From IMG/VR virus record IMGVR_UViG_2541047848_000001: a DNA stretch of 21,826 nucleotides; one strand, given 5' to 3'. Below are positions 1 through 21,826 of this stretch, one piece after another. Position 1 is the first letter of the stretch. The number at the start of each line of letters is the position of its first letter. A program made the translations under genes and the position numbers. The notes beneath the pieces were generated by a model, which saw only the letters and a list, made by a program, of their open reading frames with translations, had not been told where the DNA came from and did no database searches. This DNA is from a virus (lineage: Duplodnaviria > Heunggongvirae > Uroviricota > Caudoviricetes).

Positions 1-84
1 GTCGTTGATTACCGCGTTGTGAAGATGCCTGTTACCAAAGGTGGGAGGCTGGAACTGACCATCACCGAAATGGGGAATGAATGA
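1..84 (+). CDS. rusA: Holliday junction resolvase RusA, C-terminal fragment (5' end outside window)
   Basis: Frame open from window edge to TGA at 82-84. The tail ...VVDYRVVKMPVTKGGRLELTITEMGNE matches the RusA C-terminus as I recall it. Sits directly upstream of a ylcG-like ORF and Q, as in DLP12-type nin regions. Confidence 0.6.
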   Translation, partial: VVDYRVVKMPVTKGGRLELTITEMGNE

Positions 85-221
85 TGTTTGAGTTTTATAT
101 GGCAGAACTTCTTCGCCACCGCTGGGGGCATCTGCGCTTATATCGTTTCCCCGGTTCTGTTTTGACCGATTACCGAATACTGAAGAATTACGCCAAAACC
201 CTGACAGGAGCAGGAGTATGA
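81..221 (+). CDS. ylcG: small nin-region protein, YlcG-like (46 aa)
   Basis: ATG at 81 overlaps the rusA stop (ATGA). Translation MMFEFYMAELLRHRWGHLRLYRFPGSVLTDYRILKNYAKTLTGAGV, stop at 219-221. Length and position between rusA and Q fit ylcG of DLP12. Below the ORF-track size cutoff, found by hand translation. Confidence 0.55.
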   Translation: MMFEFYMAELLRHRWGHLRLYRFPGSVLTDYRILKNYAKTLTGAGV

Positions 222-306
222 AGTCAGAGATAACAATCAACTAATACTGTTTTGTTGATTTTTGCTTGTAATTGGCGTTCTGGTCTGAGTTTTGTGGAGT
301 AAGTTG

Positions 307-684
307 ATGCGTGATATTCAGATGGTTCTTGAGCGTTGGGGAGCGTGGGCGGCTAATAATCATGAAGATGTGACCTGGTCGTCCATTGCCGCCGGTTTTA
401 AGGGATTAATTCCTTCAAAAGTAAAATCTCGCCCACAATGTTGTGACGATGACGCGATGATCATTTGCGGGTGCATGGCCCGTCTGAAAAAGAACAACAG
501 CGATTTGCATGATTTATTGGTGGACTATTATGTCGGCGGCATGACTTTTATGGCGCTTGCACGTAAGCATGGGCGATCTGATTGTTGGGTTGGCAGGATG
601 CTTCAGAAAGCTGAGGGCGTAGTGGAGGGTATGCTGATGGTGTTGGATCTCCGATTGGAGATGGATGCTGATTGTTCGAAATAA
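307..684 (+). CDS. quuD: late-gene antitermination protein Q (phage 82/21 type)
   Basis: ORF-track 292..684; the likely start is ATG 307 ([14 protein letters not shown]...) with GGAG 7 nt upstream. Cys-rich CCDDD...ICGC motif typical of Q proteins. Sits after rusA-ylcG. Symbol assigned by resemblance to DLP12 quuD, from memory. Confidence 0.8.
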
Positions 685-696
685 TTAAAGGAAAAG

Positions 697-762
697 TTGC
701 TGTCTGATTGTCATTAGTCTAACATTTAAAATGTTGGAATCGCAACGTAGTTATTATCATAT
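697..762 (+). promoter_or_regulatory. candidate late promoter PR'/qut region downstream of Q
   Basis: Expected position for PR' (between the Q stop and the first terminator). Weak candidate hexamers: TTGCTG 697-702 with TAACAT 720-725, or TTGGAA 734-739 with TATCAT 755-760. Not resolvable by eye. Confidence 0.25.
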
Positions 763-784
763 AACAGCTTGTTTCCTGATTTAG

Positions 785-813
785 CCAGCCTCCCCAAAGG
801 CTGGTCTTTTTCT
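785..813 (+). terminator. intrinsic terminator (tR'-like) between Q and the convergent lipocalin gene
   Basis: CCAGCC (785-790), 8-nt loop, GGCTGG (799-804), then TCTTTTTCT. Lies about 100 nt after the Q stop and 27 nt before the 3' end of the minus-strand lipocalin gene. Confidence 0.5.
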
Positions 814-839
814 AATAAGTATTATTTCGGGTAGGGATT

Positions 840-1364
840 TTATTGTTTAACCCATAATAATTCATTGATATTGAATCCCAACTTTTGAGCGGTTCGCACA
901 TAGTCTGCTTTTACTTTATCTGGAATAGTTGGGGTCCTTGCCAGAATCCATAGGTATTCTCTGTTCGGACCACTGACAAGAGCATACTTATACTCATCAT
1001 CCAGTTTGATTACATTATAGCCACCATAGAAGGGGCCAAAAAACGAAACCTTCAATGCTGCAGTTTTAGTATCTCCAGTAAAGTATGCTTTACCTTCGCT
1101 CTCGCTCCATTTATTTTTCGTTGGATCGTATCCACGGTTAAGTACACGAATCCCTCCGTCGTTCCGTTTTCCATAAGTAGCGCTGACCTGTTCCAGACCA
1201 CGTTCGAACCGGTTCTCGAGGCGAGCTATTTCATACCATTTTCCGAGGTAGCGGTTGGCGTCAAAATTTGTAATCGGCTGCACACCTTTAGGTGGTGTCG
1301 GGGCCTTACATGCTATAAGAGTGAAAGAGAGTGCAATGCCAGTCAACACAGGCCATAACTTCAT
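840..1364 (-). CDS. lipocalin-family outer-membrane lipoprotein (Blc-like)
   Basis: 174 aa. Signal peptide with lipobox LIAC. Lipocalin signature NFDANRYLGKWYEIARLENRFERG and ...KVSFFGPFYGGYNVI... closely parallel bacterial lipocalin Blc. AGGA SD upstream of the start on the minus strand. The only convincing minus-strand gene in the window. Confidence 0.8.
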   Translation of the reverse strand: MKLWPVLTGIALSFTLIACKAPTPPKGVQPITNFDANRYLGKWYEIARLENRFERGLEQVSATYGKRNDGGIRVLNRGYDPTKNKWSESEGKAYFTGDTKTAALKVSFFGPFYGGYNVIKLDDEYKYALVSGPNREYLWILARTPTIPDKVKADYVRTAQKLGFNINELLWVKQ

Positions 1365-1556
1365 AATAAATCCTGTACTTTTGATAGTTGAGAGTAAGTA
1401 TGAAAGATAGATGATTACGACCGATCACTTAAAGAACTTTCATACTATATTAGGAATAGTCCATAACAGAAAAATTGTCAGTGATGACGCCAGAAAGGCA
1501 ATTTATTCCGTGCACTACACAGTTTATGTGTTAATGAATTAGTCAAGGGGGAGAAT

Positions 1557-2516
1557 ATGATAAAAAAACCTGTGATTGGAATCAGCGGTTGTTTGGCCGG
1601 TTCTGCTGTTCGTTTTGATGGTGGTCACAAAAGAGCTGACTTTTTAATGGACAAATTAGTGGAATGGGTAACATTCAGACCAGTATGTCCGGAAATGGCT
1701 ATAGGGCTGCCAGTTCCGCGTCCTGCTCTACGTCTTGTGCGCTCGATGCAAGGAAATATACGGATGTGTTTCAGCCACGACCAGAATGAGGATGTGACAG
1801 AGAGAATGACAGAGTTTAGTCGTTCTTATATGGACAAATTAAAGGATGTATCGGGGTTTGTGGTTTGTGCTAAATCTCCCAGCTGTGGCATGGAGCGCGT
1901 GCGTGTCTATGATGAAAATGGTAATCGAGGTCGTAAAGATGGAGTGGGACTATTTACGAGCACTTTGATGGAAAAGTTTTCCTGGCTACCGGTTGAAGAG
2001 GATGGGCGATTACATGATCCAGTGCTTCGTGAGAATTTTGTTGAAAGAGTTTTTGCTTTGCATGAGCTCAATCACCTTTACAAGGAGAAATTATCAAGAA
2101 GAGAGTTATTAGCTTTTCATAGTCGTTATAAGCTTCAGTTGTTGGCGCATAGTCAGGCAGGCTATAAAGATATGGGACCATTTGTGGCTGCAATACACGA
2201 GTGGGCGGACCTTGAATCATACTTTGAGGTGTATCGTGATAAGCTGATGGCGATTCTCAGAAAACCTGCATCACGTAAAAATCACACGAATGTGCTGATG
2301 CATATACAGGGGTATTTTAGTAACTACTTAAGTACACGCCAGCGTAAAGAGTTGAGCGAGGTTATACTTAACTATCGTTCTGGCACATTACCTCTTCTTG
2401 CGCCGTTGACTCTGCTGAAGCATTATCTGGGTGAGTATCCTAATGATTACTTGCTTACACAGAATTACTTCGATCCCTATCCGGACGAACTGGCTCTAAG
2501 ACTGATGGTAAATTAA
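1557..2516 (+). CDS. DUF523/DUF1722 fusion protein (YbgA-like C-terminal domain; TudS-like Cys-containing N-terminal domain)
   Basis: 319 aa. N-terminus MIKKPVIGISGCLAGSAVRFDGG with further Cys at CPEMA and CAKSPSCG, the pattern of DUF523 [4Fe-4S] proteins. C-terminal half resembles YbgA/DUF1722. Strong SD AAGGGGGAG before ATG 1557. Confidence 0.7.
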   Translation: MIKKPVIGISGCLAGSAVRFDGGHKRADFLMDKLVEWVTFRPVCPEMAIGLPVPRPALRLVRSMQGNIRMCFSHDQNEDVTERMTEFSRSYMDKLKDVSGFVVCAKSPSCGMERVRVYDENGNRGRKDGVGLFTSTLMEKFSWLPVEEDGRLHDPVLRENFVERVFALHELNHLYKEKLSRRELLAFHSRYKLQLLAHSQAGYKDMGPFVAAIHEWADLESYFEVYRDKLMAILRKPASRKNHTNVLMHIQGYFSNYLSTRQRKELSEVILNYRSGTLPLLAPLTLLKHYLGEYPNDYLLTQNYFDPYPDELALRLMVN

Positions 2517-2858
2517 TTGTATGCGATATCATCCAAAAGGATGAGTTCCTGCATGCAGGATATTTACAATCGTAAAAACTACACTATGATACCCAGAGTG
2601 TCAGTTTGTATAAAAACTCTGTTTACGCTGAAGAAACAATTGAGATGCAACTTAAAGTTGGTAAACATGCCAGTCAAAATATATAATATTATGATTCCAC
2701 GCAGCTATATATAATATAACAGATTGGTTTAATAATTTGTCTTTGTGAGTTAAATACATAATTTTATACTTGTGATGCAATGAAATTTTCCTTATTGTTG
2801 AACTGGCGAATATTGATTTTCCACCTATACTTACCTGGTGTAACCCCAATGATATCAG

Positions 2859-3599
2859 GTGGATAATATGCCATACATATGTTCTATCATTTTGGTGTTG
2901 AACTCGTTTGATGTCCGAATTGGTAAAGAAGATATTTTGTTTAAAAAAGGAAGTGCTGTTCTCATTGATTACAATTTAAAAGATTTTTTTTCATCAAATA
3001 TAGATCATGTAATGATCGTAGATGTTGAAGAGAAAACAGTTAATGATTTCTTTAAAAGCAACACACTCTCACCTTTTTCTGTAAGAAGGTTTTATCCGGC
3101 ATACTTGATGGTGGAATGTGAAGATTTTTCATTGTTAAAGAACTTGATTGCATGCTTGAATTGTGATGGCAGAACTGTGGATTTTGTTAGAAATCAAATA
3201 TCACTTGCATGTCTTGCTATCTTATCTTCAGAGAAAATAGTGCAAAGTTTTTTATTTGGATGTCTTAATAGTTTAGGAAGTAAAGTTAAGGCTATTATTC
3301 ACACGGATATATCTGCAGCATGGAGACTTTGTGATATATCTTCAAGACTGTATCTGAGTGAAAGTCTGTTAAAAAGAAAATTAAAGCACGAAGGCTTATC
3401 ATTTAGTAAGTTAATTCTTGAAGAGCGAATGGTGATGGCGGAAAGGTTATTAAGCTACAATTTATATTCTGTTGGAAAAGTTGCTGAGATATGCGGTTAT
3501 GAAAACACGTCATATTTTGTAAGTGTTTTCAGAAGGTATTTTGGTGTTCCTCCCCATCAATATTCATCAAGATTTTTTTTAGAAAAAGACATGATGTAA
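2859..3599 (+). CDS. AraC/XylS-family transcriptional regulator, AppY/EnvY-like
   Basis: 246 aa. C-terminal HTH region ...SESLLKRKLKHEGLSFSKLILEERMVMAERLL...GYENTSYFVSVFRRYFGVPPHQY parallels AppY/EnvY. N-terminus M..YICSI...NSFD also AppY-like. Gene and upstream region are strongly AT-rich. Confidence 0.8.
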   Translation: MDNMPYICSIILVLNSFDVRIGKEDILFKKGSAVLIDYNLKDFFSSNIDHVMIVDVEEKTVNDFFKSNTLSPFSVRRFYPAYLMVECEDFSLLKNLIACLNCDGRTVDFVRNQISLACLAILSSEKIVQSFLFGCLNSLGSKVKAIIHTDISAAWRLCDISSRLYLSESLLKRKLKHEGLSFSKLILEERMVMAERLLSYNLYSVGKVAEICGYENTSYFVSVFRRYFGVPPHQYSSRFFLEKDMM

Positions 3600-3786
3600 C
3601 GTGATGCGTTTTAATGATTTTGTAATTTTCGTATTTGATAATTGTATGATGCTTTCAGCTACGCCAGAATAATCGCGGCGTTTTTCTTTTTGAATAGATG
3701 TTCAAGCCTTACGCTAATGTAACTTCTATACCTTTCCTCTTCGTTCCGAACCGTGTACACCATCCGTTATTTGCGGAGGTGAGGCT

Positions 3787-4002
3787 ATGAAATCCATGGA
3801 TAAGTTAACAACGGGTGTCGCCTATGGCACCTCAGCAGGTAGTGCCGGTTACTGGTTTTTACAGCTGCTCGATAAAGTCACGCCCTCACAGTGGGCAGCA
3901 ATAGGTGTGCTGGGTAGCCTGGTATTTGGCCTGCTGACGTACCTGACAAACCTTTATTTCAAGATTAAAGAAGATAAGCGCAAGGCTGCGAGAGGTGAAT
4001 AA
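3787..4002 (+). CDS. essD: class II holin (phage 21 S-type pinholin) with dual-start motif
   Basis: 71 aa, [24 protein letters not shown]...; two TMDs; Met1/Met4 dual-start as in S21. SD GGAGGTGAGG upstream. Immediately precedes the endolysin. Confidence 0.9.
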
Positions 4003-4499
4003 TGCCTCCATCATTACGAAAAGCCGTTGCTGCTGCTATTGGTGGCGGAGCAATTGCTATAGCATCAGTGTTAATCACTGGCCCAAGTGGTAACGATGGT
4101 CTGGAAGGTGTCAGCTACATACCATACAAAGATATCGTTGGCGTATGGACTGTATGTCACGGGCATACAGGAAAAGACATCATTCCCGGTAAAACGTATA
4201 CCGAAGCAGAATGCAAAGCCCTCCTGAATAAAGACCTTGCCACGGTAGCCAGACAAATTAACCCGTACATCAAAGTCGATATACCGGAAACAACGCGCGG
4301 CGCTCTTTACTCGTTCGTCTATAACGTGGGCGCAGGCAATTTCAGAACATCTACTCTTCTTCGCAAAATAAACCAGGGCGATATCAAGGGCGCATGTGAC
4401 CAGCTACGTCGCTGGGCATACGCTGGCGGTAAGCAATGGAAAGGCCTGATGACTCGTCGTGAGATTGAGCGTGAGGTCTGTTTGTGGGGGCAACAATGA
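4002..4499 (+). CDS. rrrD: SAR endolysin (T4-lysozyme-like muramidase, R21 type)
   Basis: 165 aa. Gly/Ala-rich N-terminal signal-arrest-release segment [20 protein letters not shown]. Catalytic E-x8-D-x5-T spacing ([17 protein letters not shown]). Start overlaps the holin stop. Confidence 0.9.
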
Positions 4500-4960
4500 G
4501 CAGGGTAACCGCGATTATCTCCGCTCTGGTTATCTGCATCATCGTCTGCCTGTCATGGGCTGTTAATCATTACCGTGATAACGCCATTACCTACAAAGCC
4601 CAGCGCGACAAAAATGCCAGAGAACTGAAGCTGGCGAACGCGGCAATTACTGACATGCAGATGCGTCAGCGTGATGTTGCTGCGCTCGATGCAAAATACA
4701 CGAAGGAGTTAGCTGATGCGAAAGCTGAAAATGATGCTCTGCGTGATGATGTTGCCGCTGGTCGTCGTCGGTTGCACATCAAAGCAGTCTGTCAGTCAGT
4801 GCGTGAAGCCACCACCGCCTCCGGCGTGGATAATGCAGCCTCCCCCCGACTGGCAGACACCGCTGAACGGGATTATTTCACCCTCCGGGAACGACTGGTA
4901 ATGATGCAGGCCCAACTTGAAGGTGCTCAGCAATACATAACCGAGCAGTGTTTAAAGTAA
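4496..4960 (+). CDS. rzpD: Rz i-spanin
   Basis: ATG 4496 overlaps the endolysin stop (ATGA). N-terminal TMD then coiled-coil periplasmic domain. ORF-track start 4484 is an upstream GTG in the same frame. Confidence 0.85.
4716..4901 (+). CDS. rzoD: Rz1 o-spanin lipoprotein, embedded in Rz in the +1 frame
   Basis: 61 aa. Lipobox VVGC. Proline-rich [15 protein letters not shown]. Entirely nested within Rz. Confidence 0.85.
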
Positions 4961-5097
4961 AATCTTAACTACAATATGATTCATTTTGATGATTGTTTCA
5001 TAAGGAACAGTGAAGTAAGATCTAAGAGGAGTTAAATTTTATACAGTATAATCATAATATTGCAGCAAGGTGGTTATAATTGAAAGAATATTTAGAT

Positions 5098-6555
5098 ATG
5101 AATACATCTCATGTAAGAGTTGTTACTCATATGTGTGGGTTCCTGGTTTGGCTCTATAGTCTTTCAATGTTGCCACCAATGGTTGTAGCATTGTTTTATA
5201 AAGAAAAAAGCCTGTTCGTTTTCTTTATAACTTTCGTTATATTTTTTTGCATTGGTGGCGGAGCGTGGTATACAACTAAGAAATCTGGCATTCAATTACG
5301 TACCCGTGATGGGTTTATTATAATTGTAATGTTTTGGATTTTGTTTTCTGTTATTAGTGCATTCCCTTTATGGATTGACTCAGAACTTAATTTAACGTTC
5401 ATTGATGCTCTGTTTGAAGGGGTTTCTGGAATAACAACAACAGGAGCAACTGTAATTGATGATGTTAGTTCATTACCTCGGGCATATTTGTACTATCGGT
5501 CACAGTTAAATTTTATAGGTGGTTTAGGAGTTATTGTTCTGGCGGTTGCTGTATTGCCATTATTGGGTATTGGTGGTACAAAGCTTTATCAGTCAGAAAT
5601 GCCGGGGCCATTTAAGGATGACAAACTCACTCCCCGCCTGGCCGATACGTCACGGACACTGTGGATAACTTATTCTTTATTAGGTATTGCTTGTATTGTC
5701 TGTTATAGACTTGCAGGAATGCCTTTGTTTGATGCTATTTGTCACGGGATTTCCACAGTTTCGCTTGGTGGTTTCTCAACTCATAGCGAGAGTATCGGAT
5801 ATTTTAATAACTATTTGGTTGAGCTGGTGGCTGGTTCTTTTTCCCTGCTATCGGCTTTCAACTTCACTCTTTGGTATATTGTTATTAGCAGGAAAACGAT
5901 AAAACCTTTAATCAGAGATATTGAACTTCGTTTCTTTCTGTTAATAGCCTTAGGGGTGATCATTGTTACCTCTTTCCAGGTCTGGCATATAGGTATGTAT
6001 GACTTGCATGGAAGTTTTATTCATTCGTTTTTTCTTGCCAGCTCCATGCTCACTGATAATGGTTTAGCTACGCAGGATTATGCAAACTGGCCCACGCACA
6101 CGATAGTGTTTTTGCTGTCGTCAAGTTTCTTTGGGGGATGTATAGGTTCAACTTGTGGTGGAATTAAGTCACTTCGATTTCTTATACTTTTCAAACAAAG
6201 CAAACACGAGATAAATCAGCTTTCTCATCCCAGAGCGTTGTTGAGTGTAAATGTAGGAGGGAAGATAGTTACAGATCGTGTAATGAGGTCTGTATGGAGT
6301 TTCTTTTTTCTTTATACTCTCTTCACGGTGTTTTTTATACTGGTGTTAAATGGTATGGGATATGATTTTCTTACATCATTTGCAACAGTGGCTGCATGTA
6401 TTAATAATATGGGATTAGGTTTTGGGGCTACTGCATCGTCATTCGGAGTGCTTAATGACATTGCAAAATATTTAATGTGCATAGCTATGATTCTTGGTCG
6501 CCTTGAAATTTATCCTGTTATTATATTGTTTTCAGGTTTTTTTTGGCGCTCCTAA
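5098..6555 (+). CDS. trkG: Trk-system potassium uptake protein, TrkG/TrkH family
   Basis: Polytopic membrane protein with repeated pore-loop-like GxGG segments. 485 aa from ATG 5098, which is the TrkG length as I recall it. Position right after Rz/Rz1 is the known location of trkG in Rac. AT-rich. An in-frame TTG at 5080 has a better SD (see findings). Confidence 0.85.
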   Translation: MNTSHVRVVTHMCGFLVWLYSLSMLPPMVVALFYKEKSLFVFFITFVIFFCIGGGAWYTTKKSGIQLRTRDGFIIIVMFWILFSVISAFPLWIDSELNLTFIDALFEGVSGITTTGATVIDDVSSLPRAYLYYRSQLNFIGGLGVIVLAVAVLPLLGIGGTKLYQSEMPGPFKDDKLTPRLADTSRTLWITYSLLGIACIVCYRLAGMPLFDAICHGISTVSLGGFSTHSESIGYFNNYLVELVAGSFSLLSAFNFTLWYIVISRKTIKPLIRDIELRFFLLIALGVIIVTSFQVWHIGMYDLHGSFIHSFFLASSMLTDNGLATQDYANWPTHTIVFLLSSSFFGGCIGSTCGGIKSLRFLILFKQSKHEINQLSHPRALLSVNVGGKIVTDRVMRSVWSFFFLYTLFTVFFILVLNGMGYDFLTSFATVAACINNMGLGFGATASSFGVLNDIAKYLMCIAMILGRLEIYPVIILFSGFFWRS

Positions 6556-6641
6556 TATATGGCTGATTTATAATTGTGAGTTTAATATTATATTGACTCA
6601 CTCATTGATCCAATACCTAACTTTACCAGCAACACCTCCGC

Positions 6642-6676
6642 CCCCAGTAGCACTGGCTGCTGGGGTGCGTTTTATT
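6642..6676 (+). terminator. intrinsic terminator downstream of trkG
   Basis: 10-bp stem CCCCAGTAGC/GCTGCTGGGG (one G-U wobble), loop ACTG, then TGCGTTTTATT. Confidence 0.45.
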
Positions 6677-6692
6677 CATAAAGCAAGGCTGT

Positions 6693-7481
6693 ATGAGCGA
6701 GAAATTAAAGATAGTCTATCGCCCATTACAAGAATTGTCACCGTATGCGCACAACGCCAGGACGCACAGTACTGAGCAGGTGGCACAACTGGTAGAAAGT
6801 ATTAAGCAATTCGGCTGGACTAATCCGGTGCTGATTGACGAAAAGGGCGAAATTATTGCGGGTCACGGTCGTGTTATGGCGGCTGAAATGCTCAAAATGG
6901 ATTCTGTTCCGGTCATTGTTCTGTCTGGCCTGACGGATGAGCAGAAAAAGGCGTACCGCCTGGCAGATAATCGCCTACCGATGAATGCTGGCTGGGATGA
7001 AGATCTGTTGCGGATGGAGCTGTCGGACCTAATCAATGCTGATTTTGATGTCTCCCTGACAGACTTCGGCCCGACAGAAATTGATGAACTGTTGACGGAT
7101 GTTTTGCCCGGTACAGGAAATAAGGAGGAGCCGTATACGACGAAAATTGATACGCCTGTTTATGAGCCGTCGGGCGGTAAACCGGATATCAGTGAACTGT
7201 ACGACGATACGAAAACTCAGGAGCTGATCAGCCGGATACGTTCGGCGTCCCTTGAGCCTGATATTGAGAAATTCCTCCTGTGTGCGGCAGAACGTCACAC
7301 GGTGTTTAATTTCAGCAGAATTGCGGACTATTACGCTCATGCCCCCGCTGAAATTCAGTGCCTTTTCGAGGAGTCGGCGCTGGTGATCATTGATTATCAG
7401 CAGGCTATTGAAAATGGATTTGTCCGAATGACGCAGCGCATGGTGGCGATCATGCATAGCGGGGAGGAGGAATATGCGTGA
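6693..7481 (+). CDS. ParB-like nuclease domain (ParB/sulfiredoxin fold) protein
   Basis: 262 aa. N-terminal ParB signature ...IVYRPLQELSPYAHNARTHSTEQVAQLVESIKQFGWTNPVLIDEKGEIIAGHGRVMAA. Acidic C-terminal half. Stop overlaps the start of the next gene. Confidence 0.8.
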   Translation: MSEKLKIVYRPLQELSPYAHNARTHSTEQVAQLVESIKQFGWTNPVLIDEKGEIIAGHGRVMAAEMLKMDSVPVIVLSGLTDEQKKAYRLADNRLPMNAGWDEDLLRMELSDLINADFDVSLTDFGPTEIDELLTDVLPGTGNKEEPYTTKIDTPVYEPSGGKPDISELYDDTKTQELISRIRSASLEPDIEKFLLCAAERHTVFNFSRIADYYAHAPAEIQCLFEESALVIIDYQQAIENGFVRMTQRMVAIMHSGEEEYA

Positions 7482-8124
7482 TGATTTTTGCGCCTTTATT
7501 CTGACTCACGGGCGACCGGACAAAGTTCTGACTTACCGGACGTTGCGTCGTGCTGGCTATACCGGGAAAATTTTTATCGTTGTTGATGATGAAGATAAGA
7601 CACGGCATCAGTACATGGCTGAATTTGGTGAACAGGTGCTGGTATTTTCCAAAGCAGATATTGCCAGTCGTTTTGACGAAGCCGATAATTTTGGTGACCG
7701 CCGCTCAATTTTTTACGCCCGTAATGCCTGTTTCGACCTGGCAAAACTGGTCGGGTGTAAATACTTCATTCAGCTCGATGATGATTATCACGAGTTCCAG
7801 TTTCGGGTGGATCGCAACTATGACCAGGCCTATTTCCCGATAAGGAAACTGGATGCGATCCTTTCTGAAATGCTGGCGTATTACGAATCAATACCCGCGC
7901 TTTCCATCGCTATGTCGCAGGGCGGGGATTTTCTTGGTGACAATGGCGGCCATGCTTCGTGGGTGAAACGCAAGGCAATGAACAGCTTTATCTGTTCGGT
8001 TGATCGACCGTTCTCATTCATGGGGCGCATTAACGAGGATGTGAATACGTACACGAATCTCGGTCGCCGTGGTGAATTGTTTATGACGATCGGTGCTGTC
8101 CAGTTAGGGCAGAAACAGACGTAG
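7474..8124 (+). CDS. DxD-motif nucleotide-sugar-transferase-like (GT-A fold-like) protein; possibly interrupted by an in-frame TAG
   Basis: ATG 7474 lies inside the ParB-like stop region, with SD GGGGAGGAGGAA just upstream. Motifs AFILTHGRPD...IFIVVDDED...IQLDDDY resemble the N-terminal strand, DD and DxD elements of GT-A/nucleotidyltransferase folds. An ORF in the same frame resumes 15 nt after the TAG (8140..8337). Confidence 0.5.
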   Translation: MRDDFCAFILTHGRPDKVLTYRTLRRAGYTGKIFIVVDDEDKTRHQYMAEFGEQVLVFSKADIASRFDEADNFGDRRSIFYARNACFDLAKLVGCKYFIQLDDDYHEFQFRVDRNYDQAYFPIRKLDAILSEMLAYYESIPALSIAMSQGGDFLGDNGGHASWVKRKAMNSFICSVDRPFSFMGRINEDVNTYTNLGRRGELFMTIGAVQLGQKQT

Positions 8125-8340
8125 AAAAACAGCGGCGGAATGACCGAGCTGTATCTGGATTCCGGGACCTACGTTAAAAGTTTTTATTCCGTCATGTATG
8201 CGCCGTCGTGCGTAAAAATCTCACTGATGGGCGCCAGCCATAAACGCATTCACCATCAGGTCACCTGGAACAACGCTGCAGTAAAAATCCTTCACGAAAA
8301 ATACAGGAAGAAGACACCCTGCATATTAATGGGGTGACAA

Positions 8341-8592
8341 ATGATTCCGTATTCGAAAGTCGAGTCTCTGGCAGCGTGCCGGATGACTGCACAACAAATC
8401 GCTGACGTACTGGATGTTGATCTGAACCGACTGAAAGAAAATCGGGAAGCAATGACAAATTTTTACGCGTCCATCCGTAAGGGCAGAGCGAAAGGTGAAG
8501 CCGAGCTACGGGCGGCATTGTTTAAGCTTGCCAGAAAAGGGGATGCCTTTGCCCTGCGCGAACTACTCAGGGTGGATAAAAATCAGGACTAA
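8341..8592 (+). CDS. small basic, probably DNA-binding protein upstream of the packaging genes (function unknown)
   Basis: 83 aa, MIPYSKVESLAACRMTAQQIADVLDVDLNRL... has an HTH-like segment. Tightly packed before the putative terS. Confidence 0.4.
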   Translation: MIPYSKVESLAACRMTAQQIADVLDVDLNRLKENREAMTNFYASIRKGRAKGEAELRAALFKLARKGDAFALRELLRVDKNQD

Positions 8593-8595
8593 CTG

Positions 8596-9690
8596 ATGAG
8601 CAGACCGGACTGGGGGGCGTTGCAGCAGGAGTATATTGCTGAATACACCCGCTCCGGTATATCTCCGGTGGCATGGTGTGAAGCAAGGGGACTGAATTAC
8701 GCAACAGCCCGTCGTTACATCAAAAAACCTCCGAAAAATGCGCAGACAGAAATGCGCAAAACTGCGCAAAAAAGTGCGCAGAAAAAATCTGCGCAGACTG
8801 CACAAAAGCGGAACGGAAAATCTCAGGAAAAAAAGCCAGTATCCGATGCGTACCTGAATGAGGGCGATGCGGAAGAAATTTCGTTCTGTCCCGATGAATT
8901 CGGCGTTTCTGACCAGCAGGCGAAATTCGCAATGCTGGTTGCCCAGGGGAAAAAACTCGTTGAGGCATATCGCCTGGCAGGATACGAGTCAGAGGGGAAT
9001 GCGGCCTACGTAACCGCCAGCCAGCTCCTAAGAAATCCTAAGGTTTTTCGTGCTATCAGCTACTTCCGCAATCAGTACCAGAAACGCTATACCGCAGACC
9101 TGGATTTACTGGTGAGTCAGTTGATGGCCATTGTCCAGGCCGACCCCAATCAGTTGGCACAATTTCGCCGTGTTAACTGCCGTTATTGCTGGGGCGAGAA
9201 TCATCACTACCAGTGGCGCGATATAGCAGAATTCGATAAGGCAGCGGCGCAGGCCTCCAGAGATGGCAAACCCGAGCCGGAATATGGTGGCCTTGGCTTT
9301 GTTGATAACGCCATACCCAATCCGGACTGCCCGAAGTGCTGCGGTGAGGGAACGGGGCAGCTTTATATGGCTGATACCACTCTGCTTGATGGGGATGCGC
9401 GGCAATTATATGCAGGGGCAAAGCTCGGAAAATTTGGTGTTGAGATCCTGCTGGAGGATAAGGCTGCCGCCCGGCGTGAATTGTTGCGTTTGCTTGCTGC
9501 TGGCGGGGCTTTATGTGCAGATAAGCGGCTACAGGAACTGGAAATTGAACGGCGCAGAATGGAAAACCAGAAGCTGCGCAAAGAGATCGAAACGGTGGAG
9601 GATAATGAACATCCCCAACCTGTTGCGATCAATATTAATGTGGTTGATGCCAGAGTAAGGAGTGATGAAGATGATCTCTCCGACGCTTAA
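8596..9690 (+). CDS. putative terminase small subunit / DNA-packaging recognition protein
   Basis: 364 aa directly upstream of, and overlapping, terL. N-terminal HTH-like segment (GISPVAWCEARGLNYATARRYIKK), basic low-complexity AQK linker, Cys cluster CRYC...CPKCC, C-terminal coiled coil. Assigned by position and architecture only. Confidence 0.5.
   Translation: MSRPDWGALQQEYIAEYTRSGISPVAWCEARGLNYATARRYIKKPPKNAQTEMRKTAQKSAQKKSAQTAQKRNGKSQEKKPVSDAYLNEGDAEEISFCPDEFGVSDQQAKFAMLVAQGKKLVEAYRLAGYESEGNAAYVTASQLLRNPKVFRAISYFRNQYQKRYTADLDLLVSQLMAIVQADPNQLAQFRRVNCRYCWGENHHYQWRDIAEFDKAAAQASRDGKPEPEYGGLGFVDNAIPNPDCPKCCGEGTGQLYMADTTLLDGDARQLYAGAKLGKFGVEILLEDKAAARRELLRLLAAGGALCADKRLQELEIERRRMENQKLRKEIETVEDNEHPQPVAININVVDARVRSDEDDLSDA
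8739..8804 (+). repeat. array of five palindromic TGCGCA hexamers (plus one TGCACA) at 10-15 bp spacing inside the putative terS
   Basis: TGCGCA at 8739, 8753, 8763, 8775, 8790; TGCACA at 8799. Read directly from the sequence. Confidence 0.7.
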
Positions 9691-10972
9691 TGTGCCTCAG
9701 GCGCGATTTCTTTCAATGCCCCACAAATTTAAAGCCTATGTCGCTGGTTTTGGCTCGGGTAAAACATGGATTGGGTGTGGTGGCATATGCAAGGGGATTT
9801 GGGAACATCCTGGTATAAATCAGGGATATTTTGCGCCAACGTATCCCCAAATTCGCGATATTTTTTACCCTACAGTGGAAGAAGTTGCTGCTGACTGGGG
9901 ATTGAATGTAAAAATTAATGAGGGAAATAAAGAGGTTCATTTTTATTACGGACGTCAGTATCGGGGAACCACTATCTGCAGATCGATGGAGAAGCCGCAA
10001 ACGATCGTCGGTTTCAAAATTGGTAATGCGCTGGTGGATGAACTGGACATTTTGCCGAAGGAAAAAGCCAGAACAGCGTGGCGCAAGATAATTGCGCGTA
10101 TGCGTTATAAGGTTGATGGACTTCGCAACGGTATTGACGTTACAACCACGCCGGAAGGATTCAAATTTGTCTACGAGCAGTTTGTTAAAGCCGTGCGTGA
10201 AAAAACAGAGCTGGCCTCACTGTATGGTCTGGTGCAGGCATCTACTTTCGATAATGAAAAGAACCTGCCAGCAGATTACATTCCTTCGCTTCTTGAGTCA
10301 TACCCTCCAGAGCTGATTAAAGCCTATCTTCGAGGACAGTTTACTAACCTGACAAGTGGTACTGTTTACCATCAGTTTGACCGGAAACTGAATAATTGCG
10401 AAGAAGTGGAGCAGCCAGGGGAGCCGATTTATATTGGGATGGATTTTAACGTTGGAAAGATGGCGGGGGTCGTCCATGTACTGCGTTTGGGGCTTCCATG
10501 TGCGGTAACTGAAATCATCAATGCCTACGATACACCGGATATGATCCGCATCATTAAAGAACGCTTCTGGCTGTATGACGGGAATGATTACCGGAAAGTG
10601 AGGGAGATTTATATTTATCCAGATGCTTCCGGAGATTCCAGAAAATCAAGTAACGCAAGTACGACGGATATAGCCCAGCTTAAGCAGGCTGGTTTTAACG
10701 TTGTGGTGAACAGCTCGAACCCGCCAGTAAAAGATCGCGTTAACTCAATGAATGCAATGTTCTGCAATGCCAATGGCGAACGTCGCTATAAAGTTAATGT
10801 GAAGCGTTGTCCGGTATATGCCGAATCTCTGGAGCAACAGGTCTGGGATGATAAGGGGGAGCCTGATAAAAAATCAGGCAACGATCACCCGAATGATGCC
10901 GGAGGCTATTTCATCGTTAAGCAATTCCCTATTATCAAACCGACCGGAAGAGTCACATCACTTCGGATTTAA
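9671..10972 (+). CDS. terminase large subunit
   Basis: Walker A GFGSGKT near the N-terminus. C-terminal nuclease-like acidic motifs (IGMDFN..., YPDASGDS). SD TAAGGAG at 9656-9662 favours ATG 9671. ORF-track start 9662 is an upstream GTG. Confidence 0.9.
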   Translation: MISPTLNVPQARFLSMPHKFKAYVAGFGSGKTWIGCGGICKGIWEHPGINQGYFAPTYPQIRDIFYPTVEEVAADWGLNVKINEGNKEVHFYYGRQYRGTTICRSMEKPQTIVGFKIGNALVDELDILPKEKARTAWRKIIARMRYKVDGLRNGIDVTTTPEGFKFVYEQFVKAVREKTELASLYGLVQASTFDNEKNLPADYIPSLLESYPPELIKAYLRGQFTNLTSGTVYHQFDRKLNNCEEVEQPGEPIYIGMDFNVGKMAGVVHVLRLGLPCAVTEIINAYDTPDMIRIIKERFWLYDGNDYRKVREIYIYPDASGDSRKSSNASTTDIAQLKQAGFNVVVNSSNPPVKDRVNSMNAMFCNANGERRYKVNVKRCPVYAESLEQQVWDDKGEPDKKSGNDHPNDAGGYFIVKQFPIIKPTGRVTSLRI

Positions 10973-10974
10973 TT

Positions 10975-12381
10975 ATGGCTGATATATCAACACCCAACCT
11001 CGACTATAACGATATGCTGGAGGCGTGGGATATTAACGACGCACTGATGGGCGGTACGCTTGAAATGCGCAGGCAGGGGGAAAATTATCTCCCAAAATGG
11101 CCTAACGAAGATGAAGACGCTTATAAAAAACGCCTGTCTGTGGCTACGCTACTTCCTGTGTATGAAGAAAGCATTAAGCAAAATATTGGACGCATATTTG
11201 CAGAGCCGACAGTATTGAGTGAGGAAACGCCGGAAAAAATCAGGGAATATGCAGAAAATATCGACATGGAGGGGAGCCGACTGGATGTGTGGGCGCAGCA
11301 ATTTTTCAGCCTCGCATTTCAGTATGGTGTGGCACATGCGCTGGTGGACTATCCACGAACGGATATGAAGGAGATCCGGACAAAAGCCGATGAAAATGCG
11401 GCTGGTGGTCGCCCATACGTTACGATGCTGAATCCACGCCAGGTTATTGGATGGAAATCGAAAGTTGAAAAAGGGAAAGTTGTTCTTACTGATTTGCGTA
11501 TAAAAGAAGTCATCATTGTTGATGGTGATGATTTCGGGCAGAAGAAGGTGGAGCAGATCCGCCATATTATGCCCCGTTGCGTTGAAATTTATCGACGCAG
11601 CGAAGGTACTAATGGCGAATCTGTCTGGACGCTTCACGAGTCATGGAATACCAGCCGTGATGATATTCCTCTGGTAACACTGTATACGAAGAAAACAGGG
11701 TTTATGCGTGGTACACCGCCATTGCTTAATCTTGGCTTGCTGAATATCAAGCACTGGCAAAGCCAGAGCGAGCAGGACAATATTCTTCATGTTGCCCGCG
11801 TCCCATTGCTGGTGGCCTACGGGCTGGACAGGAATGAAGAACTGACGGTTGGTGCATCCACCGCTACGATTTTTGAGGACAGAACAAAAAATGGCCTCGA
11901 ATATGTTGAACATAGTGGGGCAGCGATAGAATCTGGCGAAACATCACTGGAGAAGCTGGAAAATCAGATGCGTCATGCCGGCGCTAAACTTCTGCGGGCT
12001 GAAAATACATCCACCAAATCTGTTGATCAGACTAATGAAGAGCGGATGCAGGAAAACTCGCCGCTTTATACAATGGCGAACTCCCTCGAAGATGCCCTCG
12101 ATAATATTCTCCAGATAATGGCGGAATGGATCGGAGAGAGTTGCGGCGGCAATGTGGATGTGCGCACTGAACTGGATGTATCTGCCCAGGTGTTTGACTC
12201 ATCCTCCGCGCTGGCTGTTCAGTCATTGCGTCAGGGCGGTGATATACGTCAGATTGATGCGGTTCGGGTGTTGCAGGCGTTGAAATTTATCGATCAGGAT
12301 TCCCGTCCAGAGGAAGTGATCGATGAATTAAAAAATCAGAGTGTAATGCTGATGGAAATCAATGATGCAAACCGTGAATGA
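10975..12381 (+). CDS. portal protein
   Basis: 468 aa immediately after terL; size and position are typical. Acidic C-terminus. Confidence 0.8.
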   Translation: MADISTPNLDYNDMLEAWDINDALMGGTLEMRRQGENYLPKWPNEDEDAYKKRLSVATLLPVYEESIKQNIGRIFAEPTVLSEETPEKIREYAENIDMEGSRLDVWAQQFFSLAFQYGVAHALVDYPRTDMKEIRTKADENAAGGRPYVTMLNPRQVIGWKSKVEKGKVVLTDLRIKEVIIVDGDDFGQKKVEQIRHIMPRCVEIYRRSEGTNGESVWTLHESWNTSRDDIPLVTLYTKKTGFMRGTPPLLNLGLLNIKHWQSQSEQDNILHVARVPLLVAYGLDRNEELTVGASTATIFEDRTKNGLEYVEHSGAAIESGETSLEKLENQMRHAGAKLLRAENTSTKSVDQTNEERMQENSPLYTMANSLEDALDNILQIMAEWIGESCGGNVDVRTELDVSAQVFDSSSALAVQSLRQGGDIRQIDAVRVLQALKFIDQDSRPEEVIDELKNQSVMLMEINDANRE

Positions 12382-13477
12382 ACGGCTGCGTGATGAATCA
12401 ATTGCTCATGCAGTCTGGATATCTCGCTATAGCACTGGTGTGGCTGCCAGAATGGTGAAAACACTGAATGACAGCGATGCGGAGCTTACAGCTCGCCTGC
12501 TGGTGGCACTGGACAGCCTCGATCCAGGTAGTTTCACCGTTACGCGCCTGGAGTCACTTCTGGCGAGTGTCAGAGAGGTTAACCGCGCTGCTATTAACAG
12601 CATGTTTACCAGGCTCTCCGGAGAGCTGAACGAGCTGGCAGTTTATGAGGCTGGTTATCAGTTAAGTCTGTTTGATTCTCTGCTACCTGATTTTGTTGCT
12701 GATGTTCACCCTCTGGTTGGTATCTCACCTGATGCACTTTATGCCGCGGCAATGGCGCGACCATTCCAGGGACGACTGCTCAGTGAGTGGGCCTCAGATC
12801 TTGAGGCGGATCGGCTCAGACGCATAACAAATACGGTGCGTCAGGGTTTTTTGTTGGGGGATACCAATGAGCAGATCGCAAGAAAAATTCGGGGACATGT
12901 CAGTAAGGGATTTCAGGATGGTGCATTGCAGATGAGCCGGGCTAATGCGGCCAGCATTGCAAAAACAGCGGTTGGACATCTTGCTGCTACTGCCCGTGAG
13001 AGTTTTGCCAGCGCGAATAATGATTTGATTAAGGGTAAGCAATGGTTATCAACGCTTGATAATCGTACTACGCCACAATGTCGAATCAGGGATCGCCTCA
13101 AATATACGCTGAATAATAAACCTGTAGGTCACAGCGTGCCTTATTTGCAGGGGCCGGGAAAAATTCATTTCTGCTGCCGCTCAACGGAAACGTTCATTCT
13201 GAAATCAGCGAAGGAACTGGGTATTGATGTTCGTGATATTTCCCCGGCTGAGCGGGCCAGCATGGATGGCGTGGTGGCCGGAGATACAACCTACAGGGAA
13301 TGGTTTTTGCGTCAGCCTTACACCAGACAAAAACAGATTGTGGGGGAAACCCGGGCAAAGCTGATTCGGGATGGCGGTATGTCGCCAGATGAATTTTACA
13401 CCGATAAAGGCGAATGGCTGACGCTGAAGCAACTCCGTGAGCGTGATGCACAGGTATTCAGAAAAGCAGGGATTTAA
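12362..13477 (+). CDS. head morphogenesis protein (MuF / SPP1 gp7-like minor head protein)
   Basis: 371 aa following the portal and overlapping its 3' end. Domain organisation resembles the MuF family. Confidence 0.75.
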   Translation: MMQTVNERLRDESIAHAVWISRYSTGVAARMVKTLNDSDAELTARLLVALDSLDPGSFTVTRLESLLASVREVNRAAINSMFTRLSGELNELAVYEAGYQLSLFDSLLPDFVADVHPLVGISPDALYAAAMARPFQGRLLSEWASDLEADRLRRITNTVRQGFLLGDTNEQIARKIRGHVSKGFQDGALQMSRANAASIAKTAVGHLAATARESFASANNDLIKGKQWLSTLDNRTTPQCRIRDRLKYTLNNKPVGHSVPYLQGPGKIHFCCRSTETFILKSAKELGIDVRDISPAERASMDGVVAGDTTYREWFLRQPYTRQKQIVGETRAKLIRDGGMSPDEFYTDKGEWLTLKQLRERDAQVFRKAGI

Positions 13478-13496
13478 ATAAATCATTTATTACAAC

Positions 13497-13524
13497 AGGC
13501 TACCTTCGGGTGGCCTTTTTTATT
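13497..13524 (+). terminator. intrinsic terminator after the head morphogenesis gene
   Basis: GGCTACC / UUCG-type loop / GGTGGCC stem (one G-U) followed by TTTTTTATT. Confidence 0.55.
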
Positions 13525-13581
13525 GCTGCGATCCGGATGGTGAGCAGCGTAACTGTCGGAAGACTTAAACCAGGTACTAAT

Positions 13582-14346
13582 ATGAAACTGAAAACGGTCG
13601 AGATTAACGGAAAACAATACGCAGAAATTGATACTGCTGGCCTGCCAGTTTATGTGCACGACGATGGTAAAGAAATCGGCTTCGATGCACCGCTGGCGAT
13701 AAAAAAAATTACAGAGCTTAATGGCGAGGCAAAAAATCATCGCCTGGCTAAAGAAGCTGCAGAGGAAAAACTGGCTAAGTTTGCCGCTATCGAAGACCCG
13801 AAGAAGGCGATCGAGGCACTGGAAATGCTGTCAAAAATCGACCAGAAAAAGCTGATCGATGCGGGACAGGTTGACCAGGTTAAGGCAGAAATTACGAAAA
13901 ATTTTCAGCAGCAATTAGATGAAGAAAAGCAACGCTCTCAGATGCTGGAGACGCAGCTTTACGATTCTATGATTGGCGGTAGTTTTGCGGGTTCAAAATA
14001 TATTGCCGATAAAATTGCGATCCCGGCAGATTTATTACAAGCCCGCTTCGGGCAGGCATTCAAAGTGGAAGAAGGGAAGATCGTTGCTTATGACGCTTCC
14101 GGCAACAAAATTTATTCCCGCGCGAAGCCTGGCGAACTGGCGCAGTTTGATGAGGCGCTGGAGTTCCTCGTCGAAAATTACCCTCAGAAAGACTACATCC
14201 TGAAAGCCAGTGGCAACAATGGCGGCGGCTCCCGTCCGACACAGCATGATATTGGTCAGAAAACGATGAAACGCTCTGCTTTTGATGCACTGGATGTTGC
14301 AGGTAAGCAAAACGCATTGAAAGACGGTATCACAATCGTTGATTAA
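13582..14346 (+). CDS. capsid scaffolding protein
   Basis: Alpha-helical, charged, coiled-coil-rich protein directly upstream of the coat gene. Start chosen as ATG 13582 (MKLKTVEING...); the ORF-track start 13510 lies within the upstream terminator. Confidence 0.6.
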   Translation: MKLKTVEINGKQYAEIDTAGLPVYVHDDGKEIGFDAPLAIKKITELNGEAKNHRLAKEAAEEKLAKFAAIEDPKKAIEALEMLSKIDQKKLIDAGQVDQVKAEITKNFQQQLDEEKQRSQMLETQLYDSMIGGSFAGSKYIADKIAIPADLLQARFGQAFKVEEGKIVAYDASGNKIYSRAKPGELAQFDEALEFLVENYPQKDYILKASGNNGGGSRPTQHDIGQKTMKRSAFDALDVAGKQNALKDGITIVD

Positions 14347-14444
14347 CACATTTGTCAGCTTCCGGATGGGAGCTGGTGTCAGGGCTGGATAGCTCATTAC
14401 TCCATCTATTCACAATTACGCAAATTTTTAAGGAATATTTAATT

Positions 14445-15584
14445 ATGGCTGGAAATACCCTGACCGGGTTGATCCCGACTATTTATACCGCCCTGGATGT
14501 TGTATCCCGTGAGCAGGTAGGTTTTATCCCTGCGGTAGCAAAAAACGCAAAAGCTGACGCCGCAGCAAAAGATCAGACGGTAACCGCGCCAGTTGCGCCT
14601 GAGGCGAAAACCGAAGATATCGTACCGGGGCCGTCAGCTCCGAATACCGGTGATCAAAATATTGGCACTGTTGATGTAAAAATTACTAAATCCAAAATGG
14701 CACCGGTTAAATGGAATGGTGAAGAACAACTGGCTCTTGGCCCTTCAGGGACTTACAACACCATTCTGGCTGATCAGTTCAAGCAGGCTTTTCGCGCCCT
14801 TGCAAACGAGGTTGAGGCTGATCTTGGTGCGTTGTATTTCGGTGCTTCCCGCGCCGTGGGAACCGCAGGGACAACGCCGTTTGGTGTTAAAGATGATCTT
14901 TCTGATGCTGCTCTGGCTCGTCAGGTTCTGGAGGATAACGGCGCACCGACAACCGATCTGCAGATGGTGCTTGGCTCCACTGCCATTGCTAATTTGCGCG
15001 GAAAACAGTCTGTATTGTTTAAAGTGAATGAATCCGGCACTGAACAGCTACTGCGTGAGGGCGTGTTGGGGCGTCTGGAGGGATTCAATATTCACAGTTC
15101 GGCAGGTGTGAAACGAGCGCCAAAGGTTGCTGCAACTGGTTATCTCGTGAATGGAGAGAAAAAAGAAGGCGATGTTCTTATTTCCATTGATACTGGTTCG
15201 GGGAGTATTTCTGCAGGTCAGATTGTTACGTTCGCTGGTGATCCGAATCAGTATGTTGTGGCAGCAGCGACCAGCAATCTGATTACTCTTGCAGCGCCCG
15301 GACTGCGTCAGGATCTGGCCGATGATACTGCCATCACAGTTGTTGGGGCCTTTACTGCAAATATGGCGTTTGATCGCAACGCGTTTCTGCTGGCATCCCG
15401 TACTCCGGCAATGCCGGAAGGTGGCGATAATGCTGATGATGTAATGAATGTTACGGACCCGATTTCAGGGATTACGTTCCAGATTGCACTGTATCGTCAG
15501 TATCGCCAGGTGCGCTATGAAGTTGGACTGGCATGGGGTGTTTCATCAGTGAAGCCGGCACATGGTTGTCTGATTCTTGGTTAA
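14445..15584 (+). CDS. major capsid (coat) protein, P22-coat-like
   Basis: About 380 aa from ATG 14445 (SD AAGGAA upstream). Positioned after the scaffold. Followed by a strong terminator, as expected for a highly expressed coat gene. Confidence 0.75.
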   Translation: MAGNTLTGLIPTIYTALDVVSREQVGFIPAVAKNAKADAAAKDQTVTAPVAPEAKTEDIVPGPSAPNTGDQNIGTVDVKITKSKMAPVKWNGEEQLALGPSGTYNTILADQFKQAFRALANEVEADLGALYFGASRAVGTAGTTPFGVKDDLSDAALARQVLEDNGAPTTDLQMVLGSTAIANLRGKQSVLFKVNESGTEQLLREGVLGRLEGFNIHSSAGVKRAPKVAATGYLVNGEKKEGDVLISIDTGSGSISAGQIVTFAGDPNQYVVAAATSNLITLAAPGLRQDLADDTAITVVGAFTANMAFDRNAFLLASRTPAMPEGGDNADDVMNVTDPISGITFQIALYRQYRQVRYEVGLAWGVSSVKPAHGCLILG

Positions 15585-15593
15585 ACATTCAAA

Positions 15594-15616
15594 CGGGGCT
15601 TCGGCCCCATTTTTAA
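15594..15616 (+). terminator. intrinsic terminator after the coat gene
   Basis: GGGGC-TTCG-GCCCC hairpin followed by ATTTTTAA. Confidence 0.6.
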
Positions 15617-15626
15617 TGGGGGGCAT

Positions 15627-15803
15627 ATGGCCGGATTAACTAAAGAGCAAAGAGCACAGCGTGAAGCCGCACAAAAAACGCAAATTGAGTTAGTGGTTAT
15701 GGTGACCGATTATCAGATGTTTCCCGGCGCACCAACTATCGCTAATGTTCATCCTGATGAAGTTGACAACTGGAAGGCTATGGGCTGGAAAACTCAGGAG
15801 TAA
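15627..15803 (+). CDS. small hypothetical protein (58 aa)
   Basis: ATG 15627 to TAA 15801-15803, MAGLTKEQRAQREAAQKTQIELVVMVTDYQMFPGAPTIANVHPDEVDNWKAMGWKTQE. Fills the gap between coat and connector genes. Below the ORF-track cutoff. Confidence 0.35.
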   Translation: MAGLTKEQRAQREAAQKTQIELVVMVTDYQMFPGAPTIANVHPDEVDNWKAMGWKTQE

Positions 15804-15806
15804 CAC

Positions 15807-16202
15807 ATGATCACTTACGTGACCTGTGATGACGTTGATAATGCGTTTGGGAACGCCTGGACGAGTGAGAACGCTAAAAATAAAGCTGTTTTAATGGCTA
15901 ATGCCTGGCTTAATGGTTTCAACCTGAAAATTAACCCATCCCGTATTCCGGAAGAGGTAAAACTTGCGGGAGCGTATGCAGCCAGAATTGCCTCATTCGG
16001 TAAGTTGTTTCAGCAGAAAAATGATTCTGGCGTTGTTATCAGTAAAGCCGTGTCGGCTGACGGGGTCAGTGTATCGAAATCATTTTCTGAGTTGCCAGCA
16101 AACAGCACTGCATTGCTTGAACCCGATTTACAGCTTGCGATAGCACTGCTGAAACCGTACGGACTTAGTCGCTCACAAGTCAGGGTTGTGAGGGGGGGAT
16201 AA
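15807..16202 (+). CDS. head-tail connector / head completion protein (by position)
   Basis: 131 aa with SD AGGAG upstream. First of four tightly packed small genes between coat and major tail. Confidence 0.45.
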   Translation: MITYVTCDDVDNAFGNAWTSENAKNKAVLMANAWLNGFNLKINPSRIPEEVKLAGAYAARIASFGKLFQQKNDSGVVISKAVSADGVSVSKSFSELPANSTALLEPDLQLAIALLKPYGLSRSQVRVVRGG

Positions 16203-16585
16203 TGGGGCTTCGTGAAGAGATTCAGTCAGAGGTTGCCGCTGCTTTTGATGAGGATTTAGCGGACGCCGTGAGTGATATTTCTGGTTCTTACGTTACGCAC
16301 CGGCACTGGGATCCTGTGACGGAAACTGGCGGCGAATCCACCGCAATCTATACCGGGCGAGGCGTGTTGACACGTTATAAGCTGGGCAGAATTGATGGGA
16401 TTAATATTTTGCATGGTGACCTTAAATTAACCGCTCTGGTATGCGAGGTTACGGATAAACCAGCTGTCGACCATATTATTGAGATTTATGATCCTGTATC
16501 AAGGCAGTTACAACGATACGAGGTAATTACAGCAAGTGTAGATCCTTCCGCATCAGTTTACTCTATCCAGTTAAGGAGAGCGTAA
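16202..16585 (+). CDS. head-tail joining protein (by position)
   Basis: 127 aa. Start overlaps the previous stop (TAATG). Confidence 0.45.
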   Translation: MGLREEIQSEVAAAFDEDLADAVSDISGSYVTHRHWDPVTETGGESTAIYTGRGVLTRYKLGRIDGINILHGDLKLTALVCEVTDKPAVDHIIEIYDPVSRQLQRYEVITASVDPSASVYSIQLRRA

Positions 16586-16966
16586 ATGGCAAAGGCATGG
16601 GATATAGAACCGTCAATATTTGCCGGGATGATTGAGGAAGATGTAGGGCTGAAGATTCGCTACATCGCTATTCAGATTCTTACTGCTATTGATATTGCTG
16701 CTCCGGTTGATACCGGACGTTTCAGAAATAACAACCTGGTGTCGTTACAGCATCCCGATTTTGGTATATCTGATAACGTGGATCCGAACGGTACGATTGC
16801 TGTTCAGCGTGGGATCGGGGTTATTTCGAAAGCTGCAAATTACGGGGTTATTTATATCCAAAATAACCTTCCTTATGCAGAGGCTCTTGAAAACGGTCAT
16901 TCACAACAAGCGCCAACTGGCGTGTATGCCAACGCTTTTCATGGTGTTTTACAGGCTTACAAATGA
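16586..16966 (+). CDS. neck / head-tail joining protein (HK97 gp10-like, by position)
   Basis: 126 aa in the contiguous connector gene series. Confidence 0.45.
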   Translation: MAKAWDIEPSIFAGMIEEDVGLKIRYIAIQILTAIDIAAPVDTGRFRNNNLVSLQHPDFGISDNVDPNGTIAVQRGIGVISKAANYGVIYIQNNLPYAEALENGHSQQAPTGVYANAFHGVLQAYK

Positions 16967-17355
16967 AGTTTACTGAAATCAGAAATACGGTTATTTCCAG
17001 AATGACGGCACAGACGATTATTGATGGAAAAGACGTATTGTATCCGAACGGGCCAACGTTCGATCCTTCCGGTAAGTTAATCTGGGCGCGGTTAAGTAAT
17101 ATTCCCGGGCAGGCTGGAGTTAATGAAATTGGCGCGGGGCCGGTTGTTTATCGCACGGGGATAATCATTATTCAGTTATTTGTCCCCGCAGGTTCTGGTT
17201 CAAAACTCATTACTGAGACAGCCGATAAATTGCGGGAACTGTTTGAGTTTCAGGATGACGATCGTCTCAGTTACCAGGCTGTTTCCTCAATAGCCGTCGG
17301 CGAAAAGAATGGCTGGTTCCAGCTTAATCTTCAAATTCCATATCACGCGCTCTAG
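16963..17355 (+). CDS. tail completion / tail terminator protein (by position)
   Basis: 130 aa. Overlapping start (ATGA). Directly precedes the major tail gene. Confidence 0.45.
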   Translation: MKFTEIRNTVISRMTAQTIIDGKDVLYPNGPTFDPSGKLIWARLSNIPGQAGVNEIGAGPVVYRTGIIIIQLFVPAGSGSKLITETADKLRELFEFQDDDRLSYQAVSSIAVGEKNGWFQLNLQIPYHAL

Positions 17356-17381
17356 CGCAATTAATGACATAGGAGGCTCCT

Positions 17382-18344
17382 GTGAGTTCAGGTGCAAAGG
17401 TTATCTCGGCATTTATCCGGGAGACAGTTGCAGGCACTACGCCAGCAAGTGGTGACTGGAGTTTATTAAAACGCACAAGCTGGGGAGTAAAACCCACCCA
17501 GAATAAAGGCGAAAATAATGAGATTGGTGGCTCCCGGATGGCTCAGGGGGCGACGCCTGGCACTGTGGATGTCGGCGGTGATGTTGGTACCAAATTTCGC
17601 TGGGGTCAACATGATGATTTTCTTGCATCCTGTTTCGGCGCGGAATGGTCAGGCGATTCTCTGACAATGGGGAATGAGCGAATAACATTTTCTCTGGCGA
17701 CCTATGCGTCCGATGTCGGAATTGCCTCTGTCGTCAGAGGAGCGCAGGTTGGCTCATGGAAAATGCAGATCCCTAACGACGGCGATATTACAGCGACCGT
17801 AACCTTTGCCGGGCTGGGCTGGGAATCAAAGGCCGATGATACGAATTTTATCAAAGGCGAACCTGTGGATAGTGCAGGAAAGTTACGCTATTCGTTTAAG
17901 GCGGTTTCAGCAGTAAGCCTGAATGGTGTTGCCGGAGGTAACGGTTTTTGTATCGACAGTTTTGATATTCAGTTCGATAACAAACTCCAGACACAGCGTT
18001 GTATCGGGACTGGCTCGCCTTATGCAGGAGCAAATATTCCGACTACTTTTACACCGTCCGGTACGGTGACGCTTTCATGGTCTAAAGCCGCGTGGGAAAT
18101 CTGGAGTAAAACACTGACTGGAGAAACAGTTCCGTTCAGCTTCACGCTTTCGAATGGAGAGGGGGCATACACTTTCAGTTTCCCGAAGGTTCAGGTGTCA
18201 GGTGAATGGCCTGATGGGGGTAATACTGACATTATCCAGGTTCAATTGAGCATTACCGCAGCAGATGAAGCACCTACGATAACCAGAAAAAAATGCTCCC
18301 CGACTGCCGTGATCGCAAAAGCCAGTGCTGATGCGATTAGTTGA
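17382..18344 (+). CDS. major tail (tube) protein
   Basis: 320 aa, GTG start with SD AGGAGG 5 nt upstream. Immediately upstream of the G/GT chaperone and tape measure genes. Confidence 0.7.
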   Translation: MSSGAKVISAFIRETVAGTTPASGDWSLLKRTSWGVKPTQNKGENNEIGGSRMAQGATPGTVDVGGDVGTKFRWGQHDDFLASCFGAEWSGDSLTMGNERITFSLATYASDVGIASVVRGAQVGSWKMQIPNDGDITATVTFAGLGWESKADDTNFIKGEPVDSAGKLRYSFKAVSAVSLNGVAGGNGFCIDSFDIQFDNKLQTQRCIGTGSPYAGANIPTTFTPSGTVTLSWSKAAWEIWSKTLTGETVPFSFTLSNGEGAYTFSFPKVQVSGEWPDGGNTDIIQVQLSITAADEAPTITRKKCSPTAVIAKASADAIS

Positions 18345-18356
18345 TTTTCCGTTATT

Positions 18357-18383
18357 CCCCCTGTGGTACTGCACTACAGGGGG
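18357..18383 (+). other. perfect 11-bp-stem hairpin without a U-tract between major tail and chaperone genes
   Basis: CCCCCTGTGGT / loop ACTGC / ACTACAGGGGG, one G-U pair; followed by ACGCATTGAATG rather than a T-run. Confidence 0.5.
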
Positions 18384-18392
18384 ACGCATTGA

Positions 18393-18854
18393 ATGAGGTT
18401 ATGGATGTTTATTCTTAATCAGAAAATTATCATCGGTGGAGAACGCTGGTTTACGCCAATGAAGGACTTAAAACCTGTAGACGGGTTAAAACTGTTGGTG
18501 GCAAGCAGCGATAACGATCAGTATCGCTCCCGTAATGCATTAATCCGTCGTCACATTGAGAAAATGGATGCCAGTTTGCACGTCGGAACGAAGGAGTTTG
18601 ATATTTCAAAGGTTTCCGAGGTAGATTCTGTTGATGATTTACTCATTGATAATGCTGCTCGTTATCTGCTGAAAGACTGGAAAGGGGTTGGTGAACTGGT
18701 TAATGGTGCTGAGGTTGCACTGGAATATACGCCAGAACGAGGGATCGCGCTGCTTAAGCAGAATCCAGAGTTGTACTGGCAGATCCTTGCAGAAGCAGCC
18801 AGCATCGCCCAGGGTAAAGAGCAGCAGAAGCAGGATACGATAAAAAAGCCATAG
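18393..18854 (+). CDS. tail assembly chaperone (gpG-like), zero-frame product
   Basis: Acidic protein just upstream of the tape measure gene, ending ...QDTIKKP-TAG. True start uncertain; ATG 18460 (MKDLKPVDG...) is an alternative. Confidence 0.65.
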   Translation: MRLWMFILNQKIIIGGERWFTPMKDLKPVDGLKLLVASSDNDQYRSRNALIRRHIEKMDASLHVGTKEFDISKVSEVDSVDDLLIDNAARYLLKDWKGVGELVNGAEVALEYTPERGIALLKQNPELYWQILAEAASIAQGKEQQKQDTIKKP

Positions 18855-19162
18855 CCGCCCAGCGGTGGTTATCGGAGTTCGGGGGAGAAAGGGGGGAAAA
18901 GGCAAGATGGAAGCGAGAAAAACTCAGGTTGCCACCGATACCGGAACCAGAAATAGACCCGGTGCTTAAGGAATTGTTGTACGCCTATTCGGTAATATCC
19001 CGTGCCCGACGTTATGCTGGAATGACCGGGGTGCCTTTGCCTTTATCTCTGACAGAGATAAATGAATATTTAGCCACTCATCCGGTATTGATTGAGCGCG
19101 ATGAATTTGAAGCAGTGATCTTTGCACTGGATGACCAGTATTTTCAGGAGCAGTGTGTGTAG
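18393..19162 (+). CDS. tail assembly chaperone gpGT-like fusion made by -1 programmed frameshift at A-AAA-AAG (18842-18848)
   Basis: The -1 frame is open from 18818 to 19162. The slippery heptamer A AAA AAG sits 4 nt before the zero-frame stop. The ORF-track 18929 ORF is the downstream part of this frame. Confidence 0.6.
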
Positions 19163-19282
19163 TTGTTAATTACGTACACTCTGTTACAGAGATGTGATGG
19201 TGTCTTTAATTAAATCGATGATGCTCCTGGAGAAAAGCATTGCGTGGCCTCGTAATCGCTATATCTACTATTATGTCGCCTG

Positions 19283-19309
19283 AAACCCACTTCGCGGTGG
19301 GTTTTTTGT
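19283..19309 (+). terminator. intrinsic terminator between the chaperone and tape measure genes
   Basis: AAACCCAC / TTCGCG / GTGGGTTT followed by TTTTTTG. Confidence 0.55.
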
Positions 19310-19327
19310 TGTCAGGAGTTTTAATAA

Positions 19328-21760
19328 ATGGCAGAGCAAACCTCGCGTCTCGCAATAATTATTGATAGCACTGGAGCGAAAAATAATGCTGACAATCTGA
19401 CCTCCTCATTAGTCAAAATGACGCAGGCTGGGGAAACTGCTGCAAATAGCGCAGGGAAAGTGACTAAGGCAACAGAAGATGAGAAGAACGCGCTCGCAAA
19501 ATTAAAAGCAGCTATTGATCCAGTTGGTGCCGCAATTGATACTGTCGGTCGACGCTATTCTGAATTAAAGAAATTTTTCGATAAAGGGCTTATTGATAAA
19601 GAAGAATATGAATTTCTTGTCCGTAAACTTAATGAAACCACAGAGGAATTGAGCGGGGTTGCGCAAGCGCAGAGAGAAGCCGAGAAGGCCGGAAAACTTG
19701 CTGCCGCCCAGCAGGAAGCGCAGGCTCAGGCCTTTCAAAGAATGCTGGACAAGATCGACCCTCTGGCTGCGGCGCTAAGAAATCTTGAACAACAGCATGA
19801 TGAACTTAATGCTGCGTTTGCATCCGGGAAAATAAATGGTTCTCAGTTTGAGAATTATAGCCGAAAAATACAGGAAACACGGCGAGAGCTTACCGGAGAG
19901 GCTCAGGCAGAGCGAGAAGCAGCAAAAGCGCATGATGAACAGGTTGTTGCTTTGCAACGTCTGATTGCTCAACTTGATCCTGTCGGAACTGCTTTTAATC
20001 GTCTGGTAGAACAACAGAAACAGCTCAATGAAGCAAAAGCTAAGGGGATGCTTTCTCCTGAAATGTATGAGGAGCTTTCTGGAAAACTTCGTGCTATGCG
20101 GAGTGAGCTTGAGGTTACTCAATCACAATTAAGCAAAACCGGAATGTCGGCAAAACAAACGGCTTTTGCTATGCGCATGTTGCCTGCACAAATGACGGAT
20201 ATTGTTGTTGGGTTGTCCACTGGTCAGTCGCCATTTATGGTGTTAATGCAGCAGGGCGGCCAGCTAAAAGATATGTTCGGTGGGATTGGCCCGGCGATCA
20301 AAGGTGTAGGTTCTTATGTGCTGGGATTAATTAATCCTTTTACCCTGGCCGCAGCAGCCGTTGGGGTCTTAGGACTGGCTTACTATAAAGGCTCTCAGGA
20401 GCAGGACGAATTTAATAAATCTCTTATTCTTACCGGAAATCAGTTGGGGACAACCAGCGGGCAATTGGGCGATATAGCTCAACGTGCCGGGAATGCGGCT
20501 GATTCGACAACTGGTGCTGCGGCGGCAGTATTAAATCAGCTTGTGCGTTCGGGAAAGGTAGCGAGCAGTTCGCTGGAGCAAGTGACGACAGCGATAGTAA
20601 AAACGAGCGAAGTAACAGGAATATCAACCGAACAACTGGTTAATGACTTCAATGAAATTGCAAAGGATCCTGTCAGTGCCATATCAAAACTTAATGATCA
20701 GTACCATTTTCTGACACTTGCGACTTATAACCAGATTAAGGCGCTACAGGATGAAGGGAACCAGCAGGAGGCCGCCCGCATTGCGACAGAAGAATACTCA
20801 TCCTCAATGATCCAGCGCACCAACCAGATTAAAGAAAATCTTGGTTATCTTGAGACTGCATGGAAAGCTGTCGCAGACTCCGCAAAATGGGCATGGGATT
20901 CCATGCTGGATATTGGCCGTGAGGCCTCCCTTGATCAAAAAATCTCAGATGTTCTCCGTCAAATTGATGAAATAGAAAAAAATACCCGACCCGGAGTTTT
21001 CGGGTTAGGTGGCATTGGAGATGGCGGAGCTCAAAATAAAAGGCTGGCACGATTAAAGCAGCAATTGGGCGTACTTCAAGCAGAAAAAATTGCTCAGGAC
21101 GTACTAAATTCATCAATAAACGATTACAACAAGCGACAACAGGAAGGAATTGAACTCAGACAGAGAGCAGATGCCTTTTCAAAACAATATCAGACCCGGG
21201 AGCAGCAGAGAGCTAGTGAACTTGCAAAACTGGAAAAGCTAAAGAATCAGTATTCAAAGGAAGAATATAATAATCTTATCGCTCAAATAAATGAGCGTTA
21301 TAAAGATCCAAAGCAACCAAAGGCGAAAGGTTATTCTGATGATGCAGCCCAACGAATGATTGATCATCTGAATCAACAGAATGCGTTACTAAGTTCACAA
21401 GCTGAGTTGACCGTTAAATTAAGTTCCTCTGAACAGGAACTGGTTAAGTGGCGTCAGCGGATTGCCGACCTAGAGTCACGACCATCATCGAAATTAACCC
21501 AGGATCAGAAATCGCTTCTCTTACACCGGGAAGAAATAACCGCGTTGATGGAGAAAAATGTTGCGATTGAAAAGAATAACAGGCTAATCAAGGAATCCGC
21601 CGAAATAACAGCATGGCGTGATTCATTGCAGGCTTCGATTGATAATCGTCAGCAGGGGTATGATATTCAGATTGCTGGTTATGGGGTTGGCGATAAAAAT
21701 CAGCAACGCCAGCAGGAATTACTGCGGATTGAAGGTGATGCTGCCAACTTACTGATTTAG
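19328..21760 (+). CDS. tail tape measure protein; 3' end disrupted by IS1 (last 8 codons and the stop are IS1-derived)
   Basis: SD AGGAG upstream. Long coiled-coil N-terminal region with tandem repeats, then a hydrophobic Gly-rich segment ([31 protein letters not shown]...) typical of tape measure proteins. The ORF continues into the IS1 left end at 21734 and stops at the TAG inside the IS1 terminal repeat. Confidence 0.75.
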
Positions 21761-21826
21761 TGTATGATGGTGTTTTTGAGGTGCTCCAGTGGCTTCTGTT
21801 TCTATCAGCTGTCCCTCCTGTTCAGC
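21734..21826 (+). mobile_element. IS1 left end (IRL GGTGATGCTGCCAACTTACTGAT...), truncated by the window edge
   Basis: Sequence from 21734 to the window end matches the IS1 left terminus and the start of insA as I recall them, including ...GTGCTCCAGTGGCTTCTGTTTCTATCAGCTGTCCCTCCTGTTCAGC. Confidence 0.85.
21789..21826 (+). CDS. insA: IS1 transposase InsA, N-terminal codons (3' end outside window)
   Basis: GTG 21789 followed by codons for ASVSISCPSCSA, the InsA N-terminus. Confidence 0.7.
   Translation, partial: MASVSISCPSCS

Follow-up and report, generated by a model that had tools for sequence, protein, structure and literature searches.

The window, by which we mean the whole stretch of 21,826 nucleotides that was analysed, holds three intact open reading frames between a Q antiterminator and a holin, and belongs to an E. 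coli prophage that is lambdoid and Rac-like. The features of this slot are:

307-684, plus strand: Q antiterminator of the QuuD type (Pfam Phage_antitermQ, E 2.5e-51), upstream boundary of the slot, starting at position 307 as in the RefSeq annotation
685-775, plus strand: PR'-like leader, from alignment with DLP12, 1H12 and IdasGreatGrand
784-815, plus strand: tR'-like intrinsic terminator, an 8-bp GC-rich hairpin followed by a T-run (terminator scan)
840-1364, minus strand: blc-like gene for an outer-membrane lipocalin lipoprotein of 174 aa (Lipocalin_2, E 1e-43)
1365-1556, no strand assigned: divergent blc/rudS intergenic region, 192 bp, GC 0.34
1557-2516, plus strand: rudS, a TudS(DUF523)-DUF1722 fusion of 319 aa (Pfam, both domains E about 1e-40)
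2517-2558, plus strand: hairpin directly 3' of the rudS stop codon, without a T-run
2563-2590, plus strand: candidate regulator promoter, TTTACA-16-TATGAT
2868-3599, plus strand: AraC/XylS regulator of the GadW/YdeO/AppY clade, 243 aa, GC 0.318 (HTH_18/HTH_AraC)
3661-3690, plus strand: weak terminator-like hairpin (ACGCC...GGCGT) with T5CT5, 3' of the regulator (sequence and fold)
3787-4002, plus strand: holin of the EssD/P21 type (Pfam Phage_holin_2_1, E 2e-35), downstream boundary of the slot

Gene positions, strands and spacers (1365-1556, 2517-2858 or 2517-2867, and 3600-3786) agree with an initial annotation of this DNA, except for the start of the regulator. RefSeq places it at the ATG at 2868, with AGGTGG 6 nt upstream, and the GTG at 2859 chosen earlier probably precedes the true start by 9 nt. 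The families lipocalin, DUF523/DUF1722 and AraC-type had been correctly named, according to Pfam and NCBIfam.

The flanks are those of DLP12, in which a QuuD-type Q and an EssD-type holin also enclose an insertion located between the late terminator and the holin gene. Nucleotide identity to the DLP12 quuD region is 93% and extends to 666; homology stops there and restarts at 3776, and nmpC occupies the cargo position in DLP12. Since the same flanks enclose another cargo, the slot is dispensable and variable, which bears out the view that the three genes are not involved in phage propagation. The cargo of the window differs from that of DLP12 in that it comprises three genes, one of them reversed in strand. 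Lysozyme and Rz genes accompany the P21-type holin in the downstream flank. In other phages, the slot running from Q, PR' and tR' to the holin holds stx (Stx phages) or cspB/cspF (Qin). GC content is 0.436 in blc, 0.433 in rudS and 0.318 in the regulator, compared with 0.477 in the late genes and 0.503 in the lysis genes, so that the composition of the cargo is unlike that of the phage backbone, as is characteristic of a moron. The earlier statement that all three genes are AT-richer applies strongly to the regulator, as it does to the spacers (GC 0.32-0.40), whereas blc and rudS are only about 4-7 points lower.

Upstream of the cargo, the leader at 685-775 contains a candidate late promoter (TTGCTG-17-TAACAT, 687-715) and a ATATAACAG motif (759-767) common to the window and DLP12. 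This leader probably represents PR', although it is conserved with DLP12 only in short patches of variable spacing and the start site cannot be fixed by alignment. The terminator at 784-815 (RNA fold -23.3 kcal/mol, z = -3.3) is kept in all cassette-bearing phages and precedes the whole cargo. By analogy with other cargo of the Q-holin slot, read-through by Q-modified polymerase would be expected here.

The product of the first gene, whose orientation is antisense to late transcription, belongs to the NCBIfam Blc subfamily (315.1 bits, cutoff 267) and matches the Blc structures 3mbt and 1qwd in the PDB at E about 1e-68. It carries a signal peptide with the lipobox LIAC at residues 16-19 (N-terminus MKLWPVLTGIALSFTLIAC, followed by K; read directly from the sequence). 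The Lipocalin_2 fold, the lipoprotein signal and the lipobox are shared with E. coli Blc (b4149; PDB 1QWD/2ACO/3MBT), so the protein may be located in the outer membrane and bind lysophospholipids or fatty acids. The window protein is 59% identical to K-12 Blc, compared with 79-81% for the rudS-linked copies of Citrobacter and Enterobacter. The chromosomal E. coli gene neighbours ampC, while blc of the window neighbours rudS. Mathieu et al. (2020, PMC6969025) listed blc as a moron carried by more than 50% of the lambda phages from the infant gut.

Judged by its sequence, the product of the second gene is RudS, a [4Fe-4S] tRNA 4-thiouridine (s4U) desulfidase. PF04463 covers residues 7-149 and PF08349 residues 192-309. 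The family has been characterised as having a cluster held by three Cys, a catalytic set of Glu, Arg and two Ser, and a tRNA-contacting Ser-Arg in DUF1722 (PMC11417400). C12/C44/C110, E46, R55, S107/S109 and S239/R240 are all present in the window protein and match the published positions. The initial annotation had proposed a putative Fe-S DUF523/DUF1722 enzyme; the family stands, and the enzyme can now be named, in a family that has been tested (PMC11417400). Window RudS is 93% identical in amino acids to RudS_vir of Escherichia phage 1H12 (gp66, YP_009909557), with the same 319-aa architecture, the same Cys12/Cys44/Cys110 numbering and the same Glu/Ser/Ser/Arg catalytic set. The RudS_vir gene occupies the same position in the same three-gene cassette, a context on which the paper describing RudS_vir is silent (PMC11417400). 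The two are separate alleles that differ by 21 substitutions and lie on different backbones, Rac-like and Jouyvirus. RudS_vir reduced tRNA s4U in vivo (Jamontas et al., NAR 2024, PMC11417400) and was the least active of the RudS enzymes assayed, and it was the Pseudomonas enzyme RudS_KT, not the phage one, that reduced the UVA growth delay (PMC11417400). K-12 YbgA aligns with the DUF1722 half of RudS only (49%). While E. coli was stated to lack RudS (PMC11417400), we find prophage rudS in 1,064 of 5,426 complete E. coli genomes.

The third protein had been called AppY/EnvY-like. This specific assignment did not hold: the protein is equidistant from GadW (34%, residues 1-233), AppY (32%, residues 1-232) and YdeO (32%, residues 1-236), while with EnvY no more than a partial alignment is obtained (29%). 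The NCBIfam YdeO model aligns end to end, yet scores 127 bits against a cutoff of 348; the GadX model scores 85 bits against 500. Orthology to YdeO, AppY, GadW or EnvY was rejected, with identities low and scores under the equivalog cutoffs. Thus, as far as its sequence tells, the regulator is a member of the clade and an orthologue of none of GadW, AppY and YdeO. With the GadW/YdeO/AppY group it shares an MxxxCS(I/V)I N-terminus and full-length alignability. Like AppY, YdeO, GadW and PsrA/PsrB/PatE, it is a two-domain AraC/XylS protein of about 245 aa encoded by a very AT-rich gene. The EHEC proteins PsrA, PsrB and PatE (Z1789, Z2104 and Z0321) resemble it by description, being prophage-borne and AraC-like; together with AppY of DLP12 they belong to the prophage regulators that activate the acid-resistance genes gadE/hdeA (PMC10057817, PMC10877973). 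The appY locus lies between tail-fibre genes and int, while the window regulator lies in the Q-holin slot. A paralogue of 53% identity (mEp332, ev099) also sits between tail fibre and integrase, with neither blc nor rudS, and a phage fragment derived from EDL933 resembles the regulator in the HTH half only (41%).

In a predicted model of the regulator (pLDDT 83), GadX (3mkl) can be overlaid on the HTH domain at 1.4 A. The best full-length Foldseek matches are Rns and CsvR of ETEC and ToxT of V. cholerae (E 5e-11 to 3e-7, about 250 aligned columns), and the ToxT sequence match reaches the N-terminal domain. Identity to these proteins is 17-20% and the global TM just 0.40-0.44. Nothing points to fatty-acid binding by the regulator.

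Own promoters are presumed to lie within the divergent spacer at 1365-1556. Promoter-like matches for blc and rudS are weak, among them one at 1388-1415. The spacer is kept among cassette alleles, with no conservation relative to chromosomal Citrobacter spacers, and thus no ancestral operator can be inferred from it. The hairpin that follows rudS (2517-2558, RNA fold -19.3 kcal/mol) is possibly a transcript-stabilising or weak termination element. Beyond it, the candidate regulator promoter at 2563-2590 matches 10 of 12 consensus positions and is the best promoter-like match in 1-5200, in a scan of consensus matches only that found 16 against 14 expected by chance overall. It would imply a leader of about 270 nt before the regulator, and this block is invariant among alleles whose flanks have diverged. 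The hairpin at 3661-3690 failed a stricter terminator scan. An Rfam scan at gathering thresholds gave no structured RNA in 1-7000.

An operator common to the spacers was also sought, and the search returned nothing beyond short two-copy repeats. The most suggestive of these is TATnATATAACAG, at 755-774 and 2710-2729, and the core of its first copy is conserved with DLP12. As a shared operator it was rejected, since the second copy is absent from 1H12-type alleles and 2 of 100 shuffles yield two matches.

The three genes recur together. They are contiguous, over 3.1 kb, in 992 of the 5,426 complete E. coli genomes; taken singly they occur in 1,042, 1,064 (rudS) and 992. Such recurrence indicates that the arrangement is not due to chance. 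As the trio is present in 93% of the rudS-bearing genomes (992/1,064), the genes are not independent elements with no conserved linkage. The trio is also carried by 12 sequenced temperate phages and by a Qin-like prophage. Its place is always between Q and the holin, across five or more prophage backbones. Divergence among alleles is correlated over all three genes.

All three genes are under purifying selection. dN/dS is 0.07 for blc, 0.11 for rudS and 0.26 for the regulator, with no internal stops, and frames stay open among alleles differing by up to dS 0.36. Insertions of IS1, IS2 and IS3 within the cassette are seen in some genomes, and rudS of BL21 is reduced to a 147-nt remnant. Such cases would fit neutral, hitch-hiking DNA that has no function and is in decay. 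However, selection of this strength, full-length genes in about 1,000 genomes and intact RudS catalytic residues all argue against that reading, which we disfavour as highly improbable; nor are the genes pseudogenes.

We regard it as probable that the trio is a composite moron, a lysogenic-conversion cargo placed 3' of tR' and 5' of the holin. Within this reading, the analysis itself establishes the identity of the genes, the catalytic residues, position and linkage, and also prevalence, selection and ancestry. The cassette appears composite in that a divergent blc-rudS pair stands next to a regulator of 32% GC and different origin. In Enterobacter and Citrobacter chromosomes the pair is also linked, and blc lies divergently upstream of rudS at 41 of 62 loci outside E. 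coli. In C. sedlakii, blc directly adjoins rudS across a spacer of 187 bp, compared with 192 bp in the window. These chromosomal loci have no such regulator, no Q and no holin; what sits between blc and rudS, if anything, is an MlrA-like MerR regulator. The GC content of the window regulator is 12 points below that of the pair (0.32 against 0.43-0.44). Absence from the chromosomal pairs and a different base composition leave the earlier proposal of a module under its own regulator unsupported by ancestry.

That proposal could still describe the present-day cassette as a single co-regulated stress module, in which the AraC-type protein responds to a signal, perhaps a fatty acid as with Rns and ToxT, by switching on blc and rudS through 1365-1556. 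It would explain the near-complete linkage (992 of 1,064) and the joint divergence of the three genes, and would be consistent with the predicted fold of the fatty-acid-sensing Rns/CsvR/ToxT family and with lipid binding by Blc. However, the regulator is missing at all 41 chromosomal blc-rudS loci and differs in GC, its 53% paralogue stands alone in another slot, a repeat search gave none common to the blc-rudS spacer and the region upstream of the regulator, and its nearest characterised relatives target host regulons. Moreover, a slot this small, swapped as one block by recombination through Q and holin, can account for the linkage. We consider a co-regulated module, with blc and rudS controlled by the cassette regulator, unlikely.

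Prophage accessory slots often carry defence genes, and some exclusion proteins are surface lipoproteins, as Blc is. The slot type and this likeness could suggest an anti-phage defence or superinfection-exclusion cassette. Nevertheless, comparison of the three proteins with 5,027 PADLOC models gave 0 matches at E <= 0.01, two of the three have well-defined biochemical identities other than defence, and in other genera blc and rudS form a chromosomal locus of the housekeeping type. The defence role first suggested is thus very improbable.

Under the composite-moron reading, blc and rudS would have been captured from an enterobacterial chromosome in which they were already neighbours. RudS, through a [4Fe-4S] cluster on C12/C44/C110, would strip the sulfur from tRNA s4U, the tRNA photosensor of near-UV, and in this way weaken UVA-induced tRNA cross-linking and growth arrest. 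Of its own, E. coli has no more than YbgA, a stand-alone DUF1722 protein that is inactive. Blc may provide extra envelope and lipid stress capacity. The regulator, from its own conserved, predicted promoter, most likely would act on host stress regulons (acid resistance, gadE/hdeAB) and not on its two neighbours, as deduced from relatives about 33% identical and on the model of the prophage-borne AppY, PsrA/B and PatE. In the lysogen, every unit would be transcribed from its own promoter. Upon induction, Q-modified RNA polymerase would pass tR' and run towards the holin as with stx, reading rudS and the regulator in sense and blc in antisense. The cassette is thereby inferred to benefit the host.

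Late expression could also serve the phage itself. RudS, produced chiefly through Q-dependent late transcription, would then free host tRNA of s4U in the lytic cycle and so maintain translation in near-UV or stringent conditions, or blunt a tRNA-directed host response, with any benefit to the lysogen secondary. It is consistent with this that rudS and the regulator lie in sense on the late transcript after tR', with no strong terminator ahead of the holin, that plaque-forming temperate phages carry the cassette, and that RudS lowers the UVA growth delay, as seen for the Pseudomonas enzyme (PMC11417400). However, the ancestral pair includes blc, which as an antisense gene would be silenced by late transcription. 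The cassette is also intact in heavily decayed prophages incapable of lytic growth, such as an att-lambda remnant, which argues for a benefit at the level of the host, and the literature searched gave no link between s4U and phage defence. We find a primary function in lytic growth very doubtful.

It is tempting to propose that, in roughly a fifth of all E. coli strains, a tRNA-modification eraser serving as a lysogenic-conversion factor and a linked regulator of acid and stress regulons form a two-pronged, phage-delivered switch of stress physiology and are not merely passengers without relation to each other, although we rate this as quite unlikely. If true, removal of the s4U photosensor in a host that lacks RudS of its own would alter near-UV and stringent responses; alternatively, RudS from the late transcript would sustain translation or evade a tRNA-directed host response in lytic growth.

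In summary, both genes of the blc-rudS pair had been described before, blc as a moron in 2020 and RudS_vir in 2024. The cassette, though resolved in fine detail, is a moron of the usual kind; it is frequent in E. coli and opens no new category of system. It provides an example of moron assembly, in which a pre-linked chromosomal pair appears to have been joined to a separately acquired AT-rich regulator. The latter adds to the GadW/YdeO/AppY clade an abundant protein that is still uncharacterised; relatives of the clade, namely AppY, PsrA/B and PatE, reprogram acid resistance, motility and virulence. RudS, called absent from E. coli in 2024, is intact in prophages of about 20% of complete genomes. 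Strain differences in near-UV growth delay and tRNA s4U could thus be prophage-determined.

The window is a lambdoid E. coli prophage of the Rac type. The interval between its Q and holin genes, the position occupied by stx in Stx phages, carries three cargo genes, all of whose ORFs lie exactly where the initial annotation had placed them. The third ORF stands, but its start probably moves from GTG 2859 to ATG 2868, where the RefSeq annotation of an identical copy begins and which is preceded by a good Shine-Dalgarno sequence (AGGTGG). The rightward gene order is as follows.

307-684, Q antiterminator of the QuuD type, first in the order and before the trio
840-1364, minus strand, blc, lipocalin
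1557-2516, plus strand, rudS, tRNA 4-thiouridine desulfidase
2868-3599, plus strand, AraC/XylS regulator
3787-4002, holin of the P21/EssD type, downstream of the trio
4002-4499, lysozyme, after the holin
4484-4960, Rz, after the lysozyme
5080-6555, trkG, K+ transporter gene (TrkH family by Pfam; named trkG by RefSeq in the identical stretch of AR_0085)
6693-7481, ParB_N-domain gene, after trkG
overlapping the ParB_N gene by 8 nt, TAGT-family glycosyltransferase gene, 216 aa (Pfam PF20691, E 1.4e-34)
further downstream, terminase, portal, coat, tail-tube and tape-measure genes

Directly after Rz, trkG (GC 0.38) is a second, separate AT-rich moron of the same prophage and identifies its backbone as Rac-like. 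The ParB_N and PF20691 (TET-associated glycosyltransferase) genes (6693-8124), which immediately precede the terminase genes, may work together in DNA modification, although a TET/JBP gene was not seen near them.

The product of blc is a Blc-type lipocalin (Pfam Lipocalin_2, E 1e-43; NCBIfam Blc subfamily, 315 bits against a cutoff of 267) that matches solved E. coli Blc structures (E about 1e-68) and has a lipoprotein signal ending in LIAC. Such genes have been reported as frequent morons of gut lambda phages (PMC6969025).

The second gene joins a 2-thiouracil desulfurase (DUF523/TudS) domain to a DUF1722 domain. This fusion was named RudS in 2024 and erases 4-thiouridine (s4U) from tRNA by means of a [4Fe-4S] cluster (PMC11417400). 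Among the six enzymes tested in that work was RudS_vir, gp66 of Escherichia phage 1H12. The rudS of this very cassette has already been cloned and assayed there. Every variant tested cut tRNA s4U in vivo, by 4.7- to 26-fold; the desulfidation activity of RudS_vir appeared lower despite relatively high protein levels. The Pseudomonas enzyme, RudS_KT, shortened the growth delay induced by UVA, and E. coli YbgA, which is DUF1722 alone, was inactive (PMC11417400). The window protein is 93% identical to RudS_vir across all 319 residues. It shares the cluster ligands C12/C44/C110, contains the catalytic residues E46, R55, S107 and S109, and its S239-R240 pair is the counterpart of the tRNA-contact residues mutated in RudS_KT.

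The third gene encodes an AraC/XylS regulator for which no specific name was found in public sources. It aligns end to end with the NCBIfam YdeO model, at 127 bits against a cutoff of 348. Full-length BLASTP identity is 34% to GadW and 32% to both AppY and YdeO, while GadX and AdiY match in the HTH half only and EnvY in part (29%). In its AlphaFold model (pLDDT 83) a helical linker joins an N-terminal beta-sandwich to a double HTH. Over the full length, the structures that match best are those of Rns, CsvR and ToxT (E 5e-11 to 3e-7), and the modelled HTH domain superposes on GadX at 1.4 A.

The contiguous 3.1 kb, counted at a coverage of at least 80%, is present in 992 of 5,426 complete E. coli genomes. 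Queried singly in the same set, blc was found in 1,042 genomes, rudS in 1,064 and the regulator in 992; thus 93% of the genomes holding rudS have the full trio, and some of the others have an IS-interrupted copy or a truncated remnant. One such case is E. coli BL21 (NZ_CP053601.1 1558651-1558797), which keeps only the first 147 nt of rudS and is therefore effectively RudS-free, suiting its role as assay host in PMC11417400. The general statement in that work that E. coli lacks RudS fails for about 20% of complete genomes.

The same slot holds the cassette in twelve sequenced temperate phages (IdasGreatGrand, 99%; the 1H12 group, 89%). The backbones that carry it include the Rac-like one with trkG seen in this window and a KilA-N/DUF968 type. 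Another is Qin-like (hokD, rem, ydfU and cspI) and another lambda-like (P, ren, ninB and iss), and one copy lies in a decayed prophage remnant between ybhC and ybhB, at the attachment site of lambda. The Q and holin types do not vary among them, consistent with transfer of the entire slot through recombination in the Q and holin flanks. Two short contigs (L056 and L061) assigned to the Saccharibacteria MAG D148_maxbin.008 ('Candidatus Nanosynbacter sp.') also hold an E. coli-type cassette, with Q, Blc, RudS, regulator, holin and lysozyme at 94-100% protein identity; they are almost certainly E. coli prophage DNA that was binned wrongly.

Divergence has run in parallel in the three genes: the bands of at least 99% identity contain 626 (blc), 619 (rudS) and 584 (regulator) genomes. 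In a comparison with the 1H12-type allele, the three genes show dS of 0.20, 0.29 and 0.36, and dN/dS is 0.07, 0.11 and 0.26, respectively; within the regulator, the N-terminal domain (0.33) evolves faster than the HTH domain (0.14). No internal stops were found in any of the three in this comparison. These selection data contradict neutral decay of the cassette. Of the two ways in which the initial annotation could have failed, the genes are neither independent of one another, given the 93% linkage, nor pseudogenes.

That annotation had also read the island as AT-rich throughout and as a possible module under its own regulator. Base composition bears out the first claim only in part: blc (GC 0.436) and rudS (0.433) lie moderately below the late genes (0.477) and lysis genes (0.503), and the regulator (0.318) and the spacers (0.32-0.40) lie far below. 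A single module governed by its own regulator is possible but disfavoured by this difference in composition, by a lack of shared motifs and by the ancestry of the blc-rudS pair. Scanning one genome per species, we found 62 chromosomal rudS homologues outside E. coli (66-76% identity), in Citrobacter, Kluyvera, Enterobacter, Leclercia, Lelliottia, Klebsiella, Pectobacterium and others. In 41 of the 62 loci a Blc homologue lies divergently upstream. The prophage Blc shares 69-81% identity with these linked proteins (76-81% for most of them), as against 59% with E. coli's own Blc. The nearest homologues found reach 76% for rudS and 81% for blc, at 47-62% GC versus 43% in the phage. The two genes are directly adjacent in Citrobacter sedlakii (187-bp spacer) and Citrobacter sp. 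JGM124 (228 bp), compared with 192 bp here. Citrobacter braakii ATCC 51113 has two rudS copies, each 76% identical to the window protein, with no blc within 5 kb of either.

In 33 loci the blc-rudS gap is about 1.4 kb. In the sole locus whose gap was examined (L026 3663-4898, Enterobacter cloacae chromosome) it holds two genes, one hydroxyisourate-hydrolase/transthyretin-like and one for an MlrA-like MerR-family regulator (196 bits, short of the MlrA cutoff of 417). The arrangement points to dedicated MerR-type control of the ancestral pair. rudS is frequently found in light-responsive operons that include MerR/LitR regulators (PMC11417400), a theme that the MlrA-like gene fits; the phage cassette, unlike the Enterobacter locus, has no such gene, having lost it or never had one.

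The AraC regulator, Q and holin are absent from all these chromosomal blc-rudS loci. Hardly any member of the regulator's family lies outside Escherichia and Shigella prophages. In phages mEp332 and ev099 the regulator's nearest paralogue (53%) stands alone, flanked by the integrase and a tail-fibre assembly gene, the same kind of site as that of appY in DLP12. Together with the 12-point GC gap between the pair and the regulator, these sequence comparisons indicate that two parts were acquired separately: blc and rudS, already linked, and the AT-rich regulator together with the region upstream of it. That region contains the best promoter-like match in the area, TTTACA-16-TATGAT (2563-2590), a candidate promoter that stays unchanged across alleles with diverged flanks.

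Q is followed, ahead of all cargo, by a strong hairpin with a T-run (784-815; fold z = -3.3); this terminator, which is tR'-like, is conserved in every cassette-bearing phage. A promoter-like TTGCTG-17-TAACAT at 687-715 is a candidate for the late promoter. The cargo being downstream of tR', Q-modified polymerase must cross it to reach the holin, reading rudS and the regulator in sense and blc in antisense. A terminator scan found no strong plus-strand terminator between 815 and 3786; the interval offers only a hairpin behind rudS that lacks a T-run and, at 3661-3690, a weak one that has it. K-12 DLP12 has Q and holin of the same types, and its homology to the window ends at 666 and restarts at 3776, with nmpC in between. 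In alignment, the putative late-promoter leaders of the two share only short conserved patches, including ATATAACAG. This core occurs twice in the window, where 0.18 occurrences would be expected (a count of two is reached in 2 of 100 shuffles), within the repeat TAT(C/A)ATATAACAG(C/A)TTG(T/G)TT. The copy at 755-774, whose core is the one conserved in DLP12, lies between Q and tR'; that at 2710-2729 precedes the regulator, and window-type and Qin-type alleles have it, whereas 1H12-type alleles lack it. The repeat might be the remnant of a second late-promoter leader, or chance.

Beyond the identities, catalytic residues, position, prevalence, selection and ancestry established here, we propose that in the lysogen RudS would supply an activity that E. 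coli itself lacks, trimming the s4U photosensor and so softening near-UV tRNA cross-linking and stringent arrest. Blc would add an outer-membrane lipid-binding protein. Prophage AraC-like regulators are a known kind, and this one, by analogy with AppY, PsrA/B and PatE, which act on gadE/hdeA, most likely acts on host stress regulons. After induction, Q-dependent read-through would boost rudS and the regulator. A phage-side role of RudS in lytic growth is possible, but weakened by the intact cassette in prophage remnants that cannot grow lytically, and the defence role first suggested for the island found no support among the PADLOC models.

In summary, our results add to the earlier reports on blc and rudS by showing how tightly the three genes are linked and how common the trio is, by tracing blc and rudS to a chromosomal pair, and by assigning a separate origin and a clade to an unnamed regulator; they also correct the view that E. 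coli is without RudS.

Follow-up and report, generated by a model that had tools for sequence, protein, structure and literature searches.

A prophage gene of Escherichia coli predicted to encode RudS, a tRNA 4-thiouridine desulfidase, within a fixed late-region cassette

Fusions of a TudS domain with a DUF1722 domain were named RudS by Jamontas et al. (NAR 2024; PMC11417400) and convert 4-thiouridine (s4U) at tRNA position 8 or 9 into uridine, in living cells as well as in vitro. For activity, the catalytic Glu, Ser and Arg of the TudS domain are needed, as is a [4Fe-4S] cluster, and the tRNA anticodon arm is bound by the DUF1722 domain (PMC11417400). Six RudS orthologues have been expressed, including 'RudS_vir' (H3V29_gp66 of Escherichia phage 1H12, NC_049947), and all six lowered tRNA s4U, by 4.7- to 26-fold, whereas stand-alone TudS and YbgA (DUF1722 alone) did not (PMC11417400). 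Overexpression of RudS_vir in E. coli BL21(DE3) resulted in less s4U in tRNA; its protein level was relatively high, yet its tRNA desulfidation was lower than that of the other orthologues (PMC11417400). None of the six supported growth on 2-thiouracil. On 4-thiouracil, RudS_vir gave delayed growth of a uracil auxotroph with the shortest lag among the RudS proteins tested, and no RudS matched TudS in supporting growth on thiouracils (PMC11417400). The combination of lower tRNA desulfidation and the shortest 4-thiouracil lag suggests that the substrate preference of RudS_vir may be somewhat shifted.

The substrate s4U8 is made in E. coli by ThiI (PMC11417400). It is the UVA chromophore of tRNA, and its crosslinking to C13 impairs charging, raises ppGpp and delays growth, according to the literature quoted. 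The orthologue characterised both biochemically and mutationally is RudS_KT (PP_0741 of Pseudomonas putida KT2440), whose overexpression in E. coli is quoted to shorten the UVA growth delay from about 105 to about 60 minutes. Its catalytic residues Glu51, Arg60, Ser111 and Ser113 and its tRNA-binding residues Arg24, Tyr25, Asn26, Ser243 and Arg244 were validated by mutation, and its Y25F mutant is wild-type-like (PMC11417400). The RudS_KT gene lies in a light-induced operon with LitR and photolyase; the rudS genes of E. cloacae and Salmonella lie beside MerR-family regulators, and rudS is typically found in light-responsive clusters (PMC11417400). The Salmonella LT2 protein ORF319/STM1389, called RudS_ST, is one of the chromosomal enterobacterial RudS proteins. 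Single-domain relatives of both halves are known as well. TudS (PDB 6Z92, 6Z93, 6Z96 and 6ZW9) has about 150-166 aa, and its substrates are free thiouracil and s4UMP; YbgA (E. coli b0707) is a stand-alone DUF1722 protein, without a catalytic domain, encoded beside the photolyase gene phr. E. coli has been said to lack RudS, both in the RudS paper (PMC11417400) and in a July 2026 review, and this was used to explain differences in UVA response between species.

Here, we describe a rudS homologue in the late region of a lambdoid prophage. The window, i.e. the whole stretch of DNA that was analysed (21,826 nt, IMG/VR record IMGVR_UViG_2541047848_000001), matches E. coli chromosomes over the full length of its first 7 kb at 99.9% identity, and the same gene is also found on sequenced phage genomes. 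The order of the late region is Q, lipocalin, rudS, AraC-like gene, lysis genes and trkG, then terminase, portal and head genes, as follows.

292..684, plus strand: Q-type late-gene antiterminator (PF06530 Phage_antitermQ, E 2.5e-51)
697..725, plus strand: candidate late promoter, pR'-like (TTGCTG, 17-nt spacer, TAACAT; read by eye)
784..812, plus strand: predicted intrinsic terminator, tR'-like (terminator scan, hairpin fold)
840..1364, minus strand: Blc-type outer-membrane lipocalin lipoprotein (PF08212, E 1.3e-43)
1557..2516, plus strand: rudS, predicted tRNA 4-thiouridine desulfidase, 319 aa, ATG start (domains and homology to RudS_vir)
1575..2003, plus strand: TudS catalytic domain of rudS, aa 7-149 (PF04463), with Glu46, Arg55, Ser107 and Ser109 as predicted catalytic residues
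1590-1592, 1686-1688 and 1884-1886, plus strand: codons of the predicted cluster ligands Cys12, Cys44 and Cys110, in the TudS domain of rudS
2130..2483, plus strand: DUF1722 helical domain of rudS, aa 192-309, containing Ser239 and Arg240 (PF08349)
2868..3599, plus strand: AraC-family regulator, YdeO/AppY/GadX-like (PF12833 and PF00165)
3787..4002, plus strand: holin (PF04971)
4002..4499, plus strand: lysozyme (PF00959)
4484..4960, plus strand: Rz (PF03245)
4716..4901, plus strand: Rz1-like ORF embedded in Rz (ORF list)
5080..6555: trkG, between the lysis cassette and the terminase, portal and head genes

The lipocalin belongs to the Blc subfamily of NCBIfam (NF007786, 315 bits against a cut-off of 267). 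The AraC-like gene, the third of the cassette, has a GC content of about 32%; the best NCBIfam match of its product is YdeO, at 127 bits well below the cut-off of 348, and in PHROGs it corresponds to phrog_1450, for which no function is annotated. Across the whole window, neither Rfam (at the gathering threshold) nor a tRNA scan gave a match, and a PADLOC scan gave no defence-system match among the cassette proteins. The sole PADLOC match was a methyltransferase-like one, on a ParB-like ORF further downstream.

Judged by its sequence, the product of the window ORF is an intact prophage copy of RudS, a [4Fe-4S] eraser of tRNA s4U. A phage-database search with the gene matched H3V29_gp66 of phage 1H12, that is RudS_vir itself, and the two 319-aa proteins are 93% identical without gaps; none of their 23 amino-acid differences falls at a ligand or catalytic position. 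Both genes occupy the same slot (Q, lipocalin, rudS, a 243-aa regulator, holin), although the window prophage, unlike 1H12, has trkG in addition and differs in its head and packaging module. RudS was defined by a TudS domain followed by DUF1722, each with E < 0.001 and more than 80 aligned residues (PMC11417400), and the window protein shows this arrangement, with PF04463 (2-thiouracil desulfurase, the former DUF523) covering aa 7-149 (E 4.5e-40; 137 bits, Pfam cut-off 34.7), then PF08349 (DUF1722) covering aa 192-309 (E 5.8e-41; 140 bits, Pfam cut-off 22.5). RudS_KT shares this domain order. The full-length family of the window protein in PHROGs v4, phrog_3275, is annotated 'unknown function'. 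A sequence-only reading of this DNA had proposed a two-domain DUF523/DUF1722 protein with a TudS-like cysteine pattern, carried as prophage cargo, and each of these points is borne out: both domains score far above their cut-offs, all the motifs that it quoted are present, with the three ligand cysteines invariant among 39 aligned sequences, and rudS is placed in a lambdoid prophage, after Q and before the lysis genes. Its further statement that the fusion has no described role is outdated, since RudS has been published and the 93% identical orthologue of phage 1H12 assayed (PMC11417400). The family, the mechanism and this close phage orthologue are therefore already known.

The cluster ligands and the catalytic residues of RudS are retained. 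Among 39 aligned sequences, those of the window protein and of 38 homologues 70-76% identical to it, Cys12, Cys44, Cys110, Glu46, Arg55 and Ser107 are invariant, as are Arg19, Phe20, Asp21, Ser239 and Arg240, and Ser109 is kept in at least 90% of the homologues. The three cysteines occupy the positions of the RudS_vir cluster ligands, Cys12, Cys44 and Cys110 (PMC11417400 Table 1). They lie in the motifs GISGCLAG (aa 8-15, with Cys12), CPEMA (aa 44-48, with Cys44 and Glu46) and CAKSPSCG (aa 104-111, with Cys104, Ser107, Ser109 and Cys110); Cys104 is conserved, but it is absent from the RudS_vir ligands in the same table. Correspondence with RudS_KT was derived from the numbering offsets of the three cysteines and from motif context (CPE, SPSC), not from an alignment, and pairs C17, C49 and C114 of RudS_KT with C12, C44 and C110, E51 with E46, R60 with R55, and S111 and S113 with S107 and S109. 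By offset only, R24 would correspond to R19 and S243/R244 to S239/R240. Tyr25 and Asn26 would, again by offset, be replaced by Phe20 and Asp21, two differences in residue type.

The catalytic domain is predicted to have a TudS-like fold. The alignment behind the AlphaFold2 model was shallow, comprising 39 sequences of at least 70% identity, and the model has a mean pLDDT of 62.6, with values mostly of 70-92 in the N-domain, below 50 for residues 13-29 and mostly below 60 in the poorly modelled DUF1722 half, so that it was used for matching the fold of the N-domain only. In a Foldseek search against the PDB, ranks 1-5 were all TudS (probability 1.0, target-normalised TM 0.66-0.70, 26-27% identity), and the next match had a probability of 0.57; the comparison with TudS suggested in the sequence-only reading thus came out positive. 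TudS was also the sole significant PDB match by sequence (E 2.3e-4). Whether started from the protein alone or from a 6-sequence profile, the PDB sequence searches reached no further than the first ~60 residues in their alignment to TudS, which leaves out the third cysteine, and this gap is filled by the full-domain coverage in Pfam and by the fold search. The N-domain thus shares both fold and cluster-binding motif with TudS.

Two simpler labels were considered and rejected. The window protein is not a stand-alone TudS: it has a second domain and 319 aa, its identity to TudS is 26-27%, and its orthologue behaves unlike TudS on thiouracils. Neither is it a YbgA equivalog, as the corresponding NCBIfam model (NF007549) covers only the C-terminal half (aa 160-315), where its score of 190.8 bits falls short of the cut-off of 237. 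Alignment of this half with the YbgA profile accounts for the RefSeq name 'YbgA family protein', which is a domain-level name.

The gene is widespread in E. coli. It was matched in 1136 of 5426 complete E. coli genomes, with at least 80% of its length covered in 1064 of them; this prevalence of ~21% comes from a collection biased to clinical and veterinary isolates and is not a population estimate. The lipocalin was matched in 1135 and the AraC-like gene, as two allele groups, in 1033 of the same genomes. About 79% of the genomes searched have no rudS, and in some the gene is truncated or disrupted by an insertion sequence, e.g. by IS1 in strain YSP8-1. In BL21, Q and the lipocalin are present, but rudS is reduced by IS3 to its first 147 nt. 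Within phages and prophages, the cassette is fixed in its layout. The order Q, conserved intergenic region, lipocalin on the opposite strand, rudS, AraC-like gene and holin is found at fixed distances in 74 of 80 IMG/VR contigs, and Q lies 876 bp upstream of rudS in all but one of the 80. The same order occurs in phages 1H12 and IdasGreatGrand, and in E. coli prophages with either DLP12-type or Qin-type lysis modules. The coding sequences of the window-type and 1H12-type alleles differ at 7.7% of bases (dS ~0.29, dN ~0.03), and the resulting dN/dS of ~0.11 indicates purifying selection within phages.

The cassette appears to have a chromosomal ancestry. All matches listed in a genome scan for rudS homologues were from Enterobacterales, and among them the nearest relatives outside E. 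coli are 319-aa proteins encoded on the chromosomes of Citrobacter, Serratia, Enterobacter, Klebsiella and others, with 70-76% identity to the window protein. Phage and chromosomal genes differ in their surroundings: phage rudS has Q and a terminator upstream and the AraC-like gene downstream, whereas the chromosomal genes have other partners. Upstream of rudS and divergent from it, 20 of the chromosomal enterobacterial loci fetched have a lipocalin with 72-81% identity to its phage counterpart (Enterobacter, Leclercia, Buttiauxella, Kosakonia, Lelliottia, Raoultella, Kluyvera and others). The two genes adjoin directly in Kluyvera, and in Enterobacter they are separated by an MlrA/MerR-type regulator and a transthyretin-like gene, a setting that fits the light-responsive contexts described for rudS (PMC11417400). 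From this divergent chromosomal pair, the phage appears to have captured its lipocalin and rudS together, and the captured pair appears, on sequence comparison, to have lost the MerR-type regulator and gained the low-GC AraC-like gene. When the lipocalin-rudS spacer of the phage alleles was aligned with the Kluyvera chromosomal spacers, neither homology nor a promoter footprint could be recognised. Citrobacter braakii has rudS at the end of a SnoaL/SDR/amine-oxidase/DUF1365/CFA-synthase/DUF2878/DUF3833 operon. A 175-aa unannotated ORF of the Citrobacter rudS operon, which has no significant Pfam match, was rejected as the source of the phage lipocalin, to which it shows zero similarity.

The position of rudS suggests when it is read. 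The hairpin at 784-812 begins about 100 nt past the stop codon of Q and has a folding energy of -14.2 kcal/mol (z = -3.6 against shuffled sequences); six alleles have the same stem, with a T run after it, in a region that is 97% conserved. By analogy, we infer that it is a Q-overridden terminator, the counterpart of lambda tR'. In lambdoid phages, pR' sits just after Q and before this terminator. The sequence TTGCTG-17-TAACAT at 697-725, found by eye and not called by the promoter scan, is a candidate for a weak pR'-like late promoter at that place. The terminator scan predicted no plus-strand terminator between 812 and 5100, and rudS is on the same strand as the lysis genes. Lying after Q and a conserved terminator, with none further before the lysis genes, rudS should be part of the Q-antiterminated late transcript and, like other morons of this slot, be transcribed along with the lysis genes by Q-modified polymerase, a timing taken from gene order alone. 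No promoter of its own was assigned to rudS, because the promoter scan of 600-5100 gave no excess over shuffled sequence (15 sites versus 12.3 expected); in the 192-bp divergent spacer between lipocalin and rudS it found no convincing sigma-70 promoter. Two promoter-like sites with 10 of 12 matching positions (2563-2590 and 2658-2687) lie upstream of the AraC-like gene. It is possible that rudS has its own promoter and is expressed in the lysogen. Regulation by light is not expected, since the phage copy, unlike the RudS_KT gene, has no MerR/LitR neighbour.

Taken together, the best explanation of the locus, and in our judgement a highly probable one, is that the gene encodes a RudS that erases s4U from tRNA; it would probably be transcribed late, with a likely benefit to translation under UVA. 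According to the mechanism published for RudS and TudS, Cys12, Cys44 and Cys110 of the TudS domain would hold a [4Fe-4S] cluster, the cluster would bind 4-thiouridine at position 8 (or 9) of the tRNA by its sulfur, through the free fourth iron, and the sulfur would be removed hydrolytically with the help of Glu46, Ser107, Ser109 and Arg55, leaving uridine. The DUF1722 helical domain would grip the tRNA anticodon arm, by which a small-molecule desulfidase becomes a tRNA enzyme. With less s4U, UVA should form fewer s4U8-C13 crosslinks, fewer tRNAs should stay uncharged and ppGpp should be lower, and the benefit would most likely be continued translation in sunlit cells, either for the lysogen or for phage late proteins after induction. 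The sequence-only reading had also offered DNA-damage tolerance as a role. Its general link to light and UV stands, whereas DNA-damage tolerance as such does not, as the damage concerned would be UVA photodamage of tRNA (the s4U8-C13 crosslink, with growth delay and stringent response).

Whether the phage or the lysogen gains can be weighed separately. A lambdoid phage may use RudS, made from the late operon or in the lysogen, to strip s4U from host tRNA, so that UVA cannot crosslink the tRNA, set off the stringent response and choke phage replication and late protein synthesis, a tentative idea that we consider rather unlikely. UVA or sunlight often accompanies the UV that induces prophages. 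RudS is not known to mend existing crosslinks, so that an enzyme made only late in infection may help too late. The alternative that survives best is that a functional RudS serves lysogenic conversion instead of lytic growth, expressed before induction in the lysogen together with the lipocalin from a promoter of its own, possibly under control of the AraC-like protein; this is possible, if somewhat short of probable. It is favoured by the existence of lipocalin and rudS as a stress-type chromosomal module in Enterobacter, Kluyvera, Buttiauxella and others, by the opposite orientation of the lipocalin, which needs its own promoter, and by the near-identical genome counts of the three genes (1136, 1135 and 1033). 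The gene is also kept in defective prophages such as Qin-like elements, and the UVA growth delay of E. coli was shortened by RudS_KT. However, the 192-bp spacer offers no convincing sigma-70 promoter, and the slot after Q and tR' is the classic site of late-transcribed morons. If lysogenic conversion were the role, the genes would form a module of tolerance to light or oxidative stress for E. coli outside the gut.

It is improbable that rudS is selectively neutral cargo, acquired by a lambdoid phage as a piece of chromosome and without benefit to phage or host. The gene is clearly dispensable, as its IS1 disruption in YSP8-1, the 147-nt remnant in BL21 and its absence from about 79% of complete E. 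coli genomes indicate. Against neutrality, dN/dS is about 0.11 at a dS of about 0.29, most matching genomes (1064 of 1136) cover at least 80% of the gene, every catalytic residue is retained, and the arrangement is fixed across prophages with different flanking modules; the low dN/dS and the fixed cassette in particular weaken this reading, as far as sequence comparison goes. That the protein, like stand-alone TudS, acts mainly on free 2- or 4-thiouracil or on thiolated nucleotides, to detoxify them or to salvage pyrimidines, is very improbable. In favour are the TudS-family N-domain, with the same ligands and fold, and the 4-thiouracil lag of RudS_vir, the shortest among the RudS proteins tested. 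The published growth tests contradict it, as no RudS supported growth in the manner of TudS and none grew on 2-thiouracil, and tRNA s4U was lowered by the fusions but not by TudS alone (PMC11417400); the DUF1722 domain, moreover, is strongly conserved here and would be unneeded by a small-molecule enzyme. Of the modified-nucleobase detoxification or salvage suggested in the sequence-only reading, the delayed growth of RudS_vir on 4-thiouracil leaves at best a side activity, and by analogy free thiouracil would be at most a side substrate of the window RudS.

With RudS erasing s4U from tRNA as the preferred reading, what is added here is not new biochemistry, as the enzyme itself is settled. 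Our search of the literature on RudS or DUF1722 with phage or prophage brought up nothing on a role in phages apart from the RudS paper (PMC11417400), and in that literature the prevalence in E. coli, the three-gene moron cassette and its chromosomal ancestry appear to be unpublished. These annotations are a useful and testable lead, not a surprise. The presence of a virtually identical prophage rudS in 1136 of 5426 genomes makes the RudS trait strain-dependent within E. coli, and BL21, the expression host of the RudS paper, itself carries a remnant of the gene. The gene occupies the late-operon slot of Stx and other morons; the fixed three-gene cassette to which it belongs, of apparently chromosomal ancestry, offers a simple genetic system for the effects of a tRNA eraser at native levels. 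If the proposed role is true, RudS and the co-transferred lipocalin would represent a phage-borne photoprotection module, and s4U level and UVA response would be strain-variable and horizontally transferred traits in about a fifth of sequenced E. coli.

Matches to RudS, the tRNA 4-thiouridine (s4U) desulfidase, in Enterobacterales form two clades, one with approximately 70–76% identity to the window protein and a length of 319 aa, in which the phage rudS falls, and one with approximately 56–61% identity and a length of approximately 315 aa. A single genome can carry two paralogues, as in Citrobacter werkmanii NBRC 105721, where they are 76% and 59% identical to the window protein (loci L013 and L080). 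In Salmonella and in metagenome contigs (L006–L008), a 74% identical rudS adjoins ttcA, the Rac attachment region in E. coli K-12. The neighbourhood of these copies includes an integrase fragment and a DUF1367 phage gene, and lacks both the lipocalin and the AraC-like gene of the phage cassette; they look like decayed prophages in which rudS has been retained. Enterobacterial-type rudS was also found on contigs assigned to non-enterobacterial metagenome bins. An 'uncultured Clostridiales' contig (L016) carries an enterobacterial rudS (74% identity), and a contig of a 'Candidatus Nanosynbacter' metagenome-assembled genome (L047) carries rudS, the AraC-like gene and the holin gene at 94%, 99% and 100% identity, respectively. 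Binning contamination, rather than a true host range, is the most likely source of this E. coli-type material.

The strain BL21 retains Q and the lipocalin gene, while its rudS is cut off by an IS3 element and reduced to the first 147 nt (L011, NZ_CP053601.1 1558651–1558797). Jamontas et al. (2024; PMC11417400) overexpressed RudS and ran their UVA tests in BL21(DE3), and the IS3 truncation therefore makes this host rudS-null by deletion and not by ancestral absence.

The genes of the window prophage that accompany rudS and are considered here are as follows:

840..1364, minus strand: Blc-type lipocalin lipoprotein gene, the divergent partner of rudS
2868..3599, plus strand: AraC-family regulator gene, between rudS and the holin gene, GC approximately 32%
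4716..4901, plus strand: 61-aa ORF, inside the Rz gene in another frame
5080..6555, plus strand: TrkG/TrkH-type potassium transporter, 491 aa, directly after Rz and before the packaging genes
6693..7481, plus strand: ParB-like nuclease domain protein, between trkG and the small terminase
7474..8124, plus strand: ORF matching phrog_842, after the ParB-like ORF and before the small terminase

The AraC-family regulator belongs to phrog_1450, a PHROG family of unknown function, and its top match in the profile search was YdeO, far under the cut-off, followed by HilD and GadX. Its gene occurs in E. coli genomes as two allele groups, at identities of at least 99% (n = 584) and 80–90% (n = 431). The protein resembles the prophage-encoded regulators of the AppY/PatE type, which rewire host acid and stationary-phase genes.

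The transporter gene, which joins rudS as a second piece of cargo in the prophage, is named trkG in RefSeq and has a GC content of approximately 37–39%. Its product reaches 453 bits with the TrkH equivalog profile, for which the cut-off is 866, and shows a full-length match to phrog_1916. At its N-terminus, the ParB-like protein matches DNA methyltransferases of phages, with an E-value of 1e-37 for PADLOC MTase_II. The label of phrog_842, beta-glucosyl-HMC-alpha-glucosyltransferase, is unexpected for a lambdoid prophage. The 61-aa ORF, with its lipoprotein-like signal LVVVGC and proline-rich tail, lies within Rz in the arrangement usual for the Rz1 outer-membrane spanin.

The lipocalin gene stands divergent to rudS in phages and also in the chromosomes of Enterobacter, Kluyvera, Buttiauxella, Kosakonia and others, where the lipocalins beside rudS are 72–81% identical to the phage lipocalin (L019, L022–L029, L040–L044 and other loci). 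In Enterobacter, an MlrA/MerR-type regulator and a transthyretin-like gene sit between the two. The literature found describes no tie of the lipocalin to s4U or light. Lipocalin and rudS together look like an old functional unit.

Follow-up and report, generated by a model that had tools for sequence, protein, structure and literature searches.

To our knowledge, glycosylation of phage DNA is known only downstream of 5hmC, 5hmU or 5-hydroxycytosine pathways. In recent surveys, about 65% of the contigs with GT-A or GT-B enzymes had no such pathway and were deemed 'less likely' to act on DNA, and 288 of 753 phages carried 'solitary' TAGTs of unknown role. Among the members of the TAGT (TET-associated glycosyltransferase) family are the T2/T6 beta-glucosyl-HMC-alpha-glucosyltransferase and glycosyltransferases that act on the 5hmC DNA of phages (PMC13216743; bioRxiv 10.1101/2023.12.21.572611). 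The T2/T6 enzyme acts on DNA (PMC13216743; PMC13390438), and the motifs R...DDD...ED have been named for phage DNA GT-A enzymes (bioRxiv 10.1101/2023.12.21.572611). GREB1 is a TAGT-related protein O-GlcNAc transferase (PMC7968844).

ParB-like proteins form the second strand of this background. The phage protein ParB176 activates the thymine dioxygenase 5mYOX176 on dsDNA (O'Toole et al., PNAS 2026, PMC13229309), and a ParB hypothesis was put forward by Iyer et al. (2013), as relayed in PMC8256090 and PMC13229309. A survey of ParB-fold fusions published in 2025 never mentions a glycosyltransferase (PMC12704722).

We herein describe a gene pair in a 21,826-nt stretch of a tailed virus (Caudoviricetes; IMG/VR record IMGVR_UViG_2541047848_000001), the whole of which is called the window. 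An earlier note, made from the letters alone, had presented the pair as a candidate uncharacterised module; this label needs qualifying, as experiments published in 2026 had already shown a ParB-like protein to activate a DNA-modifying enzyme of a phage (PMC13229309). The pair probably adds sugars to viral DNA. The observed base of this reading is family membership, fold, intact motifs, obligate synteny, a modular partner and a late/packaging position.

The late gene pair and its transferase

The partner gene (6693-7481, + strand), of the ynaK type and annotated as a 'ParB/Srx N-terminal domain protein', is an intact ORF of 262 aa from ATG to TGA; RefSeq WP_001752316.1 is the partner protein of a near-identical locus. 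The TAGT gene (7474-8337, +), named 'GREB1-related protein' by NCBI/PGAP, is a pseudogene here, with an in-frame TAG at 8122. As the second ORF starts with the ATG at 7474, the two ORFs have 8 nt in common (ATGCGTGA, read from the sequence). The coupling junction (7461-7481, +) consists of the SD-like GGGGAGGAGGAA at 7461-7472, this ATG and the TGA of the partner at 7479-7481, and the overlapping stop and start codons together with the SD-like stretch uphold the co-expression that had been proposed for the pair. Between trkG and the cassette lies a terminator-like hairpin with a T-run (6642-6675, +), whose 10-bp stem contains 7 G-C pairs and is followed by TGCGTTTTAT. The hairpin closes the trkG moron, and the cassette is therefore probably read by a Q-antiterminated late transcript. 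Both genes are late genes of an E. coli prophage, situated in the late/packaging operon. The interval from the TAGT gene to the small terminase is occupied by an 83-aa ORF (8341-8592, +) of uncertain cassette membership; many enterobacterial loci have an ORF of 83-86 aa at the same place, and profile searches including PADLOC gave the 83-aa ORF no family match.

The product of the second ORF matches Pfam PF20691 (TAGT) with an E-value of 4.9e-36 and 125 bits (cut-off 27.5), the match spanning residues 8-222 and profile positions 4-205 of 205, and it matches phrog_842 at 1.8e-102. It contains THGR (residues 11-14), VVDDED (36-41) and IQLDDDY (99-105). The last of these harbours the DDD (DxD) metal and nucleotide-sugar motif (residues 102-104; 7777-7785, +), which is at least 90% conserved in 63 homologues, and R14, D41, R83, N188 and D190 are also conserved in this set and all kept in the window. 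R14, D102-104, N188, E189, D190 and Y194, which make up the active-site motifs R...DDD...ED(Y/F), are present and conserved. An AF2 model of P0011, a homologue 84% identical to this product, has a pLDDT of 92; Foldseek places this model closest to GT-A enzymes in the PDB and to TAGT proteins in BFVD, the latter with TM-scores up to 0.84. A conserved C-terminal extension of about 65 residues (223-287) reaches beyond the Pfam TAGT model. Gene 2 is a TAGT-family GT-A glycosyltransferase with intact catalytic motifs. The earlier description as a DxD-type transferase of GT-A or nucleotidyltransferase-like fold therefore stands in its first part, while the clear assignment of the protein to PF20691 makes 'nucleotidyltransferase-like' superfluous.

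The copy in the window carries an inactivating amber codon (8122-8124, +), recognised by comparison with intact copies as a change from CAG to TAG at Gln217. There are 216 codons before the TAG, after which the same frame continues to the TGA at 8335-8337; with the TAG repaired, the gene has 287 codons. Phage vB_EcoS-683R6 and strain D9 both have CAG at this site, and the Gln (Q218 of P0011) is invariant and lies inside the motif TQxNxGG. The transferase of the window is dead, the amber codon at an invariant Gln cutting off the last 70 conserved residues. The TAG allele is rare, being carried by 12 of 906 E. coli genomes, and 882 of the 906 copies are one base off this allele in a 57-nt probe. 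PGAP calls the identical allele a pseudogene, and the element in the window is most probably a decaying prophage, because all inspected genomes with the identical allele hold it in an IS-riddled defective prophage. This state of the copy, a dead allele in a decaying prophage, had been overlooked by the earlier note. Programmed readthrough or suppression of the TAG is rejected in view of the lack of any tRNA gene in the window, the CAG in a directly read copy, the single probe base separating 882 of 906 copies from the allele and the IS-disrupted state of the prophages that carry it.

The C-terminus is set by a length polymorphism of a G-run (8331-8334, +), identified from the alignment and from homologue lengths: GGGG, as in the window, gives 287 aa, and GGGGG, as in most E. 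coli copies, gives 310 aa. TAGT homologues outside E. coli have 284-290 aa. PGAP flags the gene as 'frameshifted', but we reinterpret this supposed 3' frameshift as the G-run polymorphism, since the length in the window agrees with other genera.

The partner protein and its pairing with the transferase

The partner begins with a ParB_N (ParB/Srx) domain (residues 1-95; 6693-6977, +), delimited by Pfam, alignment to Spo0J, AF2 and Foldseek. The ParB/sulfiredoxin fold that had been assigned to this protein is borne out by matches to Pfam ParB_N (PF02195; 29.4 bits, cut-off 26.3) and to phrog_620 (2e-89). In the alignment to Spo0J (1vz0), ELVAGERRYRAA pairs with EIIAGHGRVMAA, and Box II is degenerate, with AGHGR (GHGR in place of the GERRxRA arginine box). 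The domain has pLDDT values of 80-96 in the AF2 model, and Foldseek relates it to Noc, ParB, PadC and Srx (sulfiredoxin) with E-values from 1e-5; matches of the full-length model are restricted to ParB_N. Neither an HTH nor a ParB-C domain gave a Pfam match in the partner.

A short helical segment follows (residues 103-134; 6999-7094, +; AF2 helices 103-115, 120-123 and 127-134). Together with ParB_N it resembles the N-terminal module of phage DNA methyltransferases, as seen in the matches to PADLOC MTase_II (1.2e-37 over residues 10-141) and phrog_498 (6e-50). A predicted disordered linker (residues 139-154; 7107-7154, +), with AF2 pLDDT below 50 throughout, leads into an invariant motif, Y-[TS]-x-K-I-x-x-P-x-Y-E-P (residues 148-159). 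Y148, P155, Y157 and P164 are invariant both in an alignment of 36 sequences and in one of 64.

The remainder of the protein is an acidic C-terminal TAGT-partner domain (CTD) of about 105 residues (residues ~145-250; 7125-7442, +), delimited by conservation and by a CTD profile. Its conservation is far above that of ParB_N, and the median pI is 4.8 for the CTD and 8.6 for the TAGT, an acidic domain beside a basic enzyme. The CTD gave no significant match to Pfam or to PDB sequences, and matches to designed armadillo repeats were set aside as spurious. A search with the CTD profile retrieved 3122 proteins; the best 120 of these are stand-alone proteins of 119-204 aa, most of them 125-140 aa, with no Pfam domain, and the stand-alone proteins retain the Y-[TS]-x-K-I-x-x-P-x-Y-E-P motif. 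It is thus the CTD that is the TAGT-specific partner; ParB_N is optional, and the CTD often occurs alone. The earlier note had dwelt on the ParB fold and had overlooked the CTD as the specific part.

The partner and the transferase co-occur in other genomes almost without exception, as had been anticipated for a genuine pair. A full-length homologue of the partner lies directly upstream of the TAGT in 90 of 92 TAGT-seeded loci, the two loci without it both being cut by a contig end, and the partner is followed by a TAGT in every one of the 83 loci newly retrieved during the partner-domain searches or later. In 78 of these 83 loci at most 30 nt separate the aligned part of the partner from that of the TAGT, and one gene is inserted in the other 5. 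For the junctions across loci we claim only that the genes overlap or abut, and no exact overlap lengths are given because the start-codon heuristic over-called upstream GTG and TTG starts. Stand-alone CTD genes adjoin a TAGT in three of three independent contexts without ParB_N. Adjacency is kept even where the partner falls to 32% identity, with the TAGT at 57-60%. The pairing of partner and TAGT is far beyond chance.

Carriers of the pair include enterobacteria at one end and Lactobacillus phage c5 and the archaeal virus HHTV-2 at the other, and it is also present in large Vibrio phages. Of 5426 complete E. coli genomes, 1580 possess the module and 907 of these hold at least 80% of the pair; the CTD partner occurs in 28 phage records, none of them from T-even phages. 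ParB-TAGT fusions were considered as Rosetta-stone evidence and rejected, since the long TAGT proteins carry an MTase, sulfotransferase, kinase-like domain or second TAGT and not ParB; a single possible CTD-TAGT fusion, P0081, may be an artefact.

Possible acceptors of the sugar

On balance, we lean towards a model in which the transferase glycosylates DNA late in infection and is loaded or activated by a ParB-type adaptor, much as in the published ParB-dependent thymine dioxygenases. The cassette is a late-operon gene pair made of a TAGT glycosyltransferase and its dedicated partner, in which the CTD may bind the TAGT and the ParB_N and helical module may bring the complex to double-stranded DNA or clamp it there. 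Shortly before packaging, the basic transferase would take a sugar from a nucleotide-sugar and attach it to the DNA of the phage itself, the presumed acceptor. In relatives the sugar might then be extended, methylated or sulfated, and the progeny DNA would be poorly cut by host nucleases, a presumed protective role. Relatives have the TAGT fused to a class I MTase, a sulfotransferase, a P-loop-kinase-like domain or a second TAGT; some loci have a His-phosphatase/cytidylyltransferase protein as an insertion or fusion, and an epimerase/dehydratase is found near some pairs. Of the activities earlier proposed under a nucleic-acid-directed role, DNA modification is the best supported, and nothing was found in support of abortive defence. 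Against the model, the relative GREB1 glycosylates protein (PMC7968844), the arginine box of ParB_N is degenerate, and no HTH was detected.

No TET_JBP or thymidylate-synthase Pfam match was obtained among the called genes of 9 neighbourhoods, both are absent from the 25 most frequent of 34-35 flank families, and the annotations of two complete genomes, those of phage c5 and a Rac-like phage, list neither of them. A tblastn search with ThyA over 2.3 Mb of loci, a low-sensitivity test with an approximate query sequence, gave no match. With no hydroxymethyl-pyrimidine enzyme seen, the known chemistry of the TAGT family is therefore without an obvious substrate here, and we found no paper reporting modified DNA in any phage with the pair. 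We consider it possible, and put it forward tentatively, that the CTD and the TAGT, whether or not ParB_N is present, decorate DNA with a sugar independently of 5-hydroxymethyl-pyrimidines, the sugar being attached instead to a canonical base or another DNA nucleophile under the guidance of the ParB-type module.

The missing hydroxymethyl-base pathway would also be explained if the acceptor were a protein, and this is the alternative that survives best, unlikely as we judge it. By analogy with the self-glucosylation of glycogenin and the O-GlcNAcylation carried out by GREB1, itself a TAGT relative that acts on protein, the TAGT might modify a Tyr or Ser/Thr in the linker motif of its partner, or a viral or host protein presented by the CTD. 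The invariant Y148, [T/S]149 and Y157 are proline-flanked, lie in a region predicted to be unstructured and recur in the stand-alone CTD proteins. Such a setting is typical of an enzyme-docking peptide. Conversely, a conserved linear motif may just as well serve for binding, and both the repeated joining of the CTD to the ParB_N module shared with DNA methyltransferases and the location in packaging or replication regions point to DNA, on which the other characterised TAGT relatives in the cited papers and the base-J glucosyltransferase also act.

An anti-phage or exclusion function, which appears improbable, has been raised as an idea in bioRxiv 10.1101/2023.12.21.572611. The pair would over-glycosylate the incoming 5hmC, 5hmU or glucosyl-hmC DNA of other phages, such as the T-even phages, and thereby block replication; the acceptor of the T2/T6 TAGT is indeed glucosyl-hmC DNA, and the E. 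coli prophages have no acceptor pathway of their own. However, the genes are probably silent in lysogens because they stand behind a terminator in a Q-dependent late operon, and large Vibrio phages carry the cassette as well, as does phage c5, in whose annotated genome no integrase is seen. PADLOC gave no match for the transferase, and in the partner it recognised just the ParB_N module, with an MTase model. Defence cargo is usually kept in defective prophages, whereas this cassette is lost by mutation in them.

Most pairs sit directly upstream of terminases of at least four families. Across 33 non-redundant loci, 28 large-terminase ATPase-domain matches fall within three genes downstream (Terminase_6N, 16; Terminase_3, 9; TerL_ATPase, 2; GpA_ATPase, 1), and in Lactobacillus phage c5 the pair constitutes the first two genes after cos. 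This consistent position right before the terminase genes, together with the common annotation 'ParB-like nuclease', would suit a packaging accessory, with the ParB-like protein marking or cutting the DNA around pac or cos on behalf of the terminase and the transferase playing an unrelated or structural part. We hold this to be distinctly improbable. A specific terminase partnership is argued against by the variety of terminases that accompany the cassette, which come from at least four unrelated families; some pairs lie in replication modules beside SSB, helicase or primase, far from any terminase; in stand-alone CTD versions without ParB_N the TAGT is still always there; and the catalytic motifs of the transferase are strongly conserved. 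Neither protein is a head, tail or terminase component, as had been stated before, and the second is a TAGT and no packaging accessory.

Lysogenic conversion through the glycosylation of a cell-surface glycan (O-antigen or teichoic acid), as might be imagined from TarP and other GT-A enzymes of prophages, is barely credible. TarP ranks second among the structural matches of the TAGT model in the PDB, but the similarity there is weak (TM-score 0.42-0.49, E about 1e-5) and goes no further than a generic GT-A fold. No flippase or membrane partner was found among the neighbouring genes, the pair belongs to the late operon and not to a lysogeny module, its carriers include an archaeal virus as well as phage c5 with its integrase-free annotated genome, and the partner is ParB-like.

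A large share of the 'solitary' TAGTs come with a dedicated partner domain outside known families, often fused to the ParB module that phages put on DNA methyltransferases, and this domain may serve as a marker gene for a possibly new DNA modification. If the acceptor is other than a hydroxymethyl-pyrimidine, this would amount to a widespread, unrecognised class of glycosylated viral DNA in tailed viruses that infect bacteria or archaea, whether temperate or lytic, with E. coli prophages numbering in the hundreds among them. The practical relevance concerns restriction and CRISPR evasion by temperate phages, sequencing artefacts and new DNA-glycosylating enzymes as tools. Testing is easy in E. 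coli as the standard host, because the module is so common in its complete genomes.

Comparison with known systems

GREB1 has a TAGT-type GT domain in common with the protein of the window, but it is a eukaryotic protein, large and cytoplasmic, whose target is ER-alpha, and it has no ParB-type partner (PMC7968844). The partition proteins ParB, Noc and KorB share the N-terminal fold of our partner, whereas the partner has no detected HTH, no ParB-type dimerisation domain and a degenerate arginine box; it scores 38 bits against TIGR00180, far under the 58-bit cut-off, and no ParA was found among the scanned ORFs of the window or in the annotation of near-identical loci.

The T2/T6 enzyme and the TET/5mYOX-associated TAGTs have the family (125 bits), the GT-A fold and the R...DDD...ED motifs in common with the transferase of the window. 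In contrast, identity to a T-even-type enzyme of a T4-like phage is only about 13%, and no hmC/hmU synthesis, alpha-/beta-GT or 5mYOX is seen near the window pair. The T2/T6 enzyme yields its product from alpha-glucosyl-5hmC, made by a co-encoded dCMP hydroxymethylase and alpha-GT, whose genes are absent from the window and from related complete phages; judging from these sequences, the phrog_842 label (T2/T6 beta-glucosyl-HMC-alpha-glucosyltransferase) should not be transferred. The association with TET/JBP (5mYOX) or a hydroxymethylase, after which PF20691 is named, is likewise absent here, and is not a Pfam requirement.

The ParB_N-DNA methyltransferase fusions seen in phages and prophages (phrog_498, PADLOC MTase_II; Kaljevic et al. 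2025, PMC12704722) have a homologous ParB_N and helical module (E 1e-37 to 6e-50), which temperate phages commonly carry. There the module is covalently attached to the catalytic domain, whereas here it is carried by an adaptor domain with a separate enzyme.

A close likeness exists to ParB176 and 5mYOX176 (PMC13229309), in which a phage ParB-like protein is also encoded beside a post-replicative DNA-modifying enzyme. By its published description, ParB176 has the same layout, namely a nucleotide-binding ParB_N, a short helical piece, a long unstructured linker and a C-terminal domain, with no recognisable HTH, and terminase and glycosyltransferase genes are likewise frequent neighbours (PMC13229309). 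The enzymes differ, with an Fe/2OG dioxygenase there and a GT-A glycosyltransferase and no dioxygenase here. Both domains of ParB176 are needed, whereas in our pair the CTD alone is conserved and ParB_N is dispensable in many phages. The idea of ParB as an activator of DNA-modifying enzymes would thereby be extended from dioxygenases to glycosyltransferases.

A conserved gene pair in the late region of a Rac-like prophage

The window corresponds to the late part of an E. coli lambdoid prophage that resembles Rac. Antiterminator Q (292-684) and the lysis cassette essD/rrrD/rzpD (3787-4960) enclose three cargo genes (840-3599) that are odd content for a late operon, namely a lipocalin gene (840-1364, minus strand), which holds an IS3 in relatives, a YbgA-family/2-thiouracil-desulfurase-like gene (1557-2516) and an AraC-type HTH regulator (2859-3599). 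The potassium transporter gene trkG (5080-6555) belongs to a self-contained Trk moron (5080-6675), inserted downstream of the lysis cassette and ahead of the late packaging genes and closed by a strong terminator-like hairpin (6642-6665; 10-bp stem, 7 G-C pairs) with a T-run behind it. Because the hairpin splits trkG from the two genes that follow, these probably lie on the Q-dependent late transcript.

The first of them, the partner gene ORF1 (6693-7481), matches ParB_N (PF02195) and phrog_620, and is named "ynaK / ParB/Srx family N-terminal domain-containing protein" in RefSeq. ORF2, the TAGT gene, starts at 7474 within ATGCGTGA, preceded by GGGGAGGAGGAA, and its frame to 8337 matches PF20691, the TET-associated glycosyltransferase (TAGT) family (E 4.9e-36), and phrog_842, under the RefSeq names "GREB1-related protein" or "hypothetical protein". 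An earlier note had described the coupled genes from the sequence alone; all the elements it listed are found in the window, and its structural guesses, a ParB/sulfiredoxin fold and a GT-A-type transferase fold, were right.

Further downstream, an 83-aa ORF (8341-8592) precedes the small terminase. It has no match in Pfam, NCBIfam or PADLOC; an ORF of 83-86 aa fills its position in many enterobacterial loci, and some positional counterparts elsewhere match HTH families. It could act as an accessory of the terminase or form the third gene of the cassette. The small terminase is unusually long (8596-9690, 364 aa), with a Terminase_2 match limited to residues 123-321 and a 3' end that overlaps the T4-type large terminase (9662-10972). 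After the portal gene comes a Mu-F-like minor head protein (12362-13477, 371 aa; Phage_Mu_F over residues 154-275 only), followed by P22-type coat and tail genes. The counterpart of the Mu-F-like protein in the related phage record ON470595 is annotated "NAD+--asparagine ADP-ribosyltransferase", and a toxin-like domain on this ejected head protein is possible.

The partner gene of the window is intact, and the transferase gene is a pseudogene. An in-frame TAG at 8122 replaces codon 217, which is CAG in the intact gene of phage vB_EcoS-683R6; this glutamine, inside a TQxNxGG motif, is invariant in 63 homologues, and truncation costs ORF2 about 70 residues with ten more invariant positions. Perfect matches to a 57-nt probe with the TAG at its centre came from only 12 of 906 complete E. 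coli genomes; the remaining probe-matching copies were one base off, and in strain D9, whose copy was the only one read directly, that base is the C of CAG. Inspected genomes with the identical allele carry it in defective prophages riddled with IS elements, at the ybhC/bio site. The allele of the window is rare and dead, and the prophage that carries it is most probably decaying. The second difference from the vB_EcoS-683R6 gene, a G-run at 8331-8334 that is one G shorter, is no defect: GGGG gives 287 aa, as in Salmonella, Klebsiella, Pantoea, Yersinia and others (284-290 aa), and the common E. coli allele GGGGG gives 310 aa, with a 24-residue tail overlapping the next ORF. Window-type alleles are flagged "frameshifted" because the PGAP reference is the 310-aa form. 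For the partner ORF too, which is intact at 262 aa, PGAP is inconsistent: genomes with identical DNA are annotated either with the full protein WP_001752316.1 or with a truncated ynaK pseudogene of 258 nt ("missing C-terminus"), as the prophages of E. coli MB46 and 63-2 (loci L001 and L179) show. This inconsistency stems from the K-12 Rac remnant.

The C-terminal domain of ORF1 as the true partner of the transferase

The pairing is very strongly meaningful. Of 5426 complete E. coli genomes, 1580 have both genes together, and in 907 of these the query coverage reaches 80% or more. With TAGT as bait, a full-length ORF1 homologue lay directly upstream in 90 of 92 fetched loci, the two exceptions ending at a contig end, with partners as little as 32% identical where TAGT is still at about 57-60%. 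Among 33 non-redundant loci, 28 matches to large-terminase ATPase domains of four families were found at most three genes downstream (Terminase_6N 16, Terminase_3 9, TerL_ATPase 2, GpA_ATPase 1), and the head modules beyond them are of P22, HK97 or lambda type. The upstream flank varies and holds genes for lysis, a primase, an HNH or a radical-SAM protein. Lactobacillus phage c5 (31.8 kb) has the pair as ORF1/ORF2, its first genes past cos (L178 90-1713); the pair is gp21/gp22 in the archaeal Haloarcula virus HHTV-2 (L177 5533-7195), and is also present in Nocardia phage NTR1 and Lactobacillus gasseri phages. Vibrio phages of 191 kb carry a shortened form inside the replication module, a stand-alone partner domain of 139 aa annotated "putative ParB protein" (phiKT1024, L176 6929-8358) followed by a hypothetical 333-aa ORF at the TAGT position. 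Cultured viruses with the pair are ready experimental systems.

Within ORF1, the real partner of TAGT is the C-terminal domain (CTD). An alignment of 36 partners showed a variable ParB_N half, with Box II reading GHGR, GNMR, GHQR and so on, and a far better conserved C-terminal half (about 145-250), with Y148, P155, Y157, P164, H202 and D234 among the invariant residues. A profile of this half alone retrieved 3122 protein clusters. The best 120 are stand-alone, have no Pfam domain and measure 119-204 aa, most of them 125-140. In three independent contexts such a small CTD gene overlaps or directly adjoins TAGT, with ParB_N absent. Across 83 loci (73 new ones from the CTD-profile bait, seven with stand-alone CTDs, two from E. 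coli and one fetched separately), TAGT lay downstream of the CTD in all 83 and at most 30 nt away in 78; in the other five, a single gene is inserted between them. The insert, found in some marine or metagenomic phages (L151, L164, L166, L172), encodes a protein of about 320 aa with histidine-phosphatase-like and HxGH cytidylyltransferase-like domains, as read by eye from translations, and in L154 (5572-7254) this protein is fused to a ParB_N-CTD partner (560 aa). The insertion and the fusion suggest that these phages make an activated donor for the transferase. The CTD has no significant sequence relative in Pfam or PDB, and its median pI is acidic, 4.8 versus 8.6 for TAGT. One protein from a single metagenomic contig (P0081, 381 aa) joins a partial CTD (residues 2-68) to a full TAGT (79-359), which may reflect a genuine gene fusion or else an artefact, from a frameshift or the assembly, where the two genes overlap.

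Predicted structures and domain fusions

An AF2 model of P0011, which is 84% identical to ORF2 (pLDDT 92, pTM 0.90), gave generic GT-A enzymes as its best PDB matches, including mycobacterial 3ckq, TarP, K4CP and LARGE1 (E about 1e-5, TM-score 0.42-0.49), and TAGT-domain proteins as its best viral-model matches (TM-score up to 0.84). A "beta-glucosyl-HMC-alpha-glucosyltransferase" from a T4-like phage ranked only 24th, at 13% identity. The R...DDD...ED(Y) motifs of phage DNA GT-A enzymes are all present in ORF2. Close TAGT homologues (42-58% identity) occur as fusions to a class I SAM methyltransferase, a sulfotransferase, a second TAGT or an N-terminal P-loop kinase-like domain, the last identified by visual inspection of its Walker-A motif and without a Pfam match (P0134, P0137, P0151, P0170, P0146, P0167, P0191, P0143, P0159). 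Tandem TAGT, epimerase/dehydratase and extra GT1/GT2 genes lie near TAGT genes, and on a Sphingomicrobium-labelled contig (L004 2207-3938) tandem TAGT genes follow a single ParB-like gene. Together, the fusions and neighbours are the signature of a glycan-building and -tailoring pathway.

In the AF2 model of the partner (mean pLDDT 80), the ParB_N fold is confident and matches Noc, ParB, PadC and sulfiredoxin. After it come a short helical segment (residues 103-134) and a disordered linker (139-154), which runs into an invariant Y-[TS]-x-K-I-x-x-P-x-Y-E-P peptide. The four-helix core (173-227) is again confident, and the tail, with invariant SALVIIDF...AIE.GF, is of low confidence, as might be expected of a part that becomes ordered on binding a partner.

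Proposed function and comparison with known systems

On the reading with most support, the partner serves as adaptor for a DNA-glycosylating TAGT. The CTD would hold TAGT, the ParB_N and helical module, where present, would carry the complex to dsDNA, and TAGT would then glycosylate phage DNA after replication and before packaging, leaving a sugar that may be protective. Family, fold, motifs, obligate synteny, the modular domains of the partner and the place in the operon are shown by the data, and from them physical binding, a DNA acceptor and protection are inferred. The main weakness of this reading is that no enzyme making a hydroxymethyl acceptor, as used by other known DNA-acting TAGTs, was seen in the annotated neighbourhoods, the commonest flank families, or the genomes of phage c5 and a Rac-like phage. 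New acceptor chemistry is one possibility, and the most interesting case. Another is a protein acceptor, perhaps the partner's own invariant Tyr/Thr motif, with glycogenin and GREB1 as precedents; TAGT might also act on modified foreign DNA. A pure packaging role and surface-glycan conversion both fit the pair poorly.

Published systems bear on the proposed adaptor. PF20691 covers the T2/T6 enzyme that places a second glucose on glucosyl-hmC DNA (PMC13216743; PMC13390438), and "solitary" TAGTs of unknown function were counted in 288 of 753 phages (PMC13216743). GT-A enzymes adjacent to 5mYOX glycosylate 5hmC in DNA, and about 65% of GT-containing contigs, having no base-modification neighbour, were judged less likely to encode DNA enzymes (bioRxiv 10.1101/2023.12.21.572611). 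Thymine dioxygenases have cognate ParB-like proteins that activate them, specifically on dsDNA, and one such activator, ParB176, consists of an NBD, a structured piece of about 20 aa, an unstructured linker of about 50 aa and a CTD, with no DNA-binding domain (PMC13229309). Our partner model has the same layout. Its residues 10-141 also match the N-terminus of phage DNA methyltransferases (PADLOC MTase_II, E 1.2e-37; phrog_498, 6e-50); the ParB_N and helical module occurs in 407 phage records, many labelled methylases, and only 28 of these have the CTD.

The earlier note had proposed an uncharacterised module. The pairing is real, but ORF2 falls in a family that already has a name, and the concept of a ParB aiding a DNA-modifying enzyme was already published. 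The idea that ParB directs modification enzymes reportedly originates with Iyer et al. in 2013. Our literature search found no paper on the pair, on ynaK function or on the CTD, and a 2025 survey of ParB-fold fusions describes fusions to methyltransferases and DUFs and never mentions a glycosyltransferase (PMC12704722). Compared with these systems, the novelty lies in a dedicated partner domain that had not been recognised before, in the wide spread of the module among viruses of bacteria and archaea, and in its apparent independence, judged from gene content, of hydroxymethyl-pyrimidine pathways.

Follow-up and report, generated by a model that had tools for sequence, protein, structure and literature searches.

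A TGCGCA hexamer array inside the small-terminase gene of a Rac-like prophage as a candidate P1-type pac site

The terS locus and its hexamer array

The stretch of DNA analyzed here (the window, 21.8 kb) derives from the late operon of a Rac-like lambdoid prophage. Located 5' of the small-terminase gene terS are genes for a Q antiterminator, several cargo genes, and genes for a holin, a lysozyme, Rz, a TrkH-type transporter, a ParB_N protein and a TET-associated glycosyltransferase (TAGT). From terS onward, the gene order is terS, terL, portal, a MuF-like gene, scaffold, P22-type coat and tail genes, and the product of terL is presumed to be the cutting enzyme of packaging. The head gene set, comprising a Terminase_6N/6C large terminase (TerL), a DUF4055 portal, a MuF-like protein and a P22-type coat, fits a headful packager without being diagnostic of one. 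Taken together, the TerL type and the accompanying head genes suggest that the prophage may package its DNA by the headful mode. Among close relatives, no record derived from virions was found, the closest "phage" records being in-silico prophages. The parts of terS and the terL gene are located as follows:

8596-9690, plus strand: terS, small terminase subunit (TerS) of 364 aa; Pfam Terminase_2 (residues 123-321, E 1.9e-9) and PHROG 51 "terminase small subunit" over the full length (E 8.7e-75)
8596-8730, plus strand: extra N-terminal domain (N-domain, residues 1-45), a predicted three-helix HTH and the proposed reader of the hexamers
8731-8895, plus strand: segment coding for a Lys/Gln/Ala/Ser-rich linker (about residues 46-100), which holds the array
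8962-9558, plus strand: Terminase_2 core of TerS (residues 123-321, Pfam match), with a CxxC...CxxC insert at about 9178-9339
9662-10972, plus strand: terL, large terminase (nuclease and ATPase); Pfam Terminase_6N (E 5.6e-33) and Terminase_6C (E 4e-11)

Of 5426 complete E. coli genomes, 883 contain the 5' 405 bases of terS at 90-100% identity, annotated there as a terminase small subunit; E. coli FDAARGOS_497 and ET358, for example, match the window at 100% over 8596-9000. For the N-domain, AlphaFold2 predicts three helices with a mean pLDDT of 80, and comparison with sequence models gave sub-threshold matches only, to transposase-type HTH families. When a large protein database was searched, a short N-domain query returned mainly fragments of 45-126 aa and a query with full-length TerS returned close relatives only. 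Many of the database entries are N-domain ORFs with a frameshift inside the linker segment. This segment differs in sequence and length between relatives, and its amino-acid diversity is greater than its synonymous diversity. In the Terminase_2 core, residues C195, C198, C245 and C248 are invariant in an alignment of relatives, and the cysteine-containing insert may form a zinc ribbon.

The array occupies nt 144-209 of terS, within the 5' third of the gene, and consists of the following hexamers, to which no strand is assigned:

8739-8744: TGCGCA copy 1, read as aaT GCG CAg (Asn-Ala-Gln)
8753-8758: TGCGCA copy 2, in a different codon phase, read as aTG CGC Aaa (Met-Arg-Lys)
8763-8768: TGCGCA copy 3, read as acT GCG CAa (Thr-Ala-Gln)
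8775-8780: TGCGCA copy 4, read as agT GCG CAg (Ser-Ala-Gln)
8790-8795: TGCGCA copy 5, read as tcT GCG CAg (Ser-Ala-Gln)
8799-8804: TGCACA, a degenerate sixth copy at terS nt 204, where many close relatives have TGCGCA

A first-pass annotation of this DNA had pointed out five TGCGCA hexamers at 10-15 bp spacing and a TGCACA variant between 8739 and 8804 inside terS, and all of them are found at these positions, the start-to-start spacings of the five being 14, 10, 12 and 15. They form the single TGCGCA cluster in terS, with the next copy at 9575, and the 21.8-kb window holds six isolated copies outside the array. At the window-wide rate, the expected number of clusters of at least five TGCGCA in 66 bp is about 5e-7. 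Because the array segment codes for a low-complexity peptide, a null model that preserves the peptide is the fairer one. With the peptide PPKNAQTEMRKTAQKSAQKKSAQTAQKR held fixed and codons drawn from the codon usage of the window's own genes, synonymous resampling yielded a mean of 0.72 TGCGCA against the five observed (P(>=5) = 5e-5).

Four of the copies read nnT GCG CAr and encode x-Ala-Gln, followed in two cases by Lys. The copy at 8753 is out of phase with these, and the repeat is therefore, even within the window, a DNA repeat and not simply a peptide repeat. The earlier description of the repeats as the coding sequence of an AQ-type linker accordingly applies to the four in-phase copies and fails for the Met-Arg-Lys copy at 8753. 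Furthermore, TGCGCA contains no GATC, so that Dam control of these hexamers is impossible, and no IHF consensus (at most one mismatch) is present in 8600-9700.

Constraint on the DNA and distribution among relatives

Loci of relatives were gathered by similarity to the TerS core, with IMG/VR and a set of one genome for each GTDB species as sources. In Klebsiella prophages, whose TerS proteins show about 40% identity to that of the window, terS carries six TGCGCA at the same place in all three codon phases, four of them encoding T/P-A-Q, one L-R-T and one K-C-A. Across 76 distinct 5' sequences with the N-domain, 388 hexamers were counted (3-9 per gene), of which 304 lie in phase 3, 65 in phase 2 and 19 in phase 1. 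Together, these hexamers encode 29 different tripeptides, in which the residue preceding Ala can be any of ten amino acids, and Q-to-H changes occur with the hexamer preserved. The consensus extends beyond the hexamer to AAAnTGCGCA(A/G)AA. Dipeptides A-Q and A-H are coded as TGCGCA in 303 of 326 cases (93%) in the linker, as compared with 64 of 248 in TerS outside it. Since the hexamer is retained in three phases and through amino-acid changes, the constraint at these positions, as judged from the aligned relatives, acts on the DNA and dominates over that on the protein. The suggestion that DNA-level and protein-level constraints coincide in the array therefore needs to be modified: they do not simply coincide, and it is the DNA constraint that prevails. 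A further indication comes from 33 E. coli-type alleles, in which codons 49-66 show a synonymous diversity of about 0 and an amino-acid diversity of 0.075-0.08; synonymous diversity is low throughout the first 84 codons of these alleles, and the signal is therefore only partly specific, part of it possibly reflecting a recently shared 5' module.

The position of the clusters is equally restricted. Over the 779 kb of 117 distinct loci selected by protein similarity, TGCGCA has a density of 0.024 per base at terS nt 120-330 versus 0.00052 elsewhere, which corresponds to a 46-fold enrichment. All 108 clusters of at least three TGCGCA in these loci fall in terS nt 100-340, just after the N-domain, and none is found elsewhere. 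The local enrichment implied by the first-pass annotation is thus present both in the window (P = 5e-5) and across the 117 related loci. As a reverse test, IMG/VR was scanned for three TGCGCA separated by 3-10 bases, which produced at least 120 stretches. Among the matches listed, the coding sequence of the N-domain directly abuts the array in 58 of 80 loci, and the remaining loci among these matches are mostly GC-rich contigs or ordinary tandem repeats.

Contigs in which the N-domain is fused to the TerS body and followed by the array range in GC content from 0.40 to 0.61 and include Aeromonas and Vibrio phages. Related signatures are found in prophages of Klebsiella, Enterobacter, Providencia, Vibrio and Aeromonas as well as in Stx phages. 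The ParB_N and TAGT genes, by comparison, belong to the E. coli-like group only and are missing from most loci which retain the array, among them those of Klebsiella, Enterobacter, Providencia and Vibrio. A link to DNA modification, which had been considered in analogy to Dam and P1 and in view of the TET-associated glycosyltransferase and ParB_N genes upstream, was rejected because these genes accompany the E. coli-like group only.

The N-terminal domain as a putative reader of the array

Profile comparison reveals homology between TerS residues 1-45 and the N-terminal part of P1 PacA. Alignment of the N-domain profile with hhalign, which extended over nearly the entire domain, gave 91.5% (E 8.4e-7) against PacA alone and 96.7% (E 3.3e-10, 41 columns) against a three-member PacA family, and pairwise BLASTP between the N-domain and PacA is marginal (E 0.003-0.1). 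The first-pass annotation had read the hexamers inside terS as a pac site by analogy with P1, and this homology lends support to such a reading.

The combination of N-domain and TGCGCA array is present on at least four TerS bodies, namely Terminase_2 with the Cys insert (as in the window), a short Terminase_2, Sf6_terminase and a 933W-type body. TGCGCA is also retained despite a strongly diverged Terminase_2 HTH region between the window and the Klebsiella type. Different N-domains are accompanied by different repeats. Those with an AKRY helix, found in Yersinia phages and in Klebsiella RothD, are followed by TGCGAAT, the Stx phages 933W and VT2-Sakai with the helix NTARTRIKM have four YGATCAT, and L083 has ATCGCGA. 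Where the same TerS core bears an N-terminal HTH of another class, the repeat is GGTACGCA, GGGGCAAAA or GGTTCGCA, some copies being inverted. Two exceptions were encountered: contig L143 combines another N-terminal HTH class with a TGCGCA array, and P1 PacA has a TARRY helix, as does the N-domain here, yet reads TGATCA. The repeat follows the N-domain and not the TerS core, and the co-variation code is not clean. From this co-variation, the N-domain is proposed as the putative reader of the hexamers. A simple recognition code, in which an ARRY helix would specify TGCGCA, is insufficient in view of the PacA helix and of L143. Reading by the Terminase_2 HTH in the manner of SPP1/SF6 was likewise rejected, since TGCGCA persists with a diverged HTH and on Sf6-type and 933W-type bodies and since the repeat changes with the N-domain.

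The array is probably a packaging start because it is conserved as DNA and adjoins a PacA-related DNA-binding domain. More specifically, it would represent the recognition part of a P1-type pac site which is read by TerS's own N-terminal domain, a reading to which we assign a probability of roughly 0.7. The steps that we infer for such a site comprise direct binding by the N-domain, an oligomeric state of TerS, a nearby cut, a direction of packaging and the headful mode. TerS would carry its extra HTH N-domain on a flexible Lys-rich linker, whose own coding DNA holds the putative binding sites of that domain. Several N-domains of a TerS oligomer would bind the clustered hexamers on concatemeric phage DNA, and the bound TerS would recruit or position TerL, leading to a first cut nearby, after which headful packaging would proceed. 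In a broader proposal, to which we give even odds, a PacA-like HTH of roughly 45 residues and its own site array may constitute a portable cassette for packaging specificity that moves between Terminase_2, Sf6-type, 933W-type and P1 PacA proteins.

Among the alternatives, the one that survives best, although we consider it unlikely, is that the N-domain binds the array as an operator for auto-regulation of terS and terL, or for replication or recombination, and that pac lies separately. The comparative data reveal a protein-site pair and not its function, and a second pac reader is conceivable, as the Terminase_2 core has its own DNA-binding HTH in SF6/SPP1-type proteins (PMC4737164). In P1, however, the homologous domain and its array make up an experimentally proven pac site, and the cassette is confined to the N-termini of small terminases from four families, which fits a role in packaging specificity. 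Moreover, no promoter-like site was detected in 8100-9100.

Far less probable is an action of the palindromes through structure or through another factor, be it as hairpins or cruciforms, antisense terminators, methylase or restriction targets, or sites for a ParB-like protein. The palindromes alternate with A runs, which accounts for the four terminator-like hairpins predicted on the minus strand in 8739-8806 and for the z-score of -4.9 of the single-stranded DNA fold of the array. A potential ParB-like partner is encoded close by, the ParB_N and glycosyltransferase genes lying 0.5-1.9 kb upstream. With other N-domain classes, however, this place is taken by direct repeats that are not palindromic (TGCGAAT, GGTACGCA, GGGGCAAAA), and hairpins are therefore not the conserved feature. 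The array also gave no match to an Rfam family, the ParB_N and TAGT genes are missing from the Klebsiella, Enterobacter, Providencia and Vibrio loci with the array, and the repeat changes with the N-domain of TerS.

It appears similarly improbable that the array mainly marks a recombination junction, at which short repeats promote the exchange of terminase modules. The cassette is indeed joined to four TerS bodies just downstream of the array, and in Rac-SA53 the end point of a "gpO-terS fusion by deletion" lies inside it, with the match starting from window position 8748. Mosaic joints would, however, be expected beside any portable specificity module, and a junction leaves the 3-9 exact hexamers, the co-variation with the N-domain and the P1 precedent unexplained. 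Finally, it is scarcely credible that the cluster is a by-product of an AQK protein linker made by replication slippage and devoid of function at the DNA level: four of the five copies do encode x-Ala-Gln, with Lys next in two, and Tandem Repeats Finder detects imperfect repeats (periods 10, 12 and 36), but relatives use all three codon phases and 29 tripeptides, synonymous resampling makes the count improbable (P = 5e-5), 93% of the linker A-Q/A-H dipeptides are exactly nnT GCG CAn, the array is retained in relatives whose TerS is about 40% identical and on four TerS bodies, and it is the amino acids which vary while the silent sites do not.

The reading of the array as a candidate pac site relates to a field in which few such sites are defined, as reviews have stressed (PMC9611059, PMC11260489). 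The pac site of ES18, for example, has not yet been located (PMC11260489), and binding of TerS to pac is hard to demonstrate in vitro (PMC9611059). Literature linking TGCGCA repeats to terminase was not found, nor was any on the pac site of this Rac-like prophage family or of 933W-type phages. In the LF82 prophage Gally, a pac peak has been mapped in terS (PMC9928086); its TerS is a protein of 140 aa from another family and thus provides no evidence either way. DNA-terminus data are contained neither in a paper on EHEC phages (PMC12502783) nor in a preprint on prophages of carbapenemase E. coli (10.1101/2022.06.29.498070); the vB_EcoS records are prophage predictions.

If the cassette reading is true, hundreds of enterobacterial prophages, Stx phages among them, could be searched directly at the sequence level for their pac site and its specificity (TGCGCA, TGCGAAT, YGATCAT, TGATCA and others). 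It would then become predictable where headful packaging begins, and hence where lateral transduction of adjacent host genes starts and in which direction it runs. If the signature marks pac, it would also offer a compact candidate signal of roughly 70 bp for the design of phagemids or transducing vectors, for which P1 pac sets a precedent, as well as natural domain-and-site pairs for studying how small terminases read DNA. The wider pattern of an HTH-plus-site cassette across unrelated TerS families is the more interesting claim than the window array alone.

Comparison with known packaging systems

In phage lambda, the R sites of cosB form several repeats beside the small-terminase gene and are read by the N-terminal winged HTH of gpNu1. 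The array resembles this arrangement in having repeated sites near a small-terminase gene and an N-terminal HTH as their reader or putative reader. In contrast, each lambda R site spans 16 bp, and the sites are situated upstream of the gene, act together with IHF and form part of a cos (cohesive-end) system. With the pac site of P22, the array would share a signal embedded in the coding sequence of terS and carried by wobble positions (PMC11260489, PMC9611059). The P22 signal, however, consists of one asymmetric site of 22 bp within gene 3, with no array of short repeats, and the P22 TerS belongs to a different family without the N-domain. The SPP1/SF6 system, in which G1P acts with pacL, pacC and pacR, has a TerS core of the Terminase_2 family in common with the window, and pac is thought to be read there through multiple contacts from a ring of HTH motifs (PMC4737164, PMC9611059), as would also be the case for the window. 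Unlike G1P, the TerS of the window possesses an additional N-terminal HTH, and it is this extra domain that the repeats track.

A closer counterpart is provided by terS of the 933W/VT2-Sakai type, where the linker-coding DNA immediately behind a homologous N-domain carries a short repeat four times. Here, the repeat is YGATCAT, which has a P1-like GATC, the helix is NTARTRIKM, and the TerS body is another one.

The most extensive likeness is to P1. The P1 pac site spans 161 bp within pacA and contains seven hexamers (PMC10028697), and packaging of the P1 genome falls about 9-fold on synonymous recoding of these hexamers (PMC10028697). According to the annotated P1 genome, pacA has its TGATCA/G hexamers at nt 194-233 and 324-352 and the mapped cleavage positions at nt 277-283, between the two hexamer groups, where an IHF site is also located. 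Cleavage of P1 pac is reportedly under Dam control and said to require IHF/HU, as described by Sternberg, Skorupski and colleagues. In both cases, 6-bp repeats are situated in the 5' third of the small-subunit gene, just downstream of a homologous HTH-coding segment, and share the frame TGnnCA, with nnT GAT CAn (x-Asp-His/Gln) in P1 corresponding exactly to nnT GCG CAn in the window. Neither array is confined to one codon phase, and the DNA repeat stays constant while the linker peptide changes, as seen in PacA variants with different linker peptides that retain their TGATCA arrays.

Conversely, the central dinucleotide is AT in P1 and CG in the window, and the P1 hexamers contain GATC and are Dam-controlled, whereas those of the window are without GATC. 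The P1 hexamers are arranged as 4 + 3 on either side of the cleavage region, compared with one cluster of five or six in the window, and the IHF site of P1 contrasts with the lack of an IHF consensus in 8600-9700. The array begins 3-9 nt after the HTH-coding segment here, as opposed to about 65 nt in P1. The proteins differ as well: TerS of the window is a Terminase_2 protein and TerL a Terminase_6N/6C protein, and BLASTP revealed no similarity of TerL, or of TerS outside the N-domain, to PacA or PacB. In view of the CG core, the single cluster, the missing IHF site and the unrelated proteins, what is shared with P1 is therefore the cassette and not the P1-type pacase system. On sequence grounds, the array of the window is best filed as a putative variant of the P1-type pac design, with TGCGCA in place of TGATCA.

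Predicted hairpins, frameshifts and a deletion in the linker-coding segment of terS

The hexamer array in the linker-coding part of terS, proposed as a pac site, coincides with four intrinsic-terminator-like hairpins predicted on the minus strand (window 8739-8806), where 1.3 would be expected for the whole 1-kb region. Each of these predicted antisense hairpins pairs neighbouring palindromic hexamers and ends in a T run, and they are probably a by-product of the array. The linker-coding DNA (window 8720-8830) also contains several A6-A7 runs, and many public-database "proteins" of 66-87 aa (P0030-P0115) consist of the N-domain (the predicted HTH at the TerS N-terminus) plus a frameshifted linker. 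Some related loci (L067, L082) are likewise frameshifted within this segment, which is a frameshift hot spot, either in assemblies or in decaying prophages. In phage Rac-SA53, a gene annotated as a "gpO-terS fusion by deletion" (L002:717-1745) has its deletion end point inside the array, where the match to the window starts at 8748; the N-domain is lost and only two TGCGCA copies are left.

Genes around terS and an insert in its core

The genes directly upstream of terS, the cargo-like genes and an insert in the TerS core are as follows:

840-3599, cargo-like genes between the Q antiterminator and holin: those for a lipocalin (minus strand), for a protein of the 2-thiouracil desulfurase/DUF1722 kind and for a regulator of the AraC family
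5080-6555, gene for a 491-aa potassium transporter of the TrkH family (E 9e-144), between the lysis and packaging genes
6693-7481, ParB_N protein gene, preceding the TET-associated glycosyltransferase gene
7474-8124, TET-associated glycosyltransferase ORF of 216 aa (Pfam TAGT, PHROG 842; profile positions 1-198)
8140-8337, TET-associated glycosyltransferase ORF of 65 aa (profile positions 205-259)
8341-8592, 83-aa ORF adjoining terS upstream (PHROG 309 positions 145-218, E 2.5e-22)
9178-9339, insert in the Terminase_2 core with four invariant cysteines (CRYCWG ... CPxC)

PHROG 309 is another "terminase small subunit" family, and the 83-aa ORF could be what is left of a different terS, or it could encode a small accessory protein. 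Judging from the profile positions, the glycosyltransferase gene appears to be split across two ORFs; the window contains no TET or methylase gene, and the pair of ParB_N and glycosyltransferase genes accompanies the E. coli-like terS group only. The position and kind of the TrkH-family transporter gene suggest that it is a cargo gene. The four-cysteine insert, which is unusual for the Terminase_2 family, looks like a zinc ribbon.

Repeat arrays behind other N-terminal domains

Some TerS proteins share this core but begin with an HTH of another class (for example ...AIRKRAKKNGWVR). Their genes have short repeats of their own in the same place, within the first 330 nt of terS.

Repeats in the first 330 nt of terS at related loci with other N-terminal HTH classes
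L094, L126, L128: GGTACGCA
L095, L115: GGGGCAAAA
L124, L125: GGTTCGCA

These repeats occur in several codon phases and include inverted copies. The arrangement, a domain with an array of its own repeats behind it, seems to be general.

An N-domain homologue with the helix NTARTRIKM is found in Stx-converting phages of the 933W type, including VT2-Sakai (terS at L263:1501-2307) and phi345 (L262:1501-2287). Here, four YGATCAT repeats, encoding the peptide IDHEIDHKTDHEIDH, directly follow the N-domain, and one or two copies of TGCGCA or TGTGCA lie ~70 nt further downstream. The YGATCAT repeats, which contain Dam sites as the hexamers of P1 pac do, make up a candidate pac site in Stx phages.

Follow-up and report, generated by a model that had tools for sequence, protein, structure and literature searches.

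The stretch of DNA analysed here, referred to as the window, is 21,826 nucleotides long (IMG/VR record IMGVR_UViG_2541047848_000001) and ends within a copy of IS1 joined to a truncated phage tail tape measure gene. The window stops in the middle of the element because the contig from which it was taken stops there. The features at this end of the window are the following.

19328 to 21733, plus strand: the first 802 codons of a phage tail tape measure gene of the Rac type (Pfam TMP_2 and TMP_4, phrog_24).
21733 to 21734, no strand: breakpoint between tape measure nucleotide 2406 and IS1 nucleotide 1, very probably the left border of a 13,975 bp deletion relative to E. coli 63-2.
21734 to 21826, plus strand: left end of IS1, nucleotides 1-93 of the 768 bp element, from identity to IS1 of phage P1.
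21734 to 21756, plus strand: left terminal inverted repeat of IS1, GGTGATGCTGCCAACTTACTGAT, aligned to the 'terminal IR of IS1' of P1 (AF234173.1).
21734 to 21760, plus strand: eight IS1-encoded codons, GDAANLLI, and the TAG which closes the tape measure reading frame, from translation.
21789 to 21826, plus strand: 5' end of insA with a GTG start, the first 12 codons being VASVSISCPSCS, from translation and the P1 annotation.

The open reading frame from 19328 to 21760 encodes 810 amino acids, comprising 802 native tape measure codons followed by GDAANLLI, and terminates with the TAG at 21758-21760. It matched the Pfam profiles TMP_2 (8e-82, 274 bits, cutoff 30.2) and TMP_4 (1e-24, 86 bits, cutoff 27) and the PHROGs family phrog_24 (3e-249, 832 bits). 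Near-identical intact genes of 3234 nt, encoding 1077 amino acids, are found in E. coli 63-2 (L015 18029-21262) and in L73 (L002 2029-5262), and the window gene was 99.98-100% identical to both up to nucleotide 2406. Homology to uninterrupted tape measure genes stopped exactly at 21733, hence the gene is not full length and 275 of the 1077 codons, those for the C-terminus, are absent. On these alignments it is classed as a pseudogene fragment. A sequence-only reading of the window had described a tape measure frame running eight codons into IS1 and stopping at a TAG within the inverted repeat. The eight codons and the stop were as described, while the TAG occupies IS1 nucleotides 25-27, just past the inner edge of the 23-24 bp repeat annotated in P1. 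A natural end of the gene at 21733, for which the same reading had allowed, was not seen, the relatives without IS1 running 275 codons further. Upstream lie the tail tube gene (17382-18344) and the tail assembly chaperone gene (18393-18854, with a -1 frame extending to 19162). The chaperone gene is of the ydaY type (phrog_313, 18393-19162 with the extension) and has A_AAA_AAG at 18842-18848, two codons before its stop. Its -1 frame is open from 18818 to 19162 and matches phrog_1189 and, weakly, PF23812. From its sequence, the site looks like a programmed -1 frameshift of the lambda G/GT type.

The last 93 bp of the window, 21734-21826, showed 100% identity to the IS1 of phage P1 records, as proposed for comparison in the sequence-only reading, and were also 100% identical to the IS1 copies of E. 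coli MB46, LR-29-1, ET734 and F1053. The mobile element annotated as 'insertion sequence:IS1' in P1 (AF234173.1) has its first base opposite 21734 in the alignment, and the left terminal inverted repeat of the window aligned base for base with this annotated start. According to the P1 annotation insA starts 55 nt inside the element, which corresponds to 21789 (about nucleotide 56), and translation of 21789-21824 gave the N-terminus of InsA. A fragment of 24 amino acids called at the insA position on contig L004 matched Pfam PF03811 (Zn_ribbon_InsA). The presence of the IS1 left inverted repeat and the insA start from 21734 is thus confirmed by the P1 alignment, by the translation and by PF03811.

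The DNA beyond the window was examined on other assemblies. The exact 810 amino acid product was found on 11 contigs, and every short-read contig breaks inside IS1. Besides KE701179.1, the assemblies encoding it include GCA_036604905.1, GCA_932909995.1, SRR8310844 and ERR4578529. Linkage across IS1 comes from one scaffold join with a gap of Ns, in KE701179.1 (L003; GCA_000459555.1), which is the only assembly to bridge the element. This scaffold is 100% identical to window 9328-21826. Its left contig ends at the last base of the window and a gap of 495 N begins at the next base. To the right of the gap, KE701179.1 12995-13087 is a stretch that matches the terminal 93 bp of the MB46 IS1 without a difference. 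It includes the right terminal inverted repeat, ending ...GGAGTCACTACC, which lies outside the window. A 25 amino acid fragment to the right of the gap matched PF03400 (DDE_Tnp_IS1), the interior of IS1 being inside the 495 N gap. The sequence downstream of the window therefore does continue as IS1, since its right end is present across the gap. The two contigs flanking the gap (12499-12995) each reach exactly 93 bp into IS1, which is probably a k-mer effect of the assembler and would explain why the window stops in the middle of the element. After the right end of IS1 the scaffold continues with TTGTTTGTGTTATG..., which is the first 115 nt (38 codons) of dgcX, a diguanylate cyclase gene borne by the prophage. 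IS1 abuts dgcX at codon 38, 755 bp from the attR core. The motif GCTTTTTTATACTAA, which we take to be the lambda att core (attR), lies at KE701179.1 13843-13857 and is followed by ybhB, bioA, bioBFCD and uvrB. The remainder of the tape measure gene was not found past IS1 on KE701179.1.

The complete genome of E. coli 63-2 (NZ_CP050040.1, L015) contains the same prophage without the deletion, with 3 mismatches in 17,707 bp relative to window 4027-21733 (99.98% identity). In 63-2 the tape measure gene is followed by a gpM-like gene, L, K (a C40 peptidase), I, J, lom and the tail fibre and assembly genes, then by an invertible fibre segment, a diguanylate cyclase gene (33193-34524, minus strand), ybhB and bioA; the distal tail genes of this series are deleted in the window lineage. 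The last base before IS1, 21733, corresponds to L015 20434, and homology on KE701179.1 resumes after IS1 at L015 34410. Thus KE701179.1 1-12406 equals L015 8029-20434 and 13088-19112 equals L015 34410-40434, the latter with 99.97% identity. Relative to 63-2, 13,975 bp (L015 20435-34409, equal to NZ_CP050040.1 2,987,847-3,001,821) are missing. The missing DNA comprises the final 275 codons of the tape measure gene, tail tip genes like those for gpM, L, K, I and J, lom, the gene for the side tail fibre with those for its assembly, the invertible fibre segment and a 1217 nt portion of dgcX. The 5' 269 nt of the cyclase gene are 100% identical to the gene of O104:H4 strains. Richter et al. placed dgcX next to lambdoid prophage DNA at attB (PMC4287979), and the position of the cyclase gene in 63-2 matches that location. 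Through the one scaffold join, then, a single IS1 is found at a novel joint, both flanks are collinear with 63-2 and the intervening DNA is absent. G+C content near the breakpoint was 26% in the dgcX 5' region versus 44% at the tape measure site.

No target-site duplication was present at the IS1 of the window and KE701179.1. The absence of an 8-9 bp duplication argues against a simple insertion but not against the identity of the element as IS1. Deletions associated with IS elements lack target duplications (PMC11708052). Simple IS1 insertions in the same gene of other strains served as controls and the flanks compare as follows.

Window/KE701179.1: CGGATTGAA, IS1, TTGTTTGTG; duplication none; distal half of the gene absent.
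LR-29-1: simple IS1 insertion at tape measure nucleotide 1920; duplication 8-9 bp; distal half present.
ETEC1730: simple IS1 insertion at nucleotide 1929; duplication 9 bp; distal half present.
F1053: simple IS1 insertion at nucleotide 2038; duplication 9 bp; distal half present.
ET734: simple IS1 insertion at nucleotide 2159; duplication 8 bp; distal half present.

These insertions (LR-29-1 with EEC_W5, ETEC1730 with ETEC17xx, F1053 and ET734) resemble the window case in lying in the same gene and orientation, 250-490 bp upstream, and in truncating the reading frame. They differ from it in having duplications of their own and in keeping the distal half of the gene and the downstream tail genes. 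The simple copies occupy L001 4005-4772, L017 2502-3269, L018 2509-3276 and L016 2688-3454, all from complete E. coli genomes. The four independent insertions fall within 240 bp, at nucleotides 1920-2159, and the window site is at nucleotide 2406; the stretch from 1920 to 2159 may be a warm spot for IS1 within the part of the gene which the search covered. A bias in the orientation of IS1 in the tape measure gene was considered and rejected, since the search joins same-strand pieces only.

From the sequence comparison, it is highly likely that the IS1 of the window forms the border of a 13,975 bp IS1-associated deletion and is not a simple insertion. An insertion of IS1 into the tape measure gene, as first proposed from the window, therefore stands as regards the truncation abutting IS1 but not as regards a simple insertion, as there is no duplication and 13,975 bp are missing. 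Likewise, the expectation that the downstream sequence would give the right end of IS1, an 8-9 bp duplication and the rest of the tape measure gene was borne out for the right end, whereas in place of the other two the sequence runs into the truncated dgcX, attR, ybhB and bioA. A simple insertion would read IS1 and then CGGATTGAA-CATGGATATAAC..., that is, the target duplication followed by the distal tape measure gene, and a contig from such a precursor would start with the right end of IS1 and CGGATTGAACATGG. It would have to be supposed that a second IS1 lies in dgcX and that the scaffolder misjoined two contigs ending in IS1, skipping a contig of 14 kb. This is improbable in our view, even though IS1 insertions in the same tape measure gene are common among other strains, IS1 in or near the 5' end of dgcX is also common, and all contigs end inside IS1 so that the two sides are linked by scaffolding evidence only. 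The IS1 span on KE701179.1 is 93 + 495 + 93 = 681 bp, using the gap estimate, compared with 768 bp for one IS1, and there is therefore no room for an extra 14 kb. The gap estimate is not a round number and fits one IS1 with 582 nt unsequenced, not 14 kb plus two IS1 elements. A unique contig of 14 kb would also need to have been dropped. Some of the 11 contigs encoding the 810 amino acid product could nevertheless come from strains which still have the simple insertion.

A resolved example of such an IS1-bounded deletion, with almost the same right site, was found in the complete genome of MB46 (NZ_CP073958.1), and this too argues against a misjoined simple insertion in the window lineage. MB46 has the same prophage with terL, IS1 and the truncated dgcX in that order and with no target duplication. 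Its IS1 (L011 5326-6093) is identical to that of the window and KE701179.1 at both 93 bp ends. The MB46 prophage shares with the window lineage its location at att-lambda and the orientation and variant ends of IS1. The left junction in MB46 is in the large terminase gene (window-equivalent 10853) with a loss of ∼24.9 kb so that, unlike in the window lineage, the genes for the portal, the head and the proximal tail are missing as well. Base-level comparison placed its right junction 24 bp from that of KE701179.1, and because the right junctions differ by 24 bp the two deletions are independent. A right junction in common, or a nested deletion from a shared IS1, was rejected on the same grounds. 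IS1 in or near the 5' end of dgcX was also observed in YD786, EC05, TUM2820 and NCTC11023. Two independent deletions with right ends 24 bp apart in the dgcX 5' end, together with IS1 in either the same tape measure region or the 5' region of dgcX in several more lineages, raise the idea that the tail module and dgcX are lost together recurrently and under selection rather than at random. We regard this as highly doubtful. If it were so, selection might favour an immobilised prophage that keeps the immunity region (seen in MB46 but not within the window) and the trkG, lipocalin and YbgA morons, or might equally favour silencing of the very highly expressed cyclase DgcX.

Returning to the deletion itself, the most likely route, inferred from the joint, has two steps. 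IS1 would first have inserted in the usual way in either the tape measure gene or dgcX, and intramolecular replicative transposition targeting the site in the other gene would then have led to an adjacent deletion. Such a deletion would keep one copy of IS1 and leave no target duplication. This route is favoured because it needs fewer events and because it is how IS1 classically behaves in this interval of the chromosome. For the gal region of E. coli, Reif and Saedler reportedly described deletions promoted by IS1 in 1975. RecA-dependent homologous recombination between two IS1 copies that had inserted in direct orientation, the first into the tape measure gene and the second into dgcX, would excise the same 14 kb and yield exactly one IS1 between unrelated 9-mers; as the origin of the deletion we consider it possible but rather unlikely. 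Both breakpoints are in regions where independent simple IS1 insertions occur elsewhere, and recombination between IS copies is a frequent cause of missing target duplications (PMC11708052). It does, however, demand three events, namely two insertions in the same orientation and the recombination, versus two for the adjacent deletion, and no genome with either precursor insertion was found in the collections searched. There was no sign of a hybrid element, both 93 bp ends matching the MB46-type IS1, though the left end does not discriminate between variants because its 93 bp are identical in most of them.

The search for a precursor used 5,426 complete E. coli genomes and collections of genome and metagenome contigs. 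The exact tape measure/IS1 junction gave no one-piece match in the 5,426 genomes, and the two- and three-piece matches to this query were IS1 insertions elsewhere in the tape measure gene. A composite query for a precursor with IS1 at the dgcX breakpoint and a duplication of TTGTTTGTG likewise gave no one-piece match in these genomes, IS1 being found at nearby sites in three genomes only. Exact-pattern searches of the genome and metagenome contig collections gave zero matches for the left junction, for the right junction and for the right end of IS1 followed by the duplication and the distal tape measure gene. Thus a precursor with IS1 at either endpoint and the DNA intact was found neither in the 5,426 complete E. 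coli genomes nor in the contig collections, and absence from these collections does not exclude its existence.

A larger rearrangement was also weighed, for instance an inversion between IS1 copies joining a prophage at the Rac site to the bio region. Strains such as L73 do have near-identical late genes in prophages at the Rac site, on the uspF-ompN side, which first suggested that the tape measure gene and bio might normally lie far from each other. However, the complete genomes of 63-2 and MB46 carry the prophage wholly between ybhC-int and ybhB-bioA, and it is 99.97-99.98% identical to the window with the trkG moron included. In addition, the tape measure gene and dgcX lie 14 kb apart in the same orientation and therefore no inversion is needed. 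We hold a rearrangement of this kind to be extremely unlikely, and an IS1-mediated inversion from the Rac site to bio was rejected, the prophage of 63-2 and MB46 being entirely within att-lambda.

The prophage occupies the lambda attachment site, with ybhC on one side and ybhB-bio on the other, and its gene content marks it as a mosaic lambdoid prophage combining a lambda-type int and att with Rac-type late genes. In MB46 the order is ybhC, int, xis, a lambda-like early region, Q, lipocalin, YbgA, lysis genes, trkG and the Rac-type late genes. Likely cargo genes in the window are a lipocalin family gene (840-1364, minus strand), a YbgA family gene (1557-2516, plus strand) and trkG (5098-6555, plus strand), a potassium transporter gene placed, as in Rac, after the lysis cassette and before the packaging genes. 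The gene at 7474-8405, flanked by the ParB-like and small terminase genes, is interrupted in frame by a stop at codon 217 and carries a frameshift in its 3' part. It is intact (310 amino acids) in ON032529.1, and in 63-2 and MB46 RefSeq annotates it as a pseudogene. At least one more lesion is therefore present in the late region. In 63-2 there is an IS3-family insertion at L015 1500-2662 next to a shortened lysozyme gene which is intact in the window, and in MB46 an IS3-family insertion at L014 10886-12099 in the lipocalin gene, again intact in the window. On these sequences, sister prophage lineages appear to be decaying at different places. The record ON032529.1 ('Salmonella phage SPF_0923', L019) starts in the lysis region and contains the host genes sitABCD, uspF, ompN and part of nifJ (28143-35262). 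It looks like a predicted Rac-site prophage segment rather than a packaged phage genome.

In lambda, tail initiation depends on J, I, L, K and M together with the tape measure protein and its chaperones. Of this set only a truncated tape measure protein and the chaperones remain in the window lineage. Tail assembly is not expected because the C-terminus of the tape measure protein and all tip and fibre genes are gone and, by analogy with lambda, the prophage is judged to be tail-defective, more thoroughly so than had been proposed from the window. The claim that functional tails probably cannot be made is upheld by the cut after codon 802 of 1077 and by the absence of the distal tail genes. 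The lysis, packaging and head genes were said to look intact, and the lysis, terminase, portal and capsid reading frames are indeed full length compared with RefSeq-annotated relatives. The holin, lysozyme, Rz, both terminase subunits, portal and minor head protein have the lengths annotated in 63-2, as do the scaffold-like protein, capsid, connectors, tail terminator and tail tube. Induction is predicted to give, at best, lysis and DNA-filled tailless heads. From the sequence of the joint dgcX is considered to be inactivated by the deletion. IS1 had been regarded as a substrate for rearrangement; it is indeed associated with a rearrangement, though one which seems to have occurred already. 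Annotations should describe the prophage as defective, with all distal tail genes missing rather than only the tape measure gene split, and should list the strain as dgcX-negative. More generally, where an IS end coincides with a contig boundary, the other side needs to be checked before a simple insertion is assumed.

The case is one of a known element and a known process, the decay, driven by IS1, of an E. coli prophage in the gal-bio interval. The prophage resembles Rac of K-12 in its late genes (RefSeq names ydaY and trkG), with Rac-type fibre names in L73, but differs from it in sitting at att-lambda with a lambda-like early region. It resembles the gpH region of lambda in having a frameshifted chaperone gene, a tape measure gene and the order M-L-K-I-J-lom-stf-tfa, while a lambda-type prophage at the same site, in ECCHD184, has a tape measure protein of 853 amino acids compared with 1077 here. 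With IS1 (768 bp; insA, insB'; IS1 family) the window shares the canonical left inverted repeat and insA at nucleotide 56. Unlike a simple insertion, the copy in the window lineage lacks the 8-9 bp target duplication, and its interior lies inside the scaffold gap. The IS1 deletions of the gal region and the IS150 deletions of the long-term evolution experiment (PMC11708052) have a copy of the IS at the border and no duplication. As in such IS-promoted adjacent deletions, the flanks in the window case are collinear with an undeleted reference. The window case even falls within the gal-bio interval. It differs from the classical deletions in that its two-step history is inferred, recombination between two IS1 copies giving the same product.
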